In this document: in pieces, positions 1 through 64,000 of the stretch | How the letters are laid out: each line of letters begins with the position of its first letter | Position numbering within the stretch: position 1 is the first letter of the stretch | Translations under genes and position numbers: made by a program | The notes under the pieces: model-generated | What the model was told of the DNA's origin: nothing | Seen by the model: only the letters and a program-made list of their open reading frames with translations | The model's database searches: none | DNA from: Planctomycetota bacterium | GTDB taxonomy: Bacteria; Planctomycetota; GCA-2746535 | DNA length: 64,000 nucleotides | Direction of reading: 5' to 3' | Assembly: GCA_002746535.1 (NCBI GenBank) | Contig: NVWA01000016.1 | Span: 1 to 64,000, forward strand

Positions 1-355
1 GTACATAATTAAAGGCAACATCTTTGTCGATGTAGTTTATTAATGTCGAATTATACGAAGTTCCATAAATAGGCCTTCTCGATTGAATTTGGATTGTTCC
101 CCTAAAGGCATCTGTAGATGCCCGCTCAGTTATATTAATCATGATACTACATTCGATTCTTTCTTCAGATTTAAAAATATCACTTGTCCATTTCCGGGTG
201 TTTATAAACTCATAAATAGACTTTTGCATGGCCTGAAAAACTGTTTTATCTCCCTGTATTTTTTGAGATATTACCTGAACATTGCAATTTAATTCTTGAG
301 ACTGGACAGTAAGAGCAATTAATGTAAGAGCAAATATGAGTAAGTATTTAGTCAT
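1..355 (-). CDS. DUF4835-like secreted protein (3' end beyond window edge)
   Basis: Minus-strand ORF starting at ATG 355..353 (ATGA overlap with the coaB stop) and open to position 1. My own translation gives MTKYLLIFALTLIALTVQSQELNCNVQVISQKIQGDKTVFQAMQKSIYEFINTRKWTSDIFKSEERIECSIMINITERASTDAFRGTIQIQSRRPIYG..., a signal peptide followed by the conserved pattern I recall for Bacteroidota DUF4835. It is missing from the ORF track because no stop falls inside the window. Confidence 0.5.
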   Translation of the reverse strand, partial: MTKYLLIFALTLIALTVQSQELNCNVQVISQKIQGDKTVFQAMQKSIYEFINTRKWTSDIFKSEERIECSIMINITERASTDAFRGTIQIQSRRPIYGTSYNSTLINYIDKDVAFNYV

Positions 356-906
356 CAAATAAGCGATTCTATTGAGTTAAGTATATCCTGTGCTACATCA
401 AACTTGCTCTTTAACTCAAAATCTGTGCAATTATTTTGTTTATCGATGATGGTTATCTTATTCGTATCGCTTTTAAACGTGGCATCTTTGTCGTTTAATG
501 AATTGAGTACAATCAAATCAAGGTTCTTTGATACCAACTTCGACTTCGCATTTTCTAATTCATTGTTGGTTTCCAGGGCAAATCCAACCAGGATTTGCTT
601 TTGTTTGGCTGCACCAAGGTTTTTTAAAATATCTGTCGTTTTTTCCAATTCAATAGACATTGTTGCACCATTCTTCTTTATTTTTTCAGTGGCCTGTACT
701 TTTGGTTTATAGTCGGCCACGGCAGCGGACATGATTGCGATATCTGCCTTTGCAAAATTTGCCGTGCATGCTTCCAACATTTGATCGCCACTTGTTACAT
801 GAACGACTGTTATTGATTGGCAATCTACTGTTTCGTTCGTAGGGCCAGTTACTAAAGTAACTTCCGCTCCCCGAATAGCTGCTGCTTCTGCTAAAGCAAA
901 ACCCAT
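355..906 (-). CDS. coaB: phosphopantothenate--cysteine ligase (CoaB domain), stand-alone; true start probably upstream (up to about 1011)
   Basis: GAEVTLVTGPT and the overall CoaB fold pattern are present. The same frame, upstream of the first ATG, encodes FVFLRICGNGYEKIDPVRFIGNFSSGKMG, which is the conserved CoaB N-terminus. No CoaC domain lies upstream. Confidence 0.8.
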   Translation of the reverse strand: MGFALAEAAAIRGAEVTLVTGPTNETVDCQSITVVHVTSGDQMLEACTANFAKADIAIMSAAVADYKPKVQATEKIKKNGATMSIELEKTTDILKNLGAAKQKQILVGFALETNNELENAKSKLVSKNLDLIVLNSLNDKDATFKSDTNKITIIDKQNNCTDFELKSKFDVAQDILNSIESLI

Positions 907-1250
907 TTTTCCGGATGAGAAGTTTCCAATAAAACGTACCGGATCAATTTTTTCGTAGCCATTGCCGCATATTCTGAGGAAGACGAACTTGTTGAAGATG
1001 AATCATTGCTACTACTATCTGACGACGAGCTACTACTGGAATCTTCACCAAGGCCACCTGTAGGTTCTGAGGAAGAGGTATCATCGCGAGTTCCATCAGA
1101 AGAATTTTCGGTTGCACTAGATCTAGTTGTTGGTCCAGTACCTTCATCATCACCACATCCAACAATCAATAAAAATGAAAATAATAGTGCTGTCGTAGGT
1201 AAAAATATATTAATTTTATGCATAAATGATCCAAACATATAAAGTTGCAT
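891..1250 (-). CDS. small Ser-rich lipoprotein (low complexity)
   Basis: N-terminal signal peptide with lipobox LIVGC, followed by an S/D/T-rich low-complexity stretch. The 3' tail overlaps the coaB N-terminal region in another frame. Confidence 0.35.
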   Translation of the reverse strand: MQLYMFGSFMHKINIFLPTTALLFSFLLIVGCGDDEGTGPTTRSSATENSSDGTRDDTSSSEPTGGLGEDSSSSSSSDSSSNDSSSTSSSSSEYAAMATKKLIRYVLLETSHPEKWVLL

Positions 1251-1335
1251 TCAAATAGCGAATGACTAAGATTGCCTAACTATTCAAATTGAAGTAGCTT
1301 AAGCTACCTATCAAAACGTATTATCTCAAAGAATT

Positions 1336-1902
1336 ATGAATATATTCTCAATTTTTCGCAAAAAACCCAAAAAGTCTATCGTCAATTTATCATTTGAAAA
1401 GTGCTCTAAAATAAACCATATAGGCGAAGAACTAAAAACACTCATACATCCCAAAATCGATGACGTATTAAAGGCAAATTATCAGGAAGAAATAGAGCTA
1501 CCTCATTTCATTGACAAAAAAGAAAATGCAAAAAGCGTTTTTGAAGCTGCCTGTATTGGATCCTCAATTGTAGACTTAATTACATTAATTGAACATAATC
1601 AACTTGAATCAAAATTGGTAAATGAATGCTTAACCTATTTCAAAGAAATTTATGGCTCTGAAGAAACCGGATGCATTTACAATCATGCCATGAAATATCT
1701 TCAAGAATATAAAAGTTTTAAAGAATCACCGGAAGCTGAAAAAATCAATGATGAAGACCTTGTAAAAATTAGTTTTACAGGGGCTTGGATAATTCGCTAT
1801 TATCTTGGGAATGAGACTACTATTTATTTCGAATCTTCCCTAGAAATGGGGCGTAAAGTAAATGACCAAATAAAAAATATTTGGTTAGCAGAAACCAATT
1901 AA
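1336..1902 (+). CDS. hypothetical protein
   Basis: 188-aa ORF with no recognisable motifs. It converges on the heparinase-like gene with a 4-nt overlap. Confidence 0.35.
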   Translation: MNIFSIFRKKPKKSIVNLSFEKCSKINHIGEELKTLIHPKIDDVLKANYQEEIELPHFIDKKENAKSVFEAACIGSSIVDLITLIEHNQLESKLVNECLTYFKEIYGSEETGCIYNHAMKYLQEYKSFKESPEAEKINDEDLVKISFTGAWIIRYYLGNETTIYFESSLEMGRKVNDQIKNIWLAETN

Positions 1903-3782
1903 TTGTATTCATAGGAAATCGTAAACCTTTTTTCTAAATTATTTATTTTACCATTTAATTTGTACAAAGGGCTGGTCCAACTACGTTTCAATGTCTGATC
2001 TACTATAGGAACTTCTATAACTTCAAATTTCATATTTCTATCACTAACCGTCATTTTTAAATCTGGCAAACTCAAAAGTTTAATGGAACCGTCATTTTCG
2101 AGTATTGGTTTGTTCTGACAATAGAAATTGATTTCTAATTCATTATTGTCTTTGTTAAATTCAAATTTATCAGTAACGATGGCTTTGCCTTCTTCATGCA
2201 GAAAAGTTAAATGCCTTTGAAATGATTTCAACTGACTCTCTTCGGAATATAAATCTTTCAACTCCATATTTAATTCTGAAGAATTATCATCAAATGAATG
2301 CACAACATTCTTGGAACTAAATTCCTTATCTCTAAATTTATCCTTCGGAAGTTGTTCACAACCATTAATCGTAGGAATATTATGGCCCGATGACCTCATA
2401 AAATCTAGTGTATATCGTTCTGAAGAAAAAGTGATTTTACTGTAGGTCTCAACACCAACATCTAAAACACAAGGTCGACCCTCTGAATATAATATAAAAT
2501 GCCCAACGTCATTGTGATTATGATTTTCACCATTATGACCTGCTTTCATGGCACAGAATAATCCTTTATCAGGATTATTACTCTCACGACAAAATATAAT
2601 TTCAGTATCAGTATACCAAATTTGCTTTTTCTTATTAAATTTGATTTCCTCTTTTGACGCTTTGAACCAAAAAAGATCTCTCAACATTAAATTTAAAACG
2701 GGAGAACCAATAGGAATCTCATCAACAGAATTCTGTTCATTCCATTTTAAAGCATTCATCACAACAATTTTTTGCATTTCCTCTTGACCAGTCATTTCAC
2801 CTAGACGATAAGTCAGTCCCTTATCAGGATTAGCTTTCACACCGGCATCCGCAAAATTAATAAAATATTCTTTACTGATATGAGCATCAGCAATAAAATT
2901 GGCCATGCGTTTTATTTTAGGATCATCATAGATATTAATCTCACCGCGACTACGATCTCTTAAATACTCTAAAAAAATTGTCATGACACCAGGTGATACA
3001 CCCCAATAATTTGGACCCTCATCACAACCACCATCATCTGCATAGTTATCATAATAACGGTCGAAAACTTCAAAGAGCTTCACCACTATCACTGATAATT
3101 CACCAGGATCATCCAAGGTATGCATCGCTGCTCCAAGAATATTACTAGAACACCAAATTGCCCAGTTGTTATGCCCATCCTTCCAACCAATACAATGGTC
3201 AGTTGAAAAAACATCAAGAACTCTACGCTTAATTTCTTTTTTTATACGAAAACATAAATTAGGAGAAAATTCAAATAACTTTTCTTTTAATAGATAATAC
3301 GCTTCTCCAATGATGTTGGCCGTTTGACAAGAAAATAAATCAGCAATCTCTTCGTTCGAATCCGGCAAGGGGTCACCTTCATGTTTAAAATGGTGAGCTG
3401 GCACACACCAAGAAGTCTCTTCTAAAATTGACCAGAATCCATTGAGGATGTCATTAAAAAAACGACCATCATATTCAAAACACTCTGCCATAACTAATTC
3501 AGCAAATCTTTCTCTTCGATCAAAATACATCGTTTCATAATTAGTACGATTTCCGTTGGTGACAAACTCCATATATAAATGAGCTGGCAAAACAGGCCAA
3601 TCTTTATTTAGATGTTTCTCAGCACGCTCAATCATATTCTTTTTTCGAAATTGATTTAGGGGCTTTTCTAATAATTTATGCCATGCATCTCTATTACTTG
3701 CTTTCGCAAATGGCTCCCAATCAGCAATAGGCATAAGTAGTTCGTTTAATTTAGCCGCATCATATTTTTCACAAAACATCAT
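1899..3782 (-). CDS. heparinase II/III-like protein (polysaccharide lyase family)
   Basis: HNGENHNHNDVGHFILYSEGRP motif (HxHxDxGxF) and a C-terminal beta-sandwich typical of the Hepar_II_III family. Confidence 0.7.
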   Translation of the reverse strand: MMFCEKYDAAKLNELLMPIADWEPFAKASNRDAWHKLLEKPLNQFRKKNMIERAEKHLNKDWPVLPAHLYMEFVTNGNRTNYETMYFDRRERFAELVMAECFEYDGRFFNDILNGFWSILEETSWCVPAHHFKHEGDPLPDSNEEIADLFSCQTANIIGEAYYLLKEKLFEFSPNLCFRIKKEIKRRVLDVFSTDHCIGWKDGHNNWAIWCSSNILGAAMHTLDDPGELSVIVVKLFEVFDRYYDNYADDGGCDEGPNYWGVSPGVMTIFLEYLRDRSRGEINIYDDPKIKRMANFIADAHISKEYFINFADAGVKANPDKGLTYRLGEMTGQEEMQKIVVMNALKWNEQNSVDEIPIGSPVLNLMLRDLFWFKASKEEIKFNKKKQIWYTDTEIIFCRESNNPDKGLFCAMKAGHNGENHNHNDVGHFILYSEGRPCVLDVGVETYSKITFSSERYTLDFMRSSGHNIPTINGCEQLPKDKFRDKEFSSKNVVHSFDDNSSELNMELKDLYSEESQLKSFQRHLTFLHEEGKAIVTDKFEFNKDNNELEINFYCQNKPILENDGSIKLLSLPDLKMTVSDRNMKFEVIEVPIVDQTLKRSWTSPLYKLNGKINNLEKRFTISYEYN

Positions 3783-3974
3783 TTATCCTATACAGTTAAA
3801 AATAAATCATTATCGACAATATCACACAATAATTATATTACTAATAGCTTAAGTGATAAAAAATATTATGAGATAAGAGATGCAATGAATACTCATATTC
3901 TCAGCAATGACACGCTTAAAAGTAATCTCCTGGGGTTAATGATTTAATCCCCAGCAGACCTGAGCGCTATGTGC

Positions 3975-5738
3975 TCAGTCTTTAAAATTAAACTGCAAAT
4001 AACGCTTTCTTTTTGCTTCTTTAAAATGATCAATATTTAATAATATTAGACCATCAATTGTATTGAATTCTTTGTCTACATCAAAATCAAGAAAACTAAC
4101 ACCTTCTGTCTCACACAGCTCAGTATATTGCTTGAAAAGCATAGGCAATCTAACACCCATTGTTTTGAGCTCTTTCTGCAATGCTCTAACATTAGTGGAA
4201 TAATCACTTTCATTCAATTTTTCTTGAATTATTTTTTTAGACTCATCATTTACTTGATACTGATTGATAGCCCTTGCATAATTATCCTTTGCACCAAGAT
4301 GAAACTTAAAAAAGGCAACAATTAGTTGATGAGCTTTTTCTGGGATCTGATTACTTACGCTAACAGGACCAAATAAATATTTTATTTCTGGGCGACTTTT
4401 TAAACAAGCACCAATGCCATACCATAAATATTCTAACCCACGTTTACCCCAATACTTTGGTTGTATAAATGCTCTTCCTAGCTCCATGCCATTATCAAGA
4501 AACTCAGCGGAGCATTCTTGATAATTAAAAAATTCTGATGTGTATAGTCCTTTAATTCCTTTGTTTTTTATAATATCATGAACCATTCCCAATCGATATG
4601 CTCCAATTATTTCTAATTCTTCTTCGTCCCATAGAATTAAATGTTTGTAATACTGATCGTAGGGATCTGTATCTATCGACTCCCCAGTGCCTTCATCCAC
4701 ACATCTAAAGGCACATTCTCTTAATCGACCTAACTCTTTAATGACAGGAGAATTAGGAGTGTAATCATATAAATATATTTTCTTAGATTCACCTATTAAA
4801 CCGATCAATTCAGCATTTTTTAATTCTGATTTCAAATCTCGACGGTCTACAGAAGAGCAGATACTCTTAACTGTTTCAAAAGGTATATCACCAGAATTTA
4901 TTTTAGAAATTTGATAAACAATTTTTTTGAGTGCTTTGGTTGTTTTCTCAGACGACATTGATGTTTTTTTGATCTCCCTATACGGAATCATTTCACTCAC
5001 TTTTATGCGAATTTCTTTATTGGTCTTCTTTAACAATTCACCCGGCAACATTGCTTTACCAATTTTTTTATTGATAAAGGACATCATATAAAATCCTGGT
5101 GAATTTTTGGCATCAATATAAACTGGCAAAATTGGTGCATTTGTTTTTGCAGCAATTTTTAAAAAGTCATCATTCCACTTTTGGTCTAAGACTCCTCTCC
5201 AACTAAAATTGGAAACAAAACCTGCTGGAAATACAATTAAAGCCTCATCATTGGAAACAACTTCAATCGCTAAATCCAAGTTCATTTTAGATGAAATAAC
5301 TGAACTCTTCATGGAAGGTATTTTTTCTAATATTTCATTTGATAATATTTTAACATCCTGCCTAACTTCTTGGACAGCTCTCAGTAAACATAAACCATCA
5401 ATCGATCCAAGCGGATGATTTGCAACGATAATAACTTTTCCAGTTGAAGGGATATTTACGCGATCTTTACAACTCATACAATAAGAAAAGTTTAAGTACT
5501 CAAATGCCTCATCAATAAATTCGGTCGATGTTTTATCAATATGATTATTTAAGAATTCATTGATTTCTTTTTCATGAATTAATTTTTTCAATGTCTTTTG
5601 AACAATTGAATTTCTTCGCCCTTCACTTTTTGGCAACCCAGGAAATTTAATGGTCAAAAAATCTGAAATATTTAATATCGGTTCCGGCTCATTGCTAGTG
5701 ACTTCATTGCTTCTTTTCATTAACCTTGTTGTCGACAT
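3975..5738 (-). CDS. bifunctional acyltransferase, OlsF-like (N-terminal PlsC-like O-acyltransferase plus C-terminal OlsB/hemolysin-like N-acyltransferase)
   Basis: N-terminal half carries VIIVANHPLGSIDG and FPAGFVSN (PlsC-like motifs I and III). C-terminal half carries ELGRAFIQPKYWGKRGLEYLWYGIGA, resembling the OlsB / Acetyltransf_5 family. Confidence 0.5.
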   Translation of the reverse strand: MSTTRLMKRSNEVTSNEPEPILNISDFLTIKFPGLPKSEGRRNSIVQKTLKKLIHEKEINEFLNNHIDKTSTEFIDEAFEYLNFSYCMSCKDRVNIPSTGKVIIVANHPLGSIDGLCLLRAVQEVRQDVKILSNEILEKIPSMKSSVISSKMNLDLAIEVVSNDEALIVFPAGFVSNFSWRGVLDQKWNDDFLKIAAKTNAPILPVYIDAKNSPGFYMMSFINKKIGKAMLPGELLKKTNKEIRIKVSEMIPYREIKKTSMSSEKTTKALKKIVYQISKINSGDIPFETVKSICSSVDRRDLKSELKNAELIGLIGESKKIYLYDYTPNSPVIKELGRLRECAFRCVDEGTGESIDTDPYDQYYKHLILWDEEELEIIGAYRLGMVHDIIKNKGIKGLYTSEFFNYQECSAEFLDNGMELGRAFIQPKYWGKRGLEYLWYGIGACLKSRPEIKYLFGPVSVSNQIPEKAHQLIVAFFKFHLGAKDNYARAINQYQVNDESKKIIQEKLNESDYSTNVRALQKELKTMGVRLPMLFKQYTELCETEGVSFLDFDVDKEFNTIDGLILLNIDHFKEAKRKRYLQFNFKD

Positions 5739-6148
5739 ACTTATTCTCCTTTTTTAAATAATACTCATGAGGGTATTCATTCACCCTTTTGTTATATAAC
5801 AATCGACATGCCACCATTCAAATGAATTTATAAACATATAAACCGCAATGGTTTACAATTAAATAGCTAAAGTGAACGTTTCGAACTGTACAAATTTTGA
5901 TCGACTAAAACATCAAATGTACAATGCCTACATTAGGATTTTAAACATAACTGGTACGGGTAATTAGATATAGGATTTCAACTTAGTTCAAAATAAATCC
6001 ATGGCAGGGACAAACAATCAAACAGCAGTATCTGTAATTTTTATTAAAAAGAATAATCATCGATGATGAACCTAACTAATATTCAAATCGTACTTATAAT
6101 AAAGATTCCATTTTAGAATTAAATTTTACCTTTTTATATAGGATTATT

Positions 6149-6985
6149 ATGGGTAGTAAAAAAATGTCTGATAAAAAAAGATTTCTCATAATATTTTCTA
6201 TCCTTCTGACGTGTGTCTATTTACTAGCTTTATCAGGATTATACTTCTTACAAGAGAAAATGATTTTTCTAAACGTAAGAACAAATCAAGAAACAGCGAC
6301 CCAACTTAATACACTTTTCCCAAAATCAGAATTGTTTATTGAGACAGAGGGTGCTATTTCACTACATGGTTGGCATCTGCCAAAGAAGAATTCTGAAATT
6401 CTAAATATATGTTTTAATGGTAATGGTGATGAAGCGACACAAGTTGCTTACTTTTGGCATCAAACTTTAAAAGGGGCGATTGTAACCTTTAACTATCGTG
6501 GTTACGGGAAAAGCACCGGTAAATCTAGTCAAGAAAAATTGTTTAATGATGCCCTTTTAATATTTGATACTATCAAGGCTAAATATCCACAATATAAAAA
6601 GATCTACATTATTGGCAGAAGCCTAGGTACGGGCATAGCTTGTCATTTAGCTTCCAAAAGAGACTGTGCAGGTCTTCTATTGATTAGCCCCTACGACAGC
6701 ATTCTAAATATCAGTAGGCAGAACTACCCCATTTTCCCGGTTAAATTATGTTTACGTCATCCGTTTGATTCGCAATTACTGGCTGATAAAATTGAAGAGC
6801 CAACATTTTTTATCGCTGCAAAAAATGATTCTTTAATACCCATTAGCAATTCTCTAAACCTATATAACCAATGGCAAAGTAAAAAAGAAATCCACTATGT
6901 ACCAAATGCTGGCCACAATAATATTTTCCAAAAAAATGAATTCTTAACTTTTCTTAAAGATTTTTATATATTCGCTGAAAAATAG
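6149..6985 (+). CDS. alpha/beta hydrolase with N-terminal TM anchor
   Basis: GRSLGTG nucleophile elbow (GxSxG), NAGHNN His region and an N-terminal hydrophobic helix. Confidence 0.7.
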   Translation: MGSKKMSDKKRFLIIFSILLTCVYLLALSGLYFLQEKMIFLNVRTNQETATQLNTLFPKSELFIETEGAISLHGWHLPKKNSEILNICFNGNGDEATQVAYFWHQTLKGAIVTFNYRGYGKSTGKSSQEKLFNDALLIFDTIKAKYPQYKKIYIIGRSLGTGIACHLASKRDCAGLLLISPYDSILNISRQNYPIFPVKLCLRHPFDSQLLADKIEEPTFFIAAKNDSLIPISNSLNLYNQWQSKKEIHYVPNAGHNNIFQKNEFLTFLKDFYIFAEK

Positions 6986-6989
6986 TAAT

Positions 6990-7014
6990 GTAAAAAGCTG
7001 AAAGCTTTTTTTAC
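6990..7014. terminator. bidirectional rho-independent terminator hairpin between convergent genes
   Basis: GTAAAAAGC-tgaaa-GCTTTTTTTAC: a 7-9 bp stem flanked by an A-run and a T-run, sitting between the stops at 6985 (+) and 7016 (-). Confidence 0.5.
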
Positions 7015-7015
7015 A

Positions 7016-7720
7016 TTAAGAAGATAGAATTTCTTTTTTCTTATCTTCTAATAGTTTGTACTCAGATTCTTCAAGGGGTTGCCTAAGGGTCTCATCAATT
7101 AACTCTATCGCCATTTCTACATCTTTTAATTGTAAAAAAGAAATGTCGGCTGCTTTTAGAGTCACTGCTACTTTTAAAGAATCATTCGTCGCAAATTCTA
7201 AAGATTCTTCATACGCACCTACGGCCTCTTCATATTTATTTAAACCATTGTAAGCGTCACCAAGATAAGATAATAAAATAGAGTTACTCTGGACAATAGT
7301 CCATTTAGCTTTTAAGTGATTAAATACTTTTTTCCAATTCTCATGCTGAATCTCCACATCCACAAATTTTATAAACCGATTTATATCTGGTTCACTAAAC
7401 GAGCTAAGCATTATATACCGTGCCAAAATTGAAGTTAACAAAGAGATATGAACAACAACAGCTGACCATAATAAAATAAAACCTATTATTTTAACTACAC
7501 CGAACATATTGCCATTCTTTAAGTCTTCCAAACCAACATTCAGCAACATGTTAATATCAAAATCTTGTAATGATGGAAATCTATTAGAATAAATAAGCGT
7601 AAAGAAAAAAAGACCTACAAAAAACCAATCAAATAAAAATTTTACTAAAAAAGCACCTGAGTCAGTGCCCATAAAATATTTTCGTATTTGGAAAAATGCT
7701 CTGATTGCGAGAACTATCAT
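7016..7720 (-). CDS. membrane protein with C-terminal TPR-like repeat
   Basis: Three or four N-terminal hydrophobic helices and a TPR-like LGDAYNGLNKYEEAVGAYEESLEFA segment. Confidence 0.4.
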   Translation of the reverse strand: MIVLAIRAFFQIRKYFMGTDSGAFLVKFLFDWFFVGLFFFTLIYSNRFPSLQDFDINMLLNVGLEDLKNGNMFGVVKIIGFILLWSAVVVHISLLTSILARYIMLSSFSEPDINRFIKFVDVEIQHENWKKVFNHLKAKWTIVQSNSILLSYLGDAYNGLNKYEEAVGAYEESLEFATNDSLKVAVTLKAADISFLQLKDVEMAIELIDETLRQPLEESEYKLLEDKKKEILSS

Positions 7721-7728
7721 AATTTTTC

Positions 7729-8637
7729 TTAGTTATTATCTTGATGTATGATTAATATTATTCCAAAACCATCTTTGGTCGTAACGATATATACAAAATC
7801 ATTACAATTATTCAAACAATACTCGAAACCTAAAATTGGTCCTAAAGATTTTAATTCAGGAACAACGGCAGTTACCTTCTCAAGATTTATACAAGTATTT
7901 AATTCGTTGCTGCTAGTGGAATCCGAATAATGAAATATTTTTTCAGGCAAATCACCCATTGAATTTTTGGCACAATCAATTAAATCGCTCCTATTCTCAC
8001 TTTCAGACAACCATGGCTTTCCTCTGCCTAAAGAAAATTTTACAGAAAATGAAAACGAATTATCAAATGGTATTTTTGAAACTACTCCCAAAACAGCCTC
8101 TTCAATAAATGATGAATCAAGAGATCTAATTCTCTCACCAGTTCCAAATATCATCAAATCTTGTTCTTTAGTTTCCAGAGCCAATATAGAATCTAAAAAT
8201 GTAACCAGGCCAATTGAAGCATCTCCGTTATAACCAGCTGAGACACCTTGAAATTCATGCTCTATTGCTAATACCGCGCTCCCAGTGTTATGAATAGTTC
8301 TTGGTATCGTCAAAGGGGAAACGCGTTTCAAACCACTTCCATAAAACTTCTTCCCTTGCTTGAAATATTCATGGAAACCGCCTGATTCGCTACCGAGTAA
8401 AATTCCAACTCGTTTATTGTCAGGAGAAGTGTTTGAGGAAAATAAATTAGCATGAATAGCAATTTGATCTAATGCTAAATACTGTAACGGGGAAAATGAA
8501 AAACCCCGTTGCTTTATATTGCGTGGAATAGAGAAAATAATTTCATCGGATATTTTGTTGATCATACCCGATGAATTAATTGAATTGTATTGTTGATTCT
8601 GATTGAAATATAGATCAGAAAACTTTAAATAATACAA
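7729..8637 (-). CDS. beta-ketoacyl synthase-like protein, N-terminal domain only, catalytic Cys absent
   Basis: RVSPLTIPRTIHNTGSAVLAIEHEFQGVSAGYNGDASIG...IFGTGE aligns with the FabF stretch KISPFFVPSTIVNM...GPSISIATACTSG...VAGGAE, but the active-site Cys is replaced (GDAS). There is no C-terminal His-His half. Confidence 0.45.
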   Translation of the reverse strand: MYYLKFSDLYFNQNQQYNSINSSGMINKISDEIIFSIPRNIKQRGFSFSPLQYLALDQIAIHANLFSSNTSPDNKRVGILLGSESGGFHEYFKQGKKFYGSGLKRVSPLTIPRTIHNTGSAVLAIEHEFQGVSAGYNGDASIGLVTFLDSILALETKEQDLMIFGTGERIRSLDSSFIEEAVLGVVSKIPFDNSFSFSVKFSLGRGKPWLSESENRSDLIDCAKNSMGDLPEKIFHYSDSTSSNELNTCINLEKVTAVVPELKSLGPILGFEYCLNNCNDFVYIVTTKDGFGIILIIHQDNN

Positions 8638-8658
8638 AAAATATTTTGTAACTTAGAA

Positions 8659-8889
8659 CTATTTACTAGCTTCTTCAATATATTTTATGGCTCCGCCAAC
8701 AGTACCAATATCGTTTTCTTCTTCTGAAATTTCTACATCAAATTCTTCTTCAAACTCCATAACCAATTCTGCTTGGTCAAGAGAGTCGGCACCCAAATCA
8801 ACGAATGTTGCTTCAAGGGTACATTGTTCTTTTTTAACATTTAATTTTTCACAAATGATATCAATTACTTTGTCTTTAACATCAGCCAT
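8659..8889 (-). CDS. acpP: acyl carrier protein
   Basis: 76 aa with the LGADSLD phosphopantetheine attachment motif; acidic. Confidence 0.9.
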
Positions 8890-8923
8890 TCTGCTTTGCT
8901 CCTCTTTGCTTTTAAAAATAGGT

Positions 8924-9850
8924 TTAGTTTAATTTTTCTAAATCAGTCACTTCTTTAATGTTAATGACTTTTATTTCTTTATTTATCCTTCTCATCAATC
9001 CAGTTAAAACCTTATTTGGTCCTAACTCAATAAAATTCGTATACCCAAGATCAATTAATTTCTCCATTGTTTGATACCATCTAACCGGAGAAGTAAGCTG
9101 ACCTACTACTGTTTCTTTCACATCTTCAACATTTGTAACTGCACTAGCAGAAACATTTGAATAAACTTTACTTTCCGTTTCAGAAAGAGAAACAGAATCA
9201 AAAGCTTCACTCAATGCAGACTCTGCACTTGCCATTAAAGGTGAATGAAATGCTCCCGAGACACTTAACGGAATCACTCGTTTAGCACCTGCTTCCAAAA
9301 GCTTTTTTGAAGCTTCTTCAACAGCTGCAGTTTCACCTGAAATCACAATTTGAGAACTAATATTGTAGTTTGCACTTTGAACAATTCCATCAATATTTTT
9401 ACAAATTTCGTCAATCGTATTAACATCTAAATTTAATACGGATGCCATTGTACCATCGGTAGATTCAGCAGCCTTTTGCATAGCTTCGGCGCGTTTTTGC
9501 ACTAATCGTAACCCATCTTCAAATTGCCATGTACCACATGCTGAATGAGCTGAAAACTCACCTAAACTTAGACCTGCAAATTGTGATTCGCTTGATACTG
9601 AAATCTTTCCTAATGATTTTAATACTTCCCAAATAACCCAACTCGTTGTGTATATGGCAGGTTGACTATTTATGGTTTGGGTCAACTCTTCGTTAGGTCC
9701 CTCAAAACACAGTTGACTAATCGAATATTTTAAAATTTCATCGGCTTTATGGTAGGTATCTTTAGCAATTTGAAATTCATCGTAGAAGTCTTTACCCATT
9801 CCAACAGATTGAGCACCTTGACCAGGAAATAAAAAAACTGTCTTCGACAT
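8924..9850 (-). CDS. fabD: malonyl CoA-ACP transacylase
   Basis: GQGAQ and GLSLGEFSA (GHSxG-type) motifs. Confidence 0.9.
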
Positions 9851-9871
9851 ATTAGATAAAGCCTTTAGAAA

Positions 9872-10816
9872 TTACCAACGAATTAAGGTAGCTGCCCATG
9901 TTAAACCACCGCCAAAAGCAGGACACAAAATTAAGTCCCCTTTTTTAAACTTTTCTCCGCCTTCTTCTAAGGCAAGCGGAATTGAAGCCGCCGAAGTATT
10001 ACCATATTTTTCCAGGTTTATAAAAACTTTTTCCATGGGAACATCAAACTTTTTCGCCGTCGTCTGCAAGATTCGCATATTAGCCTGATGTGGCACAATC
10101 CAATCGATCTCATCTTCGGAAAAGCCCTCTTGTTCTAAAACCTTTTTCGAAGCTTGAACAAGATTTCTGACAGCATGCTTGAATAAATCTTTCCCTTTCA
10201 TTTGAACAACAGCAGAATTATGATTACTGTCACGACCACGCACTTCTAATAGATCGCTATATTTGCCATCAGATCCACCATATGTGCCAATCAACTCATG
10301 ACCATCATCACCCTTACCAACTATCGCCGCACCGGCACCATCACCAAATAAAATACATGTCGAACGATCGGTCCAATCAAGAATCTGGGAAATTTTTTCA
10401 ACACCAATTATTAATATATTTTTATAGACGTCTGTTTTTACGAGACTTTCAGCAACTTGTAGACTATATAGGAATCCACTACACATACCTAAAATATCAA
10501 AGGCAATGATTCCATTTAATCCCATTTTATTTTGTGCAATACAAGCCGTTGAAGGACTCGGTTGATCCCCAGAACAAGTAGCAATGATCAAACAATCAAT
10601 ATCTTCTTTTTGAAGACCTGCTTTTTCAATCGCATCAAGCCCAGCCTTACATGCCATATCCGATGCTAACTCATCGTCAGCAGCAATTCGTCTTTCAACC
10701 ATTCCAGTTCGTTCTCTGATCCAAGCATCATTGGTATCTAGAGTTTTAGATAAGTCATCATTAGTTAAAACTTTTTCCGGAACATATTTTCCAAAAGATT
10801 TTATTATTATACTCAT
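9872..10816 (-). CDS. fabH: 3-oxoacyl-ACP synthase III
   Basis: AFDILGMCSGF active-site Cys, PHQAN and GNTSAAS motifs. Confidence 0.9.
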   Translation of the reverse strand: MSIIIKSFGKYVPEKVLTNDDLSKTLDTNDAWIRERTGMVERRIAADDELASDMACKAGLDAIEKAGLQKEDIDCLIIATCSGDQPSPSTACIAQNKMGLNGIIAFDILGMCSGFLYSLQVAESLVKTDVYKNILIIGVEKISQILDWTDRSTCILFGDGAGAAIVGKGDDGHELIGTYGGSDGKYSDLLEVRGRDSNHNSAVVQMKGKDLFKHAVRNLVQASKKVLEQEGFSEDEIDWIVPHQANMRILQTTAKKFDVPMEKVFINLEKYGNTSAASIPLALEEGGEKFKKGDLILCPAFGGGLTWAATLIRW

Positions 10817-10829
10817 AACTAATGTCCTT

Positions 10830-11849
10830 TTAGCCTACCGAAGAAGAATTTATACTTGTTAATTCTTTCACAATATGTTCATTTAATTTGCCCGTATAAT
10901 TGTTTTTTGCCACATTAAGCGCATTAAAAACTGCCGTCCCATCAGCTTTTCCATGTCCAATCACACAAATACCATTTACGCCCAGTAATAATGCGCCACC
11001 AAATTCAGAGGGATCAGTTTTTTTCTTCATGCTTTTAAATACAGGGCTAAGAACCCAAGTAGCAATTTGATTAAGCAGACTTGAGGTAATATCTTCTTTA
11101 ACAATGCTCAGAATACTTTTAGCCAGTTGTTCACAAGACTTTAACAAGACATTTCCAGTAAAACCATCGCAAACTATCACATCAAAAGTACCTTTAAAGA
11201 TATCATCACCCTCAGCATTGCCACAAAAGTTAATACCACAATCACTTAGTAAGCTATGAGCTTCTTTAACAACTTCATGTCCCTTAGCAGCTTCTTCACC
11301 AACATTCATTAGACCAACTCTAGGATTTTCCACACCAAAGACACTTTTGCTGTAATGGTAGGCCATAATACCGTAACCTAATAAGTGTTCTGCTTTAGGC
11401 TCAACACTTGCTCCCATATCAATCATAACACAAGGTTTATCGTGAGTAAAAGTCGGAAATGGAATCGCTAATCCAGGACGTTTAACACCTGGCAATGCAC
11501 CCAAAACTAATTGAGATGTAAAAACAGAAGCTCCGGTATTTCCCATCGTTACAAATGCATCCGCTTCTTTATTTTTAACGGCATCTACAGCAACTCTAAT
11601 TGAAGATTTTTTTTTACTTCTATAAGCAGTTCGCGGGGAATCTTCCATCGTTACAATATCGGGTGCATGTCGGATTTCTATTCGACTTCGATCTGTAACT
11701 TGAGCTAGATCAAGCTCTTTTAAAATGATTTCTTCAGGACCCGTTAATAAGAGGTTTGTGTCTTTGTCATTTTCTAAAAATATTTTTAGGCCATCAACAA
11801 TAGCACTTGGTGCTTTATCGCCGCCCATTATGTCTAATGCAATTCGCAT
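10830..11849 (-). CDS. plsX: phosphate acyltransferase PlsX
   Basis: MRIALDIMGGD start and full-length PlsX-like sequence immediately downstream of rpmF. Confidence 0.9.
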   Translation of the reverse strand: MRIALDIMGGDKAPSAIVDGLKIFLENDKDTNLLLTGPEEIILKELDLAQVTDRSRIEIRHAPDIVTMEDSPRTAYRSKKKSSIRVAVDAVKNKEADAFVTMGNTGASVFTSQLVLGALPGVKRPGLAIPFPTFTHDKPCVMIDMGASVEPKAEHLLGYGIMAYHYSKSVFGVENPRVGLMNVGEEAAKGHEVVKEAHSLLSDCGINFCGNAEGDDIFKGTFDVIVCDGFTGNVLLKSCEQLAKSILSIVKEDITSSLLNQIATWVLSPVFKSMKKKTDPSEFGGALLLGVNGICVIGHGKADGTAVFNALNVAKNNYTGKLNEHIVKELTSINSSSVG

Positions 11850-11867
11850 TTGTTACCTTAATCTTTT

Positions 11868-12050
11868 CTAGTAACCTTTTACCTTGATCGCATCTCTACC
11901 TTTGTAATTTCCACAGGTAGGACAAACCGTATGTGGTAATATTTTATTTGAACATTTTGTGCATGATACCAATGCTTTTGCACTTAATGCATGATGCGAT
12001 CTTCGCATGTGACCTCTTGATCTCGTTTGGCGTCTTTGTGGTACAGCCAT
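11868..12050 (-). CDS. rpmF: 50S ribosomal protein L32
   Basis: MAVPQRRQTRSRGHMRRSHHAL... plus a CxxC...CxxC zinc ribbon. Confidence 0.9.
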   Translation of the reverse strand: MAVPQRRQTRSRGHMRRSHHALSAKALVSCTKCSNKILPHTVCPTCGNYKGRDAIKVKGY

Positions 12051-12310
12051 CGTAATTCCTTCACTAAATTATTGATAAATATCGTATGAAAAATAGGCGG
12101 GGGATTTTAAAAATTACCCCATATTTGTCAATGTGAAGTTCATTTTGGCTATTTTCAATACGAAAAGAATAAAGGCTTATTTGAAATACAAAGAATAAAT
12201 TTTAAGGCACATTCCATACAATAAATATTTAGTATAAAATTGACTGAATAAAGTGTCCTATAATTCATTTTAAAATCAATATTAACAATCATAAAAAGAA
12301 CCTTGGGCAT

Positions 12311-12943
12311 ATGCCAGAAAACACAAAAGATCTAAAACTAACGGTTGAATTAAGAGGCGCTCCATTACCAAAGCCATTAAATAAAATAGCCACCCATTTA
12401 TATTTTGTCATTTATCGTGAAAAGCCCAATGATAATATAAACTTATGTGAGCGATGGGAATTATGGGAAACCAAAAATGCTTTTCAAAAAAAAGATCCCG
12501 ATTCGCTTGAAAATAATGATCAAGACTCTTATGGCCATATTCATAAAAATCTAAAAGCACCGAATGACGGTGTTGGGGGAGGCCCATCCTTTCTAGTAAA
12601 AACCTGGATAGGCGAAAATGCCCTAAAGATCAATCAAACCATCTATTCATGTAATGACAACTTTTCATATAAAGCTTATTACCTGCCTTGGCCTGGTCCA
12701 AATAGCAATACCTATATTTCTTCTATATTGGAGAAAAGCAGAATACCCTATTCACTGCCTATTTCTGCAATAGGAAAAGACTGGAGAGGTTTATTCCAAT
12801 ATAAAAAAGACCGTGAAACTAAATCTTTTATCTTCCAGATTCTTACATTTGGTTTTAAATATGTGGCAAATAGGTTTTGGGAAATTCACTTTCTAGGCTT
12901 TACCTACGTTCATCATCATTCAACCGAGAAACAGTCTACATAA
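12311..12943 (+). CDS. hypothetical protein
   Basis: 210-aa ORF with no secure family call (it weakly recalls DUF3750). Confidence 0.35.
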   Translation: MPENTKDLKLTVELRGAPLPKPLNKIATHLYFVIYREKPNDNINLCERWELWETKNAFQKKDPDSLENNDQDSYGHIHKNLKAPNDGVGGGPSFLVKTWIGENALKINQTIYSCNDNFSYKAYYLPWPGPNSNTYISSILEKSRIPYSLPISAIGKDWRGLFQYKKDRETKSFIFQILTFGFKYVANRFWEIHFLGFTYVHHHSTEKQST

Positions 12944-13079
12944 AAAATATTTTTACCGATATTTCACTTTCTAAAAAAAAAAATTGATTTCCATTTTCAT
13001 TTAAATCTTATTTCATGAAGAACACTTACAATTCTTTTGACAATAGTTTCAACAATCTTAAAATTCTCGAACTTAGCAT

Positions 13080-13154
13080 GGCGGGTGTAGCTCAGTTGGT
13101 TAGAGCGTCTGATTGTGGTTCAGAAGGTCGTGGGTTCGATCCCCACCACTCGCC
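13080..13154 (+). tRNA. tRNA-His (anticodon GTG) with genomically encoded G-1
   Basis: Folded by hand. Acceptor stem GCGGGTG/CACTCGC with one G-T wobble, D-arm GCTC-AGTTGGTTA-GAGC, anticodon stem TCTGA/TCAGA with loop TTGTGGT, T-arm GTGGG-TTCGATC-CCCAC and discriminator C. An extra 5' G at 13080 marks His. Confidence 0.85.
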
Positions 13155-13204
13155 CTTTAATTTTGATCGTTCTTGTAGAAATATCAAAAACTGAAAATGC
13201 CTCT

Positions 13205-15106
13205 ATGACAGAAAATCAAAAACATCCCAAAGAATGGTGCGTAGAAACTAAAGCATCTAATCAAAAAGAAATTTTCAAATTAAGAACAAAAGAATTAGCC
13301 TTTTCTCTCTATAGACTTGCATCATTTTTTCTTTTGGGAATTGGTCCTTACTTTGCCATCAATTTAGATCATCCCATAAAATCAATTTTTTGGCTTTCGT
13401 TGCCGATTGGTTCAATCGCTTTTTATATTTTTGTTCGCAAACATCAAAATGTAAAAGACTCAATATATTTTTTATCAAACACAAATAACGCAATTGATTT
13501 AACACTTCAATCATTAAGCGACAATCAATTTACACCTGTAAGTCATCAATCAAAAGACAGCCCAATATATCCTGATGCAGAGCATTGGAAACTAACCGAA
13601 CAAGAAACGGATGACCTCGACTTTTATTCAGAAGGGGCATCACTATTTGGCAAAATCAATCGCACCTACTCTACCAAAGGCAGACAAATATTATCTGGCC
13701 TACTAAGTGCACCACTATTAAATAAAAACCCTATTGATGAAAGAGCAAAGGCCTATGCCAATTTAGAAAAGAATCCAGCGTTTCTCCATTTAATGGCTGG
13801 CAATGCTAAAGATTTTTCTAATTTACAAGAGCAGTTTTTAAATTTAAAATTGGCATTGAATTCAGAAATAAATCTACGCGGTTCGGGACTTTCAAAATTT
13901 TCACTCGGCTATACGTTTCTACCGCTTATCTTTTTGGTCATTTTATTACAAGGTTATATACATCAAAAATATTTTGTCTTTTTGGGTCTTATAATTCTGG
14001 CCAATATTATCTTTACAAAAATTATTGAAAAAAGAGTTTTCCCTTTATTAAAACCGTGGCTAAGTATTAGTTCTCTTTTAAATTATTCGGAATTATTTCT
14101 TCAAAAAGCAACCGCTATTGAATATACACACGAACCACTGAAATCACTGGCGGCAAAAAGCAAGATTTTAATTGAAGACAGCAATTTACCAGCATTGAAA
14201 AGCAGCGTTTCACTAATTCGCCTAAGGTATTCAGGAGTTATCCATATGATCGTCGATACTCTTTTTTTCTGGGACATTCGTGTTATGTGCCATTTAGAAA
14301 AGGTATTGAAAAATCAAAGTTCATTTGAGAATTTAGAAGAAATCATTGGAGAGTGGGAAGCACATATTTCAATGGCACTACAAAACTATGTGAATTTCGA
14401 CGGAACATATGCTGAAATACTCGATAAAAAAGAGTTTTCAATTATTGATGGCACTCACCCCCTTCTACCCGCGAATGCTGTCATTGGTAATAGCATACAG
14501 CTTCAACCTAGTGATAGAGCTTGGGTTATCTCAGGTTCAAACATGTCTGGTAAATCTACTTTTTTAAGAATGGTCGGAATCAATTCATTATTTGGGCAAG
14601 TAGGTTTAAAAACATATTCTAAAAAGACTTATATGTGCCCATTAAGAATCATGACTGATTTACGTATACGAGATAATTTATACAAAAATGAAAGCTACTT
14701 TCTTGCTGAAGTAAAACAATTAAAAAGAATGATTGATTTATCAACGGGCGAACCAGTAGTACTTGGTATTATCGATGAACCATATCGAGGTACCAATTCT
14801 GACGAAAGAGTGGCAGCCAGTTTAGAGGTTCTAAGATTTTTATTAAGTAGTGGCGGATTTTTTCTAACTGCTACCCACGACAAAGAAGTCACACAATTAG
14901 TTGGTGAAATTAACGATGTTAGCAATCATCATTTTCAAGAAACATTGAACGACAAAGATATAAGTTTTGATTATCTAATTCGTGATGGCATAGCAACTAC
15001 CCGCAATGCGATTAAAGTTCTAGAACAAGAAGGTTACCCTGCAGAAATCATACAAAGAGCTGAAGCCCTACTCGAAAAAAATAATAAAAACGCGCGGGAG
15101 TTTTAA
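13205..15106 (+). CDS. MutS-family ATPase (domain V) with N-terminal membrane segments
   Basis: Walker A VISGSNMSGKSTFLR and the MutS-type GIIDEPYRGTNSDERVAA motif. Several hydrophobic helices lie in the first ~300 aa. I moved the start from the ORF-track 13115 to the ATG at 13205, because 13115 sits inside the tRNA. Confidence 0.6.
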   Translation: MTENQKHPKEWCVETKASNQKEIFKLRTKELAFSLYRLASFFLLGIGPYFAINLDHPIKSIFWLSLPIGSIAFYIFVRKHQNVKDSIYFLSNTNNAIDLTLQSLSDNQFTPVSHQSKDSPIYPDAEHWKLTEQETDDLDFYSEGASLFGKINRTYSTKGRQILSGLLSAPLLNKNPIDERAKAYANLEKNPAFLHLMAGNAKDFSNLQEQFLNLKLALNSEINLRGSGLSKFSLGYTFLPLIFLVILLQGYIHQKYFVFLGLIILANIIFTKIIEKRVFPLLKPWLSISSLLNYSELFLQKATAIEYTHEPLKSLAAKSKILIEDSNLPALKSSVSLIRLRYSGVIHMIVDTLFFWDIRVMCHLEKVLKNQSSFENLEEIIGEWEAHISMALQNYVNFDGTYAEILDKKEFSIIDGTHPLLPANAVIGNSIQLQPSDRAWVISGSNMSGKSTFLRMVGINSLFGQVGLKTYSKKTYMCPLRIMTDLRIRDNLYKNESYFLAEVKQLKRMIDLSTGEPVVLGIIDEPYRGTNSDERVAASLEVLRFLLSSGGFFLTATHDKEVTQLVGEINDVSNHHFQETLNDKDISFDYLIRDGIATTRNAIKVLEQEGYPAEIIQRAEALLEKNNKNAREF

Positions 15107-15131
15107 ATAGTATTCACATGAGAGAGAAAAA

Positions 15132-16169
15132 ATGAAACAAATTCAATTAACAAATAAAAAAACATTTCAACTAGCCGAAGTTAAAAATCCAGAATTAATA
15201 AACACCAATGATGTATTAGTAAAAATGAAATCCATCGGTGTTTGTGGTAGCGATATTCACTATTTTGAAGATGGACAAATTGGAGACCAGAAAATAATTT
15301 TTCCGTTTACCATTGGCCATGAAGGCTCTGGAATTATTGAAGAAATCGGATCAAATGTAAATGATCTCAAAGTAGGAGACCGTGTTGCCATAGAACCGGC
15401 TATTTCTTGTGGGGAATGCGATCAATGTTTAAACCAAAGACCGCATACCTGTTTAAATTTAAGTTTTATTGGATGTCCTGGCCAACGATCGGGATGCCTT
15501 TCAGAATTTCTACCCGTCCCTTCAAAAAACTGTATTAAAATACCAGATGATATGACCTATCAGGAGGCTACATTTGCAGAACCGCTTTCCATCGGAATTT
15601 ATGCTGTAGAGCAATCAAAGGCCATGAATCATTCAAATCCAACAATGGGCATTTTGGGGAGTGGCCCCATTGGTTTGTCCGTATTAAGCTATTTAAATAC
15701 TTTGAATTTAAACGATGTTCTAATTTCAGATCCATTGCAAGATAGACTCCATATAGCTAAAAGCATAGGGTGTAATAAAACTATCACACCAGATTTGATT
15801 GATAATGAGCAAGACAAGTTCTTAAATTCTTTTGATATTATATATGAATGTTGCGGCCAAGAAGATAGTTTTCAACAAGCATTTCAATTATTAAAGCCTG
15901 GAGGTGAACTTGTAATTGTTGGCATCCCACCAACATTAGATCATTGGCAGTTACCTGTTGGCCTTTCAAGAAGAAAGGAAATCACCATTAAAAATATTCG
16001 GCGTCAAAATAATTGTATGGAAAAAGCTTTAGAATTAATTGGCCTTAAAAAAATACAAACAGACAAGCTTATAACTCACAATTTTAATTTAGAACAAACC
16101 CAGGAAGCTTTTGATTTAGTTTCCGGTTATCAAGATGGAATTCTAAAAGCCATGATAAATATTTCGTGA
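15132..16169 (+). CDS. Zn-dependent alcohol/polyol dehydrogenase (MDR family)
   Basis: GVCGSDIHYF, GHEGSGIIEEIG, the structural-zinc CGECDQC cluster and the GxGxxG GSGPIG motif. Confidence 0.8.
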   Translation: MKQIQLTNKKTFQLAEVKNPELINTNDVLVKMKSIGVCGSDIHYFEDGQIGDQKIIFPFTIGHEGSGIIEEIGSNVNDLKVGDRVAIEPAISCGECDQCLNQRPHTCLNLSFIGCPGQRSGCLSEFLPVPSKNCIKIPDDMTYQEATFAEPLSIGIYAVEQSKAMNHSNPTMGILGSGPIGLSVLSYLNTLNLNDVLISDPLQDRLHIAKSIGCNKTITPDLIDNEQDKFLNSFDIIYECCGQEDSFQQAFQLLKPGGELVIVGIPPTLDHWQLPVGLSRRKEITIKNIRRQNNCMEKALELIGLKKIQTDKLITHNFNLEQTQEAFDLVSGYQDGILKAMINIS

Positions 16170-16171
16170 GA

Positions 16172-17254
16172 TCATGAGGTAATGATGTGCAATTTTGTTG
16201 GCACCATCACTCTCATAGTAGGAATATAGCGATCATAGTCTCGAGCCATAATCATTTTTACAACCATTCGACCCATAGAATCTCTCGACCATTCTACATA
16301 ATTAAACTTCATGCTTTCCCATTCAGTACCTTTAAGAAATAAATTCTGCATCTCTTTACTTCCCCAAAGTATCAAGCTTACATCTTTACCAATTTCAATT
16401 CCTCTATCTTTCAACTCTGCTAAAGCACCTCTAACCATTTCCAAATGAGATATAATGATTGCGCTTGGCTTGTTTCCTTTTGAATAAAGTTTTTCAATTC
16501 CGGCTCTTCCTCCCTCATCATTAAATTCAGAGACTATCGCAGTTGCCTCTTTATTTAATAAGTCGCGTTTCATCATAGATTCAGCAAAACCGGCTCTCCT
16601 AAATAAGGGCTGATGAAATGCTTTTGACCAAACAATCAATCCAATTTCTGTATGCCCTTTTTTTATTAAATAATCAGTGATTAGTTCCACACCACCTCGG
16701 TCATCTTGAACAATTCCATCAATGGGCCAACCTTCTCTTAAAAATTCCACGGTAACAAGTGGAATTCCCCATTGCATAAAAGAGTCTACTGTTCCTGCCA
16801 TAGAATTTACAATTGAAATCCCAAGTAATTTATCTTTCATAGACAAGACTTGCTCAACCAGCTCTGGGCCAACTTTATTTGTTGTAATTAAATTTAAGCC
16901 ATTCTTTTTGCATTCTTCGAGAACAGCTGTGAAAATTTTATCCTCATGCAACAAACGACCCTCTTGGTTATGTCCAGGATGCTCAACATAAAGAATATCT
17001 TTTCTAATTCCAGACTGATCTTTTTTCATTAGACGATAAGCTTCAGGACCTAAGATATACCCTCTATAGGGTACACTCTTCAAGACACCTTCTTCTTGAA
17101 GTTTTTGCAAACAAGTTCGAATAGAAACTTTTGAAACGCTCAAACGTTCACACAATTCTTTTTCTTTTATATATTGACCTTCGCCCCAATGATTTTTACT
17201 GATTTCATGGCGAATCCATTCAGCTGCAATTTCTGGTTTTGATTTTTTTTTCAT
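16172..17254 (-). CDS. AraR-like regulator (GntR-type wHTH fused to LacI/PBP-type sugar-binding domain)
   Basis: N-terminal GntR wHTH (LSVSKVSIRTCLQKLQEEGVL) and a C-terminal periplasmic-binding-protein-like fold. Confidence 0.6.
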   Translation of the reverse strand: MKKKSKPEIAAEWIRHEISKNHWGEGQYIKEKELCERLSVSKVSIRTCLQKLQEEGVLKSVPYRGYILGPEAYRLMKKDQSGIRKDILYVEHPGHNQEGRLLHEDKIFTAVLEECKKNGLNLITTNKVGPELVEQVLSMKDKLLGISIVNSMAGTVDSFMQWGIPLVTVEFLREGWPIDGIVQDDRGGVELITDYLIKKGHTEIGLIVWSKAFHQPLFRRAGFAESMMKRDLLNKEATAIVSEFNDEGGRAGIEKLYSKGNKPSAIIISHLEMVRGALAELKDRGIEIGKDVSLILWGSKEMQNLFLKGTEWESMKFNYVEWSRDSMGRMVVKMIMARDYDRYIPTMRVMVPTKLHIITS

Positions 17255-17451
17255 GGAGCCTCTAAAACTATAGTACTAGTATTGAGAATAATATAGTATA
17301 AACTATAAACGTCAAGTAACTACATTTGTAAGGTATTAACGTTCTTAAAGCAAAATTAATTATGAAAGATAAATAAATTATATAAGACACCTCTATTCAT
17401 TACTCATTTCTTTTTTGATTTAAAAATCGTATTCCTATTTATAAAACTATT

Positions 17452-18420
17452 ATGAAAAAAATTGCTGGTTTCATCACAAGACACTTTAGTCTAGTATTAA
17501 TATTATGTCTCTGTATTGGTTTAATCTTCCAGGAATTTTCTATGTTGATTAGTCCATATATTAAATATCCACTAATAGGAGTCATGTTTTTAGGTTTTCT
17601 AAATATTGACTTGTCGATTTTAAAGAAAGAAATAAAAAGAATCGATCTACAAATTGGTCTTCTTGTTTTTGCAAATATTGTTCTACCGATTATTTTATAT
17701 ACAGTAACTTTACAATCAATGAGGCTCTTTAATTTAAATCCTCATTGGGCATATGGAGCCCTAATTCTTTATGCATCTCCAACAGGTGCGCTATGCCCTG
17801 CACTGTGTATTTTATTAAATGGAAATCCAGAAAGAGCCACAATTAATTTAATATTAACGACTGTAACGGTTCCATTTTCTTTACCGTTTCTGGTTAATCT
17901 TTTTATTCCAATAAGTGCCAACTTCAAATTAGATAATTTAGTGGCAGATTTATTAATTATTGTATTTATTCCCTTAGTAATGGCAGTTTTTGCTAAATTA
18001 TTTTTTAGAAAATTCACCACTTCAATTGTGCCTCATTTAGCACCCATTTCCATTTTACTAATCGGCGCAGTTGTTATAGGTGCCGTAAGTGGTTTAACAA
18101 TAGTAATATTAGAGAACCCTATCATCGCAATTAAAGGAACAATAATATCAAGTATACTTATAAGCGCGGCTTTTATCCTTGGCTGGTTTTTTGCAATCGG
18201 TGGTACAAATAAAGATCGAATGACTCTAAGCATATTTTCTAGTTGGCCAAATGTAGGGCTTACAATTGTAATTGCTAGTGATTATTTTAAAAAAGAGTTT
18301 ATGATTGCATGGATCTTTGTTGTCCTCTCTGAGATCACTTGGAACACAGCATTTATTCCAGCTCAAAAATGGTCAACCTATTTGAAAAATAAAAGTTTAG
18401 AAAAAACAGACGGAGAATAA
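17452..18420 (+). CDS. polytopic membrane transporter (BASS/AEC-like)
   Basis: About 9-10 predicted TM helices and no soluble domain. Confidence 0.35.
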   Translation: MKKIAGFITRHFSLVLILCLCIGLIFQEFSMLISPYIKYPLIGVMFLGFLNIDLSILKKEIKRIDLQIGLLVFANIVLPIILYTVTLQSMRLFNLNPHWAYGALILYASPTGALCPALCILLNGNPERATINLILTTVTVPFSLPFLVNLFIPISANFKLDNLVADLLIIVFIPLVMAVFAKLFFRKFTTSIVPHLAPISILLIGAVVIGAVSGLTIVILENPIIAIKGTIISSILISAAFILGWFFAIGGTNKDRMTLSIFSSWPNVGLTIVIASDYFKKEFMIAWIFVVLSEITWNTAFIPAQKWSTYLKNKSLEKTDGE

Positions 18421-18427
18421 AACCAAC

Positions 18428-19831
18428 ATGTTTGTTGAAGAAGAATTCACAATTGAGTCATTAGATAAAAAAGGTTTTGGTGTAGCAAAATTAAAGAACA
18501 AAATAGTTTTAATCGAAAGGACCTTACCTGGCGACACTGTCAAAGCAACGCTTCCTAAAAAGAGACGTCGAAAAATAGTCAAAGCTCAACTCAGTGAGAT
18601 TATTTCTCAAAAAATTAAAAGAATAAAGCCAAAATGTTTTTATTTTTCCTCATGTGGTGGCTGCAAATGGCAAGATATCTCCTACGAAAACCAGTTAAAG
18701 CTAAAAAAGGATAAAATTGTATCTTCTTTTACAAAATTAAATTTATTGGGAGACATAACTATTCCAGATATTATTCCTGCACCTACTGAATATTTTTATC
18801 GGAATAAAATGGAATTCAGCTTTAGCCATCGCAGATGGATAACGCCAGAAGAAATAGAGAAAGATGAAAAATATAATAAGCAGTTTGCCTTAGGCCTACA
18901 CACTCCCCATACTCATGACAAAATTATCGATTTAAAAACTTGTTACTTACAAACGCCATTAACTGAAAAGCTAGTTAATTTTGTTAGAACCTTTTGCTTA
19001 GAAAACAAACTCGAACCTTATCATATTTATGATGATGTTGGTTATTTAAAATTTTTAGTCATAAAAGAAACGAGCCAAACAAACCAAATTTTAATTAACC
19101 TAGTAACTAAAGAGTTTAACTCAGAGGTTATTCAAAAGTTAGGAGAAAAACTAAAAGAAGAATTTCCACAGATAACTAGCTTTTTTAACACCATCAATAG
19201 TGGAACTGGTCAAGTTGCCATAGGGAATGAAACTCATTTAATTTTCGGGGAACAAGTTATCGTCGAAAAACTATTGGGTATGAATTTTGAAATTTCACCT
19301 TTCAGCTTTTTTCAACCAAACACATTGGCCGCTGAAAATGTTTACAAATGTATTATCGACCTTGCTAAATTTACAGGCAGTGAAGCTGTCCTCGATTTAT
19401 ATTCTGGCGTTGGAAGCATTTCGCTTTCTATAGCAAAGAATGTAAAGCAGGTGATTGGCTTTGAACTATCGGAAGAAGCTGTGTCAGCGGCTAACCGCAA
19501 TAAAGAAATAAATAATATTAATAATTGCGAATTCTATGCGGGTGATTTAAAAGATGCCGTAGAAGCAAGCAGTTCTTTTGATCAAAAAATAGATTTGATT
19601 ATCGTTGATCCACCAAGAAGCGGATTACACCCAAAGGTAATTAAAAAACTCATTGAGATGAAAGCGCCTACTATTATTTATGTGAGCTGCAATCCATTAA
19701 CACAAGCGGAAGATTTAAACGAACTTTGCACCAATGGACCTTATAAAATAGAAGTAATACAACCGATTGATATGTTACCTCAAACACTTCATATTGAAAA
19801 TGTCGTAAAACTTTCACTAAAAAATGATTAA
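18428..19831 (+). CDS. rlmD: 23S rRNA (uracil-5-)-methyltransferase RlmD/RumA
   Basis: TRAM domain, Cys cluster CFYFSSCGGCKWQ, FFQPN, LDLYSGVGSISL (SAM motif I) and DPPRSG. Confidence 0.85.
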   Translation: MFVEEEFTIESLDKKGFGVAKLKNKIVLIERTLPGDTVKATLPKKRRRKIVKAQLSEIISQKIKRIKPKCFYFSSCGGCKWQDISYENQLKLKKDKIVSSFTKLNLLGDITIPDIIPAPTEYFYRNKMEFSFSHRRWITPEEIEKDEKYNKQFALGLHTPHTHDKIIDLKTCYLQTPLTEKLVNFVRTFCLENKLEPYHIYDDVGYLKFLVIKETSQTNQILINLVTKEFNSEVIQKLGEKLKEEFPQITSFFNTINSGTGQVAIGNETHLIFGEQVIVEKLLGMNFEISPFSFFQPNTLAAENVYKCIIDLAKFTGSEAVLDLYSGVGSISLSIAKNVKQVIGFELSEEAVSAANRNKEINNINNCEFYAGDLKDAVEASSSFDQKIDLIIVDPPRSGLHPKVIKKLIEMKAPTIIYVSCNPLTQAEDLNELCTNGPYKIEVIQPIDMLPQTLHIENVVKLSLKND

Positions 19832-19842
19832 AGGATAAATTT

Positions 19843-20592
19843 ATGTCTGACAAATATAAGGACATTAAAAATAGTTTTAAAAACCTTACAGACCGATTTA
19901 AAAGTGATGAAGCCAAAGAGTTATATCAAAAGGCTCAAGATAAGTCTGAAGCCATATTCAATGGTGCTAAAGAACGGTTAAAAAATGTTGGCGATAAAAT
20001 TAGCGAACTAAATCCTACTGAAATCAAAAGCATATTAAAGAATGTAATCAAAGGAAAAATCCAAATTCCCACAAGATCTATAAAAGAAAGACTAGAACAA
20101 GAAATTCAAACACGAAAAAAATCTATTGATAAAATCGAGATAAACTTTCATGAAGATTATATATCTTCTACCTTCGATACGGCAGGCTTAGTACCTATCA
20201 GCGGAACCATAAAAATAAGTATTCATAAAATTGTAATAAATCAATATCAACAAACCATTTCATTCAAAACAGAAGCCCCTTTAGAAATTGATAAAGATAG
20301 TATACCAGAAGAATTATTAAATAATTTATCTGCCATTATCGGTATGGCTATCTTAGAACCAGACCAATTGCTCAATTTTATTCCTCCAGCTTTTAAGCCT
20401 TTAACAAAAGAAGGCGAAATTTTCGAATTCGATTTATCTCAAATTCAAGAATGTAACAATTGGTTCAACAAAAAAATTATGGAAAAACGTTTAGTGGAAT
20501 ATATAGAAATTAAGAAAATTGAAATTTCAGAAGATTTTATTACCTTGACCCCTTCCTTCGCTAAAACCGATAATAATATTTATTTAGAGTAA
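19843..20592 (+). CDS. hypothetical protein
   Basis: 249-aa ORF, charged and helical at the N-terminus, no motif. Confidence 0.35.
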   Translation: MSDKYKDIKNSFKNLTDRFKSDEAKELYQKAQDKSEAIFNGAKERLKNVGDKISELNPTEIKSILKNVIKGKIQIPTRSIKERLEQEIQTRKKSIDKIEINFHEDYISSTFDTAGLVPISGTIKISIHKIVINQYQQTISFKTEAPLEIDKDSIPEELLNNLSAIIGMAILEPDQLLNFIPPAFKPLTKEGEIFEFDLSQIQECNNWFNKKIMEKRLVEYIEIKKIEISEDFITLTPSFAKTDNNIYLE

Positions 20593-20631
20593 CTACATTT
20601 CAGAGGCTCAACTTAATTAGGAGAGAAATTT

Positions 20632-21075
20632 ATGAACAAATTACAGACAATACTGATCATGTCTATTCTGATGATTTTTACTTCACCTATGATTAATGCT
20701 AGTTGGGTAGATATTAAAATAGAAAAAATAATTAAAGATAACCCCTTAATTATTATCGGGAAAATTGAGAAAATCAGCACTACCAAGGCATCAAAAGGAG
20801 AAATTGATATTGCCTATATTAAAATATCGGAATTATTAAAAAATAAACTTAAAAATAAAAAAATAAAAATTGGAGATAAGATTCCTCTTTCAATGCCTGG
20901 GAAAAAGAAAAAACTTTCATTTGGTACTGATATTCGCTATAAAAAAGATCAAGAAGGCATATGGATACTTGAATTCAAAAATAATGTTTATTGGGCAACA
21001 TATCCGAAAGATTTTCAACCGTTGAAAGAGAAGAAAAAAATAATTAAAATAATCAAATCACAAAAAACAAAATAA
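20632..21075 (+). CDS. hypothetical secreted Lys-rich protein
   Basis: Signal peptide MNKLQTILIMSILMIFTSPMINA. Confidence 0.35.
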   Translation: MNKLQTILIMSILMIFTSPMINASWVDIKIEKIIKDNPLIIIGKIEKISTTKASKGEIDIAYIKISELLKNKLKNKKIKIGDKIPLSMPGKKKKLSFGTDIRYKKDQEGIWILEFKNNVYWATYPKDFQPLKEKKKIIKIIKSQKTK

Positions 21076-21083
21076 ACAGTATC

Positions 21084-21908
21084 TTACAATTTTAATTTTG
21101 ATTTTTGCCAATTTCGTGGGCTTGCACCATAACGTTTTTTAAAAATACGAGAGAAGTAAGCCTCATCTTCGTAACCAATTTCATTTGAAATTTGAGAAAT
21201 TGTTTTTTGAGTGTCGGTTAATAAATAGGTCGCGACCTTCAAACGATGTGCTAATAAATAATTGATTGGAGAATCTCCAAAATACTCTTTAAATTTTACA
21301 CAAAAATTGGGTACAGAATAATGGGCCATTTCAGCTAATTCTTCCAACTGAATGCTCTGATCATAATTTTGAACTAAATATTCTTTGATAGATTGAAACT
21401 TTGACGGGGTTTGAATTTTTTTAGCTCCCATGTGACTGTTGGATATCTTTCTCAAAAATATCTCAATTAAACTGCGAACGATACTTGGATCCACTAATGA
21501 TTCATTTACCACTTCATGATATAAATTTAATAAATATTGATCAAAAAATATTGGATTTTCAAAACGAATAGGAACTTTTGTGGGTAGTTTTAAATGCTTC
21601 AATGTTTTTTTAATCAAGCTTCCATCACAATGCAACCAAGAGTGTGACCACACAATTTCTTCATTTCCATAAAAATGGGAATCGCTGGGCTCCCAAATAA
21701 CTAATGAATTACTTGGGATTAATAATTCTTCATCTAACGTCGATAGCTTAACCTCGTTCCAAAACATCATAAACAAATAATCACCGGTACCTTGCGTACG
21801 CCGAACAAAACTTTTGTTCATAGATTCTGAAATGCCTAATGCACGAATACACAATTCATTTGCAACGGGAGTTGGATAATTTGGGAATAGTTTTAATTCT
21901 TTATTCAT
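21084..21908 (-). CDS. AraC family transcriptional regulator
   Basis: C-terminal AraC-type HTH (ISQISNEIGYEDEAYFSRIFKKRYGASPRNW) and an N-terminal cupin-like sensor. Confidence 0.8.
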   Translation of the reverse strand: MNKELKLFPNYPTPVANELCIRALGISESMNKSFVRRTQGTGDYLFMMFWNEVKLSTLDEELLIPSNSLVIWEPSDSHFYGNEEIVWSHSWLHCDGSLIKKTLKHLKLPTKVPIRFENPIFFDQYLLNLYHEVVNESLVDPSIVRSLIEIFLRKISNSHMGAKKIQTPSKFQSIKEYLVQNYDQSIQLEELAEMAHYSVPNFCVKFKEYFGDSPINYLLAHRLKVATYLLTDTQKTISQISNEIGYEDEAYFSRIFKKRYGASPRNWQKSKLKL

Positions 21909-21960
21909 CGATATTTTTTTTCAATCAATTAATAAACTTAAAGAAACGTATTAAATAAAT

Positions 21961-24900
21961 TTACGCCTCTTCATCATCGTCATCATCTAGATCAAAGTCT
22001 TTGTTTTTATTTTTTGCCTTAATGTTCGCTAGCAATTTATCAAAATCTTGATTAGCATCTTTTATGGTCGCCTTCAGTTCTTTTAGCTCTTTTGTATGAC
22101 CTTTAGACGAATCATATAATGATTTCATCCATGTTTCCATCAAATTAACTTGATGGTTCAAGACATTGACAAAAGCCAATGGCATTCTGTTTTTAATTTC
22201 AATACTTGGCGGCTCAGTAACAGGCAAACTCCCAAAGCCCTCTACAATCCCTTCCTTAAAACCATTTACCATATTTTCCATTTGGCTTACCATACGCAGT
22301 GTAATTAATTCCGTTTGGTTTTCTTTTGGCTTTTTATTTTGGCTACTCAGCAAGGCATCTTTAATTGATTCAATTCCTTCGGACAAATTGCTGATCTGCA
22401 AAATAACCTGGCCGACCTTATCACCTTCTTCAATACCTTGCATCGAAAGTTTTTTCTTAAAAGTTCTTTTTATCGCTGACCAACGATCGCTTTCCTCTTC
22501 AGTTATCGTACCTTTAATCTCATTAAATTTTAAAAGATTTGACTCTGCACCTGTTGTTAATGTTTGCGCTTCATTCTCATAATGATTGTCAATAAGTGCT
22601 TCTAATTCTTCGTCATTCATAACGGATACAATTTTTTCTACGATCTTATTCATATTTCGATAAGAACCTTGCAACTTGAATGGTGGCTCGGTTCTATAAT
22701 CATCTTGCATGGCCGCTGAACTGACATAATTCTTATTCACATTTAAGATTACGTCTCTTACCCGCAGAATCTTTTTCATGGTATTCACATACTCATCAAT
22801 TTCTTCGACTGAATAATTACCCACAAATTCAACTCCATCACGACTTCCTTTTTCAGCAATGTCGACAATACCATAAACATCTTTTTGGCTTGAACTCGCT
22901 AATTTATTTAAAACGGGGTTAGAGGTTAAACTGTTTTCTACATAAGATAATTTAAATGCCTCTTCACTATCCCCAGCAACATCACCTAAATTGTAAGTAT
23001 CAGCACGGTTGGCTAACATATCTGGAATCTGAAATTTATCGCCACTTTCGGTGTATGGGTTACCCGCCATGACAACCGCAACTTTTCGTCCACGAAGATC
23101 ATAGGTTTTACTTTTGCCCTTATAAACACCTTCCATTTTTCTTTGACCATCACACAAGGAAATAAACTTCTGCAAAAACTCTGGATTACAATGCTGAATA
23201 TCATCTAAATAGATCATAATATTATCACCCATTTCGAGAGATAAATTTAACTTTTCAACTTCTTGTTTTGCACTAGCATTTGGAGCATCTGCAGGATCCA
23301 AAGATGTGACTTCGTGACCAAGAGCTGGGCCATTTATCTTCATGAATGTCAAGCCCAACCGATTGGCAATATATTCCATTAAGGTTGTTTTACCATAACC
23401 TGGTGGAGAAACTAATAATAACATACCCATTAGGTCTGTACGCTTTTGGTCTCCAGCCGCACCCATTTGTTTGGCAAAGTTATCACCAATCATTGGTAAG
23501 TAAACTTCATCAATTAATTTATTTCGAACAAACGATGATAATACACGCGGCTTAAACTCATCTAGTCGCATCAACTCTTTTTCGTCTTCAATGAGCTGAG
23601 CTTTTAAGCTACGGTATTCATTAAATGCTTTTACAGTGACATCTTCAAACTCACGCATTTTCAAAGTAAATAAATTATAATTAAGGAAATATTTTCCATC
23701 TTCGATAACTTTGTGACTGCCAGTGATGCCCTCGACTTCAGTAGAAATGGAGACATCAACTAATTTATATTTCGCACTATCACCTTGTGTAATTGCTACG
23801 GCAACTTCATCAATATAACGCTCGTCAATAGATTCATTTTCAGAATCGATAAAAGCTTCTAACCAATCTCGACTCAACTGGCATTGACTTCCCGCCTGTG
23901 GGCTCAACTCTTCAATTGCTTTTGTAAACTTATCATTGTAATGACGTGATTTTAAATATTTCAAAAAAGCACCCTGAAGGTCTTTTGCTTCTTTCGACAA
24001 AACAAAGACTTCACCGTTTTGCAATTGCTCAAATAAATATTCCGCCGCTTGATCAACATATTGTTCGCCAAAATAATAAACAAGATCCGTACATTCTTTT
24101 AGCAATTCAGCAATATGAAAAATATATTTCTCTTGCTTCTTATGGCTACTAAATAATTCATTCATCAAGCCAAAACCACGCAATTGCGACAAAACCATTT
24201 CTTTCGTTTCATCATCAATAAAATGAGACCAAAAGAAACTCGCCATGGCACGTGATTGAGTGTCAAATTTTAACAATCCAATACCAATGTGTAGCCTTAA
24301 CAATTCCTTAAGTATCTTTGCGCCATCAAGATCATGCAACCCTTTGGTATATGATTCTTCATAACGATCACTCATAAAATGTTGCAACCTATCTAAAAAC
24401 TCATCCTCAGGTAAATTTAATAAGCCCGTAATTTCAGATTGATCTTGTGTTTTAAGTTCTTCCAAAAATTTAAATACGAGATACTCCCCTTTATATACTT
24501 CTGTATTTTCAGATACGATATCTTGCGACCAGACTTCTCTTGTTTTCAGGAAGGCTTCATCGGTCACCTCTTCAAAATAATTAGTACCGGCAAGATGGAA
24601 AAACATTTCATCATCTTTTTGCACGATACTTAAATCTAATTCTTGTGTATTTGTCGTAAAATTATGTTTACCCAAACGAATAATATTTTCGCCATCGACG
24701 AATAATTCTTTGCGGTCTTTTAATTGTCTGACGGTTTCCTCTTGCAATGATTTCAAACGGCTTTGCAAATCATCAGACTTGACCATGTCACCAAGATCAG
24801 AAAGCTTAGCGATAATATCGCGTGATTTCTCAATCATTAAGTCAGAAGCAAAATAGCCATTGATTTCATTGATTTCTGTGAACTGGCTAGCCCGGTGCTT

Positions 24901-27243
24901 GATACCATTTAGAATGCGATCAGCAGCTTTTAATAAAGAGGTGGCTTTCTTGTTACGAGCATCTTGCAGTGTGACTTTTTTAGTTTCAAAAGCATTTAAG
25001 ACTTCTTCTCTTTTATCCGTGAGAGTTATAATAAACTCGTCAAATTCTGAGAACTTGCCTTCTAACTCTTCGATCTGAACCATGATCTTTGTCATGTACT
25101 CGTCACATTTTTCCGGTGTATCAGAAACATCTAAATAATTTATGATACTATGGCTCATCAATTTTAATTGAGAGTTAAATTCAGCAATACCTTCGGAGCT
25201 TAAAAGTTCTTTCTTCTTATTTTTTATTTTAACTTTAGTTTGATTAACGGAACTAAAGATCGAAGAAATGCTATCTATTATTTGAGTTGTTTGGGTTGGA
25301 TCATCAATTTTTAAATTACTGACGATATCGATTAGCATTTCTAATTCATTAGAAGATTGTTTGATATTTGCTTCAAGCTCTTTGGCATCCATACCTTTTT
25401 TAACAGTTTCAATCTTCTCATTTATTTCAGTAATTTTATCTTTGTATTTATCAAGAGATTTTGGCTCCAATAAAAACTGCACACATTGCTGAGAAAGCTT
25501 CTCGGTGTTTTCAGTAATTATTTTTTCAGCTTCTTCCAATGCTTGAATATTAATATAACGAACACTTTTCGAAGAGATGACTTCACCGCGCAATGCACGT
25601 AGAGCGGCTAAATTAGTAACAAATGGATCAATATCATTTTTAGGTGCTGATTGAATATCTTTTGTGAGCTGATCGACTTTTTTGCGAATTTCTTTTTCTG
25701 TAGAAGTTGCATTCAGCCTGAGCTTTAAGACTTTTTCAAATTCATCAACAGCACTGCCGGCAGCTTCCTTGATGGACTCAATTGGTTTATTAAGGAATAA
25801 GGTATCTTCTTTGTCTAACCAAAAATAAGAATCAAGAATATCTCCAGCCTTTTTGACAATATCAACATAGACGCCTTCATAGGCTTCGCCCTTATTCAAT
25901 AGAGTTAAGATTTCATACATCTCAGCCATACCACCGACAAGATCTTTATTGCCAATTTTGAATAAAAACGAATCCGTTGAAGTTGTTTGTACAAAATCAT
26001 CACCAGTGTAAGGTGTTTGCCAAATTTGAACCGTGTGATGCTTCTGAGGGTTTTCTTCTGTTTTAAAGAACAGCATTTCACCATTAGAGAAAATTGAATA
26101 ACCATTACATATAATCGGCGTTTCAACTTGCTGCTCAATCAAGTTATAGGACATTAAAATGTATATGCCCAATTCCCGATTATAAAATGCATATAAATAA
26201 TCTTCACCATTGGGTGATGCGACACGCTTTTCAAAGATCAAACCTGTTGTTTCATTTTCAAATGATTTGTGATCGCCATTTTGAAGAAAATAACCATTCG
26301 AAAAAATAATACCGTGATTATCGGGCAAGAGAATACAAGAGTCCTCTACACTATCGACGCGCACGACCTTCTTGGCTTTTTCGCTATAAGCAAAATATCT
26401 AAATTTATCTTCTTGGTAGGGTCTAATCTTTAAAAGAATAATATTTTCAATGATCGTATAAAAATATTCGGCATCATCTAAGGTTTGATCAACCTGCTCA
26501 ACGGCTTCAGAATAAATCCCTTCCCCCGACTCTGTGTTGTCTTCAATTTTAATAGTAAGGTCACCACCAACAGTTTCAACAAATAAACGATCTTCAATGG
26601 ATACATGCGGGTGGTCACCTGATCGATGCAAATCACGATGGGTTCTTATCCATTCAAATTCATGTTGTACAGGATATTTAAATTCAGCCTCAGAACGATT
26701 GCCCTCATAGTTTAAATTCTCGCCATCTATTTGCCATTTAAAGACCTTAACATCTCCAACGCTTTTACCAATTCTGAATACGGCATAAAGATAGGGCCCA
26801 AGAATAGAAAATTTTACAAATGTCGTGTTTTTATAGTATTTATATAATTCTTTAAAATCTTCTCTAAAAGGCTCATGACTAAGGAAATCATGCTCCGTCT
26901 TGTGAAACAAATGATCATCAAAATTGTATACACTTAAGACGTCTTCTGGATGAAGTTCTGACTTCAACCCTACATGAACATTATAACCAAAAATAAAAAA
27001 ACCACCGATTGAAATCATATCTCGAGGGATACAGTTATTATCAGTCGTAATTCTTTCAGTCTTTAATAGCTCAGTCGCAATTGACCCAAAGACTTCTTTA
27101 CGCTTGCTATTAAGTTCTTGAAGTTTGCCTCTTAGGGTTTCACCATGATTGTCAAGCCTACTTTTAATAATCTCATAGGTTCCACTATCAAGCTGAATGC
27201 CATCGGCCTTTTCATTTTGATCAATTATTTCTTCAGTCGCCAT
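21961..27243 (-). CDS. 1760-aa protein with an AAA_5 (MoxR/dynein-like) ATPase module
   Basis: Walker A LLLVSPPGYGKTTLMEY (encoded around 23385..23420), Walker B IMIYLDDIQHCNPEFLQKF and ...VAVVMAGNP sensor region. An N-terminal region of roughly 1250 aa carries coiled-coil stretches. The C-terminal tail is poly-acidic, DLDDDDDEEA. Confidence 0.6.
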   Translation of the reverse strand: MATEEIIDQNEKADGIQLDSGTYEIIKSRLDNHGETLRGKLQELNSKRKEVFGSIATELLKTERITTDNNCIPRDMISIGGFFIFGYNVHVGLKSELHPEDVLSVYNFDDHLFHKTEHDFLSHEPFREDFKELYKYYKNTTFVKFSILGPYLYAVFRIGKSVGDVKVFKWQIDGENLNYEGNRSEAEFKYPVQHEFEWIRTHRDLHRSGDHPHVSIEDRLFVETVGGDLTIKIEDNTESGEGIYSEAVEQVDQTLDDAEYFYTIIENIILLKIRPYQEDKFRYFAYSEKAKKVVRVDSVEDSCILLPDNHGIIFSNGYFLQNGDHKSFENETTGLIFEKRVASPNGEDYLYAFYNRELGIYILMSYNLIEQQVETPIICNGYSIFSNGEMLFFKTEENPQKHHTVQIWQTPYTGDDFVQTTSTDSFLFKIGNKDLVGGMAEMYEILTLLNKGEAYEGVYVDIVKKAGDILDSYFWLDKEDTLFLNKPIESIKEAAGSAVDEFEKVLKLRLNATSTEKEIRKKVDQLTKDIQSAPKNDIDPFVTNLAALRALRGEVISSKSVRYINIQALEEAEKIITENTEKLSQQCVQFLLEPKSLDKYKDKITEINEKIETVKKGMDAKELEANIKQSSNELEMLIDIVSNLKIDDPTQTTQIIDSISSIFSSVNQTKVKIKNKKKELLSSEGIAEFNSQLKLMSHSIINYLDVSDTPEKCDEYMTKIMVQIEELEGKFSEFDEFIITLTDKREEVLNAFETKKVTLQDARNKKATSLLKAADRILNGIKHRASQFTEINEINGYFASDLMIEKSRDIIAKLSDLGDMVKSDDLQSRLKSLQEETVRQLKDRKELFVDGENIIRLGKHNFTTNTQELDLSIVQKDDEMFFHLAGTNYFEEVTDEAFLKTREVWSQDIVSENTEVYKGEYLVFKFLEELKTQDQSEITGLLNLPEDEFLDRLQHFMSDRYEESYTKGLHDLDGAKILKELLRLHIGIGLLKFDTQSRAMASFFWSHFIDDETKEMVLSQLRGFGLMNELFSSHKKQEKYIFHIAELLKECTDLVYYFGEQYVDQAAEYLFEQLQNGEVFVLSKEAKDLQGAFLKYLKSRHYNDKFTKAIEELSPQAGSQCQLSRDWLEAFIDSENESIDERYIDEVAVAITQGDSAKYKLVDVSISTEVEGITGSHKVIEDGKYFLNYNLFTLKMREFEDVTVKAFNEYRSLKAQLIEDEKELMRLDEFKPRVLSSFVRNKLIDEVYLPMIGDNFAKQMGAAGDQKRTDLMGMLLLVSPPGYGKTTLMEYIANRLGLTFMKINGPALGHEVTSLDPADAPNASAKQEVEKLNLSLEMGDNIMIYLDDIQHCNPEFLQKFISLCDGQRKMEGVYKGKSKTYDLRGRKVAVVMAGNPYTESGDKFQIPDMLANRADTYNLGDVAGDSEEAFKLSYVENSLTSNPVLNKLASSSQKDVYGIVDIAEKGSRDGVEFVGNYSVEEIDEYVNTMKKILRVRDVILNVNKNYVSSAAMQDDYRTEPPFKLQGSYRNMNKIVEKIVSVMNDEELEALIDNHYENEAQTLTTGAESNLLKFNEIKGTITEEESDRWSAIKRTFKKKLSMQGIEEGDKVGQVILQISNLSEGIESIKDALLSSQNKKPKENQTELITLRMVSQMENMVNGFKEGIVEGFGSLPVTEPPSIEIKNRMPLAFVNVLNHQVNLMETWMKSLYDSSKGHTKELKELKATIKDANQDFDKLLANIKAKNKNKDFDLDDDDDEEA

Positions 27244-27351
27244 AATTTACCTAACGGTGATAATTCAATTAAAATTTTTCTCAAATTAAACTTCTTTTCA
27301 GAATTAAAAGAGACATAGTCAAAGATTATGCCTCACTTGTAATGAATCTGA

Positions 27352-29454
27352 TTAAAGATTTAATAAGCTGGCGGCTTTATCCGCCAGACCGTTATTTTGT
27401 ACAAAATCTAAAATGCCTTCTAACGAACTCGTCGTACCTTTATCTTTTGACTTGGTCATAAGCTTCCCAATCAAGGCTGATAGACTGATGTTTTTAAGAT
27501 CTTCAGAACTCATACCAAACTGATCAACAAATTTACTTAATTGGTCTTTAAAGTATGCTGGATCACCGTTAAAGAATGTTTGTTTCACATCTGTTAAGAC
27601 TTTACTGTTATCAACCGTTCTATCGATTGACTTACCCGTTGTGATAGAGTTAATCAACTTGTCAAAGAACATTGTATCACCACCGACAATATCAATTTTA
27701 GCTGTTCGTAAACCTTCTTTTAGAATTTCAGCTTGTTCTATTGCAATATCTTTCTGAATGTGCAATTCAGTGATCTCAACTTCTTTATCTTTCTCTAACT
27801 GCAATTTGAATTGCTCATGAAATTGACTTTCATCATCAAAAAGCTTCATCGCTTCAGCTTTGTGCTCAATGCCAGAAGCTTCAGCATTATACTTCTCAGA
27901 CATTACATGAGCTTCTACAAGACCTTGTTTCTCTAATGCAATTGCTTTAGCTTCAATAACTTTCGCTTCCGAAAGACCTTCTTGAGCTTCGGCTTTAAAT
28001 TTTTCTTCCATGACAAGAGCTTCCATCACACCTTGTTTTTCCATGGCACTGGCTTTAGCTTCAATGACTTGTGCTTGAGCAAGTCCAACGGCAGCTTCTT
28101 CAGCGGTTAAGGCTTCGGCCAAAACTTTCATTTCATCAGCTTTTTTCATAGCGGCTTTTTCACTAGCATCAGCGTCAATCAATGTTTTTTCAGCATTAAA
28201 GACCGAAGACTTTTTCTCAGCTTCCGCTGCTGTGATATCTTTTACTAGTTCCTGTTCAGCCATTCTCTCTGCATCTGTAATGGCAACTTTTTTCTCTCGA
28301 TCAGCAGCAGCAAATTCGCGAGTATCTTTAATTTTTTCTTCTTCTTCAACAACAAGCTTTTCAACCATGACTCGTTCTTTAATGACATCCTGGATAAGCT
28401 TCTTCTCAATTTCAATGGCTTTATCTTTTTCAATATCCGCCAGAGCAACGATTCTTTCTCTTTCAGTTATTTCCAACTGACGGTCTTTTTCGACTCGTTC
28501 CGTTTCAACCGCATGAGTTCTTTCTTTATTCTTTAGCGCCACAATAACTTGCCGTTGTTTATTTTCTTCGGCTATTTGCAGCTCTTCTTCCGTAGAAATC
28601 CGAGCTCGCTCAGACTTTAGTTTTTCTTCTTCGTCAACTTTAGCAATTTCAGCCTCTTCTCTAGATTTCACATTAGCTACTTCACGTTTCTGCTTTTCTT
28701 CCGTTTCGGCTAATTGCCTTTCCATTTCAAGGATCGCTTCCCGAGCATTAACATTTTGTTGGGTAATTTTTTTCTCTTTTTCATTCTCAATATCGTTCGA
28801 AAGAATTGATTGGGCTGCGGTCAAACGAGTTATCTTTTTAATGCCTTCTGCATCTAAAATATTATCTGGACTTAAATGCTCTAAATCCGTTTGCTCTAGA
28901 TAATCAATGGCACAGTCATCTAAAATATAACCGTTTAATTCTTTGCCAATAACTTTGAGAATTTCATCTCTAAATTTTTCTCTGGAATTATACAAATCGA
29001 TAAAATCAAATCGTTTACCTACTGATTTTAAGGCTTCTGAGAATTTGGCATCAAACAACTCCTCTAAAGCTTCTTGCTGAGAAGCTCTTTTACAACCAAT
29101 TGATTGAGCAACTTTGATCACAGCCTCTTCATTTTTGCTGACTTGAACAAAAAAGGCAACTTTAATATCTGCTCTCAAATTGTCTTTACAGATTAGCCCA
29201 TCTTTCCCCAATCGAACAATCTCTATTCGCTTTAAAGAGATATCCATAATTTCGTGTCTATGCACTACAGGATAGACCATAATTCCGTTAAATGAAACTT
29301 TTGTTTTACCCATTCCTGTTCTAACCAAGGCTGTCCCCTGAACAATCTTCATAAAACATTTAACAATCACCAGCCCAATTACAATTACTGAAACTACGAA
29401 AAATACAATAACTGCAATGGTCATTCCGCTTAAAAAGTCCATCTTAATCTCCAA
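27352..29454 (-). CDS. flotillin (SPFH/Band 7 domain, YqiK/FloT-like)
   Basis: N-terminal TM helix, SPFH domain and a long EA-rich coiled coil with internal repeats, matching flotillin architecture. Confidence 0.8.
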   Translation of the reverse strand: MEIKMDFLSGMTIAVIVFFVVSVIVIGLVIVKCFMKIVQGTALVRTGMGKTKVSFNGIMVYPVVHRHEIMDISLKRIEIVRLGKDGLICKDNLRADIKVAFFVQVSKNEEAVIKVAQSIGCKRASQQEALEELFDAKFSEALKSVGKRFDFIDLYNSREKFRDEILKVIGKELNGYILDDCAIDYLEQTDLEHLSPDNILDAEGIKKITRLTAAQSILSNDIENEKEKKITQQNVNAREAILEMERQLAETEEKQKREVANVKSREEAEIAKVDEEEKLKSERARISTEEELQIAEENKQRQVIVALKNKERTHAVETERVEKDRQLEITERERIVALADIEKDKAIEIEKKLIQDVIKERVMVEKLVVEEEEKIKDTREFAAADREKKVAITDAERMAEQELVKDITAAEAEKKSSVFNAEKTLIDADASEKAAMKKADEMKVLAEALTAEEAAVGLAQAQVIEAKASAMEKQGVMEALVMEEKFKAEAQEGLSEAKVIEAKAIALEKQGLVEAHVMSEKYNAEASGIEHKAEAMKLFDDESQFHEQFKLQLEKDKEVEITELHIQKDIAIEQAEILKEGLRTAKIDIVGGDTMFFDKLINSITTGKSIDRTVDNSKVLTDVKQTFFNGDPAYFKDQLSKFVDQFGMSSEDLKNISLSALIGKLMTKSKDKGTTSSLEGILDFVQNNGLADKAASLLNL

Positions 29455-30094
29455 TTCTGTTAATATCTGATTTTGTTACTATAAACAAATCATCTTTATT
29501 ATCTTTAGTGCTATATACAATTACTTCATCACCTTTATTAAACTCATCACCTTCATCACAAACAACATTCAATTTTACTACGCCACTTTCTCCTGTTAAT
29601 AATTCAATTTGGCCATATTCCTCTGTGATTTTAAGAGAAGTTACGACACCAATTTGGCCAATAACTTCTTCGTGTTCAGTACCGCTATTTAATGCTTTAA
29701 ATAATTTCTTGAATGGTATTGAGCAGTACTTCGTAAACATCGCAGATACAAGAAAGTTTGGTACAAGAATTATTACGGAAATGAAAATTGAATTACTAGC
29801 ATTTAAATAATGATTTGCTGTCAGTCCAAAGAACCATAAAAATATGGTAAATATATTAAACAGCACCATGATTGGGATTTCACCAATATTAAAAAACAAT
29901 AGGATTTGTTTAAAGAGGCCACCATCAATATCCGCATTAAGTTCAATTTCGACATCTGTTTCGGTATCAACATCAAATGCTTCCACATCTATGAAGCCAA
30001 GGATTATTGTTGTCCAATACATCATCGTAAAACCCAATAAAATAGTATAGGGTAAATTTACGATTAAGAATAAAGCCTTGAAAATCTCATCCAT
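29444..30094 (-). CDS. NfeD/YqiJ-like membrane protein
   Basis: N-terminal TM helices plus a C-terminal soluble beta-rich domain. It overlaps the flotillin start by 11 nt, as in the E. coli yqiJ-yqiK pair. Confidence 0.55.
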   Translation of the reverse strand: MDEIFKALFLIVNLPYTILLGFTMMYWTTIILGFIDVEAFDVDTETDVEIELNADIDGGLFKQILLFFNIGEIPIMVLFNIFTIFLWFFGLTANHYLNASNSIFISVIILVPNFLVSAMFTKYCSIPFKKLFKALNSGTEHEEVIGQIGVVTSLKITEEYGQIELLTGESGVVKLNVVCDEGDEFNKGDEVIVYSTKDNKDDLFIVTKSDINRIGD

Positions 30095-30390
30095 ATATAG
30101 ACCTTTCGGGAGGTAAAGCTGAAATTATAGCCTAAAGCTTAGACTCGCAAGATCAAACTTAACTTACCAAAAATTAAAAGCATTAAATAAAATGATTTCT
30201 CATTTATTGAACGGACATCATTTTACATACACAACCAAACTAAGCTTTTACAATTAAAAATAAACTTTATAAAGGCTCACTTATCAAATAATCTATCGAA
30301 TTTAGATTAAATTTAAGAATAAATATTATCGAAAAAAGTTACTTTTAATTCTATAATTCATTTATGGCTTAATTCAATAAAGGGATCTTT

Positions 30391-30690
30391 ATGAGCGTAA
30401 TATACATAGATGTTGACAATACTTTAATAACCACCTATCTAAAAAAAAGAACTCCGATCAATCATATCTCTGATAACATCAGTGACCTTTCAAAAAAAGG
30501 ACATCTCCTTTACTGTTGGTCCACCGGTGGAGCAATCTATGCAAAAGACATTGCTATAGAACTTGGTATCGAAAAATATTTCGAAGCATTTCTTCCGAAA
30601 CCAGAAGTTATGATTGATGATCAACCAATCAATACATGGAAACTTCTCAAACAAATCAAACCTGATCAGTTTTCATTGGATGATTTTTAA
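30391..30690 (+). CDS. small HAD-like protein
   Basis: IYIDVDNTL (HAD motif I, DxDxT). Only 99 aa. Confidence 0.35.
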   Translation: MSVIYIDVDNTLITTYLKKRTPINHISDNISDLSKKGHLLYCWSTGGAIYAKDIAIELGIEKYFEAFLPKPEVMIDDQPINTWKLLKQIKPDQFSLDDF

Positions 30691-31130
30691 TGACCACAAC
30701 CATCAAGCTTATTACCTTCAACTCAAATGATTATCACAAAGCTTTTAAATTTCGAAATGATCTATTAAGAAAACCACTTGGTCTTGATTTATCTGATGAT
30801 GATCTTAGCAATGAAATAAATAACTACCATTTTGGAACCTTTGAAAATGAAGAAATCATTGCTTGCTTAGTTGGTACCGAAAAAGATAAAACAACTATGA
30901 AAATAAGACAAATGGCTGTTTCTGAAAAATATCAATCGAGAGGTTTAGGCAAGCAAATGATGATCTACGCTGAAACCTTTTTTATCAATAAAGGCTTCAA
31001 ACAATTTGAATTAAATGCGAGAGAACACGCTATTCCATTTTATGAAAAATTAGGATACCATTCAGTGGGCGATATTTTTATGGAAGTCACAATAAAACAT
31101 GTCAAAATGTTTAAAGTTTACGACAACTGA
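30690..31130 (+). CDS. GNAT family N-acetyltransferase
   Basis: QSRGLGKQMM acetyl-CoA binding motif. Confidence 0.7.
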   Translation: MTTTIKLITFNSNDYHKAFKFRNDLLRKPLGLDLSDDDLSNEINNYHFGTFENEEIIACLVGTEKDKTTMKIRQMAVSEKYQSRGLGKQMMIYAETFFINKGFKQFELNAREHAIPFYEKLGYHSVGDIFMEVTIKHVKMFKVYDN

Positions 31131-31138
31131 CTTTAATT

Positions 31139-32017
31139 TTAATCAATTACATATTCACTAATGTTTCGATCTTCCGGATAAAATGCTTCTTTTACTTCAT
31201 TAACTTTTTCAAATTGGATTAAAGCGTTATCTTCAGTTAAGGGTACAGATCTACCATTTTTCCAAGCCCACTCACCGCGGGTACAATTTTCAGCTTTTAC
31301 ATATCCATTAATATAAAATCGACGATCTAGATAATTACTAGAATTAAAACCACCTCCATGAACTACAAACGCATTCCAAATGACAACATCGCCAGGGTCC
31401 ATTATCAGTGGTTTTATTCTTGGATCATTTTTATAACTTACGGCAGAATACAAAGACTGATCATTTGCGTCGGCAGGGAAATCTTTATGGCTACCTGGCA
31501 CAACAAACATAGCCCCATTTTCTTCACGATGGTGATCTATAGCGATTCCAGTTTGGACCCAAGAACTAAATAAATCTTTAAAGGCTTCGACTGGTTGACG
31601 AGACCTAACATCTCGATGCAATGGCCATGAGATTTTTGAACCAGGCATTTTCCAGTGCAATTGATTTATTATTTGCTTTAGGTTGTTTCCAATAAACGGT
31701 TCTACAATCTCAAGTAAACGAGTATCAAGACGAAATTTTGCCATGACGGAATCATGATAGGATGGCCATTGCATTCCTCTGACGACTGAATCCTCAATCC
31801 AAACAATTGTATTTTGCTTTCTCCAAGTTCGTCCAATTAAATTACCAAATTCTTTCCATCGATCAAATGCCATAGCCAATTGATTGATTTCTTTGCTTGA
31901 AAAGACATTTTTAATTAAAGTATAACCATCGTCATTAAATTGCGCTATATGCTTCTTAGTGATTAAAGATGATATTTCAACATCAATTACTTGTGACATA
32001 ACTTGGCTCCTTGGCAT
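31139..32017 (-). CDS. phytanoyl-CoA dioxygenase (PhyH) family Fe(II)/2OG oxygenase
   Basis: WPLHRDV (HxD) and a distal VHGGGFN His. Confidence 0.55.
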   Translation of the reverse strand: MPRSQVMSQVIDVEISSLITKKHIAQFNDDGYTLIKNVFSSKEINQLAMAFDRWKEFGNLIGRTWRKQNTIVWIEDSVVRGMQWPSYHDSVMAKFRLDTRLLEIVEPFIGNNLKQIINQLHWKMPGSKISWPLHRDVRSRQPVEAFKDLFSSWVQTGIAIDHHREENGAMFVVPGSHKDFPADANDQSLYSAVSYKNDPRIKPLIMDPGDVVIWNAFVVHGGGFNSSNYLDRRFYINGYVKAENCTRGEWAWKNGRSVPLTEDNALIQFEKVNEVKEAFYPEDRNISEYVID

Positions 32018-32753
32018 AAAACTTTTCGATAATTTTTACATTTTTTTGCAATTGATTAATTACACTTTTGTATTTTGATTTAGGAAAGTCTTTCTCACAG
32101 TCTGATAAGCCAAGGGCAGCCACAACAATACCCTCATCATTTTTTACTGGCAAAGCCATTGCAACAACATCTTGTCCGTTCTCCAAAAAGCTAATTGATA
32201 TTTCTTTTCGTTTAATTTCATTTAAATCTTTTTTTAAACTACTAATGGTCATATGAGTATTTGGTCCTCTTTTCTCAAAGATCATGTCTTTAAGTAATTC
32301 TTCTCGCGGTGATCTTTTCATAAAAGCAAAGAATAACTTTCCACATGCCGATGAATAAGAATTTAAGACGGAACCCAAAGAATCTAAGGTGTCGCGAACA
32401 ATACCGTCGTGTGTAACGTAAACCACGGTAATACCTTCATGACCAAAAGGCAAAGCCAAAGTTAATGGGCGCTTGATAGATTGAACAGCTTTTTGCATAA
32501 TCGGTAGAGCATACTGTCTAATTGGAATTTGAGACAACAAAGCATGACCTAATCGCAAAGCGCCAATTCCAATTTGATAACGCCTTTGGCTAGCTTGTTC
32601 AACATATTGGTGTTCTATTAATGTTTGTAAAAGTCTGTGAACATGACTTTTTGGTAAGTTTATTTGATTGGCAATTTCACTTAATTGATATGGCTTAGCG
32701 GAACTTGCTAAAATTAATAATAAATCTAATCCATTGGAAAGTGTGTTATTCAA
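31983..32753 (-). CDS. IclR family transcriptional regulator
   Basis: N-terminal wHTH (LSEIANQINLPKSHVHRLLQTL) and a C-terminal IclR-type effector domain. Confidence 0.7.
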   Translation of the reverse strand: MNNTLSNGLDLLLILASSAKPYQLSEIANQINLPKSHVHRLLQTLIEHQYVEQASQRRYQIGIGALRLGHALLSQIPIRQYALPIMQKAVQSIKRPLTLALPFGHEGITVVYVTHDGIVRDTLDSLGSVLNSYSSACGKLFFAFMKRSPREELLKDMIFEKRGPNTHMTISSLKKDLNEIKRKEISISFLENGQDVVAMALPVKNDEGIVVAALGLSDCEKDFPKSKYKSVINQLQKNVKIIEKFYAKEPSYVTSN

Positions 32754-33021
32754 GAATTCATCCTTTTAAGAGTATTTCATATTAATTCTATATATTAGAA
32801 CTATGTTGCAAGCATAAAGTTCTAATATTTAGAACTTTAATGTAACAATCAGCTTTAAAAATGCTAAATTTGCCCGAAATTTACAATTACATATTTCAAT
32901 TCTACACATAATACGAAGAGGTCTATATGCAAATTAATTTTGGTTTTTTATTGAAAGAGCAATTCAATCTTCTGGGCGAAAAACCTCTATTAAATTCTAA
33001 GATCTTTCGCCGTAATTAGCT

Positions 33022-35232
33022 TTAAGATTGCTTGTAGGTTATGATTGGCTTCGAGGTTCTAATAGACTTAAGATTAATTACTGTTTTAAATTTTCGAGCA
33101 TTAACCTCTATAATAATTTCATTTTTTAAATGAGATCCAGTTATTTTTACGGGAGCTTTACTTTTGATCCCCTTGAAAGGAAATAATACATAAGCACATG
33201 TAAACGGCAACTCACCATTATAGGAAAATTGAACAGCCGGTCTTTTTACTCTACCACCATACTGACATGTAAAGCTCGTGAGAAGTTTCATGCCCAACGC
33301 ATAATCTTGATTATTTTCTTCACCAATTGCTGTTACTTGAATATTAGCATTGCTGTCAGTATCATGATTGGCTGCCACATAGTTCTTGAAATTAAAACTA
33401 GTGGATTGCCTCGCAAAAAAAAGATCTTCTCCGGCATATCGGTTTAAGTTTTTAATTTTATCTGAATGTTTCGACCAAACCGTCAAGTTTTTTAGATCAA
33501 CACCCAATTCTGATTCGGGTGCATTGAAATGAAATCTATTGTCAACGATTTCATAGGGCTCTGTTTTGCCTGGCCATTTCTTAGAACGTTTAACCGTATC
33601 AAGAATTATCCAGAAAGGTTCATCCATCTCATTATTTTTTACTTTACCAATTAATGCAGCGGTTCTTATGATTGAATGAGATTCATGTAAGTTATTGATC
33701 GCAGTCACATAATTAATTGATGGGCTGTGAATTACTTGGGTAGTTTTCGTCCAACTCGAGCCTTCTAATCGCGGGCCTAAAGGTTTGTACCTACCAAGCG
33801 TTACCATACTATGGCTTTCTCCAATGGTGTCATGCGCTTGGGAAATAATATTGTATCCAGAAAAACCCGGATCTGTAATCAAAGGTCGTCCATATCCCCA
33901 TACATCTAAAGAACCAACATCATTATGTGCATGATTAATATTTAAAGCATATGTTAAATTTAGTGCTACAGAATCCAATCCTTTACCGGCACCTAAAATC
34001 TGATATCCACTTTTATTAAAAGCATAACACCCTTGTATCTTTTGGTTGAATTTTGGCTTTTTCATTTTGTGCCAGTGCTGAATTCCCTTTTTTCCCATCT
34101 CCCAAAATAATATTTCATGGGCTTCACTTCTATCAAAGAACCCTGTTCTATTTAAAAAATCAGGTCTATTAAAAAACACGGCCGCCAAATGCAGCATTTC
34201 ATTATGGGCGGTATGCCCTTCATGATGAGAATAAACACCGGTATCAGCCAACAAAGGGGCAATGCCATTATTTCTGCAAATCATACTTGAAAATTCAAAC
34301 GATTTCTCAACGTTTTTCCAAAGTTTGGATGGGATTTTATCACCAGTGCCTTTCCAGTAATATAAATTTTTTATGAGAAGGTTATGAACAACTCGTTGGT
34401 AACCAACCCCTTCTTTAAAGTAGCCTTCTTCATTAACATTGTATTTACTCGTGAAATCATCTGCTATTCTTGATCTTGCCCATTTTAACCATTTGGAAGA
34501 TTGCTTAAAATCTTTAAATATTCCAGCAACCAAATGTGTTGTTGAAATTAAATGCAATGGAATATTAAACATTGCATCCTTACCAGCAGCGAAATAATTA
34601 AATCTAGCTAATTGAAAGAAAACTTTAGCTAAAAATAATTTTTCCTTACTATTGAGATGATCTTTGAAAAAAGGGAATGCCATCATTAGTTCTTCTCCAA
34701 TGTGACCCGTATCATGACCAGGCACACGTCCATAGGCAAATGAGTGCCAACTAAAAGCAGGGGCATGTCGACCTTCTTGCAGTTCAGGTAAGGACTCAAT
34801 AGAATTGTGCACGAGCTTTATGAACCCTTCAAGGTATTTCTTTTTCCCGGTAATATGGAAAAGTCGAATCACATTATAGGCCGCACTACATCTTTTCTTT
34901 CTAGTATTAGCAACTCCCTTATAGACAAGATTGAATTTTTCCTGATTAACATCTTTAGGTTTCGTTGGAATGTCTTTTAAAAAAGTACTGTCTGCTATCG
35001 ATACCATTTCTTTGATCTGCTTTGGAAAGTTTTTATTTAAATAATCACTTATCCAGGGTATATCATCTGACAATAAAGGATGTGAAACTGAAGTACTAAA
35101 TAACACTTCGGCTACTTCTTCAGCCCCTTCTTGGTATTTTTTTTGCTTATACAAACTACTTGCATTGTTATAATTTGGATTTGATAAATCTACTTCTTCA
35201 ATAAATTCTTTATCTGAAAAATTAAACTTCAC
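33022..35232 (-). CDS. heparinase II/III-like protein (second paralogue)
   Basis: NINHAHNDVGSLDVWGYGRP motif, plus an N-terminal alpha-toroid-like region. Confidence 0.65.
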   Translation of the reverse strand: MKFNFSDKEFIEEVDLSNPNYNNASSLYKQKKYQEGAEEVAEVLFSTSVSHPLLSDDIPWISDYLNKNFPKQIKEMVSIADSTFLKDIPTKPKDVNQEKFNLVYKGVANTRKKRCSAAYNVIRLFHITGKKKYLEGFIKLVHNSIESLPELQEGRHAPAFSWHSFAYGRVPGHDTGHIGEELMMAFPFFKDHLNSKEKLFLAKVFFQLARFNYFAAGKDAMFNIPLHLISTTHLVAGIFKDFKQSSKWLKWARSRIADDFTSKYNVNEEGYFKEGVGYQRVVHNLLIKNLYYWKGTGDKIPSKLWKNVEKSFEFSSMICRNNGIAPLLADTGVYSHHEGHTAHNEMLHLAAVFFNRPDFLNRTGFFDRSEAHEILFWEMGKKGIQHWHKMKKPKFNQKIQGCYAFNKSGYQILGAGKGLDSVALNLTYALNINHAHNDVGSLDVWGYGRPLITDPGFSGYNIISQAHDTIGESHSMVTLGRYKPLGPRLEGSSWTKTTQVIHSPSINYVTAINNLHESHSIIRTAALIGKVKNNEMDEPFWIILDTVKRSKKWPGKTEPYEIVDNRFHFNAPESELGVDLKNLTVWSKHSDKIKNLNRYAGEDLFFARQSTSFNFKNYVAANHDTDSNANIQVTAIGEENNQDYALGMKLLTSFTCQYGGRVKRPAVQFSYNGELPFTCAYVLFPFKGIKSKAPVKITGSHLKNEIIIEVNARKFKTVINLKSIRTSKPIITYKQS

Positions 35233-35394
35233 GAAATTCCCCTTATGCTTAAACTTGATTTTATAACTTAATTTTTAAAAGCTAAAGTGTAAATTATTTA
35301 AATTAAAATAGTAATATAATTTATCTATACAGCTTGTATCTAAAAAGAGACTAGATTTGAATTATATATGCAAGGATAGTATTTTATGAGAAAA

Positions 35395-36990
35395 CTACTT
35401 TTGTCGGTCTAGAACAATTTTTTCCAAACGTTTAATTTCTTCTTCAAAACGTTTAATGTATTTTTTATTTAATTGCTCTTCATTTACATTTCTTAAATAA
35501 CGTTGGAGCGCAAAAATTATGGTTTCTTCCAAAGTTTCCTGAAGTTTATATTGTCCCTCTTTTTCTTTTTCCTTAAATTTCTTATAGTTTTTAATGATAA
35601 ACTTTTGTAATTTATTTTGCTTACTCTTATATTTTTGATGAACAAATTTATCAATATAATATCTTGTTATGGAAGCATACACAAAAGCAATTCGCTCTTC
35701 AAGCTTTTGATCTTTAAGAGATATCTTCCATGTTTTAAGAACATAGTCATTGAACTTCTCTGGAGTAGACTCCATATTGAAATATGGCTTGCCAGCATTA
35801 AAAAACTCTTCGGCCTGCTCCCTATCACCGCGAACTAAAAGCTCACTAACAACATTTTGTATAAAAAAATGATGTGCCGAATAGAATGTCTGAGATTTCA
35901 TGTTTTTTGGATATTTATTCATGAAAAAAATATAACGCTGATGGACCATTTTAGCTCTATCAAGGTCAGGACCAAAATGAAATGAAATGGTTCCGTCTTT
36001 ATTGGTAAATTGGTATATGTAACCGTAATCATACATTGTCTTTAAATTATACATTTCCATTCTATCTAGAGAAATATGATCATTATAAATCTCCTCTTTT
36101 GAATATATTGTCCAGTACAATCCATGAGAATAACTACTTCTCCAATCTAACTGACCATAGGTCTTTTCCATTTTTAATATTATTGGAATTGAAATTCGGT
36201 AGTCCTGAATCATCTTCCTTCGATAATATAAAACCAATTTTTTAAGCTCGGGAGACTCTCCAAATTTTTCTTCAAATCGAATAAACTTTTCATCTGGATC
36301 AAGTTCAGTTGCAATTATTTTAAAATAAATATTTCTATCATTTTCATTTGAAAAATATATTTGATAAATTTCTTTGGCTGTTTCATTAATTAAAATGTTT
36401 TCTAATTTCTTTTCAACAGCAAGCATTTCGTTAAATTCAGGAGATTCTCCAAAGATATAATGCATTTCTTTTGCAAAATACTCTCTATATAATGGACTAT
36501 TCGTATCAGAGATTCCACCAATTTTATTATAATAGAGCCAAGCTAATTGCTCATAAAGCTTACTATCCCTTGCACAATAAATTAGGCCCTTATCTTTAAT
36601 TAAACCAATACCTGCCTTGATCCATTTCCATTTACTTTTAGTATATGGCATCTCTTTAGCAATATTATAGCTCATGTTCCAGGCAGCATATGTCCACACA
36701 CTACCAATACGGTTTTCCAATTTTCCAATCAAATCAAAAAGTTGAATTAATTCAAAATATTTGCCATCCTCTTCCAAATTAATTGCTCGTAGCCATAAGA
36801 GAAGAATGATGACACCTTTAAATCCACCCATCATTTTATTAGCAATTACAATTTCCGGAGAATCGCCAACATCCAATTTAAATGGAACTAATTTTTCTTT
36901 TGCACGAATCTTATGCATTTCTTTTAATTGAAAATTACTCGCGTAAATCAAGCTAAAGGCAGCAGCTAATAGTATAATCCGCTTAATCAT
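35395..36990 (-). CDS. hypothetical secreted or membrane-associated protein
   Basis: Signal peptide MIKRIILLAAAFSLIYASNF, Lys/Tyr-rich, no motif. Last gene of the overlapping operon. Confidence 0.35.
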   Translation of the reverse strand: MIKRIILLAAAFSLIYASNFQLKEMHKIRAKEKLVPFKLDVGDSPEIVIANKMMGGFKGVIILLLWLRAINLEEDGKYFELIQLFDLIGKLENRIGSVWTYAAWNMSYNIAKEMPYTKSKWKWIKAGIGLIKDKGLIYCARDSKLYEQLAWLYYNKIGGISDTNSPLYREYFAKEMHYIFGESPEFNEMLAVEKKLENILINETAKEIYQIYFSNENDRNIYFKIIATELDPDEKFIRFEEKFGESPELKKLVLYYRRKMIQDYRISIPIILKMEKTYGQLDWRSSYSHGLYWTIYSKEEIYNDHISLDRMEMYNLKTMYDYGYIYQFTNKDGTISFHFGPDLDRAKMVHQRYIFFMNKYPKNMKSQTFYSAHHFFIQNVVSELLVRGDREQAEEFFNAGKPYFNMESTPEKFNDYVLKTWKISLKDQKLEERIAFVYASITRYYIDKFVHQKYKSKQNKLQKFIIKNYKKFKEKEKEGQYKLQETLEETIIFALQRYLRNVNEEQLNKKYIKRFEEEIKRLEKIVLDRQK

Positions 36991-38434
36991 CTACCACCGC
37001 CTTTCCCATTTCTACGTAATGGTATATAACTATTCCTAGTAATAATAGAATGCCACCTCGAAAAATAACATTAGCACCAATATCATCCACCAAAATTAAC
37101 CAAGAAATGAATTCACCATTGACTAAATTATCACCCGACCCATCATGAAAATCAGGGAATATTCTTACAATAAAAAATGAGAACTCTGTTAATAAATTAT
37201 CAAAATAATTTAATTGAACAACTGAATCTTTCGTTTGTTTAAAAGGCTGCAAACTTCTTACTGCTCGTGAAAATAATTCATGGACATAACTAAAAAAGAT
37301 ATAACACGAACCCATGAAAACACTCACAGGAAAAGACAAAAAGCTAGATAAGAAGACACCTAAACAGGCAATTAAACTTAACTTGAAATAGATTAACAGA
37401 CAAGCTTTAGTAAGGTTTAATTCAAATGTCGAAAAGGGAACAAGAACTTTAAAAGTTTTGTTCCTATTTTTTAATACTTCTTTTGGACCAAAATTATTAA
37501 ACATGAAGAACAATGAAGAATCTTTATCTATATCTTTACATGGAAATCTTAATGACTTGTATTGACCACTTGGATGGTCCACCTTAAACACCGCAATCTG
37601 TTTAGATTTGGAATTATAATACTTTCCTTTTATAAAAACTGTCCAAACCCCAAGGATACGATCATTCATATTTTGCGATGAGAATAAATTATATTTAAAG
37701 GTAAAGTATAAAACGCCTGGCGGAGGTTTTGGCACATTCTTAAATACAATAGGCCGGGCACTTAATCTCCCAGAAGGAACATAAAAAAATTCATTTTTAG
37801 AATAATCAGCTGTTCTTTTTCTTCTATACTCTTCTTCAGAGCCTTCTAAATTACCACCCTTTAATAAAATGGACACATCGTTATCGACTAATTCCTGAAC
37901 ATCATAATAGTCTTCTATTGAATAGCGGGCCGACAATACATCTTGCTTGAGCACATGATAGTCTCTTTTAATCTCCAAAGACTTCTCATCATATGGCTCT
38001 TTCTTTAAAATGGCTTCTGCGTTTTTGTATTTAGCTTCTAATGAATTAAATTTTAAAATAATATTTAAATATGAAGTACCGCCAACAAAGCATATTAAGA
38101 CAAAATTAATAATCATAACTGCTATAAATTTACCAATCAAAATTTTCCATCGATGTGCTGGAGTAGCTTCAAGGGTCAAGACTTGTTTCTCTGTTATATC
38201 ACTTCGAATGGCAGTGATCATAGTAAACAATGTAAAAAGACTTAGCAGAAGTAAGCTGCCTCCCATTGTCCACATTAGCAATATTTTAACACTACCTTCA
38301 ACCGAGCCATCAGATTGCAAATGATTAGGCAATACCACCAAGATCATTAATAATAAAAAGAATATTGCAAAACTAATTTTAGAACGAATAGCCTTCGAAA
38401 TAGTATGTTTAGCAATCCAATAAATAGGCCACAT
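36983..38434 (-). CDS. ABC-2-type permease-like membrane protein with a large extracytoplasmic loop
   Basis: Three N-terminal and about three C-terminal TM helices flanking a ~200-aa soluble insert. Overlaps the downstream gene by 8 nt. Confidence 0.45.
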   Translation of the reverse strand: MWPIYWIAKHTISKAIRSKISFAIFFLLLMILVVLPNHLQSDGSVEGSVKILLMWTMGGSLLLLSLFTLFTMITAIRSDITEKQVLTLEATPAHRWKILIGKFIAVMIINFVLICFVGGTSYLNIILKFNSLEAKYKNAEAILKKEPYDEKSLEIKRDYHVLKQDVLSARYSIEDYYDVQELVDNDVSILLKGGNLEGSEEEYRRKRTADYSKNEFFYVPSGRLSARPIVFKNVPKPPPGVLYFTFKYNLFSSQNMNDRILGVWTVFIKGKYYNSKSKQIAVFKVDHPSGQYKSLRFPCKDIDKDSSLFFMFNNFGPKEVLKNRNKTFKVLVPFSTFELNLTKACLLIYFKLSLIACLGVFLSSFLSFPVSVFMGSCYIFFSYVHELFSRAVRSLQPFKQTKDSVVQLNYFDNLLTEFSFFIVRIFPDFHDGSGDNLVNGEFISWLILVDDIGANVIFRGGILLLLGIVIYHYVEMGKAVVDD

Positions 38435-38442
38435 TGGTTAAT

Positions 38443-39591
38443 TTACTCTTGATTTTTATCTTTTTTGCTGGTTAATTGATCAATCAAATCCATGTCAACA
38501 GAACTTTTCTTTTTTTCTGTTGTATCATTTACCGAATTATTCTTGATCATTTCTTTAATAACATGCTCCTCAGGTTTAACTTCTTCCTTAACCTCTTCAG
38601 GAATAGCTTTCGCATTTTCTTTCACCAACTCACTGATAACGGCCGATTCGCCGCCACTGTTGAGAAACTCAGGTGCTGCTGACCCTTGAGATGCGCCGTC
38701 AGTATACTCTTTATTCCATTCATTAATTATTCTTAAAAAATATTCCTCTAAGCCTTCAACAGCATTCGATTCTTTAAAAGATATCCCTTTATTTTTTAAC
38801 CAATCAATAATTTCTGAATGCATTTCCTTGTTCACATCAGACAACTCAAAAGTAATCGTTTCTTTTTTAGTCAACAGCTCATCAAGACTACCCATGCTAG
38901 TAATTTTACCACCATATAATATACATACCCGATCACATATATCTTGAACATCTGAAAGCAAATGACTGGATAATAAAATTGTTTTTCCTCGGCTTTTCAG
39001 ATTCAAGATCAAATCTTTTATTTCTCTTACGCCAATAGGGTCCAGACCAGTTGTAGGCTCATCCAAGATTATTAATTCAGGGTCACCTATCAAACATTGT
39101 GCTAATCCAATACGTCGAGCCATACCTTTAGAATATTCACCCACTCTTCTTTTTTTAGCAACATCCAACCCAACCATTTTAATTAACTCTTCAGTCCTTC
39201 TCTTCCGCTCAGCTTTTGATAGTCCATAAAGACCACCAAAGAAATTTAATGTTTCCTCAGCTGTTAAAAAAGAATATAGATATGATTCTTCTGGTAAAAA
39301 TCCAATTCGTTTTTTATTATCAGCAGATCGAGGGCTTTGTCCGAATATGGCGATCTTGCCTTTAGATGTATTTAAAAGGCCCAACATCATTTTAATAGTG
39401 GTTGATTTGCCGGAACCATTGGGTCCTAACAATCCAAAAATTTCACCTTTTTTAATCGTTAGGCTAATATCCTGAACAGCTTTTACTTTAGGACGACCCC
39501 AAAAATCTTTGAATATTTTCGATACACCGACGATATCAACAATGTTTTCTTCAGAATGTAATGGTTCATCACTCATCTTTATTCTCTGCAT
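38443..39591 (-). CDS. ABC transporter ATP-binding protein with charged C-terminal tail
   Basis: Walker A GLLGPNGSGKSTT, Walker B LIILDEPTTGLDP, Q-loop, H-loop and a divergent signature YSKGMARR. The ~100-aa C-terminal tail is E/K-rich. Confidence 0.85.
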   Translation of the reverse strand: MQRIKMSDEPLHSEENIVDIVGVSKIFKDFWGRPKVKAVQDISLTIKKGEIFGLLGPNGSGKSTTIKMMLGLLNTSKGKIAIFGQSPRSADNKKRIGFLPEESYLYSFLTAEETLNFFGGLYGLSKAERKRRTEELIKMVGLDVAKKRRVGEYSKGMARRIGLAQCLIGDPELIILDEPTTGLDPIGVREIKDLILNLKSRGKTILLSSHLLSDVQDICDRVCILYGGKITSMGSLDELLTKKETITFELSDVNKEMHSEIIDWLKNKGISFKESNAVEGLEEYFLRIINEWNKEYTDGASQGSAAPEFLNSGGESAVISELVKENAKAIPEEVKEEVKPEEHVIKEMIKNNSVNDTTEKKKSSVDMDLIDQLTSKKDKNQE

Positions 39592-41533
39592 TCAGCAATG
39601 CCGCATCTACTTCTACCCGATAAGGGGCAAACTCTTCGCCCATTTTAACAATTCTAAAACTATTAAAAATGACAATGATGGAACTAAAAAAATGAAGCAC
39701 ACCACCTAATATGGGATTAACAAATTCTAATACGGCAAAACTTCCAACTACAAATATAAAAATAAAACCAAATAATAGATTCTGATATACAACGGCTCTT
39801 GTCCGTTTAGCCAAAGTTAATAAAAAAGGTAGTTTATTTAAATCTTCAGTCATCATGGCGACACTGGCGCTACCAATGGCTACATCACTACCGGATGCCA
39901 TCGCAATTCCTAAATCTCCGGCAGCCAAAGCCGCGGCATCATTGACCCCATCACCAACTACAGCGACTTTTTCACCTTTAGCTTTTAATTCATTTACATA
40001 AGCAAGTTTTTCTTCTGGAAGACATTCGGACAATACCTCGTCACATCCTAATTCAGCAGAAACTTTTTCAGCCACTGCTTTTTTGTCGCCGGTAAAAATA
40101 CTTATTTTTCTTAATCCCAATGATTTCAATTTACTTACGGTCTCTATTGCTTCCGCTCTAGTTTTATCTTCTAAACCTATCCATCCAATTTCTTTACCGT
40201 CAAGAGCCACATGAATAACTGACAATCCTTCATCAATGGGTAAAGCGCAATCAACTCCTTTTTCTTTCAACCAAAGCAATCTTCCAACAAGAATTCTCTT
40301 ACCATCTATAAGACCTTCAACTCCCTTACCAGGAATTTCTTTTGAATCAACCACATTTAATAGTTCTAATTTCGCTTCTTTTGCAACAGCAACAATTGAT
40401 CTAGCAACGGGGTGGTTACTAATATTTTCTATACTAGCGGTGTATTTCAACAACTCGGCAGGCTCAAAGTCATCTATAGGTTTCATCCTTGTCACACTTA
40501 AATTACCGGTCGTCAAAGTACCTGTTTTATCAAAGACAAGAACTGTAATAGCAGCAGCTCTTTCAAAATCTAAAACATCTTTAATTAAAATACCCACACG
40601 TGATGCCGCTGATAATGCCGCGATCATGGCGGTTGGTGTTGCAAGGATAATACTTAATGGGCAACTTAAGATTAAAATTGTAATTGCTGGCTCCATCTTT
40701 TGTGTAATGAATAGAATTAATATAGAAATCATTAATACCGCTGGTGTATACCAACCGATGTATTTATCAATAACGGTCATTATTGGTAATCGCGTCTCTT
40801 GAGCTTTTAAAATTAATTCTTTTACTCTACCTAATGTGGTTTGATCACCTACCTTTATAACCTCTAAATAAAGCACACCTGATAAATTAATGGTTCCGGC
40901 AAATACCGAATCACCTTTTTCTTTATCAACAGGTAATGATTCACCGGTAATGTTTGCTTGATTAATCGCTGAATTGCCCTCGGTGATAATACCATCTACA
41001 GGAATTTGTTCCCCGGGTCTAACTAAAATCCGATCACTAATTTTTACTTCTTTAACTTCAACTTCAATTTCTTTTTCATTTTGAATTAAGCGCGCTTTTT
41101 TAGGCGTTAACATCAATAAGTTTTCAATAGCTTTTTTAGCGCCTGATGCCGTTTTATGTTCTAATAAATCAGCAAGGATCATAAAAAATGCCACAATACC
41201 AGCGGTGCGATAATCTTCTAAAGTCAAACACGCGACAACAGCAATGGCAACTAACTCATTCATATGATGTTGGCCAGAAATTAAATCTTCAATAGCCTTC
41301 TTGACAATTGGCACTGTTAAAATTAACGCGCCAACGAATCCACTAACTAATGAGGCATCATTATTGGAAAATATACTTTCAAATAAAAATGAGTTAATTA
41401 AAAACCCTACACCAATGAAACACCATTTTAAAGAAAGGATGACGCCATCACCTTCAGGATTAGACAAAGGCTCAGATGCCCTAGCGACTTCTTTGGGATT
41501 ATTCTCAATCATCATGTTCGCAGTATCACTCAA
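39569..41533 (-). CDS. P1B-like (CPx-type) P-type ATPase without an N-terminal metal-binding domain
   Basis: TGES, DKTGTLT, the HP locus SNHPVARSIV and GDGVNDAAAL. TM6 reads LSCPLSIILATPTA, where canonical enzymes have CPC or SPC. There are four TM helices before the actuator domain. Confidence 0.8.
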   Translation of the reverse strand: MSDTANMMIENNPKEVARASEPLSNPEGDGVILSLKWCFIGVGFLINSFLFESIFSNNDASLVSGFVGALILTVPIVKKAIEDLISGQHHMNELVAIAVVACLTLEDYRTAGIVAFFMILADLLEHKTASGAKKAIENLLMLTPKKARLIQNEKEIEVEVKEVKISDRILVRPGEQIPVDGIITEGNSAINQANITGESLPVDKEKGDSVFAGTINLSGVLYLEVIKVGDQTTLGRVKELILKAQETRLPIMTVIDKYIGWYTPAVLMISILILFITQKMEPAITILILSCPLSIILATPTAMIAALSAASRVGILIKDVLDFERAAAITVLVFDKTGTLTTGNLSVTRMKPIDDFEPAELLKYTASIENISNHPVARSIVAVAKEAKLELLNVVDSKEIPGKGVEGLIDGKRILVGRLLWLKEKGVDCALPIDEGLSVIHVALDGKEIGWIGLEDKTRAEAIETVSKLKSLGLRKISIFTGDKKAVAEKVSAELGCDEVLSECLPEEKLAYVNELKAKGEKVAVVGDGVNDAAALAAGDLGIAMASGSDVAIGSASVAMMTEDLNKLPFLLTLAKRTRAVVYQNLLFGFIFIFVVGSFAVLEFVNPILGGVLHFFSSIIVIFNSFRIVKMGEEFAPYRVEVDAALLNAENKDE

Positions 41534-41556
41534 AACTATTGGTTGCCTTTCACGTT

Positions 41557-42636
41557 TTACTCATCTTTTTTTGTATCTTCAGAAAAAATTGTTGTCTTAT
41601 ATCTAAGTCTTTTTTGATTACTTATGAATTCAACTTTGGAGTTATACAATATATTCGCAATCGTTTTTAAATAAATCTGTTCCATATAGTTTTTTCTAAC
41701 TTTAGGATCACCTTTAAAAGATTTCAAAAGTTCTTTTAATTTTAATGCTTCTGTTTCAACATTTTTTCTCATCTCACGAATATTATTGTCTTCATCAACA
41801 AGAATCTTATTTACAATTGATTCTGTTTGAATAATCATTTTATTGCTAAAGGTTCTACTTTGAGTCAACGTTTGATTAATCTTAATTCTAACCTGGCTCA
41901 CCCCTTTAAAAGAAATTTCTAAAGAAACGGGAGGTTTAGCTTTGATTAACTTTAGCTGTATGATTTCAATTCCGGTTTTCAAATTATCTAGCTGCAACTG
42001 CAATCTTTCCATGACACTTTGATTAAAATTAACTTTCGAGGTTAAAATATCAATTGCATTATATTGACTACATTCTGAGACAATAATTCCTCTTGCAACT
42101 GAATCGATCAGCTTCAAGGCATGTAACCTCCAAGGTTTATCTTTACCATGACCCTTATTCATGTCACCTTCTTCATAAAAGTTTAATATAAACAAATCAA
42201 ACTTTTTGATTTTATAAGTAATATTCCAAGATAAATGAATTAGGTTCATATCTTTGGTTACATTGAATGGGCGTTCGTGCTTGACGATTGGATCTTCATT
42301 AATATTACCATTTGTAGTGTCTTCAACATCGAATAAATCAATTTCAATATTTACCGCTTGATTTACTTTTTCAATGATTTTTTTTGTAAACGGTTCTGGA
42401 AGGCCCCAATATAAACCCTCGTAACGTACATTTTGACCTTTATATGGTTGTATCTTGCCCATATAATAAGTAACCGCAGCCTCACCCTTTTCAACTTTAT
42501 AAACACCAGAAAATAACCACAAACCAACAAGAAGCAACATCATGGCCTTCAACACATTTAGACCAAGCTTGAGGGCACCTTGCACAGCAATATCACCCTG
42601 ACTTGAAATGTTTTGATATTTAATTTCTTCCGGCAT
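41557..42636 (-). CDS. SPFH/Band 7 domain protein (HflK/C-like, third paralogue)
   Basis: N-terminal TM helix followed by a YKVEKGEAAVTYYMGKIQ... SPFH-like core. Confidence 0.5.
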   Translation of the reverse strand: MPEEIKYQNISSQGDIAVQGALKLGLNVLKAMMLLLVGLWLFSGVYKVEKGEAAVTYYMGKIQPYKGQNVRYEGLYWGLPEPFTKKIIEKVNQAVNIEIDLFDVEDTTNGNINEDPIVKHERPFNVTKDMNLIHLSWNITYKIKKFDLFILNFYEEGDMNKGHGKDKPWRLHALKLIDSVARGIIVSECSQYNAIDILTSKVNFNQSVMERLQLQLDNLKTGIEIIQLKLIKAKPPVSLEISFKGVSQVRIKINQTLTQSRTFSNKMIIQTESIVNKILVDEDNNIREMRKNVETEALKLKELLKSFKGDPKVRKNYMEQIYLKTIANILYNSKVEFISNQKRLRYKTTIFSEDTKKDE

Positions 42637-43562
42637 TATTTTTTATCTTTCATGGAGTTTTTACCAAAATTTTCCAAGAATTCTTCTGGGTCTAAAATAA
42701 ATCGCTTATTTCCATTACCTTCGAAGACTTTCTTAATCGCTTCCATTTTTCTAGAAAAAATAGACAACTCAGAATCTTCTGACAATTCTTTATAAAAGTT
42801 AACCAATTCTTTTTGCGCTTTTGATTTTTTATCTTTAGCAGCGCTCCTCGCGTCAGAAATCATTTTGTTTGCTTTTGATTGTGCTTTATCTTGAATTATC
42901 GCGGCTTCTTTCTGCCCTTCAGCAATATAAATAGCGGCTTCACTTTCGCGCTCTTGCTTCATTCTTTCCAAAATAGCTGGTAATACATTTGCCGGAAATC
43001 CAATGTGTGTTATTTTAAACATTTTAATTTTGACACCATATCGATTTAATCCCAAATCCTCTTGGTTTTTATTTGATAAAAAATAGCTTTCGATTTCTTT
43101 TAATACGTTGGTCTTACCTTTTGAGAAAAATTCGCTTAATTGGTACTTACCAACAATACTACCAAGAACGCCTTCAACATTTTTATCAAGAATACTATCC
43201 ATCTCGATAAAATTATCGGAGCTCTCATAAAATCGCTTTGGACTAACTATTTTCCAGCCAACCATAACATTGATATTAAGATTTTTTTCATCACCTGTTA
43301 ATCGATCTTTATTTACCATTTCTTTTATATAAATTCTTCTATCATATTTTTTTACTTTTTGAAAGAATGGTATTTTAAAAAATATTCCTGATTCCATTTG
43401 ATCTACATCAGACCATTCCTTATATCCATTGACCTCATACAATACCTTTCCAAAGGATGTCGATACGGCTGTTTCATTTTCAGAAACCTGAAAAACGGAC
43501 AATTTAATTAGCAACAAACCAAAAATGATTGCACCAACTATTAATAACGATTTCTTTTTCAT
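42636..43562 (-). CDS. HflC-like SPFH domain protein
   Basis: N-terminal TM helix, then VFQVSENETAVSTSFGKV...SGIFFKIPFFQKVKKYDRR, which matches the HflC core (vfvV.Eg..gi..rFG...PGLHFKiPf...v...D.R). Confidence 0.6.
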   Translation of the reverse strand: MKKKSLLIVGAIIFGLLLIKLSVFQVSENETAVSTSFGKVLYEVNGYKEWSDVDQMESGIFFKIPFFQKVKKYDRRIYIKEMVNKDRLTGDEKNLNINVMVGWKIVSPKRFYESSDNFIEMDSILDKNVEGVLGSIVGKYQLSEFFSKGKTNVLKEIESYFLSNKNQEDLGLNRYGVKIKMFKITHIGFPANVLPAILERMKQERESEAAIYIAEGQKEAAIIQDKAQSKANKMISDARSAAKDKKSKAQKELVNFYKELSEDSELSIFSRKMEAIKKVFEGNGNKRFILDPEEFLENFGKNSMKDKK

Positions 43563-43576
43563 AATTTAGCTTTCTA

Positions 43577-45493
43577 TTAATTCCCTATAATCAATTCGTC
43601 TTTTCCATCACCGAGGTCTTCTATGTCTAGTTTTGCATCCTTTGATATAAAATCAATATCTGCTTTCGCATATATATCTTCAAACAAAGAAAACAATTCA
43701 AAGCTCTTAAATAATTCAGGATATTGTTTATGAATCTGCCCAACATTTAGTATATAATTTTTTTGATTTCGAAGGTCAATCATTCGTCTGTGGATTTCTA
43801 ATTCCTGCTTAATATTTAAGCTTAACTTTTCTTTTTCACCAACAGCAATAGTTTGAATTGCAATGGCATGGGCTTTATAAACAGTAGCTTTCGCCTTTTC
43901 ATAAGAATCAAAACTATTCTGCATCATGTCTTTTAATTCACCCGGGAAATGTATGTTCTTAAAATTAACATTTATGATCTCAATCCCGGGTATTTCTTTC
44001 TTAATTTCTTTTTTAAAATAAATCGAAAACTCTCTACTCCATTGACTTATTCTCAAACCAACACTACCTTCAATTGTTTGTTGATTCAAATAAGAAGTAA
44101 TATGTATGTGCAATAAGTTTTCCAAAGCAGCAACAATACCTTCATTTCTAGTAGTGTTAGGATTATCTGCAAAACGATATAAATAATCTCTTAAATTATT
44201 TCTACTAGGAATGTATTGCAAAGAAGCGGAGACAGACAACAGTTCATATAACGATTTGTTTTCATCTTTCACCGCATCTGGGTTAATTCTTCGAACAATA
44301 AATAATTCGGCTTCTTTATAATGACCTGCCGCTGACAAATTAGCTGCTGCCATTTTTTCATGGTCGTGATCTTCGTGTCCTATTTCAATTGTAAAAACCC
44401 TTTTCACAGGAACTCTTTTAACGATGTCAATTGGCCATGGTAGTTTAAAATGAAACCCAGGTTCAATGGTACTCTTATTTATATCTTTTGAGATCGCACC
44501 ATATCTTTCAACAACCCCTACTTCATGGGAATTAATAAAAACAAAACAAGTAGCAAAAGAACCAATGAATACCTGAAAAGCAACAAATGGTAATACGAAC
44601 TTTCTAAATAACTGATAAACCCAAGTCTCTGATACACTGAAACCAAATTGATAATCAACCATCTTATTCAGAGATTGAATAGCAGAACCTGTGGATGTTA
44701 ATAGAAGAAAAAAACGACTATCGTAAGGTGGGAAGTTTACTTCATCACCATGGACGGGTTTGAGTATATATAAGATGGTATTAAAAATAAGTTCAACAAA
44801 TACAAAAGCCGGTAAAACAAATCCTACGATATAAGTAATTTTTAAACTTTCAATAATTCCTGCCGTAAAACATATTAATGCACCGGCTTGAAATCCTACC
44901 AGCAAAGCACATGTTAATAGTTGGGTGGCAGCACCTCGCATAAAAATTTGGCCACCTGCAGAGATACCTCTTAGATACAGTCCTGAAATCATCATAAAAA
45001 ATGATAAACAGGCAAAAAAAGCAGATGCTTTAAACACGTTATCGGGCATGTCATAAGTTGAAAGATATCTGTATTTTTCGAATGTATTCCAGCCATACAG
45101 CAAAAAGAAGATAGATAACACAATACTTAAGATAGGTAAAAAATATTTTTCAAAACGTTTTAAATTTTGCTGAACACTTTCAACGCTAAATTGATCCGTT
45201 AAGAATAATTGACCTTTGCCACCTTTTTGTTTTCGCAATTTCTCAGCATCTTCTAAATCATTTTGCTCATCGGCTGCATTTTTTGTTAAATACAAATGAA
45301 TGAAAGCTAAAACCCAGAAACCTGAACTGAATAAAATATAATAGCTAGAAGTTGATAAAGATTCTACCTCTGTCCATAGTCCAACAAATATATGTAAGCC
45401 AAAGAATATGACTTGTAGCGTTAAACCTACAACAACAGGTCTTAAACTGATGGATGACTTTAAAGCATTCGTTACGTTCTCTTGGAATTTCAA
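43577..45493 (-). CDS. polytopic membrane domain fused to HflK-like SPFH domain
   Basis: About 310 aa with roughly 8 TM helices, followed by VGVVERYGAISKDINKSTIEPGFHFKLPWPIDIVKRVPVKRV (HflK-like SPFH core). Confidence 0.5.
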   Translation of the reverse strand: MKFQENVTNALKSSISLRPVVVGLTLQVIFFGLHIFVGLWTEVESLSTSSYYILFSSGFWVLAFIHLYLTKNAADEQNDLEDAEKLRKQKGGKGQLFLTDQFSVESVQQNLKRFEKYFLPILSIVLSIFFLLYGWNTFEKYRYLSTYDMPDNVFKASAFFACLSFFMMISGLYLRGISAGGQIFMRGAATQLLTCALLVGFQAGALICFTAGIIESLKITYIVGFVLPAFVFVELIFNTILYILKPVHGDEVNFPPYDSRFFLLLTSTGSAIQSLNKMVDYQFGFSVSETWVYQLFRKFVLPFVAFQVFIGSFATCFVFINSHEVGVVERYGAISKDINKSTIEPGFHFKLPWPIDIVKRVPVKRVFTIEIGHEDHDHEKMAAANLSAAGHYKEAELFIVRRINPDAVKDENKSLYELLSVSASLQYIPSRNNLRDYLYRFADNPNTTRNEGIVAALENLLHIHITSYLNQQTIEGSVGLRISQWSREFSIYFKKEIKKEIPGIEIINVNFKNIHFPGELKDMMQNSFDSYEKAKATVYKAHAIAIQTIAVGEKEKLSLNIKQELEIHRRMIDLRNQKNYILNVGQIHKQYPELFKSFELFSLFEDIYAKADIDFISKDAKLDIEDLGDGKDELIIGN

Positions 45494-46452
45494 GCTAATT
45501 CCTTTCGATCAAAAAACACATAACCTATTGTAAAGACACCGACTAAATACATCAGAGCATAAGTCACCCCTGAATACATGTATGACATTGGAATAATTCT
45601 GTCAAAAATGATTGCATCCGACATCTGAAAAACATGGAAGTTTGGAATCACATTGAGAAAAAGGCCGAATATCGTTCCTTCACCACTACCACTCAATACT
45701 AATTGATCAGAAAACAATCCTACCGCAAACAGACAAAAGGTGATAAATAAATTCGCGTTCCTGCTAACAAATGGCGAAAGTGAAAGTGAGATAGATGAAA
45801 TAACCAATAAGCTACAAAATATTAATACGACCCCCTTTAAAAACTCTGGATTAAATCTCATCCAATAGCCTGACAAGTGCCATTCTTTATCCCAAATTCC
45901 AATTATAAAAAAGGAGAGGAGGCTAAAAAATATAGTAGCATATACTGCAGAAGAACAAAAGTTTTTATTAGAAAAATAATTTTGGAAGAACCCATAAAAG
46001 TTAGAACCAAAAAATATAAAAAGCAAAGAAACAAGAACAGGCCAATCTATTTTAAACGCTGACGTTTCAATGGCACCCATTCGTATAACATATACTAATA
46101 GAATGTAATGAAACAAAACCATTATAAATCCGCAAAATACAATTCCTAAATATTTGCCTAATAATAGTTGAAAGCGATTAACTGGCTTAGTTGCTAATAC
46201 TAAAATTGTTTTTTTATGAATCTCGGATGTTAAAGTATGAGATGCGGAAAACGAGACCGTCATGATACCTGTCAGCATAATAGTTGTCATGCCCATCTCT
46301 AATAATAAACGATGGGTTTCATAAAAAACAAACAATGTGTATAAGGGACTTAAAGTAATTAATAATCCCATCACATAAAAAATGACTACATATAATGGTT
46401 GGCGAACCATTTCTTCAAATGAATTTCTAGCTATCAAATAAACTTTGAACAT
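45490..46452 (-). CDS. ABC-2-type transporter permease
   Basis: Six TM helices with ABC-2 topology. Overlaps the next gene by 4 nt. Confidence 0.5.
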   Translation of the reverse strand: MFKVYLIARNSFEEMVRQPLYVVIFYVMGLLITLSPLYTLFVFYETHRLLLEMGMTTIMLTGIMTVSFSASHTLTSEIHKKTILVLATKPVNRFQLLLGKYLGIVFCGFIMVLFHYILLVYVIRMGAIETSAFKIDWPVLVSLLFIFFGSNFYGFFQNYFSNKNFCSSAVYATIFFSLLSFFIIGIWDKEWHLSGYWMRFNPEFLKGVVLIFCSLLVISSISLSLSPFVSRNANLFITFCLFAVGLFSDQLVLSGSGEGTIFGLFLNVIPNFHVFQMSDAIIFDRIIPMSYMYSGVTYALMYLVGVFTIGYVFFDRKELA

Positions 46453-46792
46453 ATCAATAATATACTTATCTCAAATACATATAAAAGCCGTGAATATACT
46501 CTATTCTTTACTTAATTCTAGAAGTTTAACCGGATAATAAAGTCCTCTACAAGAAAAAAGAAACTATATATTAGTCTTATAAATTGTGATATAAAAAGTT
46601 TAAAAAAATAAGAAATCATATGGTGAAAAATGTAATATATTGATAACTCAATTAAGAAATATCCTTCAAAACAATTGAAATAAATCGAATTTTTAAGAAA
46701 GATTTTTAAACTACAACGGCCGTGATTTATTTTAGACAAAGCTATAATTATTTTAACTCTTGAAATGAAATTATTACCTCAAAAGGTTTTCG

Positions 46793-47554
46793 ATGGAAAC
46801 TGACAATTTTAAAAATTTTGCAAAATATTATGACCTAATTTATGGCCTAGATACCTATAAAGATCAACCAGGAGAAATTCAGTTTTTTATACAAGAAGCC
46901 AAAGAATCTAATACGTCCGTACTTGAATTAGGGTGTGGAACAGGAAGAGTTTTAATCCCTACTGCTCAATCTGACATTGACATCATTGGTCTTGATATAT
47001 CAAAAGAAATGTTGGAAATCTTAGAACAAAAAGCAGTAGAACTTGATCTTGGGCCAAAATTAATTCATGCCAATATGGTTGATTTCAAGCTGGACGATAA
47101 ATTTGATTTAATCACCATACCACTTAACAGCATTCATCATATTATCGACAAAAAAGAACAATTAAAAATGTTTCGTAATATTTACCTGCACCTAAACTAT
47201 GGTGGGAAATGTATTTTTACAAATCAGTTTTACAATAGCGATTTTCTTAGTCTAAAAGAATACACCTTTATAGAGACTTACAAAGAAAACACTCTAGGCA
47301 TCGAGCTAGACCTATATTTAAAATTTGATGAAAATAAAAAAACGCTAAAAGAAAGATTCGTCATTTTTGATAAAAATCTCGACGAAGAACAAACCTGTGA
47401 TTTAATGGATTTGTATCCCTTTACAAAAAACGAAATAGAGACTTTAGTTTGTAATGCGGGATTTAAAAAAATAAAGGTATATCAAAATTTCCAATACACG
47501 CCATATGAAGACACAAGTGATTTAGGTGTTTGGGTAATATCTAAAATTAATTAA
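46793..47554 (+). CDS. class I SAM-dependent methyltransferase
   Basis: VLELGCGTGRV motif I, plus motifs II and III. Confidence 0.7.
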   Translation: METDNFKNFAKYYDLIYGLDTYKDQPGEIQFFIQEAKESNTSVLELGCGTGRVLIPTAQSDIDIIGLDISKEMLEILEQKAVELDLGPKLIHANMVDFKLDDKFDLITIPLNSIHHIIDKKEQLKMFRNIYLHLNYGGKCIFTNQFYNSDFLSLKEYTFIETYKENTLGIELDLYLKFDENKKTLKERFVIFDKNLDEEQTCDLMDLYPFTKNEIETLVCNAGFKKIKVYQNFQYTPYEDTSDLGVWVISKIN

Positions 47555-47566
47555 TTCCAGAATAAA

Positions 47567-48820
47567 CTACAATGAGGTCCAATGTTCATTTGCAGTACCG
47601 CGACTATAATGCTCAGCACCTTTTGCAACGATAGAACGTGGGTCAGATTCATTAAATTTCAATAAGTTTTTAACAGTAACGTTATAACCATTAATGCCTA
47701 AACCTTCTTGAATTGAATCATCTAGACCATCAACCTGACCCATAAAACCGGTCACAGCTACAATTTTAGGATGATGACCACCATACTCTGCAAATATCTC
47801 TGATACCGTTCTAACAGCATCTTGACATACAGGCCTAACAGCTGCGTCTATCGCTTTACCAGCTCGAACTTTTCTTGGTTTGCCGTTAATATATAAATCA
47901 GCAAGAATAGGTTTTAAAACTTTCGGAGAACTATAACCTGTGATGAAACCATGTTCTTCTTTTAAAGAATTAGCATCTCGATAAGAAATATCAACGTCAC
48001 AATACTCTTTTAATGTTTCAACTAATTTTTCTGAACAAAAATTTCCAGCATTCAAGAATGTTCTCATAGCTTTCGTACGACTATCATCTTGGTCAAAAAT
48101 ATAGACATCACCAGTGCCTGCTCCAATATCACAAACAACAACAGATCCTTGTTCAGCATTTAATACATTTGCCAAATAATGTCCGGTGAATACAGCTTCG
48201 GATCTAATGATAAAACGATTGTCAAAAGTTTCATTACCAGCTACAATTTTTTCTGAAACGTCGGTTAATATTGAATTGTAATTTGCGCCCGTCTCACATG
48301 GTTTTGCAAATGCAATGTCAAGAGGAATACCATCTAAAATATAAGGTGAAAGTGTTCTTTGAATATTTAATCGAATTACAGCCGATTCAAGTTCGTCGTA
48401 CTCTTCATCTTTTGATAAAGTTTTAATTGGGTACAAACATCTTGTAGACCGAACTAATATTTCATGGGCATCATCATCTATTTTATTACCAGACAATAGT
48501 TCTTCAACTTGATCGAAAAAGACATAAGGCATTTGCATACCATCAATTACTTCTACTTGTAAAGGAAGCTTGTGAGATTCCTGAAACTTTCTCAAATAGT
48601 TAATTGACGTATCATTATCTTTGGCAAAATAAATCAGACTACTCATACATTTAATAAGTAATGGTTCGTCAGTATAGTGAAATAATTGCTCATCCTTTTT
48701 ATCAGCGGATTTTCCATAAACCACTGCTTCACAATGAGATGTACCAATGTCGATACCTAAACTTAATCTCTCATACTTTGATAGATCCAATTTCTTGGAT
48801 TGTGCCATGCCGAACTCCAA
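47567..48820 (-). CDS. actin-like ATPase of the ASKHA superfamily (FtsA/PilM/EutJ/ParM-like)
   Basis: Phosphate-1 LGIDIGTSHCEAVV, phosphate-2 VVVCDIGAGTGDVYIF and a C-terminal VAVTGFMGQVDGL segment. Confidence 0.5.
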   Translation of the reverse strand: MEFGMAQSKKLDLSKYERLSLGIDIGTSHCEAVVYGKSADKKDEQLFHYTDEPLLIKCMSSLIYFAKDNDTSINYLRKFQESHKLPLQVEVIDGMQMPYVFFDQVEELLSGNKIDDDAHEILVRSTRCLYPIKTLSKDEEYDELESAVIRLNIQRTLSPYILDGIPLDIAFAKPCETGANYNSILTDVSEKIVAGNETFDNRFIIRSEAVFTGHYLANVLNAEQGSVVVCDIGAGTGDVYIFDQDDSRTKAMRTFLNAGNFCSEKLVETLKEYCDVDISYRDANSLKEEHGFITGYSSPKVLKPILADLYINGKPRKVRAGKAIDAAVRPVCQDAVRTVSEIFAEYGGHHPKIVAVTGFMGQVDGLDDSIQEGLGINGYNVTVKNLLKFNESDPRSIVAKGAEHYSRGTANEHWTSL

Positions 48821-49242
48821 AAATATAACTAATTTAACATAAGTTTTTTTCGGATGGTAAAATCTTATCTAAGAAGTTTTCCATCAGAAATAAGAGTTTA
48901 AATATAGTAAATGTTAACTGAAAATCAAAAGAAAAGAGTTTTTTGAGTTATTTCTTTGATGAAATAGCCATTTTATAATCAGCCCCCAAAAACATGGACA
49001 AGACCATGCTCAATGACTTCAAAATCCGCTATTTAGTAGATTTAAAAAGGACCTACCACTACCACTGGAGAATTTGCTTTTGGGCAGTTAAACATCACCA
49101 AAAACATCTTTTTATTATGCTCAGCTAATTCATAAAAGACTGATTATTAAAAAATAATTGTCTTTCCTGCAGATAAAAAACAGCTCTTTAAGTTATTGGA
49201 TAAAAGTTTAATTTCTCTAGATTTCGAACCAAACATGAGTAT

Positions 49243-50574
49243 TTAATTTGGCAATAAAAATGAATCTTGCGTTTTCTCTACCCAATTCTTTAAAAGTAGA
49301 TTAAGTTCACCGCGTTTTACTGAAGCATGTGCATGATAAGCCAAATTTACCAACTCATCAGGATCTGTATTTAAATCATATAAAGCAAGAGGCTGTCCTT
49401 CAATAGCAATATATTTCCATTTATCTTTTGTCAAAATACCTCTCCAGGGAATATCATAGCTTGGACCATGCATTGTTGGCACAATCGATTGGAGATATGC
49501 TTCAGAAGGTTCAGAAACATTGGGGTTTTTCTTTTTAGCATAAGAACTGTAATCGTGACCACATAAATATTCAGGCACTTCAATTCCAGCCAACCCTAAA
49601 GCTGTTGGCAACATATCAACGTGATTTGTAACAGAATCCGGCTCAATCACGTGATTATTATATCTTTCATCCAAACCTCCCCAAATCATATGAGGCACAT
49701 GAATTGACTCCTGAAACGGTGTCATTTTTCTAAAATGTCCATGACTACCATGCTGATCGCCATGATCTGAAAAAAAGACTATATATGTTTTCCTATCTAA
49801 ATTCAATTCTTGTAATTTATTCATAACACGACCAACATTAAAATCGACATTTTCTATCAACGCGTAATAACCAGCTAATTCTTTACGAGCTTTGGTTGTA
49901 ATAGACTCAATATCAGGCACATTTTTCTTGAGTTTGATATCTGATGGTGAATGGTTTCTCATAAATTCGGCAGGTGCGTTATATGGGTCATGTGGTGGTT
50001 GAACTGAAATAGACATAAAAAAGTTTTCTTCCTTATGTACGTCAATTTCATCTAACAACATATTAGTTAAACAATCCGTTTCAAAACCGGGCAAACGATA
50101 CATGTCCACATCCTTGTCTTCTTTATGACCATGAACCCAAGTATCAAACTGGGAATTATTATTTTCATATCCAATCCAAGTTTTAAATTTACCTCGCATT
50201 TCTTTTGGCACCACAGATTTCGCTGCTCGCCCATCACGTTCTTTCCAACCGGCCAAATGCCATTTACCTAACCAACTTGTATAATATCCAGCATCATTAA
50301 AATGATCTGCAATCGTAAGGATTTTTGGATCCAATGGATGCTCATGGCCTCTAACAGCCTTATGAGGATACTCACCAGTTAAAAATGATCCCCTAGCAGG
50401 GCAACATAATGGGAAACCACTTACTGCATTTTTAAAATTAACACCATTACATGCAACAATATCCAAATTGGGAGTTCTAACATTTGGGTCACCAGCATTA
50501 CTCATGGCATCTCCACGCATTTGATCAACCATGAACCAAATGACATTAAACTTTTCTTTCATATTATCTGCCAA
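49243..50574 (-). CDS. Cys-type sulfatase (arylsulfatase family)
   Basis: Formylglycine signature CCPARGSFLTG (C-x-P-x-R), GKWHL, and DQMRGD at the N-terminus. Confidence 0.85.
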   Translation of the reverse strand: MADNMKEKFNVIWFMVDQMRGDAMSNAGDPNVRTPNLDIVACNGVNFKNAVSGFPLCCPARGSFLTGEYPHKAVRGHEHPLDPKILTIADHFNDAGYYTSWLGKWHLAGWKERDGRAAKSVVPKEMRGKFKTWIGYENNNSQFDTWVHGHKEDKDVDMYRLPGFETDCLTNMLLDEIDVHKEENFFMSISVQPPHDPYNAPAEFMRNHSPSDIKLKKNVPDIESITTKARKELAGYYALIENVDFNVGRVMNKLQELNLDRKTYIVFFSDHGDQHGSHGHFRKMTPFQESIHVPHMIWGGLDERYNNHVIEPDSVTNHVDMLPTALGLAGIEVPEYLCGHDYSSYAKKKNPNVSEPSEAYLQSIVPTMHGPSYDIPWRGILTKDKWKYIAIEGQPLALYDLNTDPDELVNLAYHAHASVKRGELNLLLKNWVEKTQDSFLLPN

Positions 50575-50598
50575 TATTAAATTTATAAATCAATTATG

Positions 50599-51582
50599 TT
50601 AAACAATATTACTGTTTTTAGTGAGCTCATTTCTTGCAGATCTGCTATCCATTTTTCCATCAAACTCTTTAACAAGGTCCGCGTATAATTCAGGATTTCT
50701 TGTTTTCATGTGCATACGTCCAAGAGTTCCATTCAATGAATCTTTGTTTATTTTTGCTATCGCCATATCAGAATCAATACTTGCTGATTCACTTAAAACA
50801 ATTCCATTAGGATCTATAATCATGGCATTGCCCGTTCGAAGTTCATCATAATCTAAACCAACCCCATTAGAAAAGACATGAAACATACCGTTATCATAGG
50901 CCCTTGAAGGCAACCATTTCAGAATCCATTCTCGACCTTTTGGACCACTAAATTCTTTGGACAATTCCTTTTCACAACTACTTTTATTTTCCCATAATTT
51001 GGTATCTATTCTTCCCATGCCTGCTACTTCGACATCGAACCCACCTGTCTGATGTGGTGCGAATAATAGATCACACCCATTCAATGCATAAGCTCTTGTA
51101 TTCTCAGGTAAATTATTATCAAAACAGATTAAAATACCGCATTTCCAACCAAACAAATCAAAAATCGGAAACTCACTACCTTGTGACATAAATGAATTTT
51201 CGAAAGCATGAATCTTTCGATATTTTTGCAAATAACCATCAGGAGTAACACATACAAATGTATTGAAAAGCTCATTTTCCGCCGTCTTTTCAAGCAACCC
51301 AAATAATATTACAATATTAAATTCTTTAGATAACTTTTGAATTTCTTTAGTCGAATTGCCTTCTGGCACAACTTCGGCAATCTTCAACAGATCATCTTTT
51401 TCCTCAGTATAAAGGATAAAGTTATATCCCGTGATACAAATTTCAGGAAAACTAATAACATCACAACCTTGTTTACTTGCAGACTCAATAAAGGTTTTCA
51501 TCTTTGTTAAATTTATCTCTTTATTTTCTTGGTCAGCATTAAACTGAACTGTTGCAATAGATAGTTCATTTTTAATAGACAT
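50599..51582 (-). CDS. carbon-nitrogen hydrolase (nitrilase superfamily)
   Basis: FPEICITGY (Glu region), catalytic Cys in GILICFDNNLPE, and a Lys region. Confidence 0.7.
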   Translation of the reverse strand: MSIKNELSIATVQFNADQENKEINLTKMKTFIESASKQGCDVISFPEICITGYNFILYTEEKDDLLKIAEVVPEGNSTKEIQKLSKEFNIVILFGLLEKTAENELFNTFVCVTPDGYLQKYRKIHAFENSFMSQGSEFPIFDLFGWKCGILICFDNNLPENTRAYALNGCDLLFAPHQTGGFDVEVAGMGRIDTKLWENKSSCEKELSKEFSGPKGREWILKWLPSRAYDNGMFHVFSNGVGLDYDELRTGNAMIIDPNGIVLSESASIDSDMAIAKINKDSLNGTLGRMHMKTRNPELYADLVKEFDGKMDSRSARNELTKNSNIV

Positions 51583-51639
51583 TATTTCTTACCCCACATA
51601 ATTTATTTGATTAAACTCTTTTACAAAGCTATTCAATAT

Positions 51640-53556
51640 TTATTTTAAAAAGGTCCCTAATTTAATTCTATATTCTTTTAAATCTTCAAAGGCAGATTTA
51701 ACAACAGCATTATCATCGGCACTGCAATGACTATATTCATAATCACGAATAATTTTTTTACCACGAACATCATCTCTCTTTTTGGCATCATGAATTTGAT
51801 TAGCGATATCCTCCACCATTCCAATTAAATTATTAAAACATTCTTTTACAACTTCAACTGTAAACTCATCAATACTAAGCTGTTCCAAAAATATTTTTTT
51901 GGCGTGTAACCATTCCAAAGACCCCTTATTAAAGTCGACTTTTTTGATTCCCTTAATACTTGCGACTTTATCAATATCAATAAGCTTACGATATAATTCG
52001 CGGTAACAGAAATAGTCCGTGATACCAGTATAGGCGGCAATAGCTCGATTTCTATTTTCTTCAACTAAATAATTTTTTCCTAATCCTTTTATATCAGATT
52101 CAGTATAAATCTCTTTTACTTTTTTAATATCCATCAACCTTTTTTTTGCCGATATCATCTTATCAACTATTGATGGTCGAATAATATCATTTTTAATTTC
52201 TATTCTTTTCGCCTTGTTTCTTTCCCTGAATTTTTTTTCATTTCTCTGAATCATAAAGTAATTGCTATATAACACCCACGCTGGGAGAATTTCATTAAAT
52301 GCTGGTGAAATATCATCATATGAATGTGAGGCCGAATTGAGTAATGAAAATGGAAATTCCATTTTTTGAGGTAATGTCGTTAGCCCAGAAGAAACAATTG
52401 AATATGGACCCTGTGTGAAATCTGTAGGAAATTTTATAACCACAGATAAACCCATAAATGTGCCTTCACCCAACCAAATCTCTTGATCAGGTTCCTTGCC
52501 AGTGTGATTAGAACCAACATTAGCACCATAAGAAATATTACCTTTTCCTTCTGGCCAAAAAGCTGATATTAATAATGCTTGGTGATGAAAACCAACAAAA
52601 TTCCCAACCAAGCTAGAAGAGACTTCTCCTTCTGCAATAGAAGTATTGGCTCCAATTAATGAATCGAAAACCATCCCTTGTCGTTTAACAGTTGAATATT
52701 CTGTAAGAATTGAATTTTCAACCACACTTCCTGTTGTAATGTGACAGCCCCATTGGACAACACTATTAGACACAAACGCCCCATTAGTAATTTTTGCCGG
52801 TTCATCTTTTGAACATATCAAAACGGTATTCTCAACATTCAGCACATTATCAATAAAGGCATATTCGCCCAAATAAACATTTTTAATCTTCGGCGAATTT
52901 ATTATTTTTGAACCCTTACATAATATGCTCCAGCGACTCGTTATTAAAGATACATATTCATCAATTAAATCTGAATACTGTTTTAGTAACTCGAGGTTAT
53001 CCCTAGAGCTACAAATAATTCGCGCAACATCTAAATTAATTTCAGGAAATATTCGAATTTCTCGACCTCCAATCTCAATCGCTAGTGCTAACTCTTCACC
53101 TACTCCAAAGGTTTTCTGATTACCATGCACAACTGATAAACAATTGACTATGGCAGAAGAAGATTCCATGGCAATATCTGAAACCGTCTGGACATTTTTC
53201 ACCAAACAATTATCACCAATCTGAACATCATATAAGACAGAATTTAAAATTCCTGATTCATGCAAAAAGCCATCTACCTCAATATTTCCAGATAATTTCC
53301 CGATTAAAACATTTCCAAGAAAAGTATTATTAATAATATGCTTCGTCGAAAAATCCTGGCTAACTTTAACAAGAGACCAGTCTTTACAAAAATTCTTCTG
53401 CAACTCTAATACTTTTATTTCATCTGATCTAAGTTCTCTTGGACCTTGAACAGAGAATAAATTTTGATTCACTCGCTTAACAGTTTTAATGAAATTGGAA
53501 GTTTCCAATACTTCTTGCAATTGCTCAATAACATCAATGTCTTTTCCAAATTTCAT
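51640..53556 (-). CDS. hexapeptide-repeat (left-handed beta-helix) protein, DUF4954-like
   Basis: Long runs of [LIV]-G-x-x-x-x hexads across the central ~300 aa, with non-repeat N- and C-terminal regions. Confidence 0.45.
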   Translation of the reverse strand: MKFGKDIDVIEQLQEVLETSNFIKTVKRVNQNLFSVQGPRELRSDEIKVLELQKNFCKDWSLVKVSQDFSTKHIINNTFLGNVLIGKLSGNIEVDGFLHESGILNSVLYDVQIGDNCLVKNVQTVSDIAMESSSAIVNCLSVVHGNQKTFGVGEELALAIEIGGREIRIFPEINLDVARIICSSRDNLELLKQYSDLIDEYVSLITSRWSILCKGSKIINSPKIKNVYLGEYAFIDNVLNVENTVLICSKDEPAKITNGAFVSNSVVQWGCHITTGSVVENSILTEYSTVKRQGMVFDSLIGANTSIAEGEVSSSLVGNFVGFHHQALLISAFWPEGKGNISYGANVGSNHTGKEPDQEIWLGEGTFMGLSVVIKFPTDFTQGPYSIVSSGLTTLPQKMEFPFSLLNSASHSYDDISPAFNEILPAWVLYSNYFMIQRNEKKFRERNKAKRIEIKNDIIRPSIVDKMISAKKRLMDIKKVKEIYTESDIKGLGKNYLVEENRNRAIAAYTGITDYFCYRELYRKLIDIDKVASIKGIKKVDFNKGSLEWLHAKKIFLEQLSIDEFTVEVVKECFNNLIGMVEDIANQIHDAKKRDDVRGKKIIRDYEYSHCSADDNAVVKSAFEDLKEYRIKLGTFLK

Positions 53557-53709
53557 TTATGTTCCTTATGATTCTGTTTCTTAAAGAATCTATTATACAT
53601 GATTTATATTTGGTTAGAATTTAATTTTAGCATGACTCATCAATTTATTTAACAGTACAAAGAGAAGCAGATCTAACATACAACTTATGAAAATAATTAT
53701 TGAATGCGT

Positions 53710-54459
53710 TTAAGTTCCATATGAGTTTAGGTCCTTATTGTCTTTAGATATTTCTGAATTTGATTCATGTTTTAAATAAAGGAATAATGACCAAGAGATG
53801 ATTGAAAAAAAGGAGTATAACTTAAATGCTTTTCCACCATCAAGTTTTGGCACTAAATAAGAGGATTCTAAAATTTCATACAACCTACCTGAATGAAAAG
53901 GATCTATATCAAAAATATTGCTAATTATCATTAAAGGATTTAATTCTAAACATAACAAATTAATTTTATCCTTAAAATCTCTATTGAAAATCTCCTCATA
54001 ATGAGCAGAGCCATACTCCATCAATGATGGTAAAATAAAAAGTCCGGCAATTAAAGCAAGAGTTATAAATCCAATGAGCACTTGTGATAAATATGGTTTT
54101 AAAATCAAATGACTAATTCGCAGAAGTCCTTTAATAAAATAAATAAAACTAAAAACAATCATCATTGCCCAAAGAATATTTTTAGAATTAAATTGATGAT
54201 CAATAAAAATCATACATCCTATTAATGTGATAAAATAGGGAGTAAGATCTTCTAATAAAATTCTTATGAGCACACTCCAATTATCCGTATTTCTAAAAAT
54301 GAAATTAAAGAATAAGGCATGAACAAGAAATGTGATAAAAATGAAAGCAGGAATTATTTGGTTTTGACCGGTTGTAAAAATTACTAGAAAACCAGAGCAC
54401 ATTAAAGAGATCACAAAGTGTCCCAAAAATATTTTCAGATTGAAGAATCTAGTATACAT
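53710..54459 (-). CDS. polytopic membrane protein, unknown function
   Basis: About 7 TM helices, no motif. Confidence 0.4.
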   Translation of the reverse strand: MYTRFFNLKIFLGHFVISLMCSGFLVIFTTGQNQIIPAFIFITFLVHALFFNFIFRNTDNWSVLIRILLEDLTPYFITLIGCMIFIDHQFNSKNILWAMMIVFSFIYFIKGLLRISHLILKPYLSQVLIGFITLALIAGLFILPSLMEYGSAHYEEIFNRDFKDKINLLCLELNPLMIISNIFDIDPFHSGRLYEILESSYLVPKLDGGKAFKLYSFFSIISWSLFLYLKHESNSEISKDNKDLNSYGT

Positions 54460-54651
54460 TTTTTACTCTCAAATAAGAATTAATGATTCTAAGGTATACT
54501 TTATAATTTCCAATGATTTAAATTTGATAAAAGCCTAATATTCTATACCAGGATTTTGCTTAAATAGAATTTTTACTATAATTCGATTTACATTCAATAC
54601 CAAAAAAATGAGCGAAAATTAAGAAATAAATTTTACCTGGAGAATTATAAA

Positions 54652-55302
54652 ATGAATAAAAAAGCATTGATCACATGGGGTGGTTGGGATGGTCACGAAC
54701 CCGATTCATGTGCCAAAATAGTTAAGGAAATTCTTGAAAAAGAAAACTATTCTGTTGAGGTATATGATACCCTAGAAGTTTATGAAGATTCTGAAAATTT
54801 AAAAAGTTTAGACCTAATTGTTCCTATATGGACGATGAGTGAAATAAGCAATGAACAAGAAAAAGGATTACTAAATGCTATTCTTTCTGGCACTGGTATA
54901 GGAGGGTTTCATGGAGGTATGGGAGATTCCTTTAGAAAAAATACCGAATACCAATGGATGGTAGGTGGACAATGGGTGGTACATCCAGGTGGAATAATCG
55001 ATTATAGCGTACAAATTTCCTCTGATGACGCTATTGTTGAGGGTATAAAAGATTTTAAAATGCAATCTGAACAATATTTTATGCACACGGATCCGGGCAA
55101 TGATGTACTGGCAACAACAACTTTTTCAGGTATCGAGGGAAATGCCCCTTGGATCGCTGAAACAGTAATGCCGGTTGTATGGAAAAGACAATATGGTAAA
55201 GGCAAAGTTTTTTACTCTTCCTTGGGACATGTTGCAAAAGATTTTGAAGTACCAGAAATGAAAGAAATACTAAGACGCGGATTACTCTGGGCAACCCGTT
55301 AA
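54652..55302 (+). CDS. ThuA-like (class I glutamine amidotransferase-like fold) protein
   Basis: ITWGGWDGHEP ... GIGGFHGG ... VVHPGG pattern of the ThuA family. Confidence 0.65.
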   Translation: MNKKALITWGGWDGHEPDSCAKIVKEILEKENYSVEVYDTLEVYEDSENLKSLDLIVPIWTMSEISNEQEKGLLNAILSGTGIGGFHGGMGDSFRKNTEYQWMVGGQWVVHPGGIIDYSVQISSDDAIVEGIKDFKMQSEQYFMHTDPGNDVLATTTFSGIEGNAPWIAETVMPVVWKRQYGKGKVFYSSLGHVAKDFEVPEMKEILRRGLLWATR

Positions 55303-55461
55303 TAAATTAATCATGAAACCTCTTATTTTTAAGAGGTTTTCACCTCCTTAAGCAACCTATTTATTTTCTATTTGAAACTAATATTTCCACTTAATTCCAA
55401 TTATCCTGTAACGTATTCATTTTAACTGCATCTTGTATTTAAACTGACCACCTAAACGGGA

Positions 55462-56223
55462 GTGCGTTTTATGAATAATATAGGGAAAAAGGCATCATAC
55501 GAATCCGGCGTTTCACAAGCAATCAAATCTACAAATTACGCAGAATCATCCATTTCTAGCATAAATAAATTCACCGTTAAAGTTGCTGAAACAACTGATG
55601 AAAAACGAAATGCTTTTCATCTAGCATATCAATCCTACCTGAAAAAAGGATATACGACAGAATCAGAAAATGGGCTATTGGACGAAGAATACGATAAATG
55701 GATGGATACAACCATTTTTATCACCATTGATCAAAAGAATAAGGTCATCGGCACAGCCAGTGTACTTTATAACCACTCCAATAATTTACCCTGTTTTGAA
55801 TTATTTGACATTGCCAACATCACCCAAGATCTTTCTACCGCAGAAATCACAAGGTTTGCAATAGATGATAAGTGTAAACACGGGTTACAAATTCTTCAAG
55901 AAATGTATGTATATTTGTATTTTTTCTCTAAAAGAAATTTTAATATAGAATGTTTTCTAATAGAGGTCAATCCTAGACACGTAATGTTTTATGAAAAAAA
56001 GCTGGGGTTTAAAATTATAAGAAATGGTGTACCATGCCCACGAGTTCATGGAGCAATTGCTGTATTACTACAAACAAATTTTGAACTTTTTGACTCAATA
56101 AACAAAGGAATATCAATCAAAAATAAAAAGTTAAAATACATTTATAATTATTATAGAAATTTTGAATTCACCAATACTACAAAAGTAAGAAGTAATAAAG
56201 AACAATTTGTTTTAAGCAAATAA
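55462..56223 (+). CDS. LuxI-like / N-acyl amino acid synthase-like GNAT acyltransferase (Acetyltransf_5-like)
   Basis: KVIGTASVLYNH...AEITRFAID...EVNPRHVMFYEKKLGFKII follows the autoinducer-synthase / N-acyl amino acid synthase pattern (viGt.Rl ... EiSRfav ... v.p.h..fY..lGF). Confidence 0.5.
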   Translation: MRFMNNIGKKASYESGVSQAIKSTNYAESSISSINKFTVKVAETTDEKRNAFHLAYQSYLKKGYTTESENGLLDEEYDKWMDTTIFITIDQKNKVIGTASVLYNHSNNLPCFELFDIANITQDLSTAEITRFAIDDKCKHGLQILQEMYVYLYFFSKRNFNIECFLIEVNPRHVMFYEKKLGFKIIRNGVPCPRVHGAIAVLLQTNFELFDSINKGISIKNKKLKYIYNYYRNFEFTNTTKVRSNKEQFVLSK

Positions 56224-56228
56224 TCATT

Positions 56229-57656
56229 ATGACTAATTCAAAACTAACGATTAATTTCGCACATCTTCTTAAAAAATATATCGAAGATCAATCTGAACAA
56301 GATATTGCTATTTTTTTTAAAGAGATTCATGGGTTGTTATATCGAGTTGCTTGGTCATTTCTTAAAAATAGTGCCGATGCAGAAGATGTCCTTCAAATGG
56401 CCTTTATCAAAATCATTCAAAACATCCATCAGTGCAAAGGATTAAAGGAAGAAGATAATGAATCCATTCAAGCATGGTGTGTTTCAATTGTTAGGAATTT
56501 ATCGCGTATGAAACTTAGATCCCATAAATCCAGAGAACGTAGAAATTCAAAAGTATCAGAAAAAATAAAACCATTTACCATCGATGAAAATGAAATTCAA
56601 AAGTCAGAAAATCGGGCGGAAGTAAGTCAAAGATTAGAGACCGTATTAATGGAGCTTCCTGAAAAATACAGAGTAGCCATTCATTTAAAATTTATTGAAG
56701 GAATGAATTATAAAGAAATGTCTGCGGCTTTAGCAGTAAATACTGATACACTAAGGGTTCAGGTTAAGCGTGGTTTAGAAAAATTGTCCTTGTCATTGAA
56801 AAAGATAGGAATTGTTGCTTCAATTGTTTCTATTACTACTTTATTACCAAAAATGCCTCTTCATGCTTCGCCAAAGAATATTGATTCACTGATTCAAATA
56901 AGCTTACAATCAAAATCCCATACTGTCTTAGAGACATCAACGACAATGCAATCTATAAAGATTTATTTAATATTACCAATTTTGTTAGCAACAATCGTAA
57001 CTATAAGCTCTATCAATTCTTCAAACATTACAAACTTTTTTTCAACATTAATCTCAAATCAGAGCAATGAAATAATCAATCAGCCTAAAAAGGAACAATT
57101 TATAAGCTGGAAATGGGATTTCAAAAATGGTGAAGGCAAAGAAGTTGAATTAGTAAGAGGGAAATGGGCATTTAATAACAAAAGAGGAACAATGTCACTT
57201 GGTGTTAATAAAGCAATCGTTATTAAATTACCTGTACATTCCATTCAAACAAATTTTGTAATTGAATATGATTTAGCCTTATTCAAGAGAGTAAACGCAG
57301 ATTTAGCATCTTATGGTAGATACTCAGCAAACGAATTTTTTCTTGAATGCGAATATATAGCGCTAAGTAAAAATAACGTTAAAAGATTAGGAACCTTTAA
57401 AGGAAAATCATATTTTTATAAAAACTATATTATCAAAACGTTTGAAGGTAAAATAAATGATATTGTCAAATATCAAAAAAGACCAAAAGACTACGATCTA
57501 TTTGTTGTTTTAAAAACCTTTGATATTAAAAGGATCCAAGTAAAAGCTATTAAATCAATTCCAGCGTTTGTAAAAAATAAGATAAAGGACTTGGATGAAA
57601 GCGAAATGGTTTTTAATCAAACGTATCACGTTGATCGGCTAAAAACTACTTACTAA
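56229..57656 (+). CDS. ECF sigma-70 factor fused to a C-terminal TM and extracytoplasmic-like domain
   Basis: Sigma region 2 (DAEDVLQMAFIKIIQNIHQ) and region 4 (EGMNYKEMSAALAVNTDTLRVQVKRGLEKL), then a TM helix IYLILPILLATIVTISSI and about 200 more residues. Confidence 0.7.
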   Translation: MTNSKLTINFAHLLKKYIEDQSEQDIAIFFKEIHGLLYRVAWSFLKNSADAEDVLQMAFIKIIQNIHQCKGLKEEDNESIQAWCVSIVRNLSRMKLRSHKSRERRNSKVSEKIKPFTIDENEIQKSENRAEVSQRLETVLMELPEKYRVAIHLKFIEGMNYKEMSAALAVNTDTLRVQVKRGLEKLSLSLKKIGIVASIVSITTLLPKMPLHASPKNIDSLIQISLQSKSHTVLETSTTMQSIKIYLILPILLATIVTISSINSSNITNFFSTLISNQSNEIINQPKKEQFISWKWDFKNGEGKEVELVRGKWAFNNKRGTMSLGVNKAIVIKLPVHSIQTNFVIEYDLALFKRVNADLASYGRYSANEFFLECEYIALSKNNVKRLGTFKGKSYFYKNYIIKTFEGKINDIVKYQKRPKDYDLFVVLKTFDIKRIQVKAIKSIPAFVKNKIKDLDESEMVFNQTYHVDRLKTTY

Positions 57657-58495
57657 AGACATTTTAAATCTTTACTGCGTTTATCTTTAACAGTGGTTCC
57701 ACTGTTTAGCTTACCGTTCATTGCATCATACTTAAAATTCCCGCCGGCATCATAGAAATCTTTTTTAAGATCAATTGTATCGATTAATAAACCCGCTTTA
57801 TGTTTTATTAGCTTTTTTCTTATTTTACCATCCGGGTCGATAAAGAGAGAAGGCCAACACTGATGTCTTTTGCTGTTATTATTTCCGATCACATACATAT
57901 GATTGGTAGCTGCACGACACTGTAAATTAGGATGCATAATAATATCATGAATAGATCCATTTATTAAATTTGCATTATAAAAAGAATGCAAAACACAGTC
58001 GACATTAAGCTTTAAATACTCTCGATACAATTCAGGAAATCGCACATCGTAACAAATTAGCAATCCAAATTTAACACCATCTACTTTAAATGTAGTAAAG
58101 TGATCTCCTGGTGCATAACATTTTAAGTCGCCTCCAGTACAAAAACGCTTGTCATAACGGTCCACAATTTTCCCCTTATCATTGATCACGTACAAACAAT
58201 TATGGGGTAATTTTTTTTCTGTTAGAGGATGTGAACTACCAAGCACAACCCATATTTTATATTTTTTAGCCATCTCCATTATTTCTATGGTGGCTTCTTT
58301 TAATAATATCCAATCAACATCTTTTTTATCATGCCAATCAGATCCACCATAACCAGATAAACATGTTTCTGAAAAATGAATTAGCCTAACTTTCTTTTTT
58401 CCTGCCTCTATAACATATTTTAAAATATAAGTTTTATTCTTAGCAATATCTTTAGATATTGGAAACTGACAAGTTGCTATTTTAATTTTTGACAT
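57653..58495 (-). CDS. carbon-nitrogen hydrolase (nitrilase superfamily), second paralogue
   Basis: IHFSETCLSGYG (Glu region), catalytic Cys in GLLICYDVRFPE, and a Lys region. Confidence 0.7.
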   Translation of the reverse strand: MSKIKIATCQFPISKDIAKNKTYILKYVIEAGKKKVRLIHFSETCLSGYGGSDWHDKKDVDWILLKEATIEIMEMAKKYKIWVVLGSSHPLTEKKLPHNCLYVINDKGKIVDRYDKRFCTGGDLKCYAPGDHFTTFKVDGVKFGLLICYDVRFPELYREYLKLNVDCVLHSFYNANLINGSIHDIIMHPNLQCRAATNHMYVIGNNNSKRHQCWPSLFIDPDGKIRKKLIKHKAGLLIDTIDLKKDFYDAGGNFKYDAMNGKLNSGTTVKDKRSKDLKCL

Positions 58496-58662
58496 AATTT
58501 AATATCCTATTTCAAACTAGTTTTGAACTATAAAATCTATTTTTACTGTCATTTGTCAATAAGCCCATAAATATAACTCAGGTCTCTTTTAAGAGAACAT
58601 TGCATTTATAGATTTAGAATTAAAGACACAATTAGCAAAAGATTTCTAAGTAGAAGCTATAG

Positions 58663-61428
58663 CTATTCAACAGAAATAGCGACCTCCAGGCCTTCTTCTT
58701 CTGTGGCAGTGTATTGCATTGCATTATCATTAAACAATACTTCCCTAGCTTTAACAACCCCAATAATAGAACTTGGCTCTTCTTCTAAAGATTTAAGTAT
58801 TTTACCTTCAGCCTTAATATATATTTTTGCTATAGGATTCTTTGCTTTTAATCCTGCGTCTTTCTTAAGTGCCGAAACGATTGGTTTGATTTTCCCCAAT
58901 AACTCCGTTCGATACATAGCATCTTCATCCATTTTTACTTCAATACTTAATTCGCTCGTTTTATCATCAAATGGATTCTCACACTCACGTTGATAAATAA
59001 TATTGGCTGTTTTTGTAATGGCTTTAACATCTGCATCAACTTTTCTTAATGCTTTCTCAACATCTTCCGAACAAGCTACTGTTAAGGTATCAACTTGTAA
59101 TTTCATTGAATAACTATTTTTTGATTTATAAGTTCTAACCAACGTTAAGAGATCCAATAGTAAATCACCAGCTCTTGAGCTTAGCTCATCTTCAAAGTCA
59201 TCATTCTCCTTAGGGAAAGAAGATACATGAATCGAGATATCACCTTCCGTATCTTTAAATAGCGCTTGATATAATTCTTCCGTAATGTGAGGAATATAAG
59301 GTGCAAATAATTTTAATTGACCTAGTAATAATGAATATAATGTCCACTTAGCAGCATAGGCTGATTCCTCGCCTCTTTTTTCTGGATTCCAAAACCGGTC
59401 TTTAACCAATTCAAGATAATTATCACAGAATGTACCCCAGAAAAATTTAACCAACTCATTTCTAGCTGGGAAAAAGTCATACTTCTCATAGGACTTATGA
59501 TATTGCTTGATTACATTATTAAATCTAGATAAGGCCCAAGAATCAATCGCTTCTAATTTAGGCATTTTTTCATTTGGGTTAAAATCTTCAATAAAAGGAA
59601 TTGCGAATCGACTAGAGTTCCATAATTTATTTAATAATTTATTAGCAGAATCGATTTCTTCTTCATCATAGGCGATATCCATACCCAACGTTCCTGTACA
59701 TGCCCAATAACGAACTGTATCTGAAGAGAATTCATCAAGAATTTTTAATGGTGAAAACTTATCTCCATCTTTACTTTTAGAAATTTTAGACTTTCGTTCA
59801 TAAGCCTTTCCTTCTACTTTTTGACTTTCAACTTTCTGATCTTTTTTAATGACATGCCCTGATATTACGGCATCTTGCCAAGGTATTTCATCAAAATGAT
59901 AATATGCTTTTACAATGGTATAAAAAGCCCAAGTCCGAATAATATCGTGAGCTTGTGGTCTCATAGTCATCGGAAATAATTTTTTATCTTCATTGGGTTC
60001 TCCCCAACGTGAATTTAATTGTGGGGTTATAGAAGAAGTTGCCCATGTATCAAGAACATCCCTTTCAGGAATCAAAGATTCTGGATCATAACCTTTACAA
60101 TCTAACGGTTTATCGACCAATGGATTAACAGGCAATTGGGATTCATCTGCTGTCAGAACAGTCCCATCAGGTGCATACCAAACTGGTATAGGAACACCAA
60201 AATAACGCTGTCTAGAAATAGCCCAATCCCAACTTAAATTTTCAACCCAATCCTTATATCTTTTAAACATATAAGAAGGATACCAATTTACTTTTTCACC
60301 TTGTTTGATTAAAGCCTCTTTATTCTCCACAACTTTAATGAACCATTGTTTTGTTGGTATATACTCTACCGGTGTTCCACATCTTTCATGTGTATTGACA
60401 ATTCGACTCTCAGCATCAAGGTCTACTTGTTTAAATATAATTTTTTCATCAAGCATTTTACTGATAATAGCTTCACGAGCCTTGGTCATATATAGGCCTT
60501 CAAATTCACCAGCACGTTCATTCATCATGCCACTTTGGGTAAAACAAATTCTCAGATCTAAATTATGCTCACGCCACCACTCTATGTCGGTAACATCCCC
60601 AAAGGTACAACACATTACAATTCCTGTTCCTTTTTCTGGATCAGCTTTCTCATCAGCAATAATTTTGACTTTGTGATTGAAAATGGGAACGATTGCATCT
60701 TGACCAATCAATTGTTTATACTTTGAATTATCCGGATGTATAAGCATCGCGACACAACCAGGTAATAATTCTGGTCTTGTCGTTGCAATTGGTATGTCTT
60801 CCCCGGCTTCAGATTTAAAATTTAAATAATTAAAAACAGATCCTTTATTCACATCATCAATTTCTGCTTGGGCAAAAGAAGTTTGGCATTTTGTACACCA
60901 CAGCGTTGGATCTTCTTTATATTCTACATGAGATTTTTTTAACAGATCTAGGAATGACCGTTGTGAAATCCTTTGTGAAGATTCACTTATTGTTGTGTAA
61001 GCAGATGACCAATCACAAGAAAAACCTAGACGTTGCCACAGTTCTTTAAATTGACCTCTATATTCTTTTGATACTTCTTTACAATATTGATTAAACTCTT
61101 CGCGTGGTAGATCAGAACCTTTAATTCCTTTTTCTCTTTCGGTGAGGATTTCAGTAGGCAAGCCATTATCATCAAAGCCAAAAGGATACATCACATTTTC
61201 ACCGAGCATTCGATGGTAGCGAGCAATAACTTCAGCTTGCGTATAGGAAAATACGTGACCTATATGTAGTTTTCCAGATACCGTTGGTGGTGGTGTATCA
61301 ATACTGAAAACTTTTTTATCTGATGTTGGATCATATTTATAAATTTCTTTTTCTTCCCAAAATTTTTGCCAACGAACTTCAGATGACTTGGGATCATATC
61401 TACTGTCTAATTCCATAACTAATTTCAC
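58663..61428 (-). CDS. valS: class I aminoacyl-tRNA synthetase, most like valine--tRNA ligase
   Basis: HIGH-type KLHIGH, ATTRPELLPG / GTGIVMCCTFGD editing-domain pattern, the TGHDIIRTWAFYT-like MRPQAHDIIRTWAF segment and a KMSKS-like KISKSK. Confidence 0.7.
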   Translation of the reverse strand: MKLVMELDSRYDPKSSEVRWQKFWEEKEIYKYDPTSDKKVFSIDTPPPTVSGKLHIGHVFSYTQAEVIARYHRMLGENVMYPFGFDDNGLPTEILTEREKGIKGSDLPREEFNQYCKEVSKEYRGQFKELWQRLGFSCDWSSAYTTISESSQRISQRSFLDLLKKSHVEYKEDPTLWCTKCQTSFAQAEIDDVNKGSVFNYLNFKSEAGEDIPIATTRPELLPGCVAMLIHPDNSKYKQLIGQDAIVPIFNHKVKIIADEKADPEKGTGIVMCCTFGDVTDIEWWREHNLDLRICFTQSGMMNERAGEFEGLYMTKAREAIISKMLDEKIIFKQVDLDAESRIVNTHERCGTPVEYIPTKQWFIKVVENKEALIKQGEKVNWYPSYMFKRYKDWVENLSWDWAISRQRYFGVPIPVWYAPDGTVLTADESQLPVNPLVDKPLDCKGYDPESLIPERDVLDTWATSSITPQLNSRWGEPNEDKKLFPMTMRPQAHDIIRTWAFYTIVKAYYHFDEIPWQDAVISGHVIKKDQKVESQKVEGKAYERKSKISKSKDGDKFSPLKILDEFSSDTVRYWACTGTLGMDIAYDEEEIDSANKLLNKLWNSSRFAIPFIEDFNPNEKMPKLEAIDSWALSRFNNVIKQYHKSYEKYDFFPARNELVKFFWGTFCDNYLELVKDRFWNPEKRGEESAYAAKWTLYSLLLGQLKLFAPYIPHITEELYQALFKDTEGDISIHVSSFPKENDDFEDELSSRAGDLLLDLLTLVRTYKSKNSYSMKLQVDTLTVACSEDVEKALRKVDADVKAITKTANIIYQRECENPFDDKTSELSIEVKMDEDAMYRTELLGKIKPIVSALKKDAGLKAKNPIAKIYIKAEGKILKSLEEEPSSIIGVVKAREVLFNDNAMQYTATEEEGLEVAISVE

Positions 61429-61660
61429 TTGATAAAGGTGTGTATAAAAACGGGAGGATTATAGAAATTTTGCTAATTAATTCAAGACAGCCACGCTTAC
61501 ATTCCAATCTTCTAAGCTTGATTAAACCAACAAAATTATAGTATCTGCAATTAATAAATAATATGTCTACATAGCAGATCTTCTAAATAGGCTTAATATG
61601 TTCAAAAAGTTACTTGGGAGGTATAATTAAAAATATTGTATTTCAAAGAAAGGGTTAACG

Positions 61661-61987
61661 TTGAAAAAATTACACATTGCCATCGGAACACATCAATTCG
61701 AAAAATCTATTCAAGAATATAACATTAAACTCAATCAAAAACCAGATCTAATCATTCACGAAACCTATGCATTATGGCGAACTGCGGATTTAAATTTGTC
61801 ATTGAGAATTCTTGAGGAAGATAAAAACCCGGGCATACGCCATATTGGCTGGGAAGATAATAAGGCAACTAGATTTTGTGAAGAGGCAGATTGCAATGGT
61901 ATCGTTTGGGAACATTTTAGTGCACAGCAACAAGCTGATGAAATTAATGACCTATGGAAAGATACAAATTATTTACCTAATGATTAA
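61661..61987 (+). CDS. hypothetical protein
   Basis: 108-aa ORF, no motif. Confidence 0.3.
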   Translation: MKKLHIAIGTHQFEKSIQEYNIKLNQKPDLIIHETYALWRTADLNLSLRILEEDKNPGIRHIGWEDNKATRFCEEADCNGIVWEHFSAQQQADEINDLWKDTNYLPND

Positions 61988-61997
61988 ATAAGTAACC

Positions 61998-62504
61998 TTA
62001 TTCTTCTTCCGCTGGTGTATCTTCTTTTTTTCTAACAACAATAGGATCAGTGAAAAGTTTTGAATTTGGAATTAATATTTTATCGCCATCATTACTTAAT
62101 TCGGTATATCTTAAATTAATTTTTTCTACAACCCCTTCGAAACCACCCAATTTAATTCGATCATTAATCAAAAAAGGTTTGTATAAAAATATCAAAACTC
62201 CAGCTAATAAATTCGATACAGTATCTTTTAAAGCAAATCCAAGTGCAAAACCCGTAAGACCCAGACTAGCCACTAATGCAGTAACATTAACCTTTAATGT
62301 TCCCAGTGCAGTCACGATACCTATTATGACTAAAATGATTCGAGCCGTTCTAGCAACTAGTGATGTGACATGATCATCAATGTCACGACTTTTAAAGGAA
62401 CGTTGAATTAATCTAAATGCTATTTCGGACAATGTTAAAAAGAGTATAAATGACAAGATTGCCATCAAGATAACTGGTGACCATTCCCAAAAAAATGCTT
62501 CCAT
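61998..62504 (-). CDS. small-conductance mechanosensitive channel (MscS family), short form
   Basis: Pore helix plus beta domain: LGLTGFALGFALKDTVSNLLAGVLIFLYKPFLINDRIKLGGFEGVVEKINLRYTEL. Confidence 0.7.
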   Translation of the reverse strand: MEAFFWEWSPVILMAILSFILFLTLSEIAFRLIQRSFKSRDIDDHVTSLVARTARIILVIIGIVTALGTLKVNVTALVASLGLTGFALGFALKDTVSNLLAGVLIFLYKPFLINDRIKLGGFEGVVEKINLRYTELSNDGDKILIPNSKLFTDPIVVRKKEDTPAEEE

Positions 62505-62517
62505 ACTTTCTCCTGTA

Positions 62518-64000
62518 CTAATTAATTATGTTTTTCTGTTTGTTATTTATAATTCCTGACACCCAAAACCCCAAAGGAAGAATAAATAAATTCACAAACA
62601 ATGCAATCAAAATGGCTGAAAATAAAAGCCATCCGAAATTTGATATCGGTGGAAAATCAATTGCCGCCAAGAACAAAGCAACAGAGCAAATTAAAAAGCT
62701 TGTACCTAATACTGCTCGTCCTTTCTGCGCATAACAGATTTTAATCGCTTCAGCATTTGTATGCTTTAAAGCCAATCGCTGAAAACTTTTAATCAGATGT
62801 ATTGAATCATCAATAGCAATACTGAATGCAATAGAACCCGCCATGACTGTAATACTATTTAAAACAAAATTTAATTTGGTTAATAGACCAAGCATTAATA
62901 CAATAGAAATTCCATTACAAAAAATTGCCATAAAAGACCAACCAATTGTCCTGAACAAAATGCATAACAGTAAAAAAATGGGTAAAACACTATATAAGTA
63001 ACTGTCCAAAAGAGACTTTTGAATCTGCTTTTCTTTTATAAGATAATCATTTTTATCTTTCATCAATTTGCTTTTAATTATACCTAAATCTTCTTTTTCA
63101 ATCACAGCCATAGCTTTGGCCATAAGGACTACAAATTCGGCGGTGGGCATATCTACTGTTCTAATAATTAAAGTACCTTTTTGCCTATTTGTATCAGCCA
63201 ATAAACTCAATCCTCTCGGATTATACTTTTGCAAAATGGTATTAATAAAAAGGATTCCAATTCCAGAGGGCACAGACATATCATCGACCAACTCTCCACT
63301 GCTCAAAGGCTTGCTCAAAAATGAAAATGGTGTTGCATTAATCGCTTTTGTCATCTTTTTGTGCACTTCAGAAATTACACTCGCATATGAATAAACAGCT
63401 GAAATCCCCTCAATGTTAATCAACTTCTTATGAAGCCTAGCCATGATAGATAATGTTGAGCTACTATTTAATCCACCTGATCCCCCCGTATCAAGCTCAA
63501 CTTTAAACACATGAACTCCTCCAAATCTCTCACTCATAGTTTCTAAACCATAGCGAATTTGACTAGATTCGGGTAGATACTGAATAGCTCTTTCATCAGT
63601 TTTTATATCTTTGAAAGACGCAATTGAAAAAACAAAACAAAAGATACAAATAACGCCAGAAATTAGACCTACTTTCTTATTCAAAATAAAAGGCCATAAA
63701 GAAATTCTTTCTTTAATTGATTTTATTTTTCCAACATGATCAGGAGAAAAGAAAATTAATAATGACACACCGGGGCCATAGCTAATAAAGATTGAAATCA
63801 AACTGGCAATGGCACCACATTGACCAAACAAAACCAATTCTTGAATATCTGAAAAAGTAAATGATAGAAATCCTGCGACCGTAGTTAAACATGCCGTTAA
63901 CGAAGGCTTAATGACTTCATTTAACGCCTGCTCTACAATAATATAAAAACTTTCATCATTGGATTCACGGCTTTTTCTTTGCAGTACAATATAAAAATGA
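62518..64000 (-). CDS. MMPL/RND-superfamily transporter (5' end beyond window edge)
   Basis: The frame stays open through position 64000 (my translation upstream of the ORF-track TTG gives ...HFYIVLQRKSRESNDESFYIIVEQALNEVIKPSLTACLTTVAGFLSFTFSDIQELVLFGQCG...). It has a 6-TM SSD-like bundle and a large periplasmic loop. Confidence 0.55.
   Translation of the reverse strand, partial: HFYIVLQRKSRESNDESFYIIVEQALNEVIKPSLTACLTTVAGFLSFTFSDIQELVLFGQCGAIASLISIFISYGPGVSLLIFFSPDHVGKIKSIKERISLWPFILNKKVGLISGVICIFCFVFSIASFKDIKTDERAIQYLPESSQIRYGLETMSERFGGVHVFKVELDTGGSGGLNSSSTLSIMARLHKKLINIEGISAVYSYASVISEVHKKMTKAINATPFSFLSKPLSSGELVDDMSVPSGIGILFINTILQKYNPRGLSLLADTNRQKGTLIIRTVDMPTAEFVVLMAKAMAVIEKEDLGIIKSKLMKDKNDYLIKEKQIQKSLLDSYLYSVLPIFLLLCILFRTIGWSFMAIFCNGISIVLMLGLLTKLNFVLNSITVMAGSIAFSIAIDDSIHLIKSFQRLALKHTNAEAIKICYAQKGRAVLGTSFLICSVALFLAAIDFPPISNFGWLLFSAILIALFVNLFILPLGFWVSGIINNKQKNIIN

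Follow-up and report, generated by a model that had tools for sequence, protein, structure and literature searches.

A YqiJ-like protein, a flotillin and a giant AAA+ ATPase form a conserved gene trio in a planctomycete, an apparent PspA-less member of a neighbourhood already noted

In the stretch of planctomycete DNA analysed here (64,000 nt, hereafter the window), three minus-strand genes encode a YqiJ/YuaF-type (NfeD-like) membrane protein, a long flotillin and a giant cytoplasmic ATPase. They had been proposed to be one unit, and the conservation of their order, with the whole trio present in 54 of 61 loci, bears this out. Judged by its gene content, the locus is a further, PspA-less member of a neighbourhood that was already noted. 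Ravi et al. (mSystems 2024; PMC11237479) described a succession of genes for CesT/Tir, PspA, YqiJ/YuaF, a band-7/flotillin protein and an AAA+ ATPase with beta-propeller and coiled-coil regions, gave Dokdonia donghaensis ANH61663.1 as an example, and also mentioned 'abbreviated' operons without PspA. The original prediction had held that no such system was described before, which is not the case, since the same neighbourhood, PspA-less versions included, is in that paper, and the trio agrees with its description both in gene content and in the functional inference. Neither PspA (sought with the PspA profile and by tblastn) nor CesT/Tir was found in the 64-kb window, which therefore carries the abbreviated form, and because no PspA lies within these 64 kb the link to PspA is, for the window, an indirect one. 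The full form was found as well: CesT_Tir_1, PspA, YqiJ, flotillin and giant follow one another in that order at 18 Bacteroidota loci, 17 of which also have a divergent gene for an HTH+S24 regulator, and on pQBR103 PspA and polyamine genes lie upstream of the trio.

An open reading frame map of the window confirmed all four minus-strand genes, including an AraC-family regulator beyond the trio, and their coordinates and the 108-nt gap at 27244..27351 proved correct on re-check. The membrane protein (216 aa) is encoded at 29444..30094, the flotillin at 27352..29442 (696 aa from an ATG at 29442, or 700 aa from a TTG at 29454), the giant, of the DUF3686 / 'DNA repair ATPase' family, at 21961..27243 (1760 aa) and the AraC-family regulator (274 aa; Pfam HTH_18 and HTH_AraC) at 21084..21908. 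The 11-nt overlap reported between the first two genes exists if the flotillin starts at the TTG and vanishes with the ATG, which is the more likely start: it has GGAG in front of it, lies one base past the yqiJ stop and is the start in the JGI gene call (696 aa). With either start the two genes are tightly coupled. The AGGT in front of the giant's ATG occupies positions -9..-6, so that its spacer is 5 nt long and not 6 nt, as first given. Upstream of yqiJ, an intergenic region of 296 nt (30095..30390), common to a divergent gene pair, is presumed to be the promoter region of the trio; it yielded promoter-like consensus matches only, and such matches are not diagnostic. Rfam and tRNA scans returned nothing relevant near the locus.

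The neighbourhood of the giant was surveyed, as the original prediction had proposed, in 61 species-level genome loci whose upstream DNA was long enough, drawn from Planctomycetota, Bacteroidota, Verrucomicrobiota, Desulfobacterota, Clostridia, Omnitrophota and Kiritimatiellota. An orthologous flotillin gene lies upstream of the giant, on the same strand, at 58 of the 61 loci (three have no flotillin there), and at 54 a YqiJ-like gene is present too, immediately 5' of the flotillin gene. All five of the more distant annotated records that were inspected (Proteus, Vibrio, Pseudomonas pQBR103, Streptomyces and Deinococcus) also have the trio, with members at 35-42% identity. Because this gene order recurs in so many independent loci from several phyla, the arrangement is far beyond chance. 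The strong conservation of giant and flotillin fits a constrained multi-protein machine. Candidates for further members of the module were rejected: the ORFs that stand between flotillin and giant in some 20 loci are of various kinds (GxxExxY-type or small TM proteins, for example) and do not amount to a conserved fourth core gene, and downstream clusters such as sulfatases and ABC ATPases show no specific linkage. As to individual copies, that of Vibrio is followed by HKD phospholipase-D (PLD) and TelA genes, that of Streptomyces has a TerD gene nearby, and the giant's family is also found on megaplasmids.

The AraC gene, which begins 52 nt downstream of the giant, was counted as part of the architecture in the original prediction. 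This does not hold, since a homologue lies directly downstream of the giant in none of 82 other loci; AraC-family genes near L035, L043 and L054 occupy a different position, so AraC was rejected as a component of the system. Adjacent downstream only in this window, the regulator falls outside the conserved module.

The junction between flotillin and giant (27244..27387, minus strand) comprises a hairpin, the 108-nt spacer and the AGGT 5 nt before the giant's ATG. The hairpin, which is GC-rich, lies at 27368..27387, inside the last 12 flotillin codons; the terminator scan flagged it as a plus-strand site only, the minus (coding) strand being without a clean U-tract, and the promoter scan found no promoter-like site on the coding strand in the gap 27244..27351. 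The junction RNA has a fold z-score of -2.0. Of 42 related short-gap loci, 8 have a terminator-like hairpin at the junction and 34 have none, and the spacing between the two genes runs from an overlap (-11 nt) upward with a median of about 120 nt, many loci having overlaps or gaps of less than 50 nt. Flotillin and giant are likely to be co-transcribed in the window, and the hairpin could make transcription of the giant partly independent of that of the flotillin.

The first two genes are of the yqiJ/yqiK type, as had been recognised. Escherichia coli YqiJ aligns over nearly the full length of the 216-aa protein, its C-terminal domain included (BLASTP, E 2e-10), and Pfam YqiJ_N matches at 26.3 bits (cut-off 23); Pfam NfeD does not match the window's protein, and the Deinococcus orthologue gives a weak NfeD match (E 0.0024). 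The protein has about three hydrophobic segments (aa 4-35, 60-91 and 103-121) and a soluble beta-rich domain at its C-terminus. The flotillin matches Pfam Band_7 at 38.4 bits (E 1.7e-9), has no match to the separate Flotillin model of Pfam nor, by sequence search, to the PDB, and aligns with E. coli YqiK over 446 aa at 30% identity, through the SPFH and coiled-coil parts (BLASTP, E 4e-44). A single N-terminal TM helix (aa 9-27) is followed by the SPFH/Band_7 domain (aa 33-173), after which come an EA-rich coiled coil and, at aa ~520-660, a conserved C-terminal domain. In the coiled-coil region, a tandem duplication of 108 nt (36 aa) at 27877..28092 (minus strand; repeat search, family D1), with two copies at 70% identity, adds an extra EA-rich repeat; 25-60% of 63 homologues have gaps there. 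Partner flotillins elsewhere match at E values of about 1e-200, with a per-column identity of about 0.7.

The giant combines a beta-propeller with long stretches of helix or coiled coil and a single AAA+ module of the MoxR class, all of them encoded on the minus strand. In Pfam it matches DUF3686 (E 3.6e-180), DUF7902 (E 1.4e-26) and AAA/AAA_5 (AAA_5 at 27 bits, cut-off 22) and no peptidase family, and a hydrophobicity scan found no hydrophobic or TM segment. More than 4654 homologues were found at E<1e-10, and both identity (50-56%) and column identity (50-60%) remain high across phyla. The propeller, which is the core of DUF3686 (26014..27072, aa 58-410) and is preceded by a long helix (aa 22-52), is modelled by AF2 as all-beta blades with a mean pLDDT of 79.8, and in the PDB Foldseek matches it best to WD40-like propellers, among them those of FBXW8, beta-TrCP, the clathrin terminal domain and Vps18. 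A long helical or coiled-coil region follows in the AF2 secondary structure (24712..25968, aa 426-844) and contains DUF7902 (25207..25458, aa 596-679). Foldseek also matched the long N-terminal model to chains of dynein and the axoneme, with TM-scores <0.1, and these were discarded as generic long-helix matches.

The single AAA+ module (22849..23481, aa ~1255-1465) has a P-loop fold closest to the MoxR members NorQ and CbbQ, with a beta-hairpin ahead of sensor 1 (aa ~1369-1382); a PDB sequence search with the family profile gave Walker-A-level matches only, to p97 and RuvB. Its Walker A motif is GYGKTT (K1285), N1395 is the sensor-1 residue and R1413 a candidate Arg finger. The canonical Walker B motif (hhhhDE) is absent from the module, which has instead an atypical YLDD (IYLDD) with D1347 and D1348, and since this is DD, not DE, the kinetics of ATP hydrolysis may be unusual. 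The Walker A, Walker B, sensor-1 and Arg residues are all invariant in 18 homologues, and D1347 and D1348 also in a set of 51. A literature search on DUF3686 (PF12458) and DUF7902 (PF25472), and on a 'DNA repair ATPase' together with flotillin, returned no paper about this family, and the database name 'DNA repair ATPase' is unsupported and probably misleading.

The original prediction read the locus as ATP-driven remodelling at membrane microdomains, and with the trio conserved as a unit this continues to be the most reasonable functional reading. We think it rather likely that the trio is an ATP-driven remodeller of a membrane scaffold of flotillin (and of PspA) under membrane or envelope stress. 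The flotillin is anchored by its one N-terminal helix and, if it behaves like other SPFH proteins, would oligomerise through its SPFH and coiled-coil parts into a cage- or ring-like scaffold on the inner membrane's cytoplasmic face, with the three-TM YqiJ/NfeD-like protein as its usual membrane partner. The soluble giant would presumably form a ring through its MoxR-class AAA+ module and recognise the scaffold or its clients through its beta-propeller and long helical arm. Hydrolysis of ATP would serve to build, take apart or rearrange the flotillin scaffold, and in loci with PspA the ESCRT-III-like PspA polymer would be a possible further target. Such a module would correspond to HflK/C-FtsH without the protease or else, in function, to Vps4 on ESCRT-III. 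The data show which genes are present, how the domains fold, to which class the AAA+ module belongs, that the gene order is conserved across many phyla, and that the trio is linked to CesT/Tir-PspA in Bacteroidota and to PspA on pQBR103; we infer the oligomeric states, the physical contact among the three proteins, what the ATPase acts on and the induction by stress.

The distribution of membrane segments, none in the giant, one in the flotillin and about three in the YqiJ-like protein, counts for the remodeller, as do the conserved gene order, the close spacing of flotillin and giant, the linkage to PspA elsewhere, the agreement with Ravi et al. and the folds of the propeller and the AAA+ module. 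MoxR-class ATPases usually act with VWA partners, and no VWA family was found among the genes called within 10 kb on either side or among the recurrent neighbour clusters, which counts against it, as do the three loci without an upstream flotillin, the absence of PspA from the window, the DD of Walker B and the junction hairpin. A narrower and more tentative proposal, to which we give clearly less credence, is that the giant is a dedicated, PspA-independent and energy-dependent factor for the assembly or disassembly of bacterial flotillin cages, in >10 phyla. If true, no ATP-driven regulator of SPFH/flotillin microdomains would be known before this one, which the wrong name 'DNA repair ATPase' would so far have kept out of sight.

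Flotillin and YqiJ might instead serve only as a platform on which the MoxR-class ATPase chaperones another client, for example in the maturation or insertion of membrane protein complexes (compare NorQ and CbbQ), and does not remodel the scaffold itself. The closest folds are indeed those MoxR chaperones, the beta-propeller is a generic protein-binding module, and a chaperone-like assembly role for band-7 partners was suggested by Ravi et al. (PMC11237479). We nevertheless consider this unlikely, since the neighbourhoods revealed no conserved fourth gene that might supply a client or VWA adaptor, the inserts being heterogeneous, and the only recurrent extra partners, PspA and CesT/Tir, are themselves membrane-remodelling components. 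A conflict or anti-phage system of the abortive-infection kind, in which the NTPase would sense invasion through the propeller and act through the membrane proteins, appears quite improbable. A large ATPase with membrane proteins does resemble some defence systems, and there are the megaplasmid copies and the HKD phospholipase-D, TelA and TerD genes near the Vibrio and Streptomyces trios to consider, as well as a weak match of the giant to TRIP13 in PADLOC-DB 2.0 (E 0.0046). That match, however, covers the P-loop region only, the other three proteins have none at all, and a meaningful match is thereby absent for all four. Moreover, 50,697 phage records contained no homologue, the very high conservation across phyla is unlike that of fast-evolving defence genes, and the genes around the trio in the window have metabolic or housekeeping roles and form no defence island.

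That the giant is a DNA repair ATPase which merely adjoins membrane genes is very improbable indeed. Its basis is the Pfam description of DUF3686 ('ATPase involved in DNA repair'), the name 'DNA repair ATPase' given to NCBI members, and weak RuvB_N / RuvB matches; these matches, however, extend over ~45 residues of the P-loop region and reach 22.9-25.5 bits against cut-offs of 282-299, neither Pfam nor Foldseek detected a domain for DNA binding, a nuclease or a helicase, the giant's partners are, almost without exception, two membrane proteins, and no paper backing the name emerged from the literature search. Scarcely credible, too, is an incidental adjacency, with AraC and the giant ORF as a unit separate from yqiJ-flotillin. 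It could appeal to the 108-nt gap, the GC-rich hairpin in the last flotillin codons and the AraC gene 52 nt past the giant, but the neighbourhood survey already contradicts it: flotillin and giant are linked in 58 of 61 loci, many with overlaps or gaps of <50 nt, and AraC is directly downstream in no other locus.

The function of bacterial flotillins and the building and turnover of their assemblies are unsettled, and the near-obligate partnership of one flotillin subfamily with the giant, noted so far only in one comparative-genomics paper (PMC11237479), offers a concrete handle on them. The partnership is present in tractable hosts, such as Proteus mirabilis, Vibrio campbellii, Pseudomonas fluorescens SBW25 with pQBR103, Streptomyces and Flavobacteriia; the window itself adds only another PspA-less member.

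Several known systems resemble parts of this one. [quoted passage not shown] HflK/C-FtsH and the prohibitin / m-AAA protease pair, SPFH cages around an AAA+ machine (PMC13220708), likewise couple an SPFH scaffold, genetically or physically, to an AAA+ ATPase at the membrane. FtsH is a membrane-anchored protease of the classical clade, whereas the giant is of the MoxR/dynein class, without TM segment or protease and with a beta-propeller. Compared with the MoxR chaperones (NorQ, CbbQ, RavA) and the related dynein and midasin AAA modules, the giant has no VWA partner gene and a Walker B with DD, and its AAA+ module is embedded in a protein of 1760 aa with a propeller and ~800 aa of helical regions. 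E. coli yqiJ-yqiK and Bacillus subtilis yuaF-floT are NfeD-like plus flotillin operons of the SPFH2 group (Hinderhofer et al. 2009; PMC2636767), and the first two genes of the window are homologous to them and likewise tightly coupled. In E. coli no ATPase follows yqiK, unlike in the window, and the window flotillin is ~150 aa longer than YqiK, with its conserved C-terminal domain. The full form described by Ravi et al. (PMC11237479) has a CesT/Tir-PspA dyad that the window lacks, and the AraC gene downstream lies outside the described system. Around giant homologues in Bacteroidota this full form was recovered together with the divergent HTH+protease gene, and we infer the identity of the Dokdonia example from related Flavobacteriaceae, whose architecture and gene order match. 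The trio itself corresponds to the described neighbourhood, with the same three proteins, the same domain architectures and the same order, on one strand.

Our survey of homologous loci shows that the gene of the 1760-aa ATPase (21961..27243, minus strand) forms a conserved unit with a long flotillin and a YqiJ/NfeD-like gene. The family of this giant ATPase numbers over 4654 proteins at E<1e-10, and homologues, those of other phyla included, share about 50-56% identity with the query along almost the whole length. We retrieved 80 genome loci at species level (Planctomycetota, Bacteroidota, Verrucomicrobiota, Kiritimatiellota, Desulfobacterota, Clostridia and Omnitrophota) and used the window proteins as queries against their ORFs; upstream genes were counted in the 61 loci that reach 5.5 kb or more upstream of the ATPase. 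An orthologous flotillin (about 700 aa, E around 1e-200) lies upstream on the same strand in 58 of these, and in 54 of the 58 a YqiJ-like gene stands immediately before it (54/61 overall). Flotillin-ATPase spacing ranges upward from an 11-nt overlap, and the ORFs inserted where it exceeds about 450 nt are unrelated to each other. More distant, profile-confirmed trios (35-42% identity) were found in all five annotated records, from pQBR103 of P. fluorescens SBW25, Proteus mirabilis, Vibrio campbellii, Streptomyces and Deinococcus. The three-gene unit of the original prediction is thus real, the ATPase homologues clearly lying beside SPFH and NfeD genes, and an incidental adjacency, contradicted by this survey, is hardly credible. 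The AraC-family regulator (274 aa, 21084..21908, minus; Pfam HTH_18/HTH_AraC), which had been noted as following the unit, is not part of it: it is directly downstream of the ATPase in the window and at no other surveyed locus.

The ORF map of the window places the YqiJ-like membrane protein (216 aa, 29444..30094; Pfam YqiJ_N), the flotillin (27352..29454; Pfam Band_7), the ATPase and the AraC regulator consecutively on the minus strand, with gaps of 108 nt between flotillin and ATPase and 52 nt between ATPase and AraC, as originally described. The flotillin has 700 aa from a TTG or 696 aa from the ATG at 29442. Since this ATG is preceded by GGAG and lies 1 base past the yqiJ stop, and the JGI gene call agrees, it is most likely the true start, and the proposed 11-nt overlap with yqiJ is probably a 1-nt spacer instead. 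The AGGT ribosome-binding site noted before the ATPase ATG is present, with a spacer of 5 nt rather than 6 nt. Upstream of yqiJ lies a divergent pair (30391..31130, plus strand), an ORF of 99 aa that weakly matches DUF705 and a GNAT acetyltransferase gene; a GNAT gene is also the last gene of the B. subtilis yuaF-floT-yuaI operon, a likeness that is probably coincidental because the divergent pair is not conserved at other loci. The only RNA gene that RNA gene scans found in the 64-kb window is a tRNA-His(GTG) (13081..13155).

Judging from the junction sequence, flotillin and ATPase are likely to belong to one operon in the window. A promoter scan of the 108-nt gap detected nothing promoter-like in the coding orientation. 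The last 12 flotillin codons contain a hairpin of 7 bp, 6 of them G-C (CTGGCGG-ATAAAG-CCGCCAG, 27368..27387), in a Planctomycetota MAG of 33% G+C; the terminator scan flagged it as terminator-like on the plus strand only, and the coding-strand sequence after it is CUUAUUAAAUCUUU, not a clean U-tract. Junction RNA folds slightly better than shuffles (z = -2.0), and a terminator-like site occurs at the equivalent junction in 8 of 42 related short-gap loci, the other 34 being without one. The hairpin may function in attenuation or in mRNA stability, and attenuation at this point would possibly lower ATPase stoichiometry.

The ATPase carries the Pfam domains DUF3686 (aa 37-474, E 3.6e-180), DUF7902 (aa 596-679) and AAA/AAA_5 (aa 1275-1398). 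For aa 1-1200, AF2 (alignment of 51 sequences, mean pLDDT 79.8) predicts a long helix and a beta-propeller (aa 58-410) whose Foldseek matches are generic WD40-like propellers only, together with long helical bundles (about 420 aa) and two further domains, one small and beta, the other helical. A separate model of aa 1150-1760 (pLDDT 77.5) shows a single AAA+ module with a beta-hairpin ahead of sensor 1, then a helical C-terminal region. Walker A K1285, sensor-1 N1395 and R1413 are invariant in this module, as are both aspartates of the Walker B motif (aa 1343-1348, window ~23201..23218), which reads IYLDD, not hhhhDE, and brings to mind DnaA-type motifs. The ATPase is of MoxR type, as first proposed; its sequence-level relation to solved structures goes no further than the P-loop. 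The C-terminal ~130 residues (aa ~1632-1760, window 21964..22350) end in an acidic tail, DDDDDEEA; tblastn matches of Bacteroidota and Clostridia homologues end near aa 1631, and those of Planctomycetota align to about aa 1750. The YqiJ-like protein and the flotillin are homologous to E. coli YqiJ (E 2e-10) and YqiK (E 4e-44), and hydropathy indicates about three transmembrane segments in the former, a single N-terminal one in the latter and none in the ATPase. Within its EA-rich coiled coil the flotillin has a tandem 108-nt (36-aa) duplication of 70% identity (27877..28092, minus), one copy of which is missing in most homologues (alignment 25-60% gapped there).

MoxR-class AAA+ proteins work as rings that remodel particular protein complexes. 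SPFH proteins build large cages attached to the membrane, such as a flotillin 44-mer (PMC13000311, PMC11260169) and HflK/C around FtsH (PMC13220708), and in B. subtilis PspA is tied to the membrane via an SPFH protein (PMC8581546). From these analogies, together with gene and domain anatomy, we consider it rather probable that the cytoplasmic ATPase forms an AAA+ ring that would be drawn to a flotillin/YqiJ scaffold via its propeller and helical arm and that, under membrane stress, would spend ATP to build, take apart or rearrange this scaffold and, where it occurs, PspA. The remodelling role originally suggested is plausible. It is unlikely that the ATPase instead serves as a chaperone for other clients upon the flotillin platform. 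A conflict or anti-phage system, to which PLD, TelA and TerD neighbours and copies on megaplasmids would point, is less likely still, given the very high sequence conservation, neighbours of housekeeping type, the absence of ATPase homologues from the phage collection searched, and the lack of PADLOC hits. In NCBIfam and PADLOC searches the window proteins gave nothing past P-loop-level RuvB and TRIP13 matches, far under thresholds. A true DNA-repair ATPase, for which the database label is the sole support, is a very remote prospect, and this public name is probably wrong.

The neighbourhood also has extended forms. CesT_Tir_1 and PspA/IM30 precede the trio in 18 Bacteroidota loci, 17 of which have a divergent HTH_3 + Peptidase_S24 regulator (e.g., L013, 3956..4753). 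Such regulators are of the LexA/CI-like, self-cleaving type, and this arrangement suggests that the CesT-PspA-YqiJ-flotillin-ATPase operon is derepressed upon damage or stress. DUF4178 directly follows the ATPase in four Bacteroidota loci (L027, 7084..7632, and three others), and in Vibrio campbellii (L089, 12834..14612) a PLD-like HKD protein and TelA do. In pQBR103 (NC_009444.1, 85112..97641) the trio is preceded by PspA, a rhomboid protease, DUF2491, DUF350 and DUF1190 genes and a glutathionylspermidine synthase; this well-studied megaplasmid offers a ready experimental system. Two P. mirabilis records (NZ_OL790812.1, NZ_OL790811.1), from a plasmid collection, are tagged 'plasmid', about 4.08 Mb, chromosome-sized and almost unannotated.

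Our literature search found no experimental paper on the ATPase family and, under its Pfam names, no paper whatever. The trio neighbourhood and its extended forms have already been described by Ravi et al. (mSystems 2024, PMC11237479; preprint 2020) in a purely computational account, which reports phospholipase D with the neighbourhood in some Proteobacteria and a divergent HTH+protease gene in its Dokdonia example. With the trio present and PspA absent from the 64-kb window, our locus is an abbreviated, PspA-less operon of that account, so the initial claim that no such system had been described is incorrect. The neighbourhood would not surprise a specialist versed in the PSP comparative-genomics literature, and the window locus adds one member to a known, experimentally uncharacterised kind.

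Follow-up and report, generated by a model that had tools for sequence, protein, structure and literature searches.

The window, that is, the whole 64,000-nt stretch of Planctomycetota DNA analysed here, contains a large ATPase gene as the third of three genes on one strand, following a YqiJ/NfeD-like gene and a YqiK-type flotillin gene (Table 1). The ATPase ORF product is 100% identical to a deposited protein named 'AAA family ATPase' (MAG Planctomycetota bacterium). The flotillin contains an N-terminal TM segment, an SPFH domain (residues 37–177), a long Glu/Ala/Lys-rich helical region and a conserved C-terminal region, and shares 30% identity over 446 aa with E. coli YqiK (BLASTP, E 4e-44). 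The YqiJ-like protein matched E. coli YqiJ over its full length (BLASTP, E 2e-10), and its stop codon is separated from the flotillin ATG by 1 nt. PDB searches did not reveal any sequence relatives of these two proteins, and a tblastn search did not reveal PspA or CesT in the 64-kb window. A promoter and terminator scan of positions 20500–31000 gave nothing above shuffled sequences, and operon boundaries were not obtained. The AraC-family gene 52 nt downstream of the ATPase (21084..21908) was rejected as a fourth component, as just 2 of the 82 related loci contained an AraC-like match, and the positions of these were not equivalent. The neighboring genes in the window have ordinary metabolic or regulatory functions.

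Table 1. Features of the three-gene locus, in window coordinates; domains and secondary structure are predicted
Feature	Position	Strand	Basis
DUF3686-AAA+ protein, whole gene	21961..27243	-	Single ORF, 1760 aa
N-terminal long helix, residues 20–52, partly heptad-like	27088..27186	-	AF2 DSSP; heptad score
Beta-propeller, residues ~58–410, core of DUF3686	26014..27072	-	Pfam, AF2, Foldseek, conservation
Elongated helical arm, residues ~426–847	24703..25968	-	Pfam, AF2, heptad score
DUF7902 inside helical arm, residues 596–679	25207–25458	-	Pfam
Small conserved beta domain, residues 854–892	24568..24684	-	AF2 DSSP in both models; conservation
Globular all-helical domain, residues 918–1153	23785..24492	-	AF2 pLDDT ~90
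Beta element (1159–1188) and long linker helix (1189–1225) preceding ATPase	23569..23769	-	AF2
AAA+ module, residues ~1230–1465: large alpha/beta subdomain and helical lid	22849..23556	-	
Walker A LLLVSPPGYGKTT, residues 1275–1287	23383–23421	-	Core SPPGYGKTT, 1279–1287, 23383..23409
Walker B IMIYLDDIQ, residues 1342–1350	23194–23220	-	IMIYLDD, 1342–1348, 23200..23220
Sensor-1 strand AVVMAGNP through invariant IPDML-x-NRAD	23005..23079	-	AVVMAGNP, 1389–1396, 23056–23079
Conserved helical C-terminal domain, residues ~1480–1640	22324..22806	-	AF2; 30 invariant columns
Variable low-confidence helical tail, residues 1641–1760, ending DLDDDDDEEA	21964..22323	-	AF2; conservation
YqiK-type flotillin, 696 aa from ATG	27352..29442	-	Pfam Band_7; deposited protein 696 aa
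YqiJ/YuaF (short NfeD)-like membrane protein, 216 aa	29444..30094	-	Pfam YqiJ_N, 26.3 bits vs cutoff 23

The 1760-aa protein is soluble and contains no TM-like segment (highest Kyte–Doolittle 19-residue mean 1.16), as a preliminary description of this DNA had stated; its corollary, that membrane association would have to come through partners, is strongly backed by the conserved upstream YqiJ-like and flotillin genes. Pfam matches were obtained for DUF3686, DUF7902, AAA and AAA_5. According to AF2 models, the protein starts with a beta-propeller, continues with a long helical arm and two more domains, and ends with a MoxR/dynein-like AAA+ module followed by a conserved C-terminal helical domain. 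All structural statements refer to such predicted models (mean pLDDT 81.9 for residues 1–1000, and 79.1 for the second model), read through their DSSP assignments, pLDDT values and Foldseek matches. Whether the PDB was searched with the sequence alone or with a profile built from 40 sequences, the only matches, to p97 and RuvB, covered ~40 residues around Walker A; no solved structure of a DUF3686-AAA+ member or of a relative of the N-domain was revealed. The protein shows 50–56% identity to its nearest relatives, and overall identity in an alignment of 40 homologues from several phyla is ~50%; the window copy is an ordinary, somewhat divergent member of its family.

The preliminary description was half right about this architecture. 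Its three ATPase motifs and its acidic tail stand, as does the missing TM helix; a long coiled-coil N-terminal region is not supported. The first ~1250 residues had been described as rich in coiled coil and free of any recognisable catalytic motif. Pfam places DUF3686 (PF12458) at residues 37–474 (E 3.6e-180, 599.7 bits vs a cutoff of 25, profile positions 2–448 of 448) and DUF7902 within the helical arm (E 1.4e-26). These two domains, together with a beta-rich stretch at 58–410 and a restricted heptad signal, speak against the coiled-coil claim.

Residues ~58–410 are predicted to form a conserved, roughly seven-bladed beta-propeller rather than a coiled coil. The region contains 27 DSSP strands, which fits seven four-stranded blades, with AF2 pLDDT mostly 85–93, and 75 invariant columns in the homologue alignment. 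A Foldseek search of the N-domain against the PDB returned beta-propellers only, all generic (E ~1e-5). For residues 1–1000, matches with dynein heavy chains, nucleoporins, clathrin and IFT proteins had TM-scores of 0.06–0.16, and were taken as a generic propeller and long-helix resemblance that does not speak for kinship with coat proteins.

The arm that follows contains long helices at 485–532, 649–706 and 735–786 in the AF2 model. Heptad periodicity was scored with a crude home-made measure (not COILS or Marcoil), which separates regions clearly and carries no calibrated coiled-coil probability. In the N-terminal 1250 residues, the score exceeded that of 99% of shuffles only at 28–57, 242–272 (inside the propeller), 499–539, 588–684 and 711–794, and no such signal was present in residues 848–1465. 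Within the arm, 221 of 422 residues passed this threshold. In the models, long, partly heptad-like helices are confined to about 430–850. The globular helical domain at 918–1153 gave neither a heptad signal nor a Pfam match.

A single AAA+ module lies near residues 1270–1420, as first described, and the three motifs reported there (Walker A, Walker B and the AVVMAGNP sensor region) are all present. The hallmarks GYGKTT, LDD, N1395 and R1413 are invariant in 40/40 homologues, with R1413 the candidate arginine finger; K1285, D1347 and D1348 are likewise invariant across these homologues, which come from several phyla. Overall, 109 of the 189 columns of the AAA+ core are invariant. Judged by its motifs, the module has intact nucleotide-binding residues. 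The AAA_5 match (27.0 bits vs a threshold of 22) is outscored by the generic AAA model PF00004 (32.9 bits), and by hand count is recorded in only ~42 of 120 homologues, about a third. We checked for the combination of a well-characterised enzyme in the N-terminal region and a wrong AAA_5 call, and did not find it.

The closest structural relatives of the modelled module are CbbQ and NorQ (MoxR) and dynein, the resemblance extending to the pre-sensor-1 hairpin (beta-hairpin 1369–1382 in the AF2 model, preceding the sensor-1 strand). An hhalign comparison with the MoxR ATPase RavA of E. coli was insignificant (single-sequence target, probability 8%, E 0.004, 81 columns). As a rule, MoxR ATPases work by way of a VWA/MIDAS partner. 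No VWA/MIDAS domain was found in the 1760-aa protein or in any conserved neighbour, a difference from CbbQ, NorQ and RavA. The window ATPase further differs from MoxR ATPases and the related dynein and midasin modules in its 1230-residue N-terminal extension and in its Walker B acidic pair, which is DD here instead of DE (invariant in 40/40 homologues, and followed by an invariant I/V-Q-H). The invariant DD pair would fit slow hydrolysis serving as a switch better than fast processive threading. Where the helix-2 insert of the MoxR clade was looked for, between beta2 and alpha2, DSSP of the AF2 model gives a conserved loop of 18 residues that includes a short helix and no hairpin. The conserved sequence after beta2 reads NGPAxGH, and contains no aromatic pore-loop motif of the kind seen in threading AAA+ enzymes.

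The last 10 residues are DLDDDDDEEA (21964–21993), as reported. At least 8 D/E among the last 10 residues occurred in only 3 of 120 homologues including the query, most having 0–3, so the poly-Asp tail is, by this sequence comparison, lineage-specific and does not hold up as a family-level trait. Bacteroidota and Clostridia homologues stop near query residue 1631, without the helical tail.

The best 120 homologues all contained PF12458, PF00004 and PF25472; among representatives, DUF3686 was almost always N-terminal, and full-length proteins were 1600–2036 aa. The DUF3686-AAA+ family comprises at least 568 species among the first 600 pattern matches listed, and 714 clusters at 50% identity. 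No relatives were detected in 2.9 million viral contigs, and plasmid records with the family were rare (13 of 72,556), with occasional occurrence on megaplasmids. Of the 66 loci with enough sequence, 63 had a flotillin gene upstream of the ATPase and in the same orientation; a YqiJ-like gene was present in 49/62 loci by tblastn, or 56 loci by clustering. The loci span at least seven phyla (Planctomycetota, Bacteroidota, Verrucomicrobiota, Desulfobacterota, Clostridia, Kiritimatiellota and Omnitrophota). Conversely, three of four sampled ~700-aa flotillins of other phyla had the ATPase directly downstream. The exceptions were three loci without the flotillin, and one closely related flotillin pair without the ATPase.

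PspA was encoded upstream in 17 of 82 loci, and downstream on the opposite strand in an 18th, all 18 belonging to Bacteroidota. A CesT/YbjN-like chaperone accompanied PspA in 16 loci, giving a count of 16–18 of 82 for the dyad. On the Pseudomonas megaplasmid pQBR103, PspA, polyamine genes, SPFH and the DUF3686-AAA+ ATPase are all on one strand. No further conserved gene was found around the ATPase in related loci. Variable small genes, some of them immunity-protein-like (DMP19, DUF4258), occur in or beside the operon in some genomes.

The same operon type was described computationally by Ravi et al. 2024 (mSystems, PMC11237479), who proposed a role in sub-membrane assembly. Nothing essential differs between their operon and ours. 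Since PspA and CesT are missing from the window, the locus corresponds to their 'abbreviated operon', to which the window copy adds the clade-specific helical tail with its poly-acidic end.

The two upstream genes are homologous to YqiJ and YqiK, and have the same order as the NfeD–flotillin pairs yqiJ-yqiK of E. coli and yuaF-floT of B. subtilis. The third gene is absent from E. coli, where sibD/ibsD come after yqiK. The window flotillin is ~150 residues longer than YqiK, and its conserved C-terminal region is not alignable to it. In membrane quality control, HflK/C–FtsH (cited in PMC13086221 and PMC13220708) sets a precedent for an SPFH scaffold that works together with an AAA+ machine. FtsH, however, is anchored in the membrane, falls into the classical AAA clade and contains a protease domain, and HflK/C faces the periplasm; none of this is true of the window system.

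A literature search, including under DUF3686 and PF12458, found no experimental work on any DUF3686-AAA+ member. Work on bacterial flotillins and PspA, the latter an ESCRT-III-type membrane-repair protein, treats them as membrane organisers and repair factors that do not depend on ATP. For taking apart or regulating their large assemblies, a very conserved, widespread ATPase of 1600–2000 residues tied genetically to a flotillin pair is the obvious candidate. Because the gene almost always adjoins the flotillin pair, this widespread family of giant ATPases most likely works on membrane scaffolds, and not on DNA.

We hypothesized that the protein is the ATPase subunit of a membrane-scaffold module encoded by three genes, acting as an ATP-driven remodeller at flotillin/PspA membrane-stress scaffolds, and consider the chances of this evenly balanced. 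The AAA+ modules would form a ring, as in MoxR ATPases, and the propeller and helical arms would dock this ring onto a cytoplasmic flotillin/YqiJ assembly. Under membrane stress, ATP binding and hydrolysis would then remodel the scaffold, whether to assemble, open or recycle it, and PspA polymers, where present, may also be remodelled. Analogues for such a machine are the arms of RavA gripping LdcI, FtsH within the HflK/C cage, and Vps4 recycling ESCRT-III. In its favor are the invariant catalytic residues, the linkage to the flotillin pair across phyla, the homology of the two partners to YqiK and YqiJ, PspA in the Bacteroidota loci and on pQBR103, and the role proposed by Ravi et al. 2024; the SPFH–PspA link credited to Scholz et al. 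2021 and the finding that FloA–NfeD keeps unfolded proteins stable without ATP (Ukleja et al. 2024, PMC11222466) are counted on the same side. Several observations speak against it: the DD Walker B could mean poor hydrolysis; the VWA/MIDAS partner with which MoxR ATPases normally work is missing; the aromatic pore-loop motif after beta2 is lacking; and the flotillin linkage is not obligatory, given the 3/66 loci, the one flotillin pair and E. coli yqiJK.

A bolder form of this hypothesis, which we advance tentatively and think somewhat doubtful, is that the family is the missing energy source of flotillin/PspA scaffolds. In it, a MoxR-like ring motor would clasp a cytoplasmic flotillin–YqiJ cage with propeller-tipped arms, and spend ATP on opening, recycling or repositioning this cage, as well as the ESCRT-III-like polymers of PspA. 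If true, the family would be the functional equivalent of Vps4/NSF in bacteria, made from another AAA+ clade and working with no VWA adaptor.

Alternatively, the scaffold itself might not be remodelled, and flotillin–NfeD might serve as an ATP-independent holdase for unfolded membrane-associated proteins, from which the ATPase, as the partner that spends energy, extracts, unfolds or refolds held clients, in the manner of ClpB with small heat-shock proteins or FtsH with HflK/C. We regard such client processing as unlikely. The aromatic-hydrophobic-Gly pore loop is absent after beta2, where NGPAxGH is conserved instead; the Walker B is DD; only one AAA+ ring would be formed, and the neighborhood contains no protease partner; and the nearest structural class is MoxR, not Hsp100.

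A second alternative is a bacterial counterpart of Vps4, whose main target would be polymers of PspA/IM30 (ESCRT-III superfamily), with flotillin merely recruiting PspA and the ATPase. This is favored by the clustering of PspA and the CesT-like chaperone with the ATPase in the 18 Bacteroidota loci and on pQBR103, and by the statement of Ravi et al. 2024 (PMC11237479) that it is not known by what means PspA homologues lacking an associated AAA ATPase control their assembly. It is also favored by an SPFH protein linking PspA to the membrane, a finding credited to Scholz et al. 2021 (PMC8581546) where that work is cited in PMC10936438. We nevertheless hold PspA to be an improbable main target.

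We also considered an anti-phage or conflict system, in which a membrane-disrupting effector would be gated by an AAA+ sensor. The large multi-domain NTPase, the immunity-protein-like small genes and the occasional megaplasmid location are in keeping with it. PADLOC, however, gave only a 14.4-bit TRIP13 Walker A match and nothing for the neighbors, and the absence from viral contigs, the rarity on plasmids and the ordinary genes around the locus in the window all argue against it. Very high sequence conservation across phyla is likewise unlike fast-evolving defence genes. We consider such a role very improbable.

The database names 'DNA repair ATPase' and 'ATPase involved in DNA repair', which imply an enzyme of the RuvB or SMC/SbcC kind that works on DNA, are unsupported, and we give this function next to no credence. 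RuvB was the top Foldseek match, was matched weakly as RuvB_N in Pfam and NCBIfam, and aligned to the protein in hhalign with 94% probability (short match, single-sequence target). It shares the Walker A region similarity and the pre-sensor-1 hairpin, but the window ATPase lacks the winged-helix domain III, and the structural match is weaker than that to MoxR. The RuvB equivalog models of NCBIfam scored 25.5 bits vs a cutoff of 282, covering 46 residues, and no ruvA-like neighbor was found around the ATPase. The 1760-aa protein had no Pfam or NCBIfam matches to SMC_N, AAA_23 or SbcC, and its predicted contiguous AAA+ module rules against an SMC/Rad50/SbcC-type ATPase, in which an antiparallel coiled coil splits the head.

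To the operon type already known from Ravi et al. 2024, whose paper contains no domain boundaries, AAA+ clade or motif analysis, the present work adds these three. With the boundaries come the mutation targets K1285, D1347/D1348, N1395 and R1413. Family members are present in tractable hosts, namely Proteus mirabilis, Vibrio campbellii, P. fluorescens SBW25 with pQBR103, Flavobacterium and Gimesia.

The ATPase is soluble and built from several domains, among them a single, intact AAA+ module of MoxR/dynein-like type. It is encoded by a real, single ORF, and a deposited 'AAA family ATPase' from a Planctomycetota MAG has the identical sequence; the next best relatives share only 50–56% identity. 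The gene belongs to an already recognised, uncharacterised family, within which it is somewhat divergent. The preliminary description of the protein was partly confirmed in its observations and partly supported in its interpretation. The Walker A (LLLVSPPGYGKTT), Walker B (IMIYLDDIQ) and AVVMAGNP motifs lie where it had placed them, and no TM helix is present, the highest 19-residue Kyte-Doolittle mean (1.16) being far below transmembrane hydrophobicity. The poly-Asp tail (DLDDDDDEEA) exists but is idiosyncratic: only 3 of 120 homologues, query included, have at least 8 D/E in the final ten residues, and most have 0–3. Segment 1641-1760 is the least conserved part of the protein, with zero invariant columns, and Bacteroidota and Clostridia homologues end near query residue 1631.

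A long, motif-free coiled-coil N-terminal region had also been described, and this was contradicted by profile matches, structure prediction and heptad scoring. Pfam DUF3686 ('ATPase involved in DNA repair') matched residues 37-474 (E 3.6e-180), and DUF7902 matched residues 596-679 (E 1.4e-26). AlphaFold2 predictions of residues 1-1000 and 800-1760, based on two alignments of 78 sequences, had mean pLDDT of 81.9 and 79.1, respectively. The strands predicted for the beta-rich domain are consistent with seven four-stranded blades. A Foldseek search of the PDB with model 1-1000 returned generic beta-propellers only (E ~1e-5; including Elp1, KLHDC3, CyRPA, prolyl oligopeptidase, eIF3i and the clathrin terminal domain), and the predicted fold is therefore a propeller without a specific known relative. 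The heptad score, a crude measure of our own, exceeded that of shuffled sequences only in 28-57, 242-272 (within the propeller), 499-539, 588-684, 711-794, 1555-1582 and the C-terminal tail region, with no significant stretch anywhere in residues 848-1465. Coiled-coil-like sequence is thus essentially limited to about 430-850. Across 40 sequences from several phyla, conservation was high in every N-terminal domain, with 75 invariant columns in the propeller.

Coordinates of genes, motifs and predicted domains
Feature	Position	Strand	Remarks
ATPase ORF	21961..27243	-	1760 residues
Walker A	residues 1275-1287 (window 23383-23421)	-	
Walker B	residues 1342-1350 (window 23194-23220)	-	
AVVMAGNP	residues 1389-1396 (window 23056-23079)	-	
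DLDDDDDEEA	window 21964-21993	-	ten C-terminal residues
Long helix	residues 20-52		AlphaFold2 model
Beta-rich domain	residues 58-410		27 strands; AlphaFold2 model
Long-helix array	residues 426-847		e.g. 485-532, 649-706, 735-786; AlphaFold2 model
Small beta domain	residues 854-892		AlphaFold2 model
Compact all-helical domain	residues 918-1153		pLDDT about 90; AlphaFold2 model
Beta element	residues 1159-1188		AlphaFold2 model
Linker helix	residues 1189-1225		AlphaFold2 model
AAA+ module	residues about 1230-1465		AlphaFold2 model
Conserved helical domain	after AAA+ module, to about residue 1640		AlphaFold2 model
Helical tail	residues 1641-1760		low confidence; AlphaFold2 model
Flotillin	27352..29442	-	696 aa; Pfam Band_7; directly upstream of ATPase, same strand
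YqiJ/YuaF-type membrane protein	29444..30094	-	216 aa; Pfam YqiJ_N; upstream, same strand
AraC-family regulator	21084-21908	-	52 nt downstream of ATPase, same strand
GNAT acetyltransferase	30690-31130	+	divergent, just upstream of YqiJ-like gene
Heparinase II/III-like, PhyH dioxygenase, IclR regulator genes	33022-35232, 31139-32753	-	upstream
Locus L012	1912-4115		CesT_Tir_1/YbjN-like chaperone (130 aa) and PspA/IM30 (250 aa) directly upstream of YqiJ-like gene; divergent HTH_3
Locus L086 (pQBR103)	record 85112-97641	one strand	PspA, rhomboid protease, DUF2491, DUF350, DUF1190, glutathionylspermidine synthase, 217-aa hypothetical protein, SPFH protein, 'DNA repair ATPase'

In the same 40 sequences, K1285, D1347, D1348, N1395 and R1413 were invariant, and the large AAA+ subdomain was extraordinarily conserved (109/189 columns invariant), so that nucleotide binding by the module is almost certain. 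The acidic pair of Walker B reads DD, not DE, in all compared sequences, followed by an invariant I/V-Q-H, and in the AlphaFold2 model a beta-hairpin (1369-1382) separates helix 3 from the sensor-1 strand. Clade assignment by sequence methods was equivocal: Pfam gave AAA 32.9, AAA_5 27.0 and RuvB_N 25.4 bits, while hhalign gave E. coli RuvB 94% probability, yet over just 43 columns, and E. coli RavA 8%. Comparison of the predicted structure was clearer; Foldseek retrieved RuvB and NorQ/CbbQ at E ~1e-5, and the top target TM-scores (0.5-0.59) belonged to NorQ and CbbQ. The AAA_5 (MoxR/dynein-type) call made earlier is therefore the best available assignment, although two hallmarks of MoxR proteins are absent: the module has no VWA partner, and its profile similarity to RavA is not significant.

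Genetic coupling of the ATPase to the flotillin/YqiJ pair is near-obligate, and coupling to PspA is recurrent. Over 446 residues the flotillin shares 30% identity with E. coli YqiK (E 4e-44), and its partner matches E. coli YqiJ (E 2e-10). The deposited flotillin starts at ATG 29442, and the mechanical ORF (27352-29454, -) at TTG 29454; the 1-nt gap between the YqiJ-like stop codon and ATG 29442 suggests translational coupling. We sampled 82 related loci, on contigs from one genome per species, in Planctomycetota, Bacteroidota, Verrucomicrobiota, Desulfobacterota, Clostridia, Kiritimatiellota and Omnitrophota. A flotillin gene was upstream and co-oriented in 63 of the 66 with enough sequence, and a YqiJ-like gene was found in 49/62; clustering of all flanking ORFs revealed no further broadly conserved gene beside the ATPase. 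In three loci (L017, L021, L047) the 8 kb upstream of the ATPase contained no flotillin gene; L021 carried TPR and DUF4258 genes there instead. In some Bacteroidota (L016 6621-7707; L067 5841-7741), two or three small variable genes, including DMP19-like, DUF3997 and DUF3592 membrane protein genes not kept across loci, lie between flotillin and ATPase. Conversely, three of four sampled ~700-aa flotillins (Acidobacteriota, Calditrichia, Bacteroidota) had the ATPase directly downstream. The fourth (Cloacimonetes, L087) did not: its flotillin, 59% identical to that of the window, and YqiJ-like partner are followed by a DUF547 gene, which shows that even this subfamily of flotillins can do without the ATPase. 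Unlike the triad of YqiJ-like, flotillin and ATPase genes, E. coli yqiJK is limited to its two genes; the third gene of the B. subtilis yuaF-floT operon is yuaI (Hinderhofer et al. 2009).

A PspA/IM30 gene was present in 18 Bacteroidota loci. It is upstream and co-oriented in 17 of them, whereas in L019 it lies downstream in the opposite orientation. A CesT/YbjN-like chaperone accompanied it in 16 of these, and a divergent HTH regulator occurred in a similar-sized subset of loci (16 by ORF clustering). Arranged in this way, as in L012, the genes make up a membrane-stress operon of five to six genes. In Pseudomonas fluorescens SBW25, the well-studied megaplasmid pQBR103 carries the triad downstream of PspA, rhomboid protease and polyamine genes; with all of them on one strand, the triad is thus joined to a PspA operon of the polyamine type. 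No PspA was found in the 64-kb window.

Operons of exactly this type have been described computationally, including widely distributed abbreviated forms without PspA, with a proposed chaperone-like role in assembly of sub-membrane complexes (Ravi et al. 2024, PMC11237479), and the window therefore offers little that is new. An earlier study noted that in Acidobacteriota PspA occurs with band-7/FloT-domain proteins and NfeD, and reconstructed Psp networks in Bacteroidota, without mention of the ATPase (Popp et al. 2022, PMC9239133). Our literature search turned up no experimental work on a member of this family. Membrane-attached cages are formed by SPFH proteins, the QmcA-YbbJ SPFH-NfeD complex being a 26-heterodimer cage projecting into the cytoplasm, and HflK/C surrounds the AAA+ protease FtsH (all as cited in PMC13086221). 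S. aureus FloA-NfeD stabilises unfolded proteins independently of ATP (PMC11222466). An SPFH protein was reported as the PspA-membrane link in B. subtilis (PMC8581546, as cited in PMC10936438). We propose that the AAA+ modules would form a ring, that propeller-tipped helical arms would dock it on the flotillin/YqiJ assembly, and that nucleotide turnover would remodel this scaffold, and PspA where present, during membrane stress. The Walker B DD and the missing aromatic pore loop would point to slow remodelling by a clamp or switch, not to a threading unfoldase. This explanation as a whole has, in our judgement, about an even chance of being correct. If bacterial flotillin/PspA membrane scaffolds do have a missing ATPase, this family is an attractive candidate for it and one that can be tested.

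Processing of clients by the ATPase is rather unlikely. A Vps4 analogue specific to PspA seems less probable still. A defence role is highly improbable: PADLOC gave no match for the family, which was not found among 2.9 million viral contigs and is rare on plasmids (13/72,556 records). A role in DNA repair is scarcely credible, the database name 'DNA repair ATPase' being without support and the sole similarity to a DNA enzyme being the RuvB Walker A region (25 bits vs a cutoff of 282).

The AraC-family gene was rejected as a module component; an AraC-like match appeared in just 2/82 related loci, and there in a different place relative to the ATPase, so that a connection with the triad is improbable. 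The heparinase II/III-like, PhyH and IclR genes are ordinary polysaccharide-utilisation/metabolic genes without a mobile-element or defence-island signature, and the remaining neighbours in the window likewise have ordinary roles in metabolism and regulation. The GNAT gene near the YqiJ-like gene resembles yuaI, which encodes a GNAT acetyltransferase; the resemblance may be coincidence.

Follow-up and report, generated by a model that had tools for sequence, protein, structure and literature searches.

A tightly packed eight-gene operon

Eight minus-strand open reading frames (ORFs), g1 to g8, lie within positions 35395–46452 of contig NVWA01000016.1 (assembly GCA_002746535.1), from a Planctomycetota bacterium of the GCA-2746535 lineage. 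Positions are those of the window, by which we mean the whole 64,000-nucleotide stretch that was analyzed. The first gene of the operon in the window, g1 (45490–46452), encodes a NosY-like ABC-2 permease of 320 amino acids. It is followed by g2 (43577–45493), a 638-amino acid fusion of a membrane domain possibly related to cation diffusion facilitators (CDFs) with an SPFH domain; g3 (42636–43562) and g4 (41557–42636), HflC-like and HflK-like SPFH proteins of 308 and 359 amino acids; g5 (39569–41533), a P1B-type P-type ATPase of 654 amino acids without an HMA domain; g6 (38443–39591), a DrrA/GldA-like ABC ATPase of 382 amino acids; g7 (36983–38434), a 483-amino acid ABC-2 permease paralogous to g1; and g8 (35395–36990), a membrane-anchored TPR-like α-solenoid of 531 amino acids.

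From the ORF coordinates, adjacent genes overlap by 4, 1, 23, or 8 nt or are separated by gaps of 14, 23, or 8 nt. A first-pass annotation, made from the DNA letters, had given the same eight overlapping genes, coordinates, overlaps, and gaps, all of which held exactly. Under the longest-ORF rule, g2 and g5 start with TTG; use of alternative in-frame ATGs would shift two of the spacings by <20 nt. The translational coupling that had been proposed from the tight packing remains unproven, and tight gene spacing is common in this genome. Our conclusion that the eight genes are grouped by more than chance rests on conserved synteny rather than on spacing.

The operon promoter presumably lies in the 340 bp (46453–46792) that separate g1 from a divergently oriented methyltransferase gene, an inference from position only, as promoter and terminator scans performed no better than on shuffled sequence. 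An Rfam search found no RNA element. On the other side is a heparinase II/III-like gene (33022–35232); this call, also made in the first-pass annotation, held in profile searches, but the gene is not conserved beside the cluster in other genomes and is irrelevant to it. As the GC content of the operon equals that of its flanks, it is not a recent island.

Three SPFH proteins, one fused to a polytopic membrane domain

Band_7/SPFH domains scored above the Pfam cut-off in g2, g3, and g4 (46, 85, and 55 bits, respectively), and the assignment was upheld by Pfam, NCBIfam, and PDB sequence searches and by fold comparison. Loss of these calls in profile searches was one of two outcomes named in the first-pass annotation as refuting it; all three survive, as do its ABC-2, P1B-like ATPase, and ABC ATPase calls. 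The closest relatives of g3 and g4 among solved structures are E. coli HflC (7vhp_G, E = 4.9e-20) and HflK (7vhp_E, E = 9e-5). Both proteins fall under the corresponding NCBIfam cut-offs (g3, 108 bits against 134 for TIGR01932 hflC; g4, 53 bits against 159 for TIGR01933 hflK). Since the single transmembrane (TM) helix of g3 is N-in, its SPFH domain is predicted to be periplasmic. The cytoplasmic N terminus of g4 is His-rich in 22 of 79 orthologs, the window copy not among them.

Residues 1–322 of g2 (nt 44528–45493) contain seven TM helices, and residues 323–638 form a periplasmic SPFH domain and a long coiled-coil helix, in keeping with the HflK-like fusion with a polytopic membrane part that had been proposed. 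The first six helices may resemble the CDF membrane domain, a likeness that the first-pass annotation had not seen. Matches to Cation_efflux are co-linear and all sub-threshold, the best (E = 1.7e-4) being seen in 4 of 15 g2 members; against the PDB, CDF similarity reached only E = 0.35, and no curated Pfam or NCBIfam family covers the domain. Compared with CDFs such as ZnT/SLC30 and YiiP (PF01545), g2 scores below the Pfam cut-off and lacks a conserved tetrahedral HxxxD/DxxxD metal site in TM2 and TM5. In place of the cytoplasmic CDF C-terminal domain, g2 has a short, conserved cytoplasmic linker (motifs YRPR, DSR, and YQFGFxVSxTW), a seventh TM helix, and the periplasmic SPFH domain. The membrane domain is N-terminal in the best 150 matches, which are mostly of fusion length (620–830 amino acids).

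The cluster resembles the E. coli HflK/HflC-FtsH system (7vhp, 7wi3, 9cz2) in that g3 and g4 have an N-in single TM helix, periplasmic SPFH domain, and long coiled coil, with the same fold in the C-terminal half of g2, and the concept of an SPFH ring around membrane-protein clients is common to both. It differs in having three paralogs rather than two, one of them fused to a CDF-like domain with TM helices before and after it (seven in all), and in having no linked FtsH gene, with two primary transporters as candidate clients. Neither the window nor the 167 fetched loci contain an ORF that passes a motif test for FtsH (Walker A plus HExGH).

A P1B-type ATPase family with unusual metal-ligand signatures

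With a score of 526 bits against TIGR01525 heavy-metal P-type ATPases (cut-off 346), about eight TM helices in a rough hydropathy scan, and intact catalytic motifs, g5 is most similar among solved structures to LpCopA (3rfu), sCoaT (7qbz), and ZntA (4umv); KdpB is among its weaker structure matches. Across 69 orthologs, DKTGT, TGE, and GDGxND never vary, and 68 have the full TGES. The TM4 motif is CPC in 65 and a TM6 histidine is kept in 66. At least four His occur within the first 45 residues in 47 of the 65 CPC-bearing orthologs. Since most orthologs have CPC, the TM6 His, and a His-rich N terminus, the family is likely to be a transition-metal pump, a reading, like that of metal as its cargo, inferred from sequence alone.

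The CPx-type call of the first-pass annotation held, but it had not noted that the window ATPase is a degenerate member of a metal-ligand-rich family. The four orthologs without CPC (those of the window, L006, L052, and L082) retain their catalytic motifs but have lost metal ligands: each has 0–1 His in the first 45 residues, and two have also lost the TM6 His. The window motif is CPL, without the second cysteine of CPC, and the His-rich tail is gone as well; half of the family's metal ligands are missing, and this pump may have changed its substrate or role.

The closest parallels are with P1B-4 ATPases, notably sCoaT. The g5 core is complete (DKTGT, TGES, GDGxND, and CPx), there is no HMA domain, many orthologs have a His-rich N terminus, and the TM6 motif H-x-x-G-S-x5-N-S is spaced like the P1B-4 motif HEG[GS]T-x5-N. 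However, TM4 carries CPC (CPL in the window) rather than SPC, and conservation does not extend to the Glu and Gly of HEGxT. Neither the YN/MxxSS (Cu+) nor the K/DxG (Zn2+) signature is present. As TM5 and TM6 match none of the classical P1B-1, -2, -3, or -4 signatures, the metal cannot be named, and we regard the family as an unclassified P1B subgroup tied to a conserved operon.

A NosY-like permease pair, an ABC ATPase, and a TPR-like partner

The window sequences of g1 (against PF12698/PF12679) and g7 (against ABC2_membrane families) score just below cut-off, and PF12679 is matched by 26 of 28 g7 orthologs. For the family profiles of both, NosY (7o0y_D) is the sole PDB match (g7, E = 2e-6; g1, E = 0.0022), with similarity confined to the N-terminal 120–165 residues. 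The two families align with each other at 99.5% (hhalign, E = 1.4e-22), and g1 and g7 are thus paralogous NosY-like permeases. As NosY is the only solved PF12679-type permease, the match does not imply copper. The 200-amino acid loop described in the first-pass annotation is present: g7 has an insert of ~200 residues after TM3 (residues ~130–340, nt ~37415–38047) that is predicted to be periplasmic. No His-rich stretch occurs in any g1 or g7 ortholog, and the periplasmic parts of g1, g7, and g8 showed no conserved Cys/His/Met cluster.

The ABC ATPase g6 matches ABC_tran (112 bits) and has intact Walker A, Walker B, and H-loop motifs and a C-terminal extension of ~130 residues; a variant signature, [FY]SKGM, and the Q-loop LPEE characterize the family (67 orthologs). 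DrrA and GldA nucleotide-binding domain (NBD) families score highest, both below cut-off (TIGR01188, 220 bits; TIGR03522 GldA, 206 bits). The permeases, for which a scan against the GldF, GldG, and NosY families had been proposed earlier, are NosY-like; g6 does not meet the criteria for GldA membership, nor g7 those for GldG.

As in NosDFY(L) (7o0y), profiles of the permeases match NosY and the NBD is a separate protein, as is NosF, and the idea of an ABC-2 transporter acting on a periplasmic partner in metal trafficking would be shared. The cluster has no NosD β-helix protein, NosL, or NosZ, and NosY is a homodimer, whereas g1 and g7, one with a 200-residue insert, are inferred to pair as a heterodimer.

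For g8, no Pfam or NCBIfam family was found. It is an all-α TPR-like solenoid with one or two N-terminal hydrophobic helices, and Trp, Tyr, Asn, and Arg, rather than metal ligands, predominate among its conserved residues. Its earlier description as a secreted protein is not supported; the sequence is that of a membrane-anchored protein, with the periplasmic or cytoplasmic side unresolved.

Gene order is conserved across several phyla

Loss of gene order in related genomes was the other outcome that would have refuted the first-pass annotation. Instead, of 55 species-representative genome loci with at least 11.5 kb of sequence beyond the g2 start, 49 have g2–g8 arranged as in the window, as do 21 of 28 metagenome loci that were anchored independently on g8 and had at least 9.3 kb upstream. 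Order is kept across Planctomycetota, Verrucomicrobiota, Lentisphaeria/Victivallales, and Brocadiia at only 20–28% identity between orthologs and the window proteins, and a truncated Omnitrophica contig carries the g1-g2-g3 start of the cluster. In most loci g1 adjoins g2; Pirellulales and Phycisphaerae have it in divergent orientation. The g5 ATPase has shifted to the other side of g1, still adjacent, in L012, L051, L053, L068, and L074. Every lineage has other genes on either side, so the cluster itself is what selection maintains. A few loci without the SPFH and ATPase genes keep g6-g7-g8 as a stand-alone three-gene module.

Discussion

Our analyses establish which genes are present, the families and folds to which they belong, their synteny, and the metal-ligand signatures of g5 and its orthologs. 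Our leading reading, which we hold at slightly less than even odds, is that the cluster is an inner-membrane module that most likely handles a transition-metal cation; a single complex, caging, and metal cargo are inferred, with no direct evidence of physical association. That it is specific to the PVC group (Planctomycetota, Verrucomicrobiota, and allied phyla) and inherited vertically there is part of this reading, at the same odds.

In this model, g3, g4, and g2 would assemble into a ring or cage of HflK/C type at the inner membrane, on its periplasmic side, with g2 adding its CDF-like six-helix membrane domain to the rim. The ring would corral two co-encoded ATP-driven transporters: g5, pumping metal from the cytoplasm, and a NosFY-like ABC-2 unit consisting of a g6 ATPase dimer and a g1/g7 permease heterodimer. 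The periplasmic g7 insert and g8 may receive or pass on cargo. SPFH cages holding clients have precedent in structures matched in our SPFH search, HflK/C-FtsH (7wi3, 9cz2) and stomatin bound to aquaporin-1 (9zd2).

Observations on the cargo point both ways. The His-rich N termini of g4, the sub-threshold Cation_efflux matches of g2, and the proximity of g1 and g7 to NosY, which serves as permease in the copper-delivering NosDFY machine, favor metal. The absence of the CDF site from g2, the lack of a Cys/His/Met cluster, and the lost ligands of the window ATPase count against it.

Two known systems offer partial parallels. The czc determinants combine the P1B-4 ATPase CzcP, the CDF CzcD, and the trans-envelope exporter CzcCBA. 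Like the cluster, they bring together at one locus a P1B ATPase, a module of CDF type, and an exporter unrelated to either. In the cluster, that exporter is of ABC-2/TPR type and not of the RND class, SPFH proteins form an integral part, and the distribution spans whole lineages in a housekeeping-like manner, unlike that of mobile resistance islands. In KdpFABC, a P1A ATPase works with a channel-like subunit in K+ uptake, which provides a precedent for a P-type ATPase acting as a subunit of a hetero-complex with a membrane protein from a different transporter superfamily. Kdp has no SPFH or ABC components.

It is also possible, though less likely, that the cluster is an envelope-export machine for non-metal cargo such as lipid, glycan, lipoprotein, or peptide. 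Export would then be carried out by the ABC-2 unit with its TPR partner, in the manner of Wzm/Wzt, TagGH, GldAFG, and ABCA/ABCG-type systems; the SPFH ring would organize a lipid microdomain, and the P-type ATPase and CDF-like domain would either provide or control an ion cofactor or have been repurposed. In its favor are the top g6 scores (DrrA and GldA), the conserved residues of g8, the four ATPases that lost metal ligands and kept catalytic motifs, and the independent g6-g7-g8 module, found beside lpxB/lpxI in L086 and near glycosyltransferase, Wzt, and DUF4340 genes in L153. However, CPC, the TM6 His, and His-rich tails in most ATPase orthologs are hard to explain without metal, g6 and g7 fail GldA and GldG membership, and neighbors of the stand-alone module are heterogeneous.

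We consider it unlikely that the cluster is a quality-control station in which HflK/C-like proteins recruit an FtsH encoded elsewhere and supervise transporter assembly or turnover, as E. coli HflK/C acts on FtsH substrates. HflK/C is not known to have any experimentally established partner besides FtsH (their complex is seen in 7wi3 and 9cz2), and HflC and HflK are the nearest solved relatives of g3 and g4. Yet no FtsH-like ORF accompanies the cluster in the loci searched, g3 and g4 fall under the HflC and HflK equivalog cut-offs, and the FtsH system has no counterpart of a third paralog fused to a CDF-like domain.

Still less plausible is that the operon merely houses a metal-efflux pump, an ABC exporter unrelated to it, and generic membrane scaffolds, with no mechanism in common. 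Every part belongs to a family that works alone elsewhere, and g6-g7-g8 stand alone in a few loci; but this idea would have to accommodate eight genes kept together across several phyla despite low identity, an ATPase still adjacent after rearrangement, a g2 membrane domain found mostly in fusion-length proteins, and selection on the cluster amid differing flanks. An anti-phage or conflict system of membrane proteins is the least plausible reading: SPFH or ABC-ATPase components occur in some defense systems and g6 gives generic ABC-ATPase matches to PADLOC models, but the other seven proteins match none, and the distribution is housekeeping-like and the composition equal to that of the flanks.

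The first-pass annotation knew of no described complex joining a P-type ATPase, an ABC transporter, and an HflK/C cage. We likewise found no published description of the cluster in the literature searched, and the complex itself is unproven. As far as these searches reach, an operon linking three HflK/C-like scaffolds, a metal-type P-type ATPase, and an ABC transporter appears to be undescribed.

Results

Conservation and layout of the operon

The eight minus-strand genes at 35395-46452, which we number as they are transcribed (46452 to 35395), encode an ABC-2 permease (g1), a fusion of a membrane domain to an SPFH domain (g2), HflC-like and HflK-like SPFH proteins (g3 and g4), a P1B-type ATPase (g5), an ABC ATPase (g6), a second ABC-2 permease (g7) and a protein read as TPR-like (g8). 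Their order is overwhelmingly kept in related genomes, and the chance juxtaposition that the first-pass annotation had named as its possible undoing is not borne out. With each GTDB species represented by a single genome, at least 561 species proved to contain a g2 relative, and g2 homologues 620-720 aa long are distributed over Planctomycetota, Verrucomicrobiota, Omnitrophica and Brocadiia. A Verrucomicrobiales MAG, its g2 sharing 25% identity with that of the window, has all eight genes in unchanged order and orientation, and so does a Brocadiia MAG.

We called ORFs by a simple longest-ORF rule in 85 loci, comprising the best 80 from the species scan and 5 obtained earlier, and classified them with iterated HMMs built from the eight proteins of the window. 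The complete g1-g8 array is present in 47 of the 85, most others being truncated by contig ends. Gene g1 is divergent in 30 of the 47 complete arrays (Pirellulales, Phycisphaerae and Sedimentisphaerales) and co-directional, like that of the window, in 17 (Verrucomicrobiota and Brocadiia). Of the species-scan loci, 55 extend 11.5 kb or more beyond the g2 start, and 49 of these contain genes g2-g8. Metagenome contigs, scanned independently with g8 as the anchor, gave the same seven genes in 21 of the 28 loci where the upstream sequence was long enough. The ATPase gene has been relocated across g1, yet is still adjacent, in five loci labeled Planctomycetaceae, Planctomycetales, Phycisphaerae or Phycisphaerales (L012, L051, L053, L068 and L074 in our numbering of fetched loci). 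Of these, L068 belongs to "Planctomycetales bacterium ZRK34" (CP050848.1), a carrier that is in culture. Taxon labels are as deposited for the MAGs, and a few (Bifidobacteriaceae, Acidobacteria) are probably mis-binned. We conclude that the eight families are inherited together as a unit. Since the flanking genes vary by lineage (EF-Ts, ribonucleotide reductase, TatD and others), the adjoining heparinase II/III-like gene that the first-pass annotation remarked on, while present in the window, is incidental to the operon.

ORF calling recovered the eight genes exactly as first annotated, and the overlaps of 4, 1, 23 and 8 nt and gaps of 14, 23 and 8 nt were reproduced from the coordinates. The junctions are typical overlapping stop/start sequences (TTGA, TAATG and ATGATTAA). 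As close spacing is frequent elsewhere in the window too, spacing alone makes an operon likely and no more. Promoter and terminator scans performed no better than on shuffled sequence and are therefore uninformative on transcript structure. An Rfam scan of the window returned one tRNA only, and no riboswitch was found upstream of the operon. The GC content of the cluster is that of its surroundings. The window derives from a low-GC (~33%) Planctomycetota metagenome-assembled genome, and g2 and g8 are identical to the NCBI proteins with locus tags COA79_12175 and COA79_12145, respectively.

Upstream of the operon lie a divergent SAM-dependent methyltransferase gene and a gene whose 417-aa product is only weakly similar to MreB/actin-like ATPases (E 8.8e-5, under the cut-off), together occupying 47567-48820 (minus strand) and 46793-47554 (plus strand); neither is a conserved neighbor in other genomes. 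The surroundings also encode a sulfatase, the heparinase II/III-like protein, a PhyH-family dioxygenase and an IclR regulator (49243-50574, 33022-35232 and 31139-32753, all minus strand), which is typical of the polysaccharide-degradation content of a marine Planctomycete and has no connection with the operon. Another SPFH system, not related to that of the operon, is located 5 kb downstream (21961-30094, minus strand). Its genes, on the same strand and overlapping or closely spaced, encode a 216-aa YqiJ_N (NfeD-like) protein (29444-30094), a 700-aa Band_7 flotillin/YqiK-like protein (27352-29454) and a 1760-aa protein containing DUF3686 ("ATPase involved in DNA repair"), DUF7902 and an AAA domain (21961-27243).

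Three SPFH proteins, one with a CDF-like membrane domain

The three SPFH assignments made at first pass survived a Pfam profile search, with Band_7 (PF01145) scores of 46.3 bits for g2, 84.8 for g3 and 54.8 for g4, all above the gathering cut-off of 23.6. The set has the layout of cage-forming proteins, in which an SPFH alpha/beta domain is followed by a long coiled-coil helix. The scores fall short of membership of the HflK and HflC equivalogs: g3 reaches 108.3 against a cut-off of 134.4 for hflC (TIGR01932), g4 reaches 53.1 against 159.4 for hflK (TIGR01933), and g2 scores ~28 bits on both, also below. The nearest solved structures are E. coli HflC for g3 (E 4.9e-20) and E. coli HflK for g4 (E 9e-5), and g3 begins, as HflC does, with MKKK and then a TM helix. 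All three HflK/C-type proteins are predicted to face the periplasm. A motif test found no FtsH-like ORF in the window or in 167 loci; FtsH may be encoded elsewhere.

An AF2 model of g2 (pLDDT 82.3), built on an 81-sequence alignment, divides into four parts: seven TM helices, a cytoplasmic linker that is conserved and carries near-invariant motifs (YRPR, DSR and YQFGFxVSxTW), the SPFH domain, and a coiled-coil helix of 90 residues. In its C-terminal half g2 matches the cage subunits HflK/C, stomatin, erlin, prohibitin and flotillin. The N-terminal domain has the six-TM membrane fold of CDF transporters, and 4 of 15 isolated N-domains gave a sub-threshold match to Cation_efflux (PF01545; best E 1.7e-4), which was the only kind of match to this domain in Pfam (2025). 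The best listed score, for protein P0010, was 18.8 bits (E 0.0014), short of the 26.6 cut-off, and the window's own N-domain had no PF01545 match. In three of the four full-length matching members the mapping is co-linear, TM1-2 falling on the start of the profile and TM4-6 on its end, and a PDB search with the N-domain profile aligned it with TM1-2 of ZnT1 at E 0.35. In that alignment a metal-site Asp of ZnT1 lies opposite Gly in g2, and the CDF site HxxxD/DxxxD has no counterpart, TM2 and TM5 being without any conserved Asp or His in 81-85 orthologues. We describe the domain as CDF-like in fold; because this canonical site is not conserved, we do not consider membership of the CDF family established. 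The alternative that it is an ABC-2 permease was rejected, as hhalign gave a probability of only 3.7% between the g2 and g1 families.

At 50% identity the domain family falls into 1278 clusters, with 744 of them at E≤1e-30. In the best 150 matches the domain is always N-terminal and the proteins are mostly fusion-sized, the shorter ones probably being fragments; it looks like a dedicated part of the operon's system. Three g2 orthologues (loci L006, L009 and L052) carry a His-rich insert, for example HKKHTHSHSHGAH, within the periplasmic SPFH domain at about residues 360-400.

An unclassified P1B-type ATPase

The P1B-like call for g5 (39569-41533) also held. The protein scores 525.7 bits on TIGR01525 (cut-off 346.25), contains DKTGT, TGES and GDGVND, and lacks an HMA domain. 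All 69 orthologues have DKTGT, TGE and GDGxND, and 68 of the 69 retain TGES. The CPx label was likewise upheld: the TM4 motif is CPL in the window and CPC in 65 of 69 orthologues. TM6 reads H-x-x-G-S-L-x-V-V-F-N-S, with the His present in 66 of 69, and, apart from the missing Glu, lines up with HEGST-x5-N in sCoaT, a P1B-4 pump.

None of the P1B subgroups that we considered accommodates this family. For P1B-1 (Cu+), alignment to LpCopA places FIFIF of the window protein against FIYN and HFFSS against MALSS, and the family consensus has neither YN nor MxxSS. For P1B-2 (Zn2+/Cd2+/Pb2+), the family TM5 (NLxFG[VI]) lacks Lys and TM6 opens with His, not Asp. For P1B-4 (Co2+/Zn2+/Fe2+), TM4 is CPC or CPL rather than SPC, and TM6 keeps the spacing of H, G, S and N with the Glu missing, a resemblance and not membership. 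As g5 passes both TIGR01512 (446 against 313.5) and TIGR01511, these HMMs fail to discriminate the subgroup.

N-terminal histidines are frequent. At least 4 His occur in the first 45 residues of 47 of the 65 CPC-type proteins, either in a planctomycete-type N terminus (MAHEHLHFKDDIAxEHTHGKQ) or in a verrucomicrobial type with long HDHDHH runs and CxxC. The cytoplasmic N terminus of g4 is His-rich in 22 of 79 orthologues, and those of g1 and g7 were never found to be His-rich in the orthologue comparison. Since the background rate of His-rich stretches in unfiltered ORFs is high (98 of 623), these counts are meaningful only as a comparison among the eight families. From the CPC motif, the TM6 His and the His-rich N termini, we infer that the g5 proteins pump a transition metal and form an unclassified P1B subgroup. 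The inference rests on sequence, without activity data, and the metal cannot be named.

Four g5 proteins lack CPC: those of the window (CPL), L006 (CPS; 14302-16284), L052 (CPI; 13054-14970) and L082 (CPT; 13825-15783). Each has 0-1 His in its first 45 residues, and in two of the four the TM6 His is also lost, replaced by Gln. The metal ligands of the ATPase have been degraded independently in four lineages, with the His tail gone and the phosphorylation motifs kept. Judged by its sequence, the window protein is a ligand-poor variant with intact catalytic motifs. In L082, g6-g8 are also missing downstream of g5.

A NosY-like ABC-2 transporter and its probable TPR-like partner

The ABC ATPase call for g6 (38443-39591) was confirmed by PF00005 (112 bits); the protein is DrrA/GldA-like and has every catalytic motif, and Walker A, Walker B, the signature and the H-loop are conserved in 67 orthologues. 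The Q-loop (aa 99-105) is LPEE, with Glu for the usual Gln, in 66 of the 67, and the signature (aa 153-160) is [FY]SKGM instead of LSGGQ.

The permeases of the window fall just under the cut-offs of the ABC2_membrane Pfam models, g1 scoring 27.5 (cut-off 31.6) and 23.5 (27.2), and g7 23.2 (27.2). PF12679 is matched by 26 of 28 g7 orthologues at E<0.01. NosY, one of the comparisons proposed at first pass, is the sole PDB match of both family profiles. The g1 and g7 families are full-length paralogues (hhalign 99.5%, E 1.4e-22), with g7 amounting to g1 plus an insert of ~200 residues after TM3, the loop already seen in the first-pass annotation. Together, these family results point to a transporter formed by a g6 dimer and a g1/g7 heterodimer, an arrangement that remains inferred. 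Profile searches with window and orthologue sequences found no family match for the insert, single-sequence PDB searches of g7 and g8 found nothing, and no conserved Cys/His/Met sites were found in the periplasmic parts of g1, g7 or g8.

Neither of two known ABC-2 systems accounts for the set. The set does not qualify as NosDFY(L), NosD and NosL genes being absent from the cluster and g8 being all-alpha by model. For GldA/GldF/GldG, TIGR03522 scores 206 against a cut-off of 402.6, and the GldG comparison also proposed at first pass gave no PF09822 match in g7, g8 or their orthologues.

The all-alpha structure of g8 comes from a model, and its TPR-like reading rests on a shallow alignment of nine sequences, shallow because a repeat homologue search with the g8 alignment gave only the same nine proteins. 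The g8 profile found nothing in the PDB, and neither Pfam (2025) nor NCBIfam (June 2026) has a model for it. A minority of loci contain g6-g7-g8 only, without SPFH genes or the P-type ATPase (L086, 7592-11347; L118, 4812-9019; L153, 7176-11305), and the ABC/TPR part is therefore a separable sub-module. In L086 it adjoins the lipid A genes lpxB/lpxI, and in L153 DUF4340, a GT4 glycosyltransferase and a Wzt-type ABC ATPase are close by; these neighborhoods are too heterogeneous to name a substrate. In a Kiritimatiellae MAG (L087, 10001-11362), a g8-like protein adjoins DUF2851 and sits opposite a GldA/GldF/GldG-type ABC set (ABC_tran, ABC2_membrane and ABC_transp_aux), which hints at a wider tie between the TPR-like family and ABC-2 transporters.

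Discussion

The conserved unit joins one metal P-type ATPase, one SPFH subunit with a CDF-like membrane domain, and a NosY-like ABC-2 transporter, to whose heterodimeric form the family results point, with a partner that is TPR-like by model. None of its parts falls outside known superfamilies, and the concept of an SPFH cage holding clients is not new. HflK/C-FtsH shares the scaffold type; however, the candidate clients of the operon differ, and HflK/C-FtsH has neither a third paralogue nor a CDF-like fusion. NosDFY shares the permease family of g1 and g7, but the operon lacks NosD and NosL. P1B-4 ATPases are similar to g5 in TM6 and different in TM4, and CDF transporters share the fold of the g2 domain, which lacks their metal site. 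In determinants of the czc type, too, a P1B pump and a CDF occur together with a third exporter. Full-text literature searches, together with a survey of prokaryotic SPFH proteins and papers on PVC genome content (Planctomycetota, Verrucomicrobiota and allied phyla), found no description of the cluster or of a CDF-SPFH fusion. The first-pass statement that no described complex of this make-up was known holds within the literature searched, the physical complex itself being an inference.

How might the parts work together? In the composite model that we favor, the SPFH trio would assemble as a ring or cage and corral two ATP-driven transporters, the g5 pump and the ABC-2 transporter; the system would export a transition metal, then hand it on or buffer it in the periplasm. 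This model is inferred without multimer, expression or experimental data, and could as readily prove wrong as right. A bolder reading, which we regard only as possible, is that a dome of three HflK/C-type paralogues seals an inner-membrane patch and a small periplasmic chamber into which the P1B ATPase, the CDF-like cage domain and the NosFY-like ABC-2 transporter discharge, giving a confined "metal-handling nanocompartment" that would load, buffer or pass on a transition metal.

The alternative that survives best, and remains possible, is a non-metal envelope exporter with ion-handling accessories; the separability of the g6-g7-g8 module and the loss of metal ligands in the window's lineage speak for it. 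An FtsH-linked quality-control station is unlikely; the motif test found no linked FtsH gene in the window or the 167 loci, though one could lie elsewhere. That independent functions are merely co-located is very unlikely for families inherited as a unit. A defense system is all but excluded, since PADLOC found none, returning generic ABC-ATPase matches for g6 only and leaving the other seven proteins unmatched.

What SPFH cages (HflK/C, stomatin, prohibitin, flotillin and erlin) do for the membrane proteins that they enclose is a long-standing question, and bacterial clients other than FtsH are mostly unknown. The operon amounts to a candidate client list written by evolution, a P-type ATPase and an ABC transporter, retained through the whole of PVC history in ~1,000 protein clusters at 50% identity, and it provides a directly testable and unusually direct route to this question. 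Three protein families without annotation can also be defined from the locus, namely an SPFH-fused CDF-like membrane domain, a TPR-like protein that partners ABC-2 transporters, and a P1B subgroup with CPC and a P1B-4-like TM6. The locus points to an unexplored area of metal or envelope physiology in Planctomycetota and Verrucomicrobiota. If the nanocompartment reading is true, this would be the first SPFH cage with its clients hard-wired in the genome, and a core cell-biological feature of PVC bacteria, in which the periplasm is unusually large.

Follow-up and report, generated by a model that had tools for sequence, protein, structure and literature searches.

Among the bioactive lipids of bacteria, N-acyl amino acids form an expanding class, and essentially nothing is known of how their synthesis is regulated. 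Planctomycete N-acyl amino acid synthases make the secreted stieleriacines (PMC7293339, PMC12479983), and these two reports name no sensing pathway. An ECF sigma factor beside the synthase was considered for the stieleriacine cluster of Stieleria maiorica and rejected, as the regulator listed there is of the DegU type. Sigma factors fused to a transmembrane (TM) segment and a sensor are already known in ECF52, ECF53 and IutY (PMC8999054), and both IutY and the ECF52 protein SCO4117 are activated by proteolysis (PMC8999054, PMC5826349). For SCO4117, regulation of its own promoter has been reported, and the extracytoplasmic domain of ECF52 binds carbohydrate (PMC5826349, PMC8999054). Literature searches returned nothing relevant that connects ECF sigma factors with the synthesis of N-acyl amino acids.

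The 64,000-nucleotide stretch of DNA analysed here (the window) carries both kinds of protein in adjacent genes on the + strand: a FeeM-family N-acyl amino acid synthase gene (55471..56223) and a gene for an ECF sigma factor with a fused TM helix and C-terminal sensor domain (56229..57656). Recurrence of this pairing in unrelated uncultured bacteria points to a putative sense-and-respond circuit of an undescribed kind.

The synthase was originally read as a 253-residue open reading frame (55462..56223), whose GTG at 55462 is a mechanical start. The true start is likely to be ATG 55471, which has a Shine-Dalgarno-like GGGAG (55459..55463, + strand, by direct reading of the sequence) 8 nt upstream and gives a 250-residue product identical to the deposited COA79_12220. 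Both open reading frames of the original prediction were recovered with their landmarks, ITRFAID and EVNPRHVMFYEKKLGFK in the first and sigma regions 2 and 4 with IYLILPILLATIVTISSI in the second.

As had been proposed, the first product matches an N-acyl synthase profile well above cut-off: PF21926 (FeeM) gave E=8.4e-29 and 100.8 bits (cut-off 27) over profile positions 2-158 of 158. In a search of the PDB, the solved FeeM structure 2g0b was matched by a profile of the synthase family (E=2.7e-14), and the single sequence gave no match, so the likeness to FeeM is detectable by family profile only. E125 is invariant and aligns with the Glu of the FeeM LAEVVQF strand, which we take to be catalytic, and the first part of an EVNPRH..FY motif aligns with SINPKH of FeeM. 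PF21926, the conserved Glu, EVNPRH..FY and a catalytic domain of ∼160 residues are shared with the FeeM/NasY synthases (2g0b and the Stieleria stieleriacine synthases), and in both Stieleria and the present case there are several paralogues per planctomycete genome (PMC12479983). The same metagenome-assembled genome (MAG) holds two further FeeM paralogues, neither of them beside a sigma factor of this type. By comparison with FeeM/NasY, the clade of the present synthase conserves an N-terminal SGVSxAI motif (∼35 residues), and the gene is not clustered with ThiF, nitroreductase or methyltransferase tailoring genes.

The description of this enzyme as LuxI-like holds at the level of superfamily or fold only; by family it belongs with neither LuxI nor Acetyltransf_5. 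PF13444 (Acetyltransf_5) gave no match in the Pfam profile search, and PF00765 (Autoind_synth) gave a partial match of 18.3 bits (E=0.0018); because this lies below the cut-off of 24, the synthase is not counted as a member of the LuxI family. Judged by its profile matches, it is a FeeM-family enzyme. The model for PEP-CTERM/exosortase-associated acyltransferases, TIGR03694, was not reached (13.6 bits against 111.95), and none of the neighboring genes was recognized as an exosortase. The predicted reaction is the conversion of acyl-ACP and an amino acid to an N-acyl amino acid.

The architecture of the 475-residue sigma factor was derived from profile matches, a family alignment and an AlphaFold model. 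Its core (56316..56786) consists of region 2 (residues 30-101; PF04542, Sigma70_r2, E=1.1e-10) and region 4 (residues 134-186; PF08281, Sigma70_r4_2, E=2.2e-10), and TIGR02937 gave E=2.5e-27 and 95.5 bits against a cut-off of 42.9. Region 3 found no match in the profile search. Possessing regions 2 and 4 without regions 1 and 3, the protein is by domain content an ECF (group 4) sigma factor. The core-binding motif DAEDVLQ and the region 4 motif LPEKYR are invariant across the alignment. None of the NCBIfam subfamily or equivalog models reached its cut-off, the best being NF058625 with 85 bits against 130.

A single TM helix (56961..57017; residues 245-263, including IYLILPILLATIVTISSI at 245-262) has a Kyte-Doolittle value of 2.04. 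With a 19-residue Kyte-Doolittle mean of at least 1.5 as the criterion, 14 of 15 family members showed a hydrophobic peak at this position of the alignment, and the AlphaFold model has a helix over this position at residues 248-275. Approximately 212 residues lie C-terminal to IYLILPILLATIVTISSI. [quoted passage not shown]

The linker between sigma core and TM helix comprises ∼55 residues, and no Cys, no Pfam match and no recognizable anti-sigma domain of the zinc-finger (HxxxCxxC) or FecR type was found within residues 190-245. Directly after region 4 lies a conserved amphipathic/hydrophobic segment (56805..56861; residues 193-211), which in the family alignment has an invariant S198 and is followed by P-L-x-A-P. 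It has a hydropathy of 1.63, is modeled as a short helix with a pLDDT of about 70-75 and is possibly autoinhibitory or positioned on the membrane surface. Were this a second TM helix, the C-terminal domain would come to lie in the cytoplasm; this is unlikely because the corresponding residues of homologues include charged ones. The segment of the present protein is itself moderately hydrophobic. On the basis of hydropathy and logic, the sigma core would be located inside and the C-terminal domain outside the cytoplasm.

The C-terminal domain (57099..57623; about residues 291-465) is predicted to be extracytoplasmic, and its ∼190 residues were confidently modeled as a β-sandwich with the concanavalin-A-like lectin/glucanase fold. 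Its closest structural neighbors are carbohydrate-binding lectins and carbohydrate-binding modules (CBMs), and it matched no Pfam family. The domain is rare, with 83 cluster representatives among 1.84 billion, and is found almost exclusively fused to ECF sigma factors. When 185,579 species-representative genomes were scanned with the sigma factor alignment, only generic ECF sigma factors were recovered, matching up to residue ∼290, and no relative with the C-terminal domain was among them. Taken by itself, the C-terminal part of the alignment offered no stretch of sufficient conservation for such a scan. From the fold, the cue may be a glycan or cell-surface molecule. A lectin-like fold is no proof of glycan binding, and some β-sandwich domains of this superfamily, such as the LamG-type domain of SHBG, bind hydrophobic small molecules.

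The sigma factor resembles ECF52 (SCO4117), ECF53 and Pseudomonas putida IutY in the succession of a sigma2/sigma4 core, TM helix or helices and an extracytoplasmic domain, and in having no separate anti-sigma gene. Unlike in those proteins, the short linker contains neither a zinc-finger or FecR-type anti-sigma domain nor a proline-rich spacer, and the sensor domain belongs to a distinct family without a Pfam model. The lineages also differ, ECF52 and ECF53 being actinobacterial and IutY proteobacterial. In the planctomycete ECF57 group (formerly ECF01-Gob, WD40-type), long C-terminal extensions are also present; here, the extension is made up of one TM helix and a lectin-like β-sandwich, not WD40-like repeats. 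One weak match in the sigma factor search (P0017) was an ECF of the PD40/WD40-like type.

Inspection of the region upstream of the synthase gene revealed a predicted ECF-type promoter at 55408..55433 (+ strand), in which a −35 element GTAAC (55408-55412) and a −10 element CATCT (55429-55433) are separated by a 16-nt spacer. An extended form of this motif is near-identical ahead of the orthologous FeeM-sigma operons of two other loci (L001 and L002). GCAAC-N16/17-CATCT was found upstream of 9 of the 10 paralogous sigma genes in L005, L006 and L008, and L007 has a clade-specific variant ahead of both sigma genes and FeeM-containing operons. The motif was spotted by eye and the pattern drawn up after the data had been viewed; chance alone would give about 3 matches on each strand of 64 kb. 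Five other matches on the + strand of the window (7932, 22856, 34554, 44639 and 53400) were dismissed as chance, given that all sit inside opposite-strand open reading frames. No sigma-70-type promoter was matched on the + strand in 55303-55470, and a sigma-54 promoter was rejected, since the GC is not preceded by a GG at the required distance. Genes for sigma-54 activators, which had prompted this reading, neighbor some of the loci. The position of the ECF-type promoter ahead of the synthase gene points to the synthase as the predicted output of the sigma factor.

The two genes are separated by 5 nt (TAA tcatt ATG), one fewer than first reported. Orthologous FeeM-sigma operons have gaps of 93-122 nt; the tight spacing is thus not kept, and translational coupling, which the original prediction had taken as a property of the system, is not a feature of it.

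The FeeM-sigma pair is present on at least 8 independent metagenomic contigs with differing flanking genes, in two GC classes (31-36% and about 60%) and in both gene orders, and pairs are sometimes repeated. It occurs in L001 and in L002/L003 (together with L004, a short contig with the same sigma protein). L007 contains two or three pairs and L102 contains two, and the order in L094, L095 and L097, from lineages of about 60% GC, is sigma followed by FeeM. L101 holds a split version in which the sigma gene is followed by a gene for a FecR-type anti-sigma factor and then by FeeM. Only one clade of FeeM takes part in the pairing: a sigma gene of this kind was absent from all of ∼70 loci that carry more distant relatives of FeeM. 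The association is not obligatory either, given that the sigma family members in L005, L006, L008 and L009 lack a FeeM gene in their vicinity. These gene arrangements support the view that synthase and sigma genes form a conserved functional pair.

The best reading of these data, to which we assign a probability of roughly 0.55, is that the locus encodes a one-component sigma/sensor that regulates its own expression and has the synthesis of an N-acyl amino acid as its output. In this model, the cytoplasmic sigma2/sigma4 core would be tethered through the 55-residue linker and the one TM helix to the lectin-like domain outside. Ligand-triggered regulated proteolysis, by analogy with IutY and ECF52, would then free the core, and proteolytic release is probably the means by which the system is switched on. 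The active sigma factor would direct RNA polymerase to GTAAC-N16-CATCT upstream of the operon, and transcription would both raise the level of the sigma factor itself, constituting positive feedback, and express the synthase. With acyl-ACP as donor, the synthase would attach an acyl chain to an amino acid and so form a lipoamino acid, and since the sigma-driven promoter would drive the synthase, this lipoamino acid would be the output of the circuit. By analogy with the planctomycete stieleriacines, the product may be a secreted bioactive or surface-active lipoamino acid.

A closed autoinduction loop, in which the N-acyl amino acid is exported and is itself the ligand that the partner sigma factor senses through its extracytoplasmic domain, is an unlikely account, albeit one with several points of appeal. 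The arrangement would follow the logic of LuxI/LuxR circuits, with a tethered ECF sigma factor replacing LuxR: an acyl-ACP-dependent GNAT-type synthase adjoins a transcription regulator, positive autoregulation is predicted, and where pairs are repeated (L007 and L102) every paralogue of the sigma factor is accompanied by a synthase paralogue of its own, as would be expected of matched signals and receptors, although tandem duplication of the operon also explains such repeats. FeeM shares a fold class with LuxI-type synthases, a similarity reportedly described by Van Wagoner and Clardy in 2006, and the weak PF00765 match is in keeping with this. Binding of a hydrophobic small molecule has, as for SHBG, precedent among the β-sandwiches of the superfamily; the proximity of the sensor domain to carbohydrate-binding lectins and CBMs favors glycans, without being decisive. 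Many members of the sigma family have no synthase nearby, and the sensor is replaced by a FecR-type anti-sigma factor in L101. The system would also depart from LuxI/LuxR in that the synthase lies outside the LuxI family and the cytoplasmic LuxR has a membrane-tethered sigma factor as its counterpart. Of the original proposal of a signal-producing enzyme wired to a sigma factor, the conserved pairing survives; sensing of the product by the sigma factor does not follow from it, given the lectin or carbohydrate-binding type of the sensor fold and a promoter that points to the synthase as output.

If the product were indeed the input, a new quorum-sensing architecture in the phylum would be at hand; to our knowledge, canonical LuxI/LuxR systems are not established there. 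The fuller version of this idea is a slightly more doubtful one: a new cell-to-cell signaling module of planctomycete-like bacteria in which a FeeM-made N-acyl amino acid autoinducer would be sensed outside the cell by the lectin-like domain, the sigma factor released and the operon amplified, with the duplicated pairs of L007 and L102 acting as separate channels.

Equally doubtful is remodeling of envelope lipids, whereby the sigma factor would sense envelope or surface stress and the synthase would make a membrane lipoamino acid, as in the ornithine and glycine lipid pathways, in place of a secreted compound. Envelope stress responses are classically under the control of ECF sigma factors (PMC8103513). 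In L006 and L008, a fatty-acid desaturase gene lies directly downstream of a paralogous sigma gene, which ties this family of sigma factors more broadly to the metabolism of acyl lipids, and the model for the ornithine N-acyltransferase OlsB matched the synthase very weakly (E=0.11). Against this, the OlsB and PF13444 results are negligible beside the FeeM match, the operon contains no second (O-)acyltransferase or OlsA-like gene, and the FeeM-type enzymes characterized in the cited literature make secreted N-acyl tyrosines and related compounds (PMC12479983).

That an ordinary N-acyltransferase gene has come by chance to lie beside one of the very many ECF sigma genes of planctomycete genomes (PMC7826278), with no functional meaning, is disfavored as highly improbable: two FeeM paralogues of the same MAG do lie away from this sigma type, but the pair recurs across the independent contigs, with different neighbors, in two GC classes and both orders, and is limited to one FeeM clade with a promoter motif in common.

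The autoregulated sigma/sensor reading would make the locus a compact and testable regulatory unit, with one promoter, one enzyme and one sigma factor doubling as sensor. The sigma factor represents a rare family that could be added to the ECF classification and whose sensor domain is new. As a small, self-contained sigma/sensor for which a promoter is defined, a protein of this kind would also be of interest for use as an orthogonal genetic switch.

Additional features were observed at the margins of the operon. The upstream neighbor is a ThuA-family gene, just after which direct reading of the sequence revealed a 10-bp hairpin, AAACCTCTTA-TTTT-TAAGAGGTTT (55314..55340, + strand). This is a possible terminator insulating the operon; the assignment is tentative because the T tail is weak and a simple terminator scan consequently missed the hairpin. 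A palindrome, TTTTCTATTTGAAAC (55364..55378, + strand), is situated 44 nt upstream of the −35 element and is a candidate binding site for a dimeric regulator. The same element, TTTTC-N5-G(A/C)AA(A/C), recurs 40-50 nt upstream of sigma-gene promoters in L005, L006, L007, L009, L101 and L102. A pattern this loose should turn up ∼2.7 times on each strand of 64 kb, so it is the recurrence at this position, and not the single match, that constitutes the evidence.

At the downstream end, the sigma gene overlaps the convergent nitrilase (CN_hydrolase) gene (57653..58495) by 4 nt, exactly as initially described. Membership of this gene in the module was rejected, as the sigma genes of L001-L003 have no such neighbor. 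A CN_hydrolase gene is present in L007, but at a distance of ∼6 kb from the nearest sigma gene.

The two open reading frames of the original prediction, 55462..56223 (+) and 56229..57656 (+), were recovered from the sequence together with the peptides quoted for them, and their products are identical to the deposited proteins COA79_12220 and COA79_12225 of a MAG labeled 'Planctomycetota bacterium'. The true start of the first gene is probably the ATG at 55471, which has GGGAG 8 nt upstream and yields the 250-aa protein as deposited. The intergenic distance is 5 nt (TAA-tcatt-ATG) rather than the 6 nt first stated. The sigma factor ATG has no purine-rich ribosome-binding site ahead of it, and it is therefore plausible that in this operon translation of the sigma factor depends to some degree on that of the upstream gene. 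The gap in orthologous operons is 93-122 nt, however, and the tight translational coupling originally proposed is therefore not a general property of the system. As had been predicted, the sigma factor stop codon (57654-57656) runs into the end of a convergent CN_hydrolase gene (57653..58495, (-)), with an overlap of 4 nt; a second carbon-nitrogen hydrolase gene of the nitrilase superfamily (50599..51582, (-)) lies within the same 8 kb. Such an enzyme could in principle be an amidase acting on N-acyl amino acids, but the convergent gene is not conserved at L001-L003, the contigs that carry the two closest homologues of the sigma factor. Upstream of the operon are a 249-aa ORF (53710..54459, (-)) with many hydrophobic stretches and no Pfam match, likely a multi-pass membrane protein, and a ThuA-family gene (54652..55302), 3′ of which a 10-bp hairpin (55314-55340) was not scored as a terminator by a simple terminator scan. 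The GC content of the window is ∼33%, low despite the Planctomycetota label of its source.

Across the entire PF21926 profile (N-acyl amino acid synthase FeeM), the 250-aa protein scored 100.8 bits (cut-off 27; E=8.4e-29), whereas its match to the LuxI-type Autoind_synth profile was partial and sub-threshold (18.3 against a cut-off of 24). PF13444 was absent from its Pfam matches, and exosortase-associated and OlsB models gave negligible scores. A profile of the clade retrieved the solved FeeM structure 2g0b (E=2.7e-14), with E125, invariant in the clade, aligned to the glutamate in the LAEVVQF strand of FeeM and EVNPRH..FY aligned to SINPKH..FY. Given the full-profile match, the match to 2g0b and the aligned motifs, the protein is, on sequence criteria, a member of the FeeM family; the description 'LuxI-like' holds for the wider acyltransferase fold and fails at the level of family. 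It is a predicted synthase, the substrate amino acid and acyl chain of which are not readable from sequence. An SGVSxAI motif (S12, G13 and S15 invariant; residues 11-18, window 55501-55524) is conserved N-terminal to the catalytic domain in the sigma-associated FeeM clade and falls outside the alignment of the clade to FeeM itself.

In the 475-aa sigma factor, Sigma70_r2 and Sigma70_r4_2 lie within residues 30-186. The general ECF model TIGR02937 matched with E=2.5e-27, and none of the named sigma subfamily models reached its cut-off. Alignment of 15 homologues (430-496 aa) from end to end revealed invariant DAEDVLQ and LPEKYR...RGLEKL motifs and, directly after region 4, a conserved amphipathic segment (invariant S198, then P-L-x-A-P), followed by a variable linker and a run of hydrophobic residues whose place in the alignment is fixed. 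In the C-terminal domain that comes next, W296, G311, P335, F343 and Y395/Y397 are conserved. A hydrophobic helix was detected by Kyte-Doolittle scan in 14 of these homologues; in the window protein it spans residues 245-263 (2.04), and residues 248-275 are helical in the full-length AlphaFold model, with low-confidence linkers on either side, all of which bears out the TM helix predicted for the extension. Residues 193-211 of the window protein are moderately hydrophobic as well, but a second TM helix was judged unlikely there because the homologues carry charges in this segment; the sigma factor is therefore read as a single-TM protein. Since the sigma core is necessarily cytoplasmic, one TM helix should place the C-terminal domain outside the cytoplasm.

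Residues 283-475, modeled alone, gave an all-beta sandwich (pLDDT 87.5, pTM 0.85) with Foldseek matches to calreticulin, CBM66, ERGIC-53, VIP36 and galectins at TM-scores of ∼0.5 and ∼10% identity. The modeled sensor domain thus has a concanavalin-A-like lectin/glucanase fold, and a Pfam scan detected no sequence family for it. Among 1.84 billion cluster representatives, a profile of the domain retrieved 83 proteins at E<=1e-3, of which 16 remained at E<=1e-30; most have a length of 460-510 aa, the domain spanning roughly residues 280-480, and Sigma70_r4_2 was found in 59 of the 66 longer carriers. Judged from these matches, the domain is rare and all but confined to ECF sigma factors of this type. 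Species-representative genomes scanned with the sigma alignment yielded, at that sensitivity, neither a relative that carries the C-terminal domain nor the source MAG.

ECF-dependent promoters usually combine a -35 element ending in AAC with a short C-rich -10 element, and operons that encode ECF sigma factors are typically transcribed by those factors. Within the 168 nt ahead of the synthase gene lies TGTAACGTATTCATTTTAACTGCATCTTGT, the predicted operon promoter, which has this usual form (GTAAC-N16-CATCT, 55408..55433 (+)), and no match to a sigma-70-type promoter was found upstream of the operon. The orthologous operons carry TTTGTAATGCTTTTGAAACCACTGCATCCTGT (L001) and TTTGAAATGCTTCTGAAATGATTGCATCCTGT (L002), and GCAAC-N16/17-CA(T/C)CT or CGTCT precedes 9 of 10 paralogous sigma genes on three further contigs (L005, L006 and L008). 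A variant, TGAAGAA-N16-C(A/G)T(A/T)A, lies ahead of sigma genes and FeeM-containing operons alike in the clade represented by L007 and L009. The motif was derived after inspection of the data and is a prediction only. Several controls speak in its favor: the loose pattern has a chance rate of ∼3 per strand per 64 kb, its five other + strand matches in the window are all within opposite-strand ORFs, and the operon, as noted, has no sigma-70-type match ahead of it. Given the shared motif and the self-transcription typical of ECF sigma factors, the simplest interpretation has the synthase-sigma operon driven by its own sigma factor, and the lipoamino acid would then be an output under positive feedback. 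Transcription of its own operon has been reported for SCO4117 (PMC5826349).

A quorum-sensing-like closed loop, with the synthase product as the ligand of the sigma factor, would fit both the logic of the gene arrangement and the repetition of synthase/sigma pairs, but it is unlikely, being favored neither by the lectin type of the sensor fold nor by the large number of family members that lack a partner; the interest of the system is moderate and would be high only if such a loop were true. A palindrome, TTTTC-N5-G(A/C)AA(A/C) (e.g. TTTTCTATTTGAAAC or TTTTCAAATAGAAAA), stands 40-50 nt ahead of the predicted promoter in many family sigma genes (window 55364-55378; also L005, L006, L007, L009, L101 and L102) and looks like a candidate site at which one dimeric regulator could act on all of them. 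The window has another copy (12152-12166), which is intergenic, between a 339-aa ORF (10830..11849, (-)) and a 210-aa ORF (12311..12943).

The two closest sigma homologues (∼40% identity), at L001 and L002/L003, each have a FeeM gene immediately upstream, and the neighbors of the operon are entirely different. L003 has an additional, convergent FeeM gene, and a short third contig (L004) carries the same sigma protein as L002/L003 behind a FeeM gene fragment. The order at L007 is sigma, unknown gene and FeeM, second sigma, FAD oxidase and FeeM, third sigma; the genes that precede FeeM in the same operon encode a 270-aa protein without a Pfam match (9445-10257) and an FAD_binding_4 oxidase (13208-14878), both possible tailoring enzymes. 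FeeM is absent near the sigma members of L005, L006, L008 and L009. Three or four tandem sensor-fused sigma paralogues, each with its own predicted promoter, are found at L005 (4585-9327), L006 (2482-8560) and L008 (468-7282); L009 has neither tandem paralogues nor a desaturase gene. At L006 (4012-4893) and L008 (3764-4696), a fatty-acid desaturase gene 57-128 nt directly downstream of one paralogue takes the place occupied elsewhere by FeeM, which suggests a more general connection between the sigma family and acyl-lipid metabolism. Membrane-lipid remodeling would accord with these desaturase neighbors and with the envelope functions classically ascribed to ECF sigma factors, but is improbable as the function of the operon in view of the missing OlsB/OlsA signature. 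The tandem clusters of L005 and L006 are each directly preceded by the gene for a large sigma-54-type activator (L005 2194-4416 and L006 92-2314), and another such gene (L098 3486-5792, (-)) is divergent from a FeeM gene; the encoded activators are of 740-769 aa, with Sigma54_activat and a C-terminal HTH. No sigma-54-type -24/-12 promoter was evident.

The enzyme side was surveyed by a metagenome contig scan followed by local HMM searches. Sigma genes adjoin FeeM only among its closest relatives (L094, L095, L097, L100, L101 and L102) and at none of ∼70 loci with more distant ones. The sigma factors encoded there, of 502-1023 aa and ECF type, share the layout of the window protein: a core, then the amphipathic segment, a single TM helix and one or more beta-rich domains. 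The 1023-aa relative at L102 (2381-5452) has three tandem outer domains, each beginning with a W-D/E-F-E-N motif. At L101, which retains the palindrome, the arrangement is split, with separate genes for a sigma factor of 176 aa and a FecR-type anti-sigma factor ahead of FeeM. By GC content, paired loci form two classes (31-36% and ∼60%), and both gene orders are represented. Two other FeeM paralogues of the source MAG (L010 1204-2016 and L011 720-1547; 29-31% identical to the window enzyme) are not so paired: one follows an NmrA-like reductase gene, and the other has an ordinary ECF sigma gene (200 aa) ∼1.1 kb away, itself followed by a gene for a 1539-aa von Willebrand-domain protein. Given recurrence amid different neighbors, GC classes and gene orders, chance adjacency of the two genes is effectively excluded, and we conclude from these comparisons that one FeeM clade is functionally linked to a sensor-fused ECF sigma family, the link being conserved and, in view of the unpaired members, not obligatory. 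At L093, an ISAZ013-type (Rhodopirellula) DDE transposase gene (5965-8061) directly follows a close FeeM relative, in the usual place of the sigma gene.

FeeM-type synthases are already known, and fusions of ECF sigma factors to TM and sensor extensions have likewise been described; C-terminal extensions occur in 19 ECF groups (PMC7826278), and ECF52 has a carbohydrate-binding domain (PMC5826349). The sensor-domain family and the sigma-sensor fusion without a recognizable anti-sigma domain both appear to be undescribed in the searchable literature.

From the computed parts, namely the enzyme family, ECF core, TM helix, lectin-like domain, conserved pairing and conserved promoter, we infer that, until a cue acts on the outer domain, the sigma factor would be kept at the membrane, kept in check by the conserved segment after region 4, or both. 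It might then be released through regulated proteolysis, by analogy with IutY, for which this has been shown, and ECF48/52/53, for which it has been proposed (PMC8999054). Unlike in those proteins, the linker (∼55 residues, no Cys, no Pfam match) is without an anti-sigma domain. The cue may be a glycan, to judge from the modeled fold alone. The product may resemble the stieleriacines, secreted N-acyl tyrosines of Stieleria, whose genomes encode several N-acyl amino acid synthases; one of the synthase clusters includes a fatty-acid desaturase (PMC7293339, PMC12479983), which parallels the desaturase genes beside sigma paralogues in L006 and L008.
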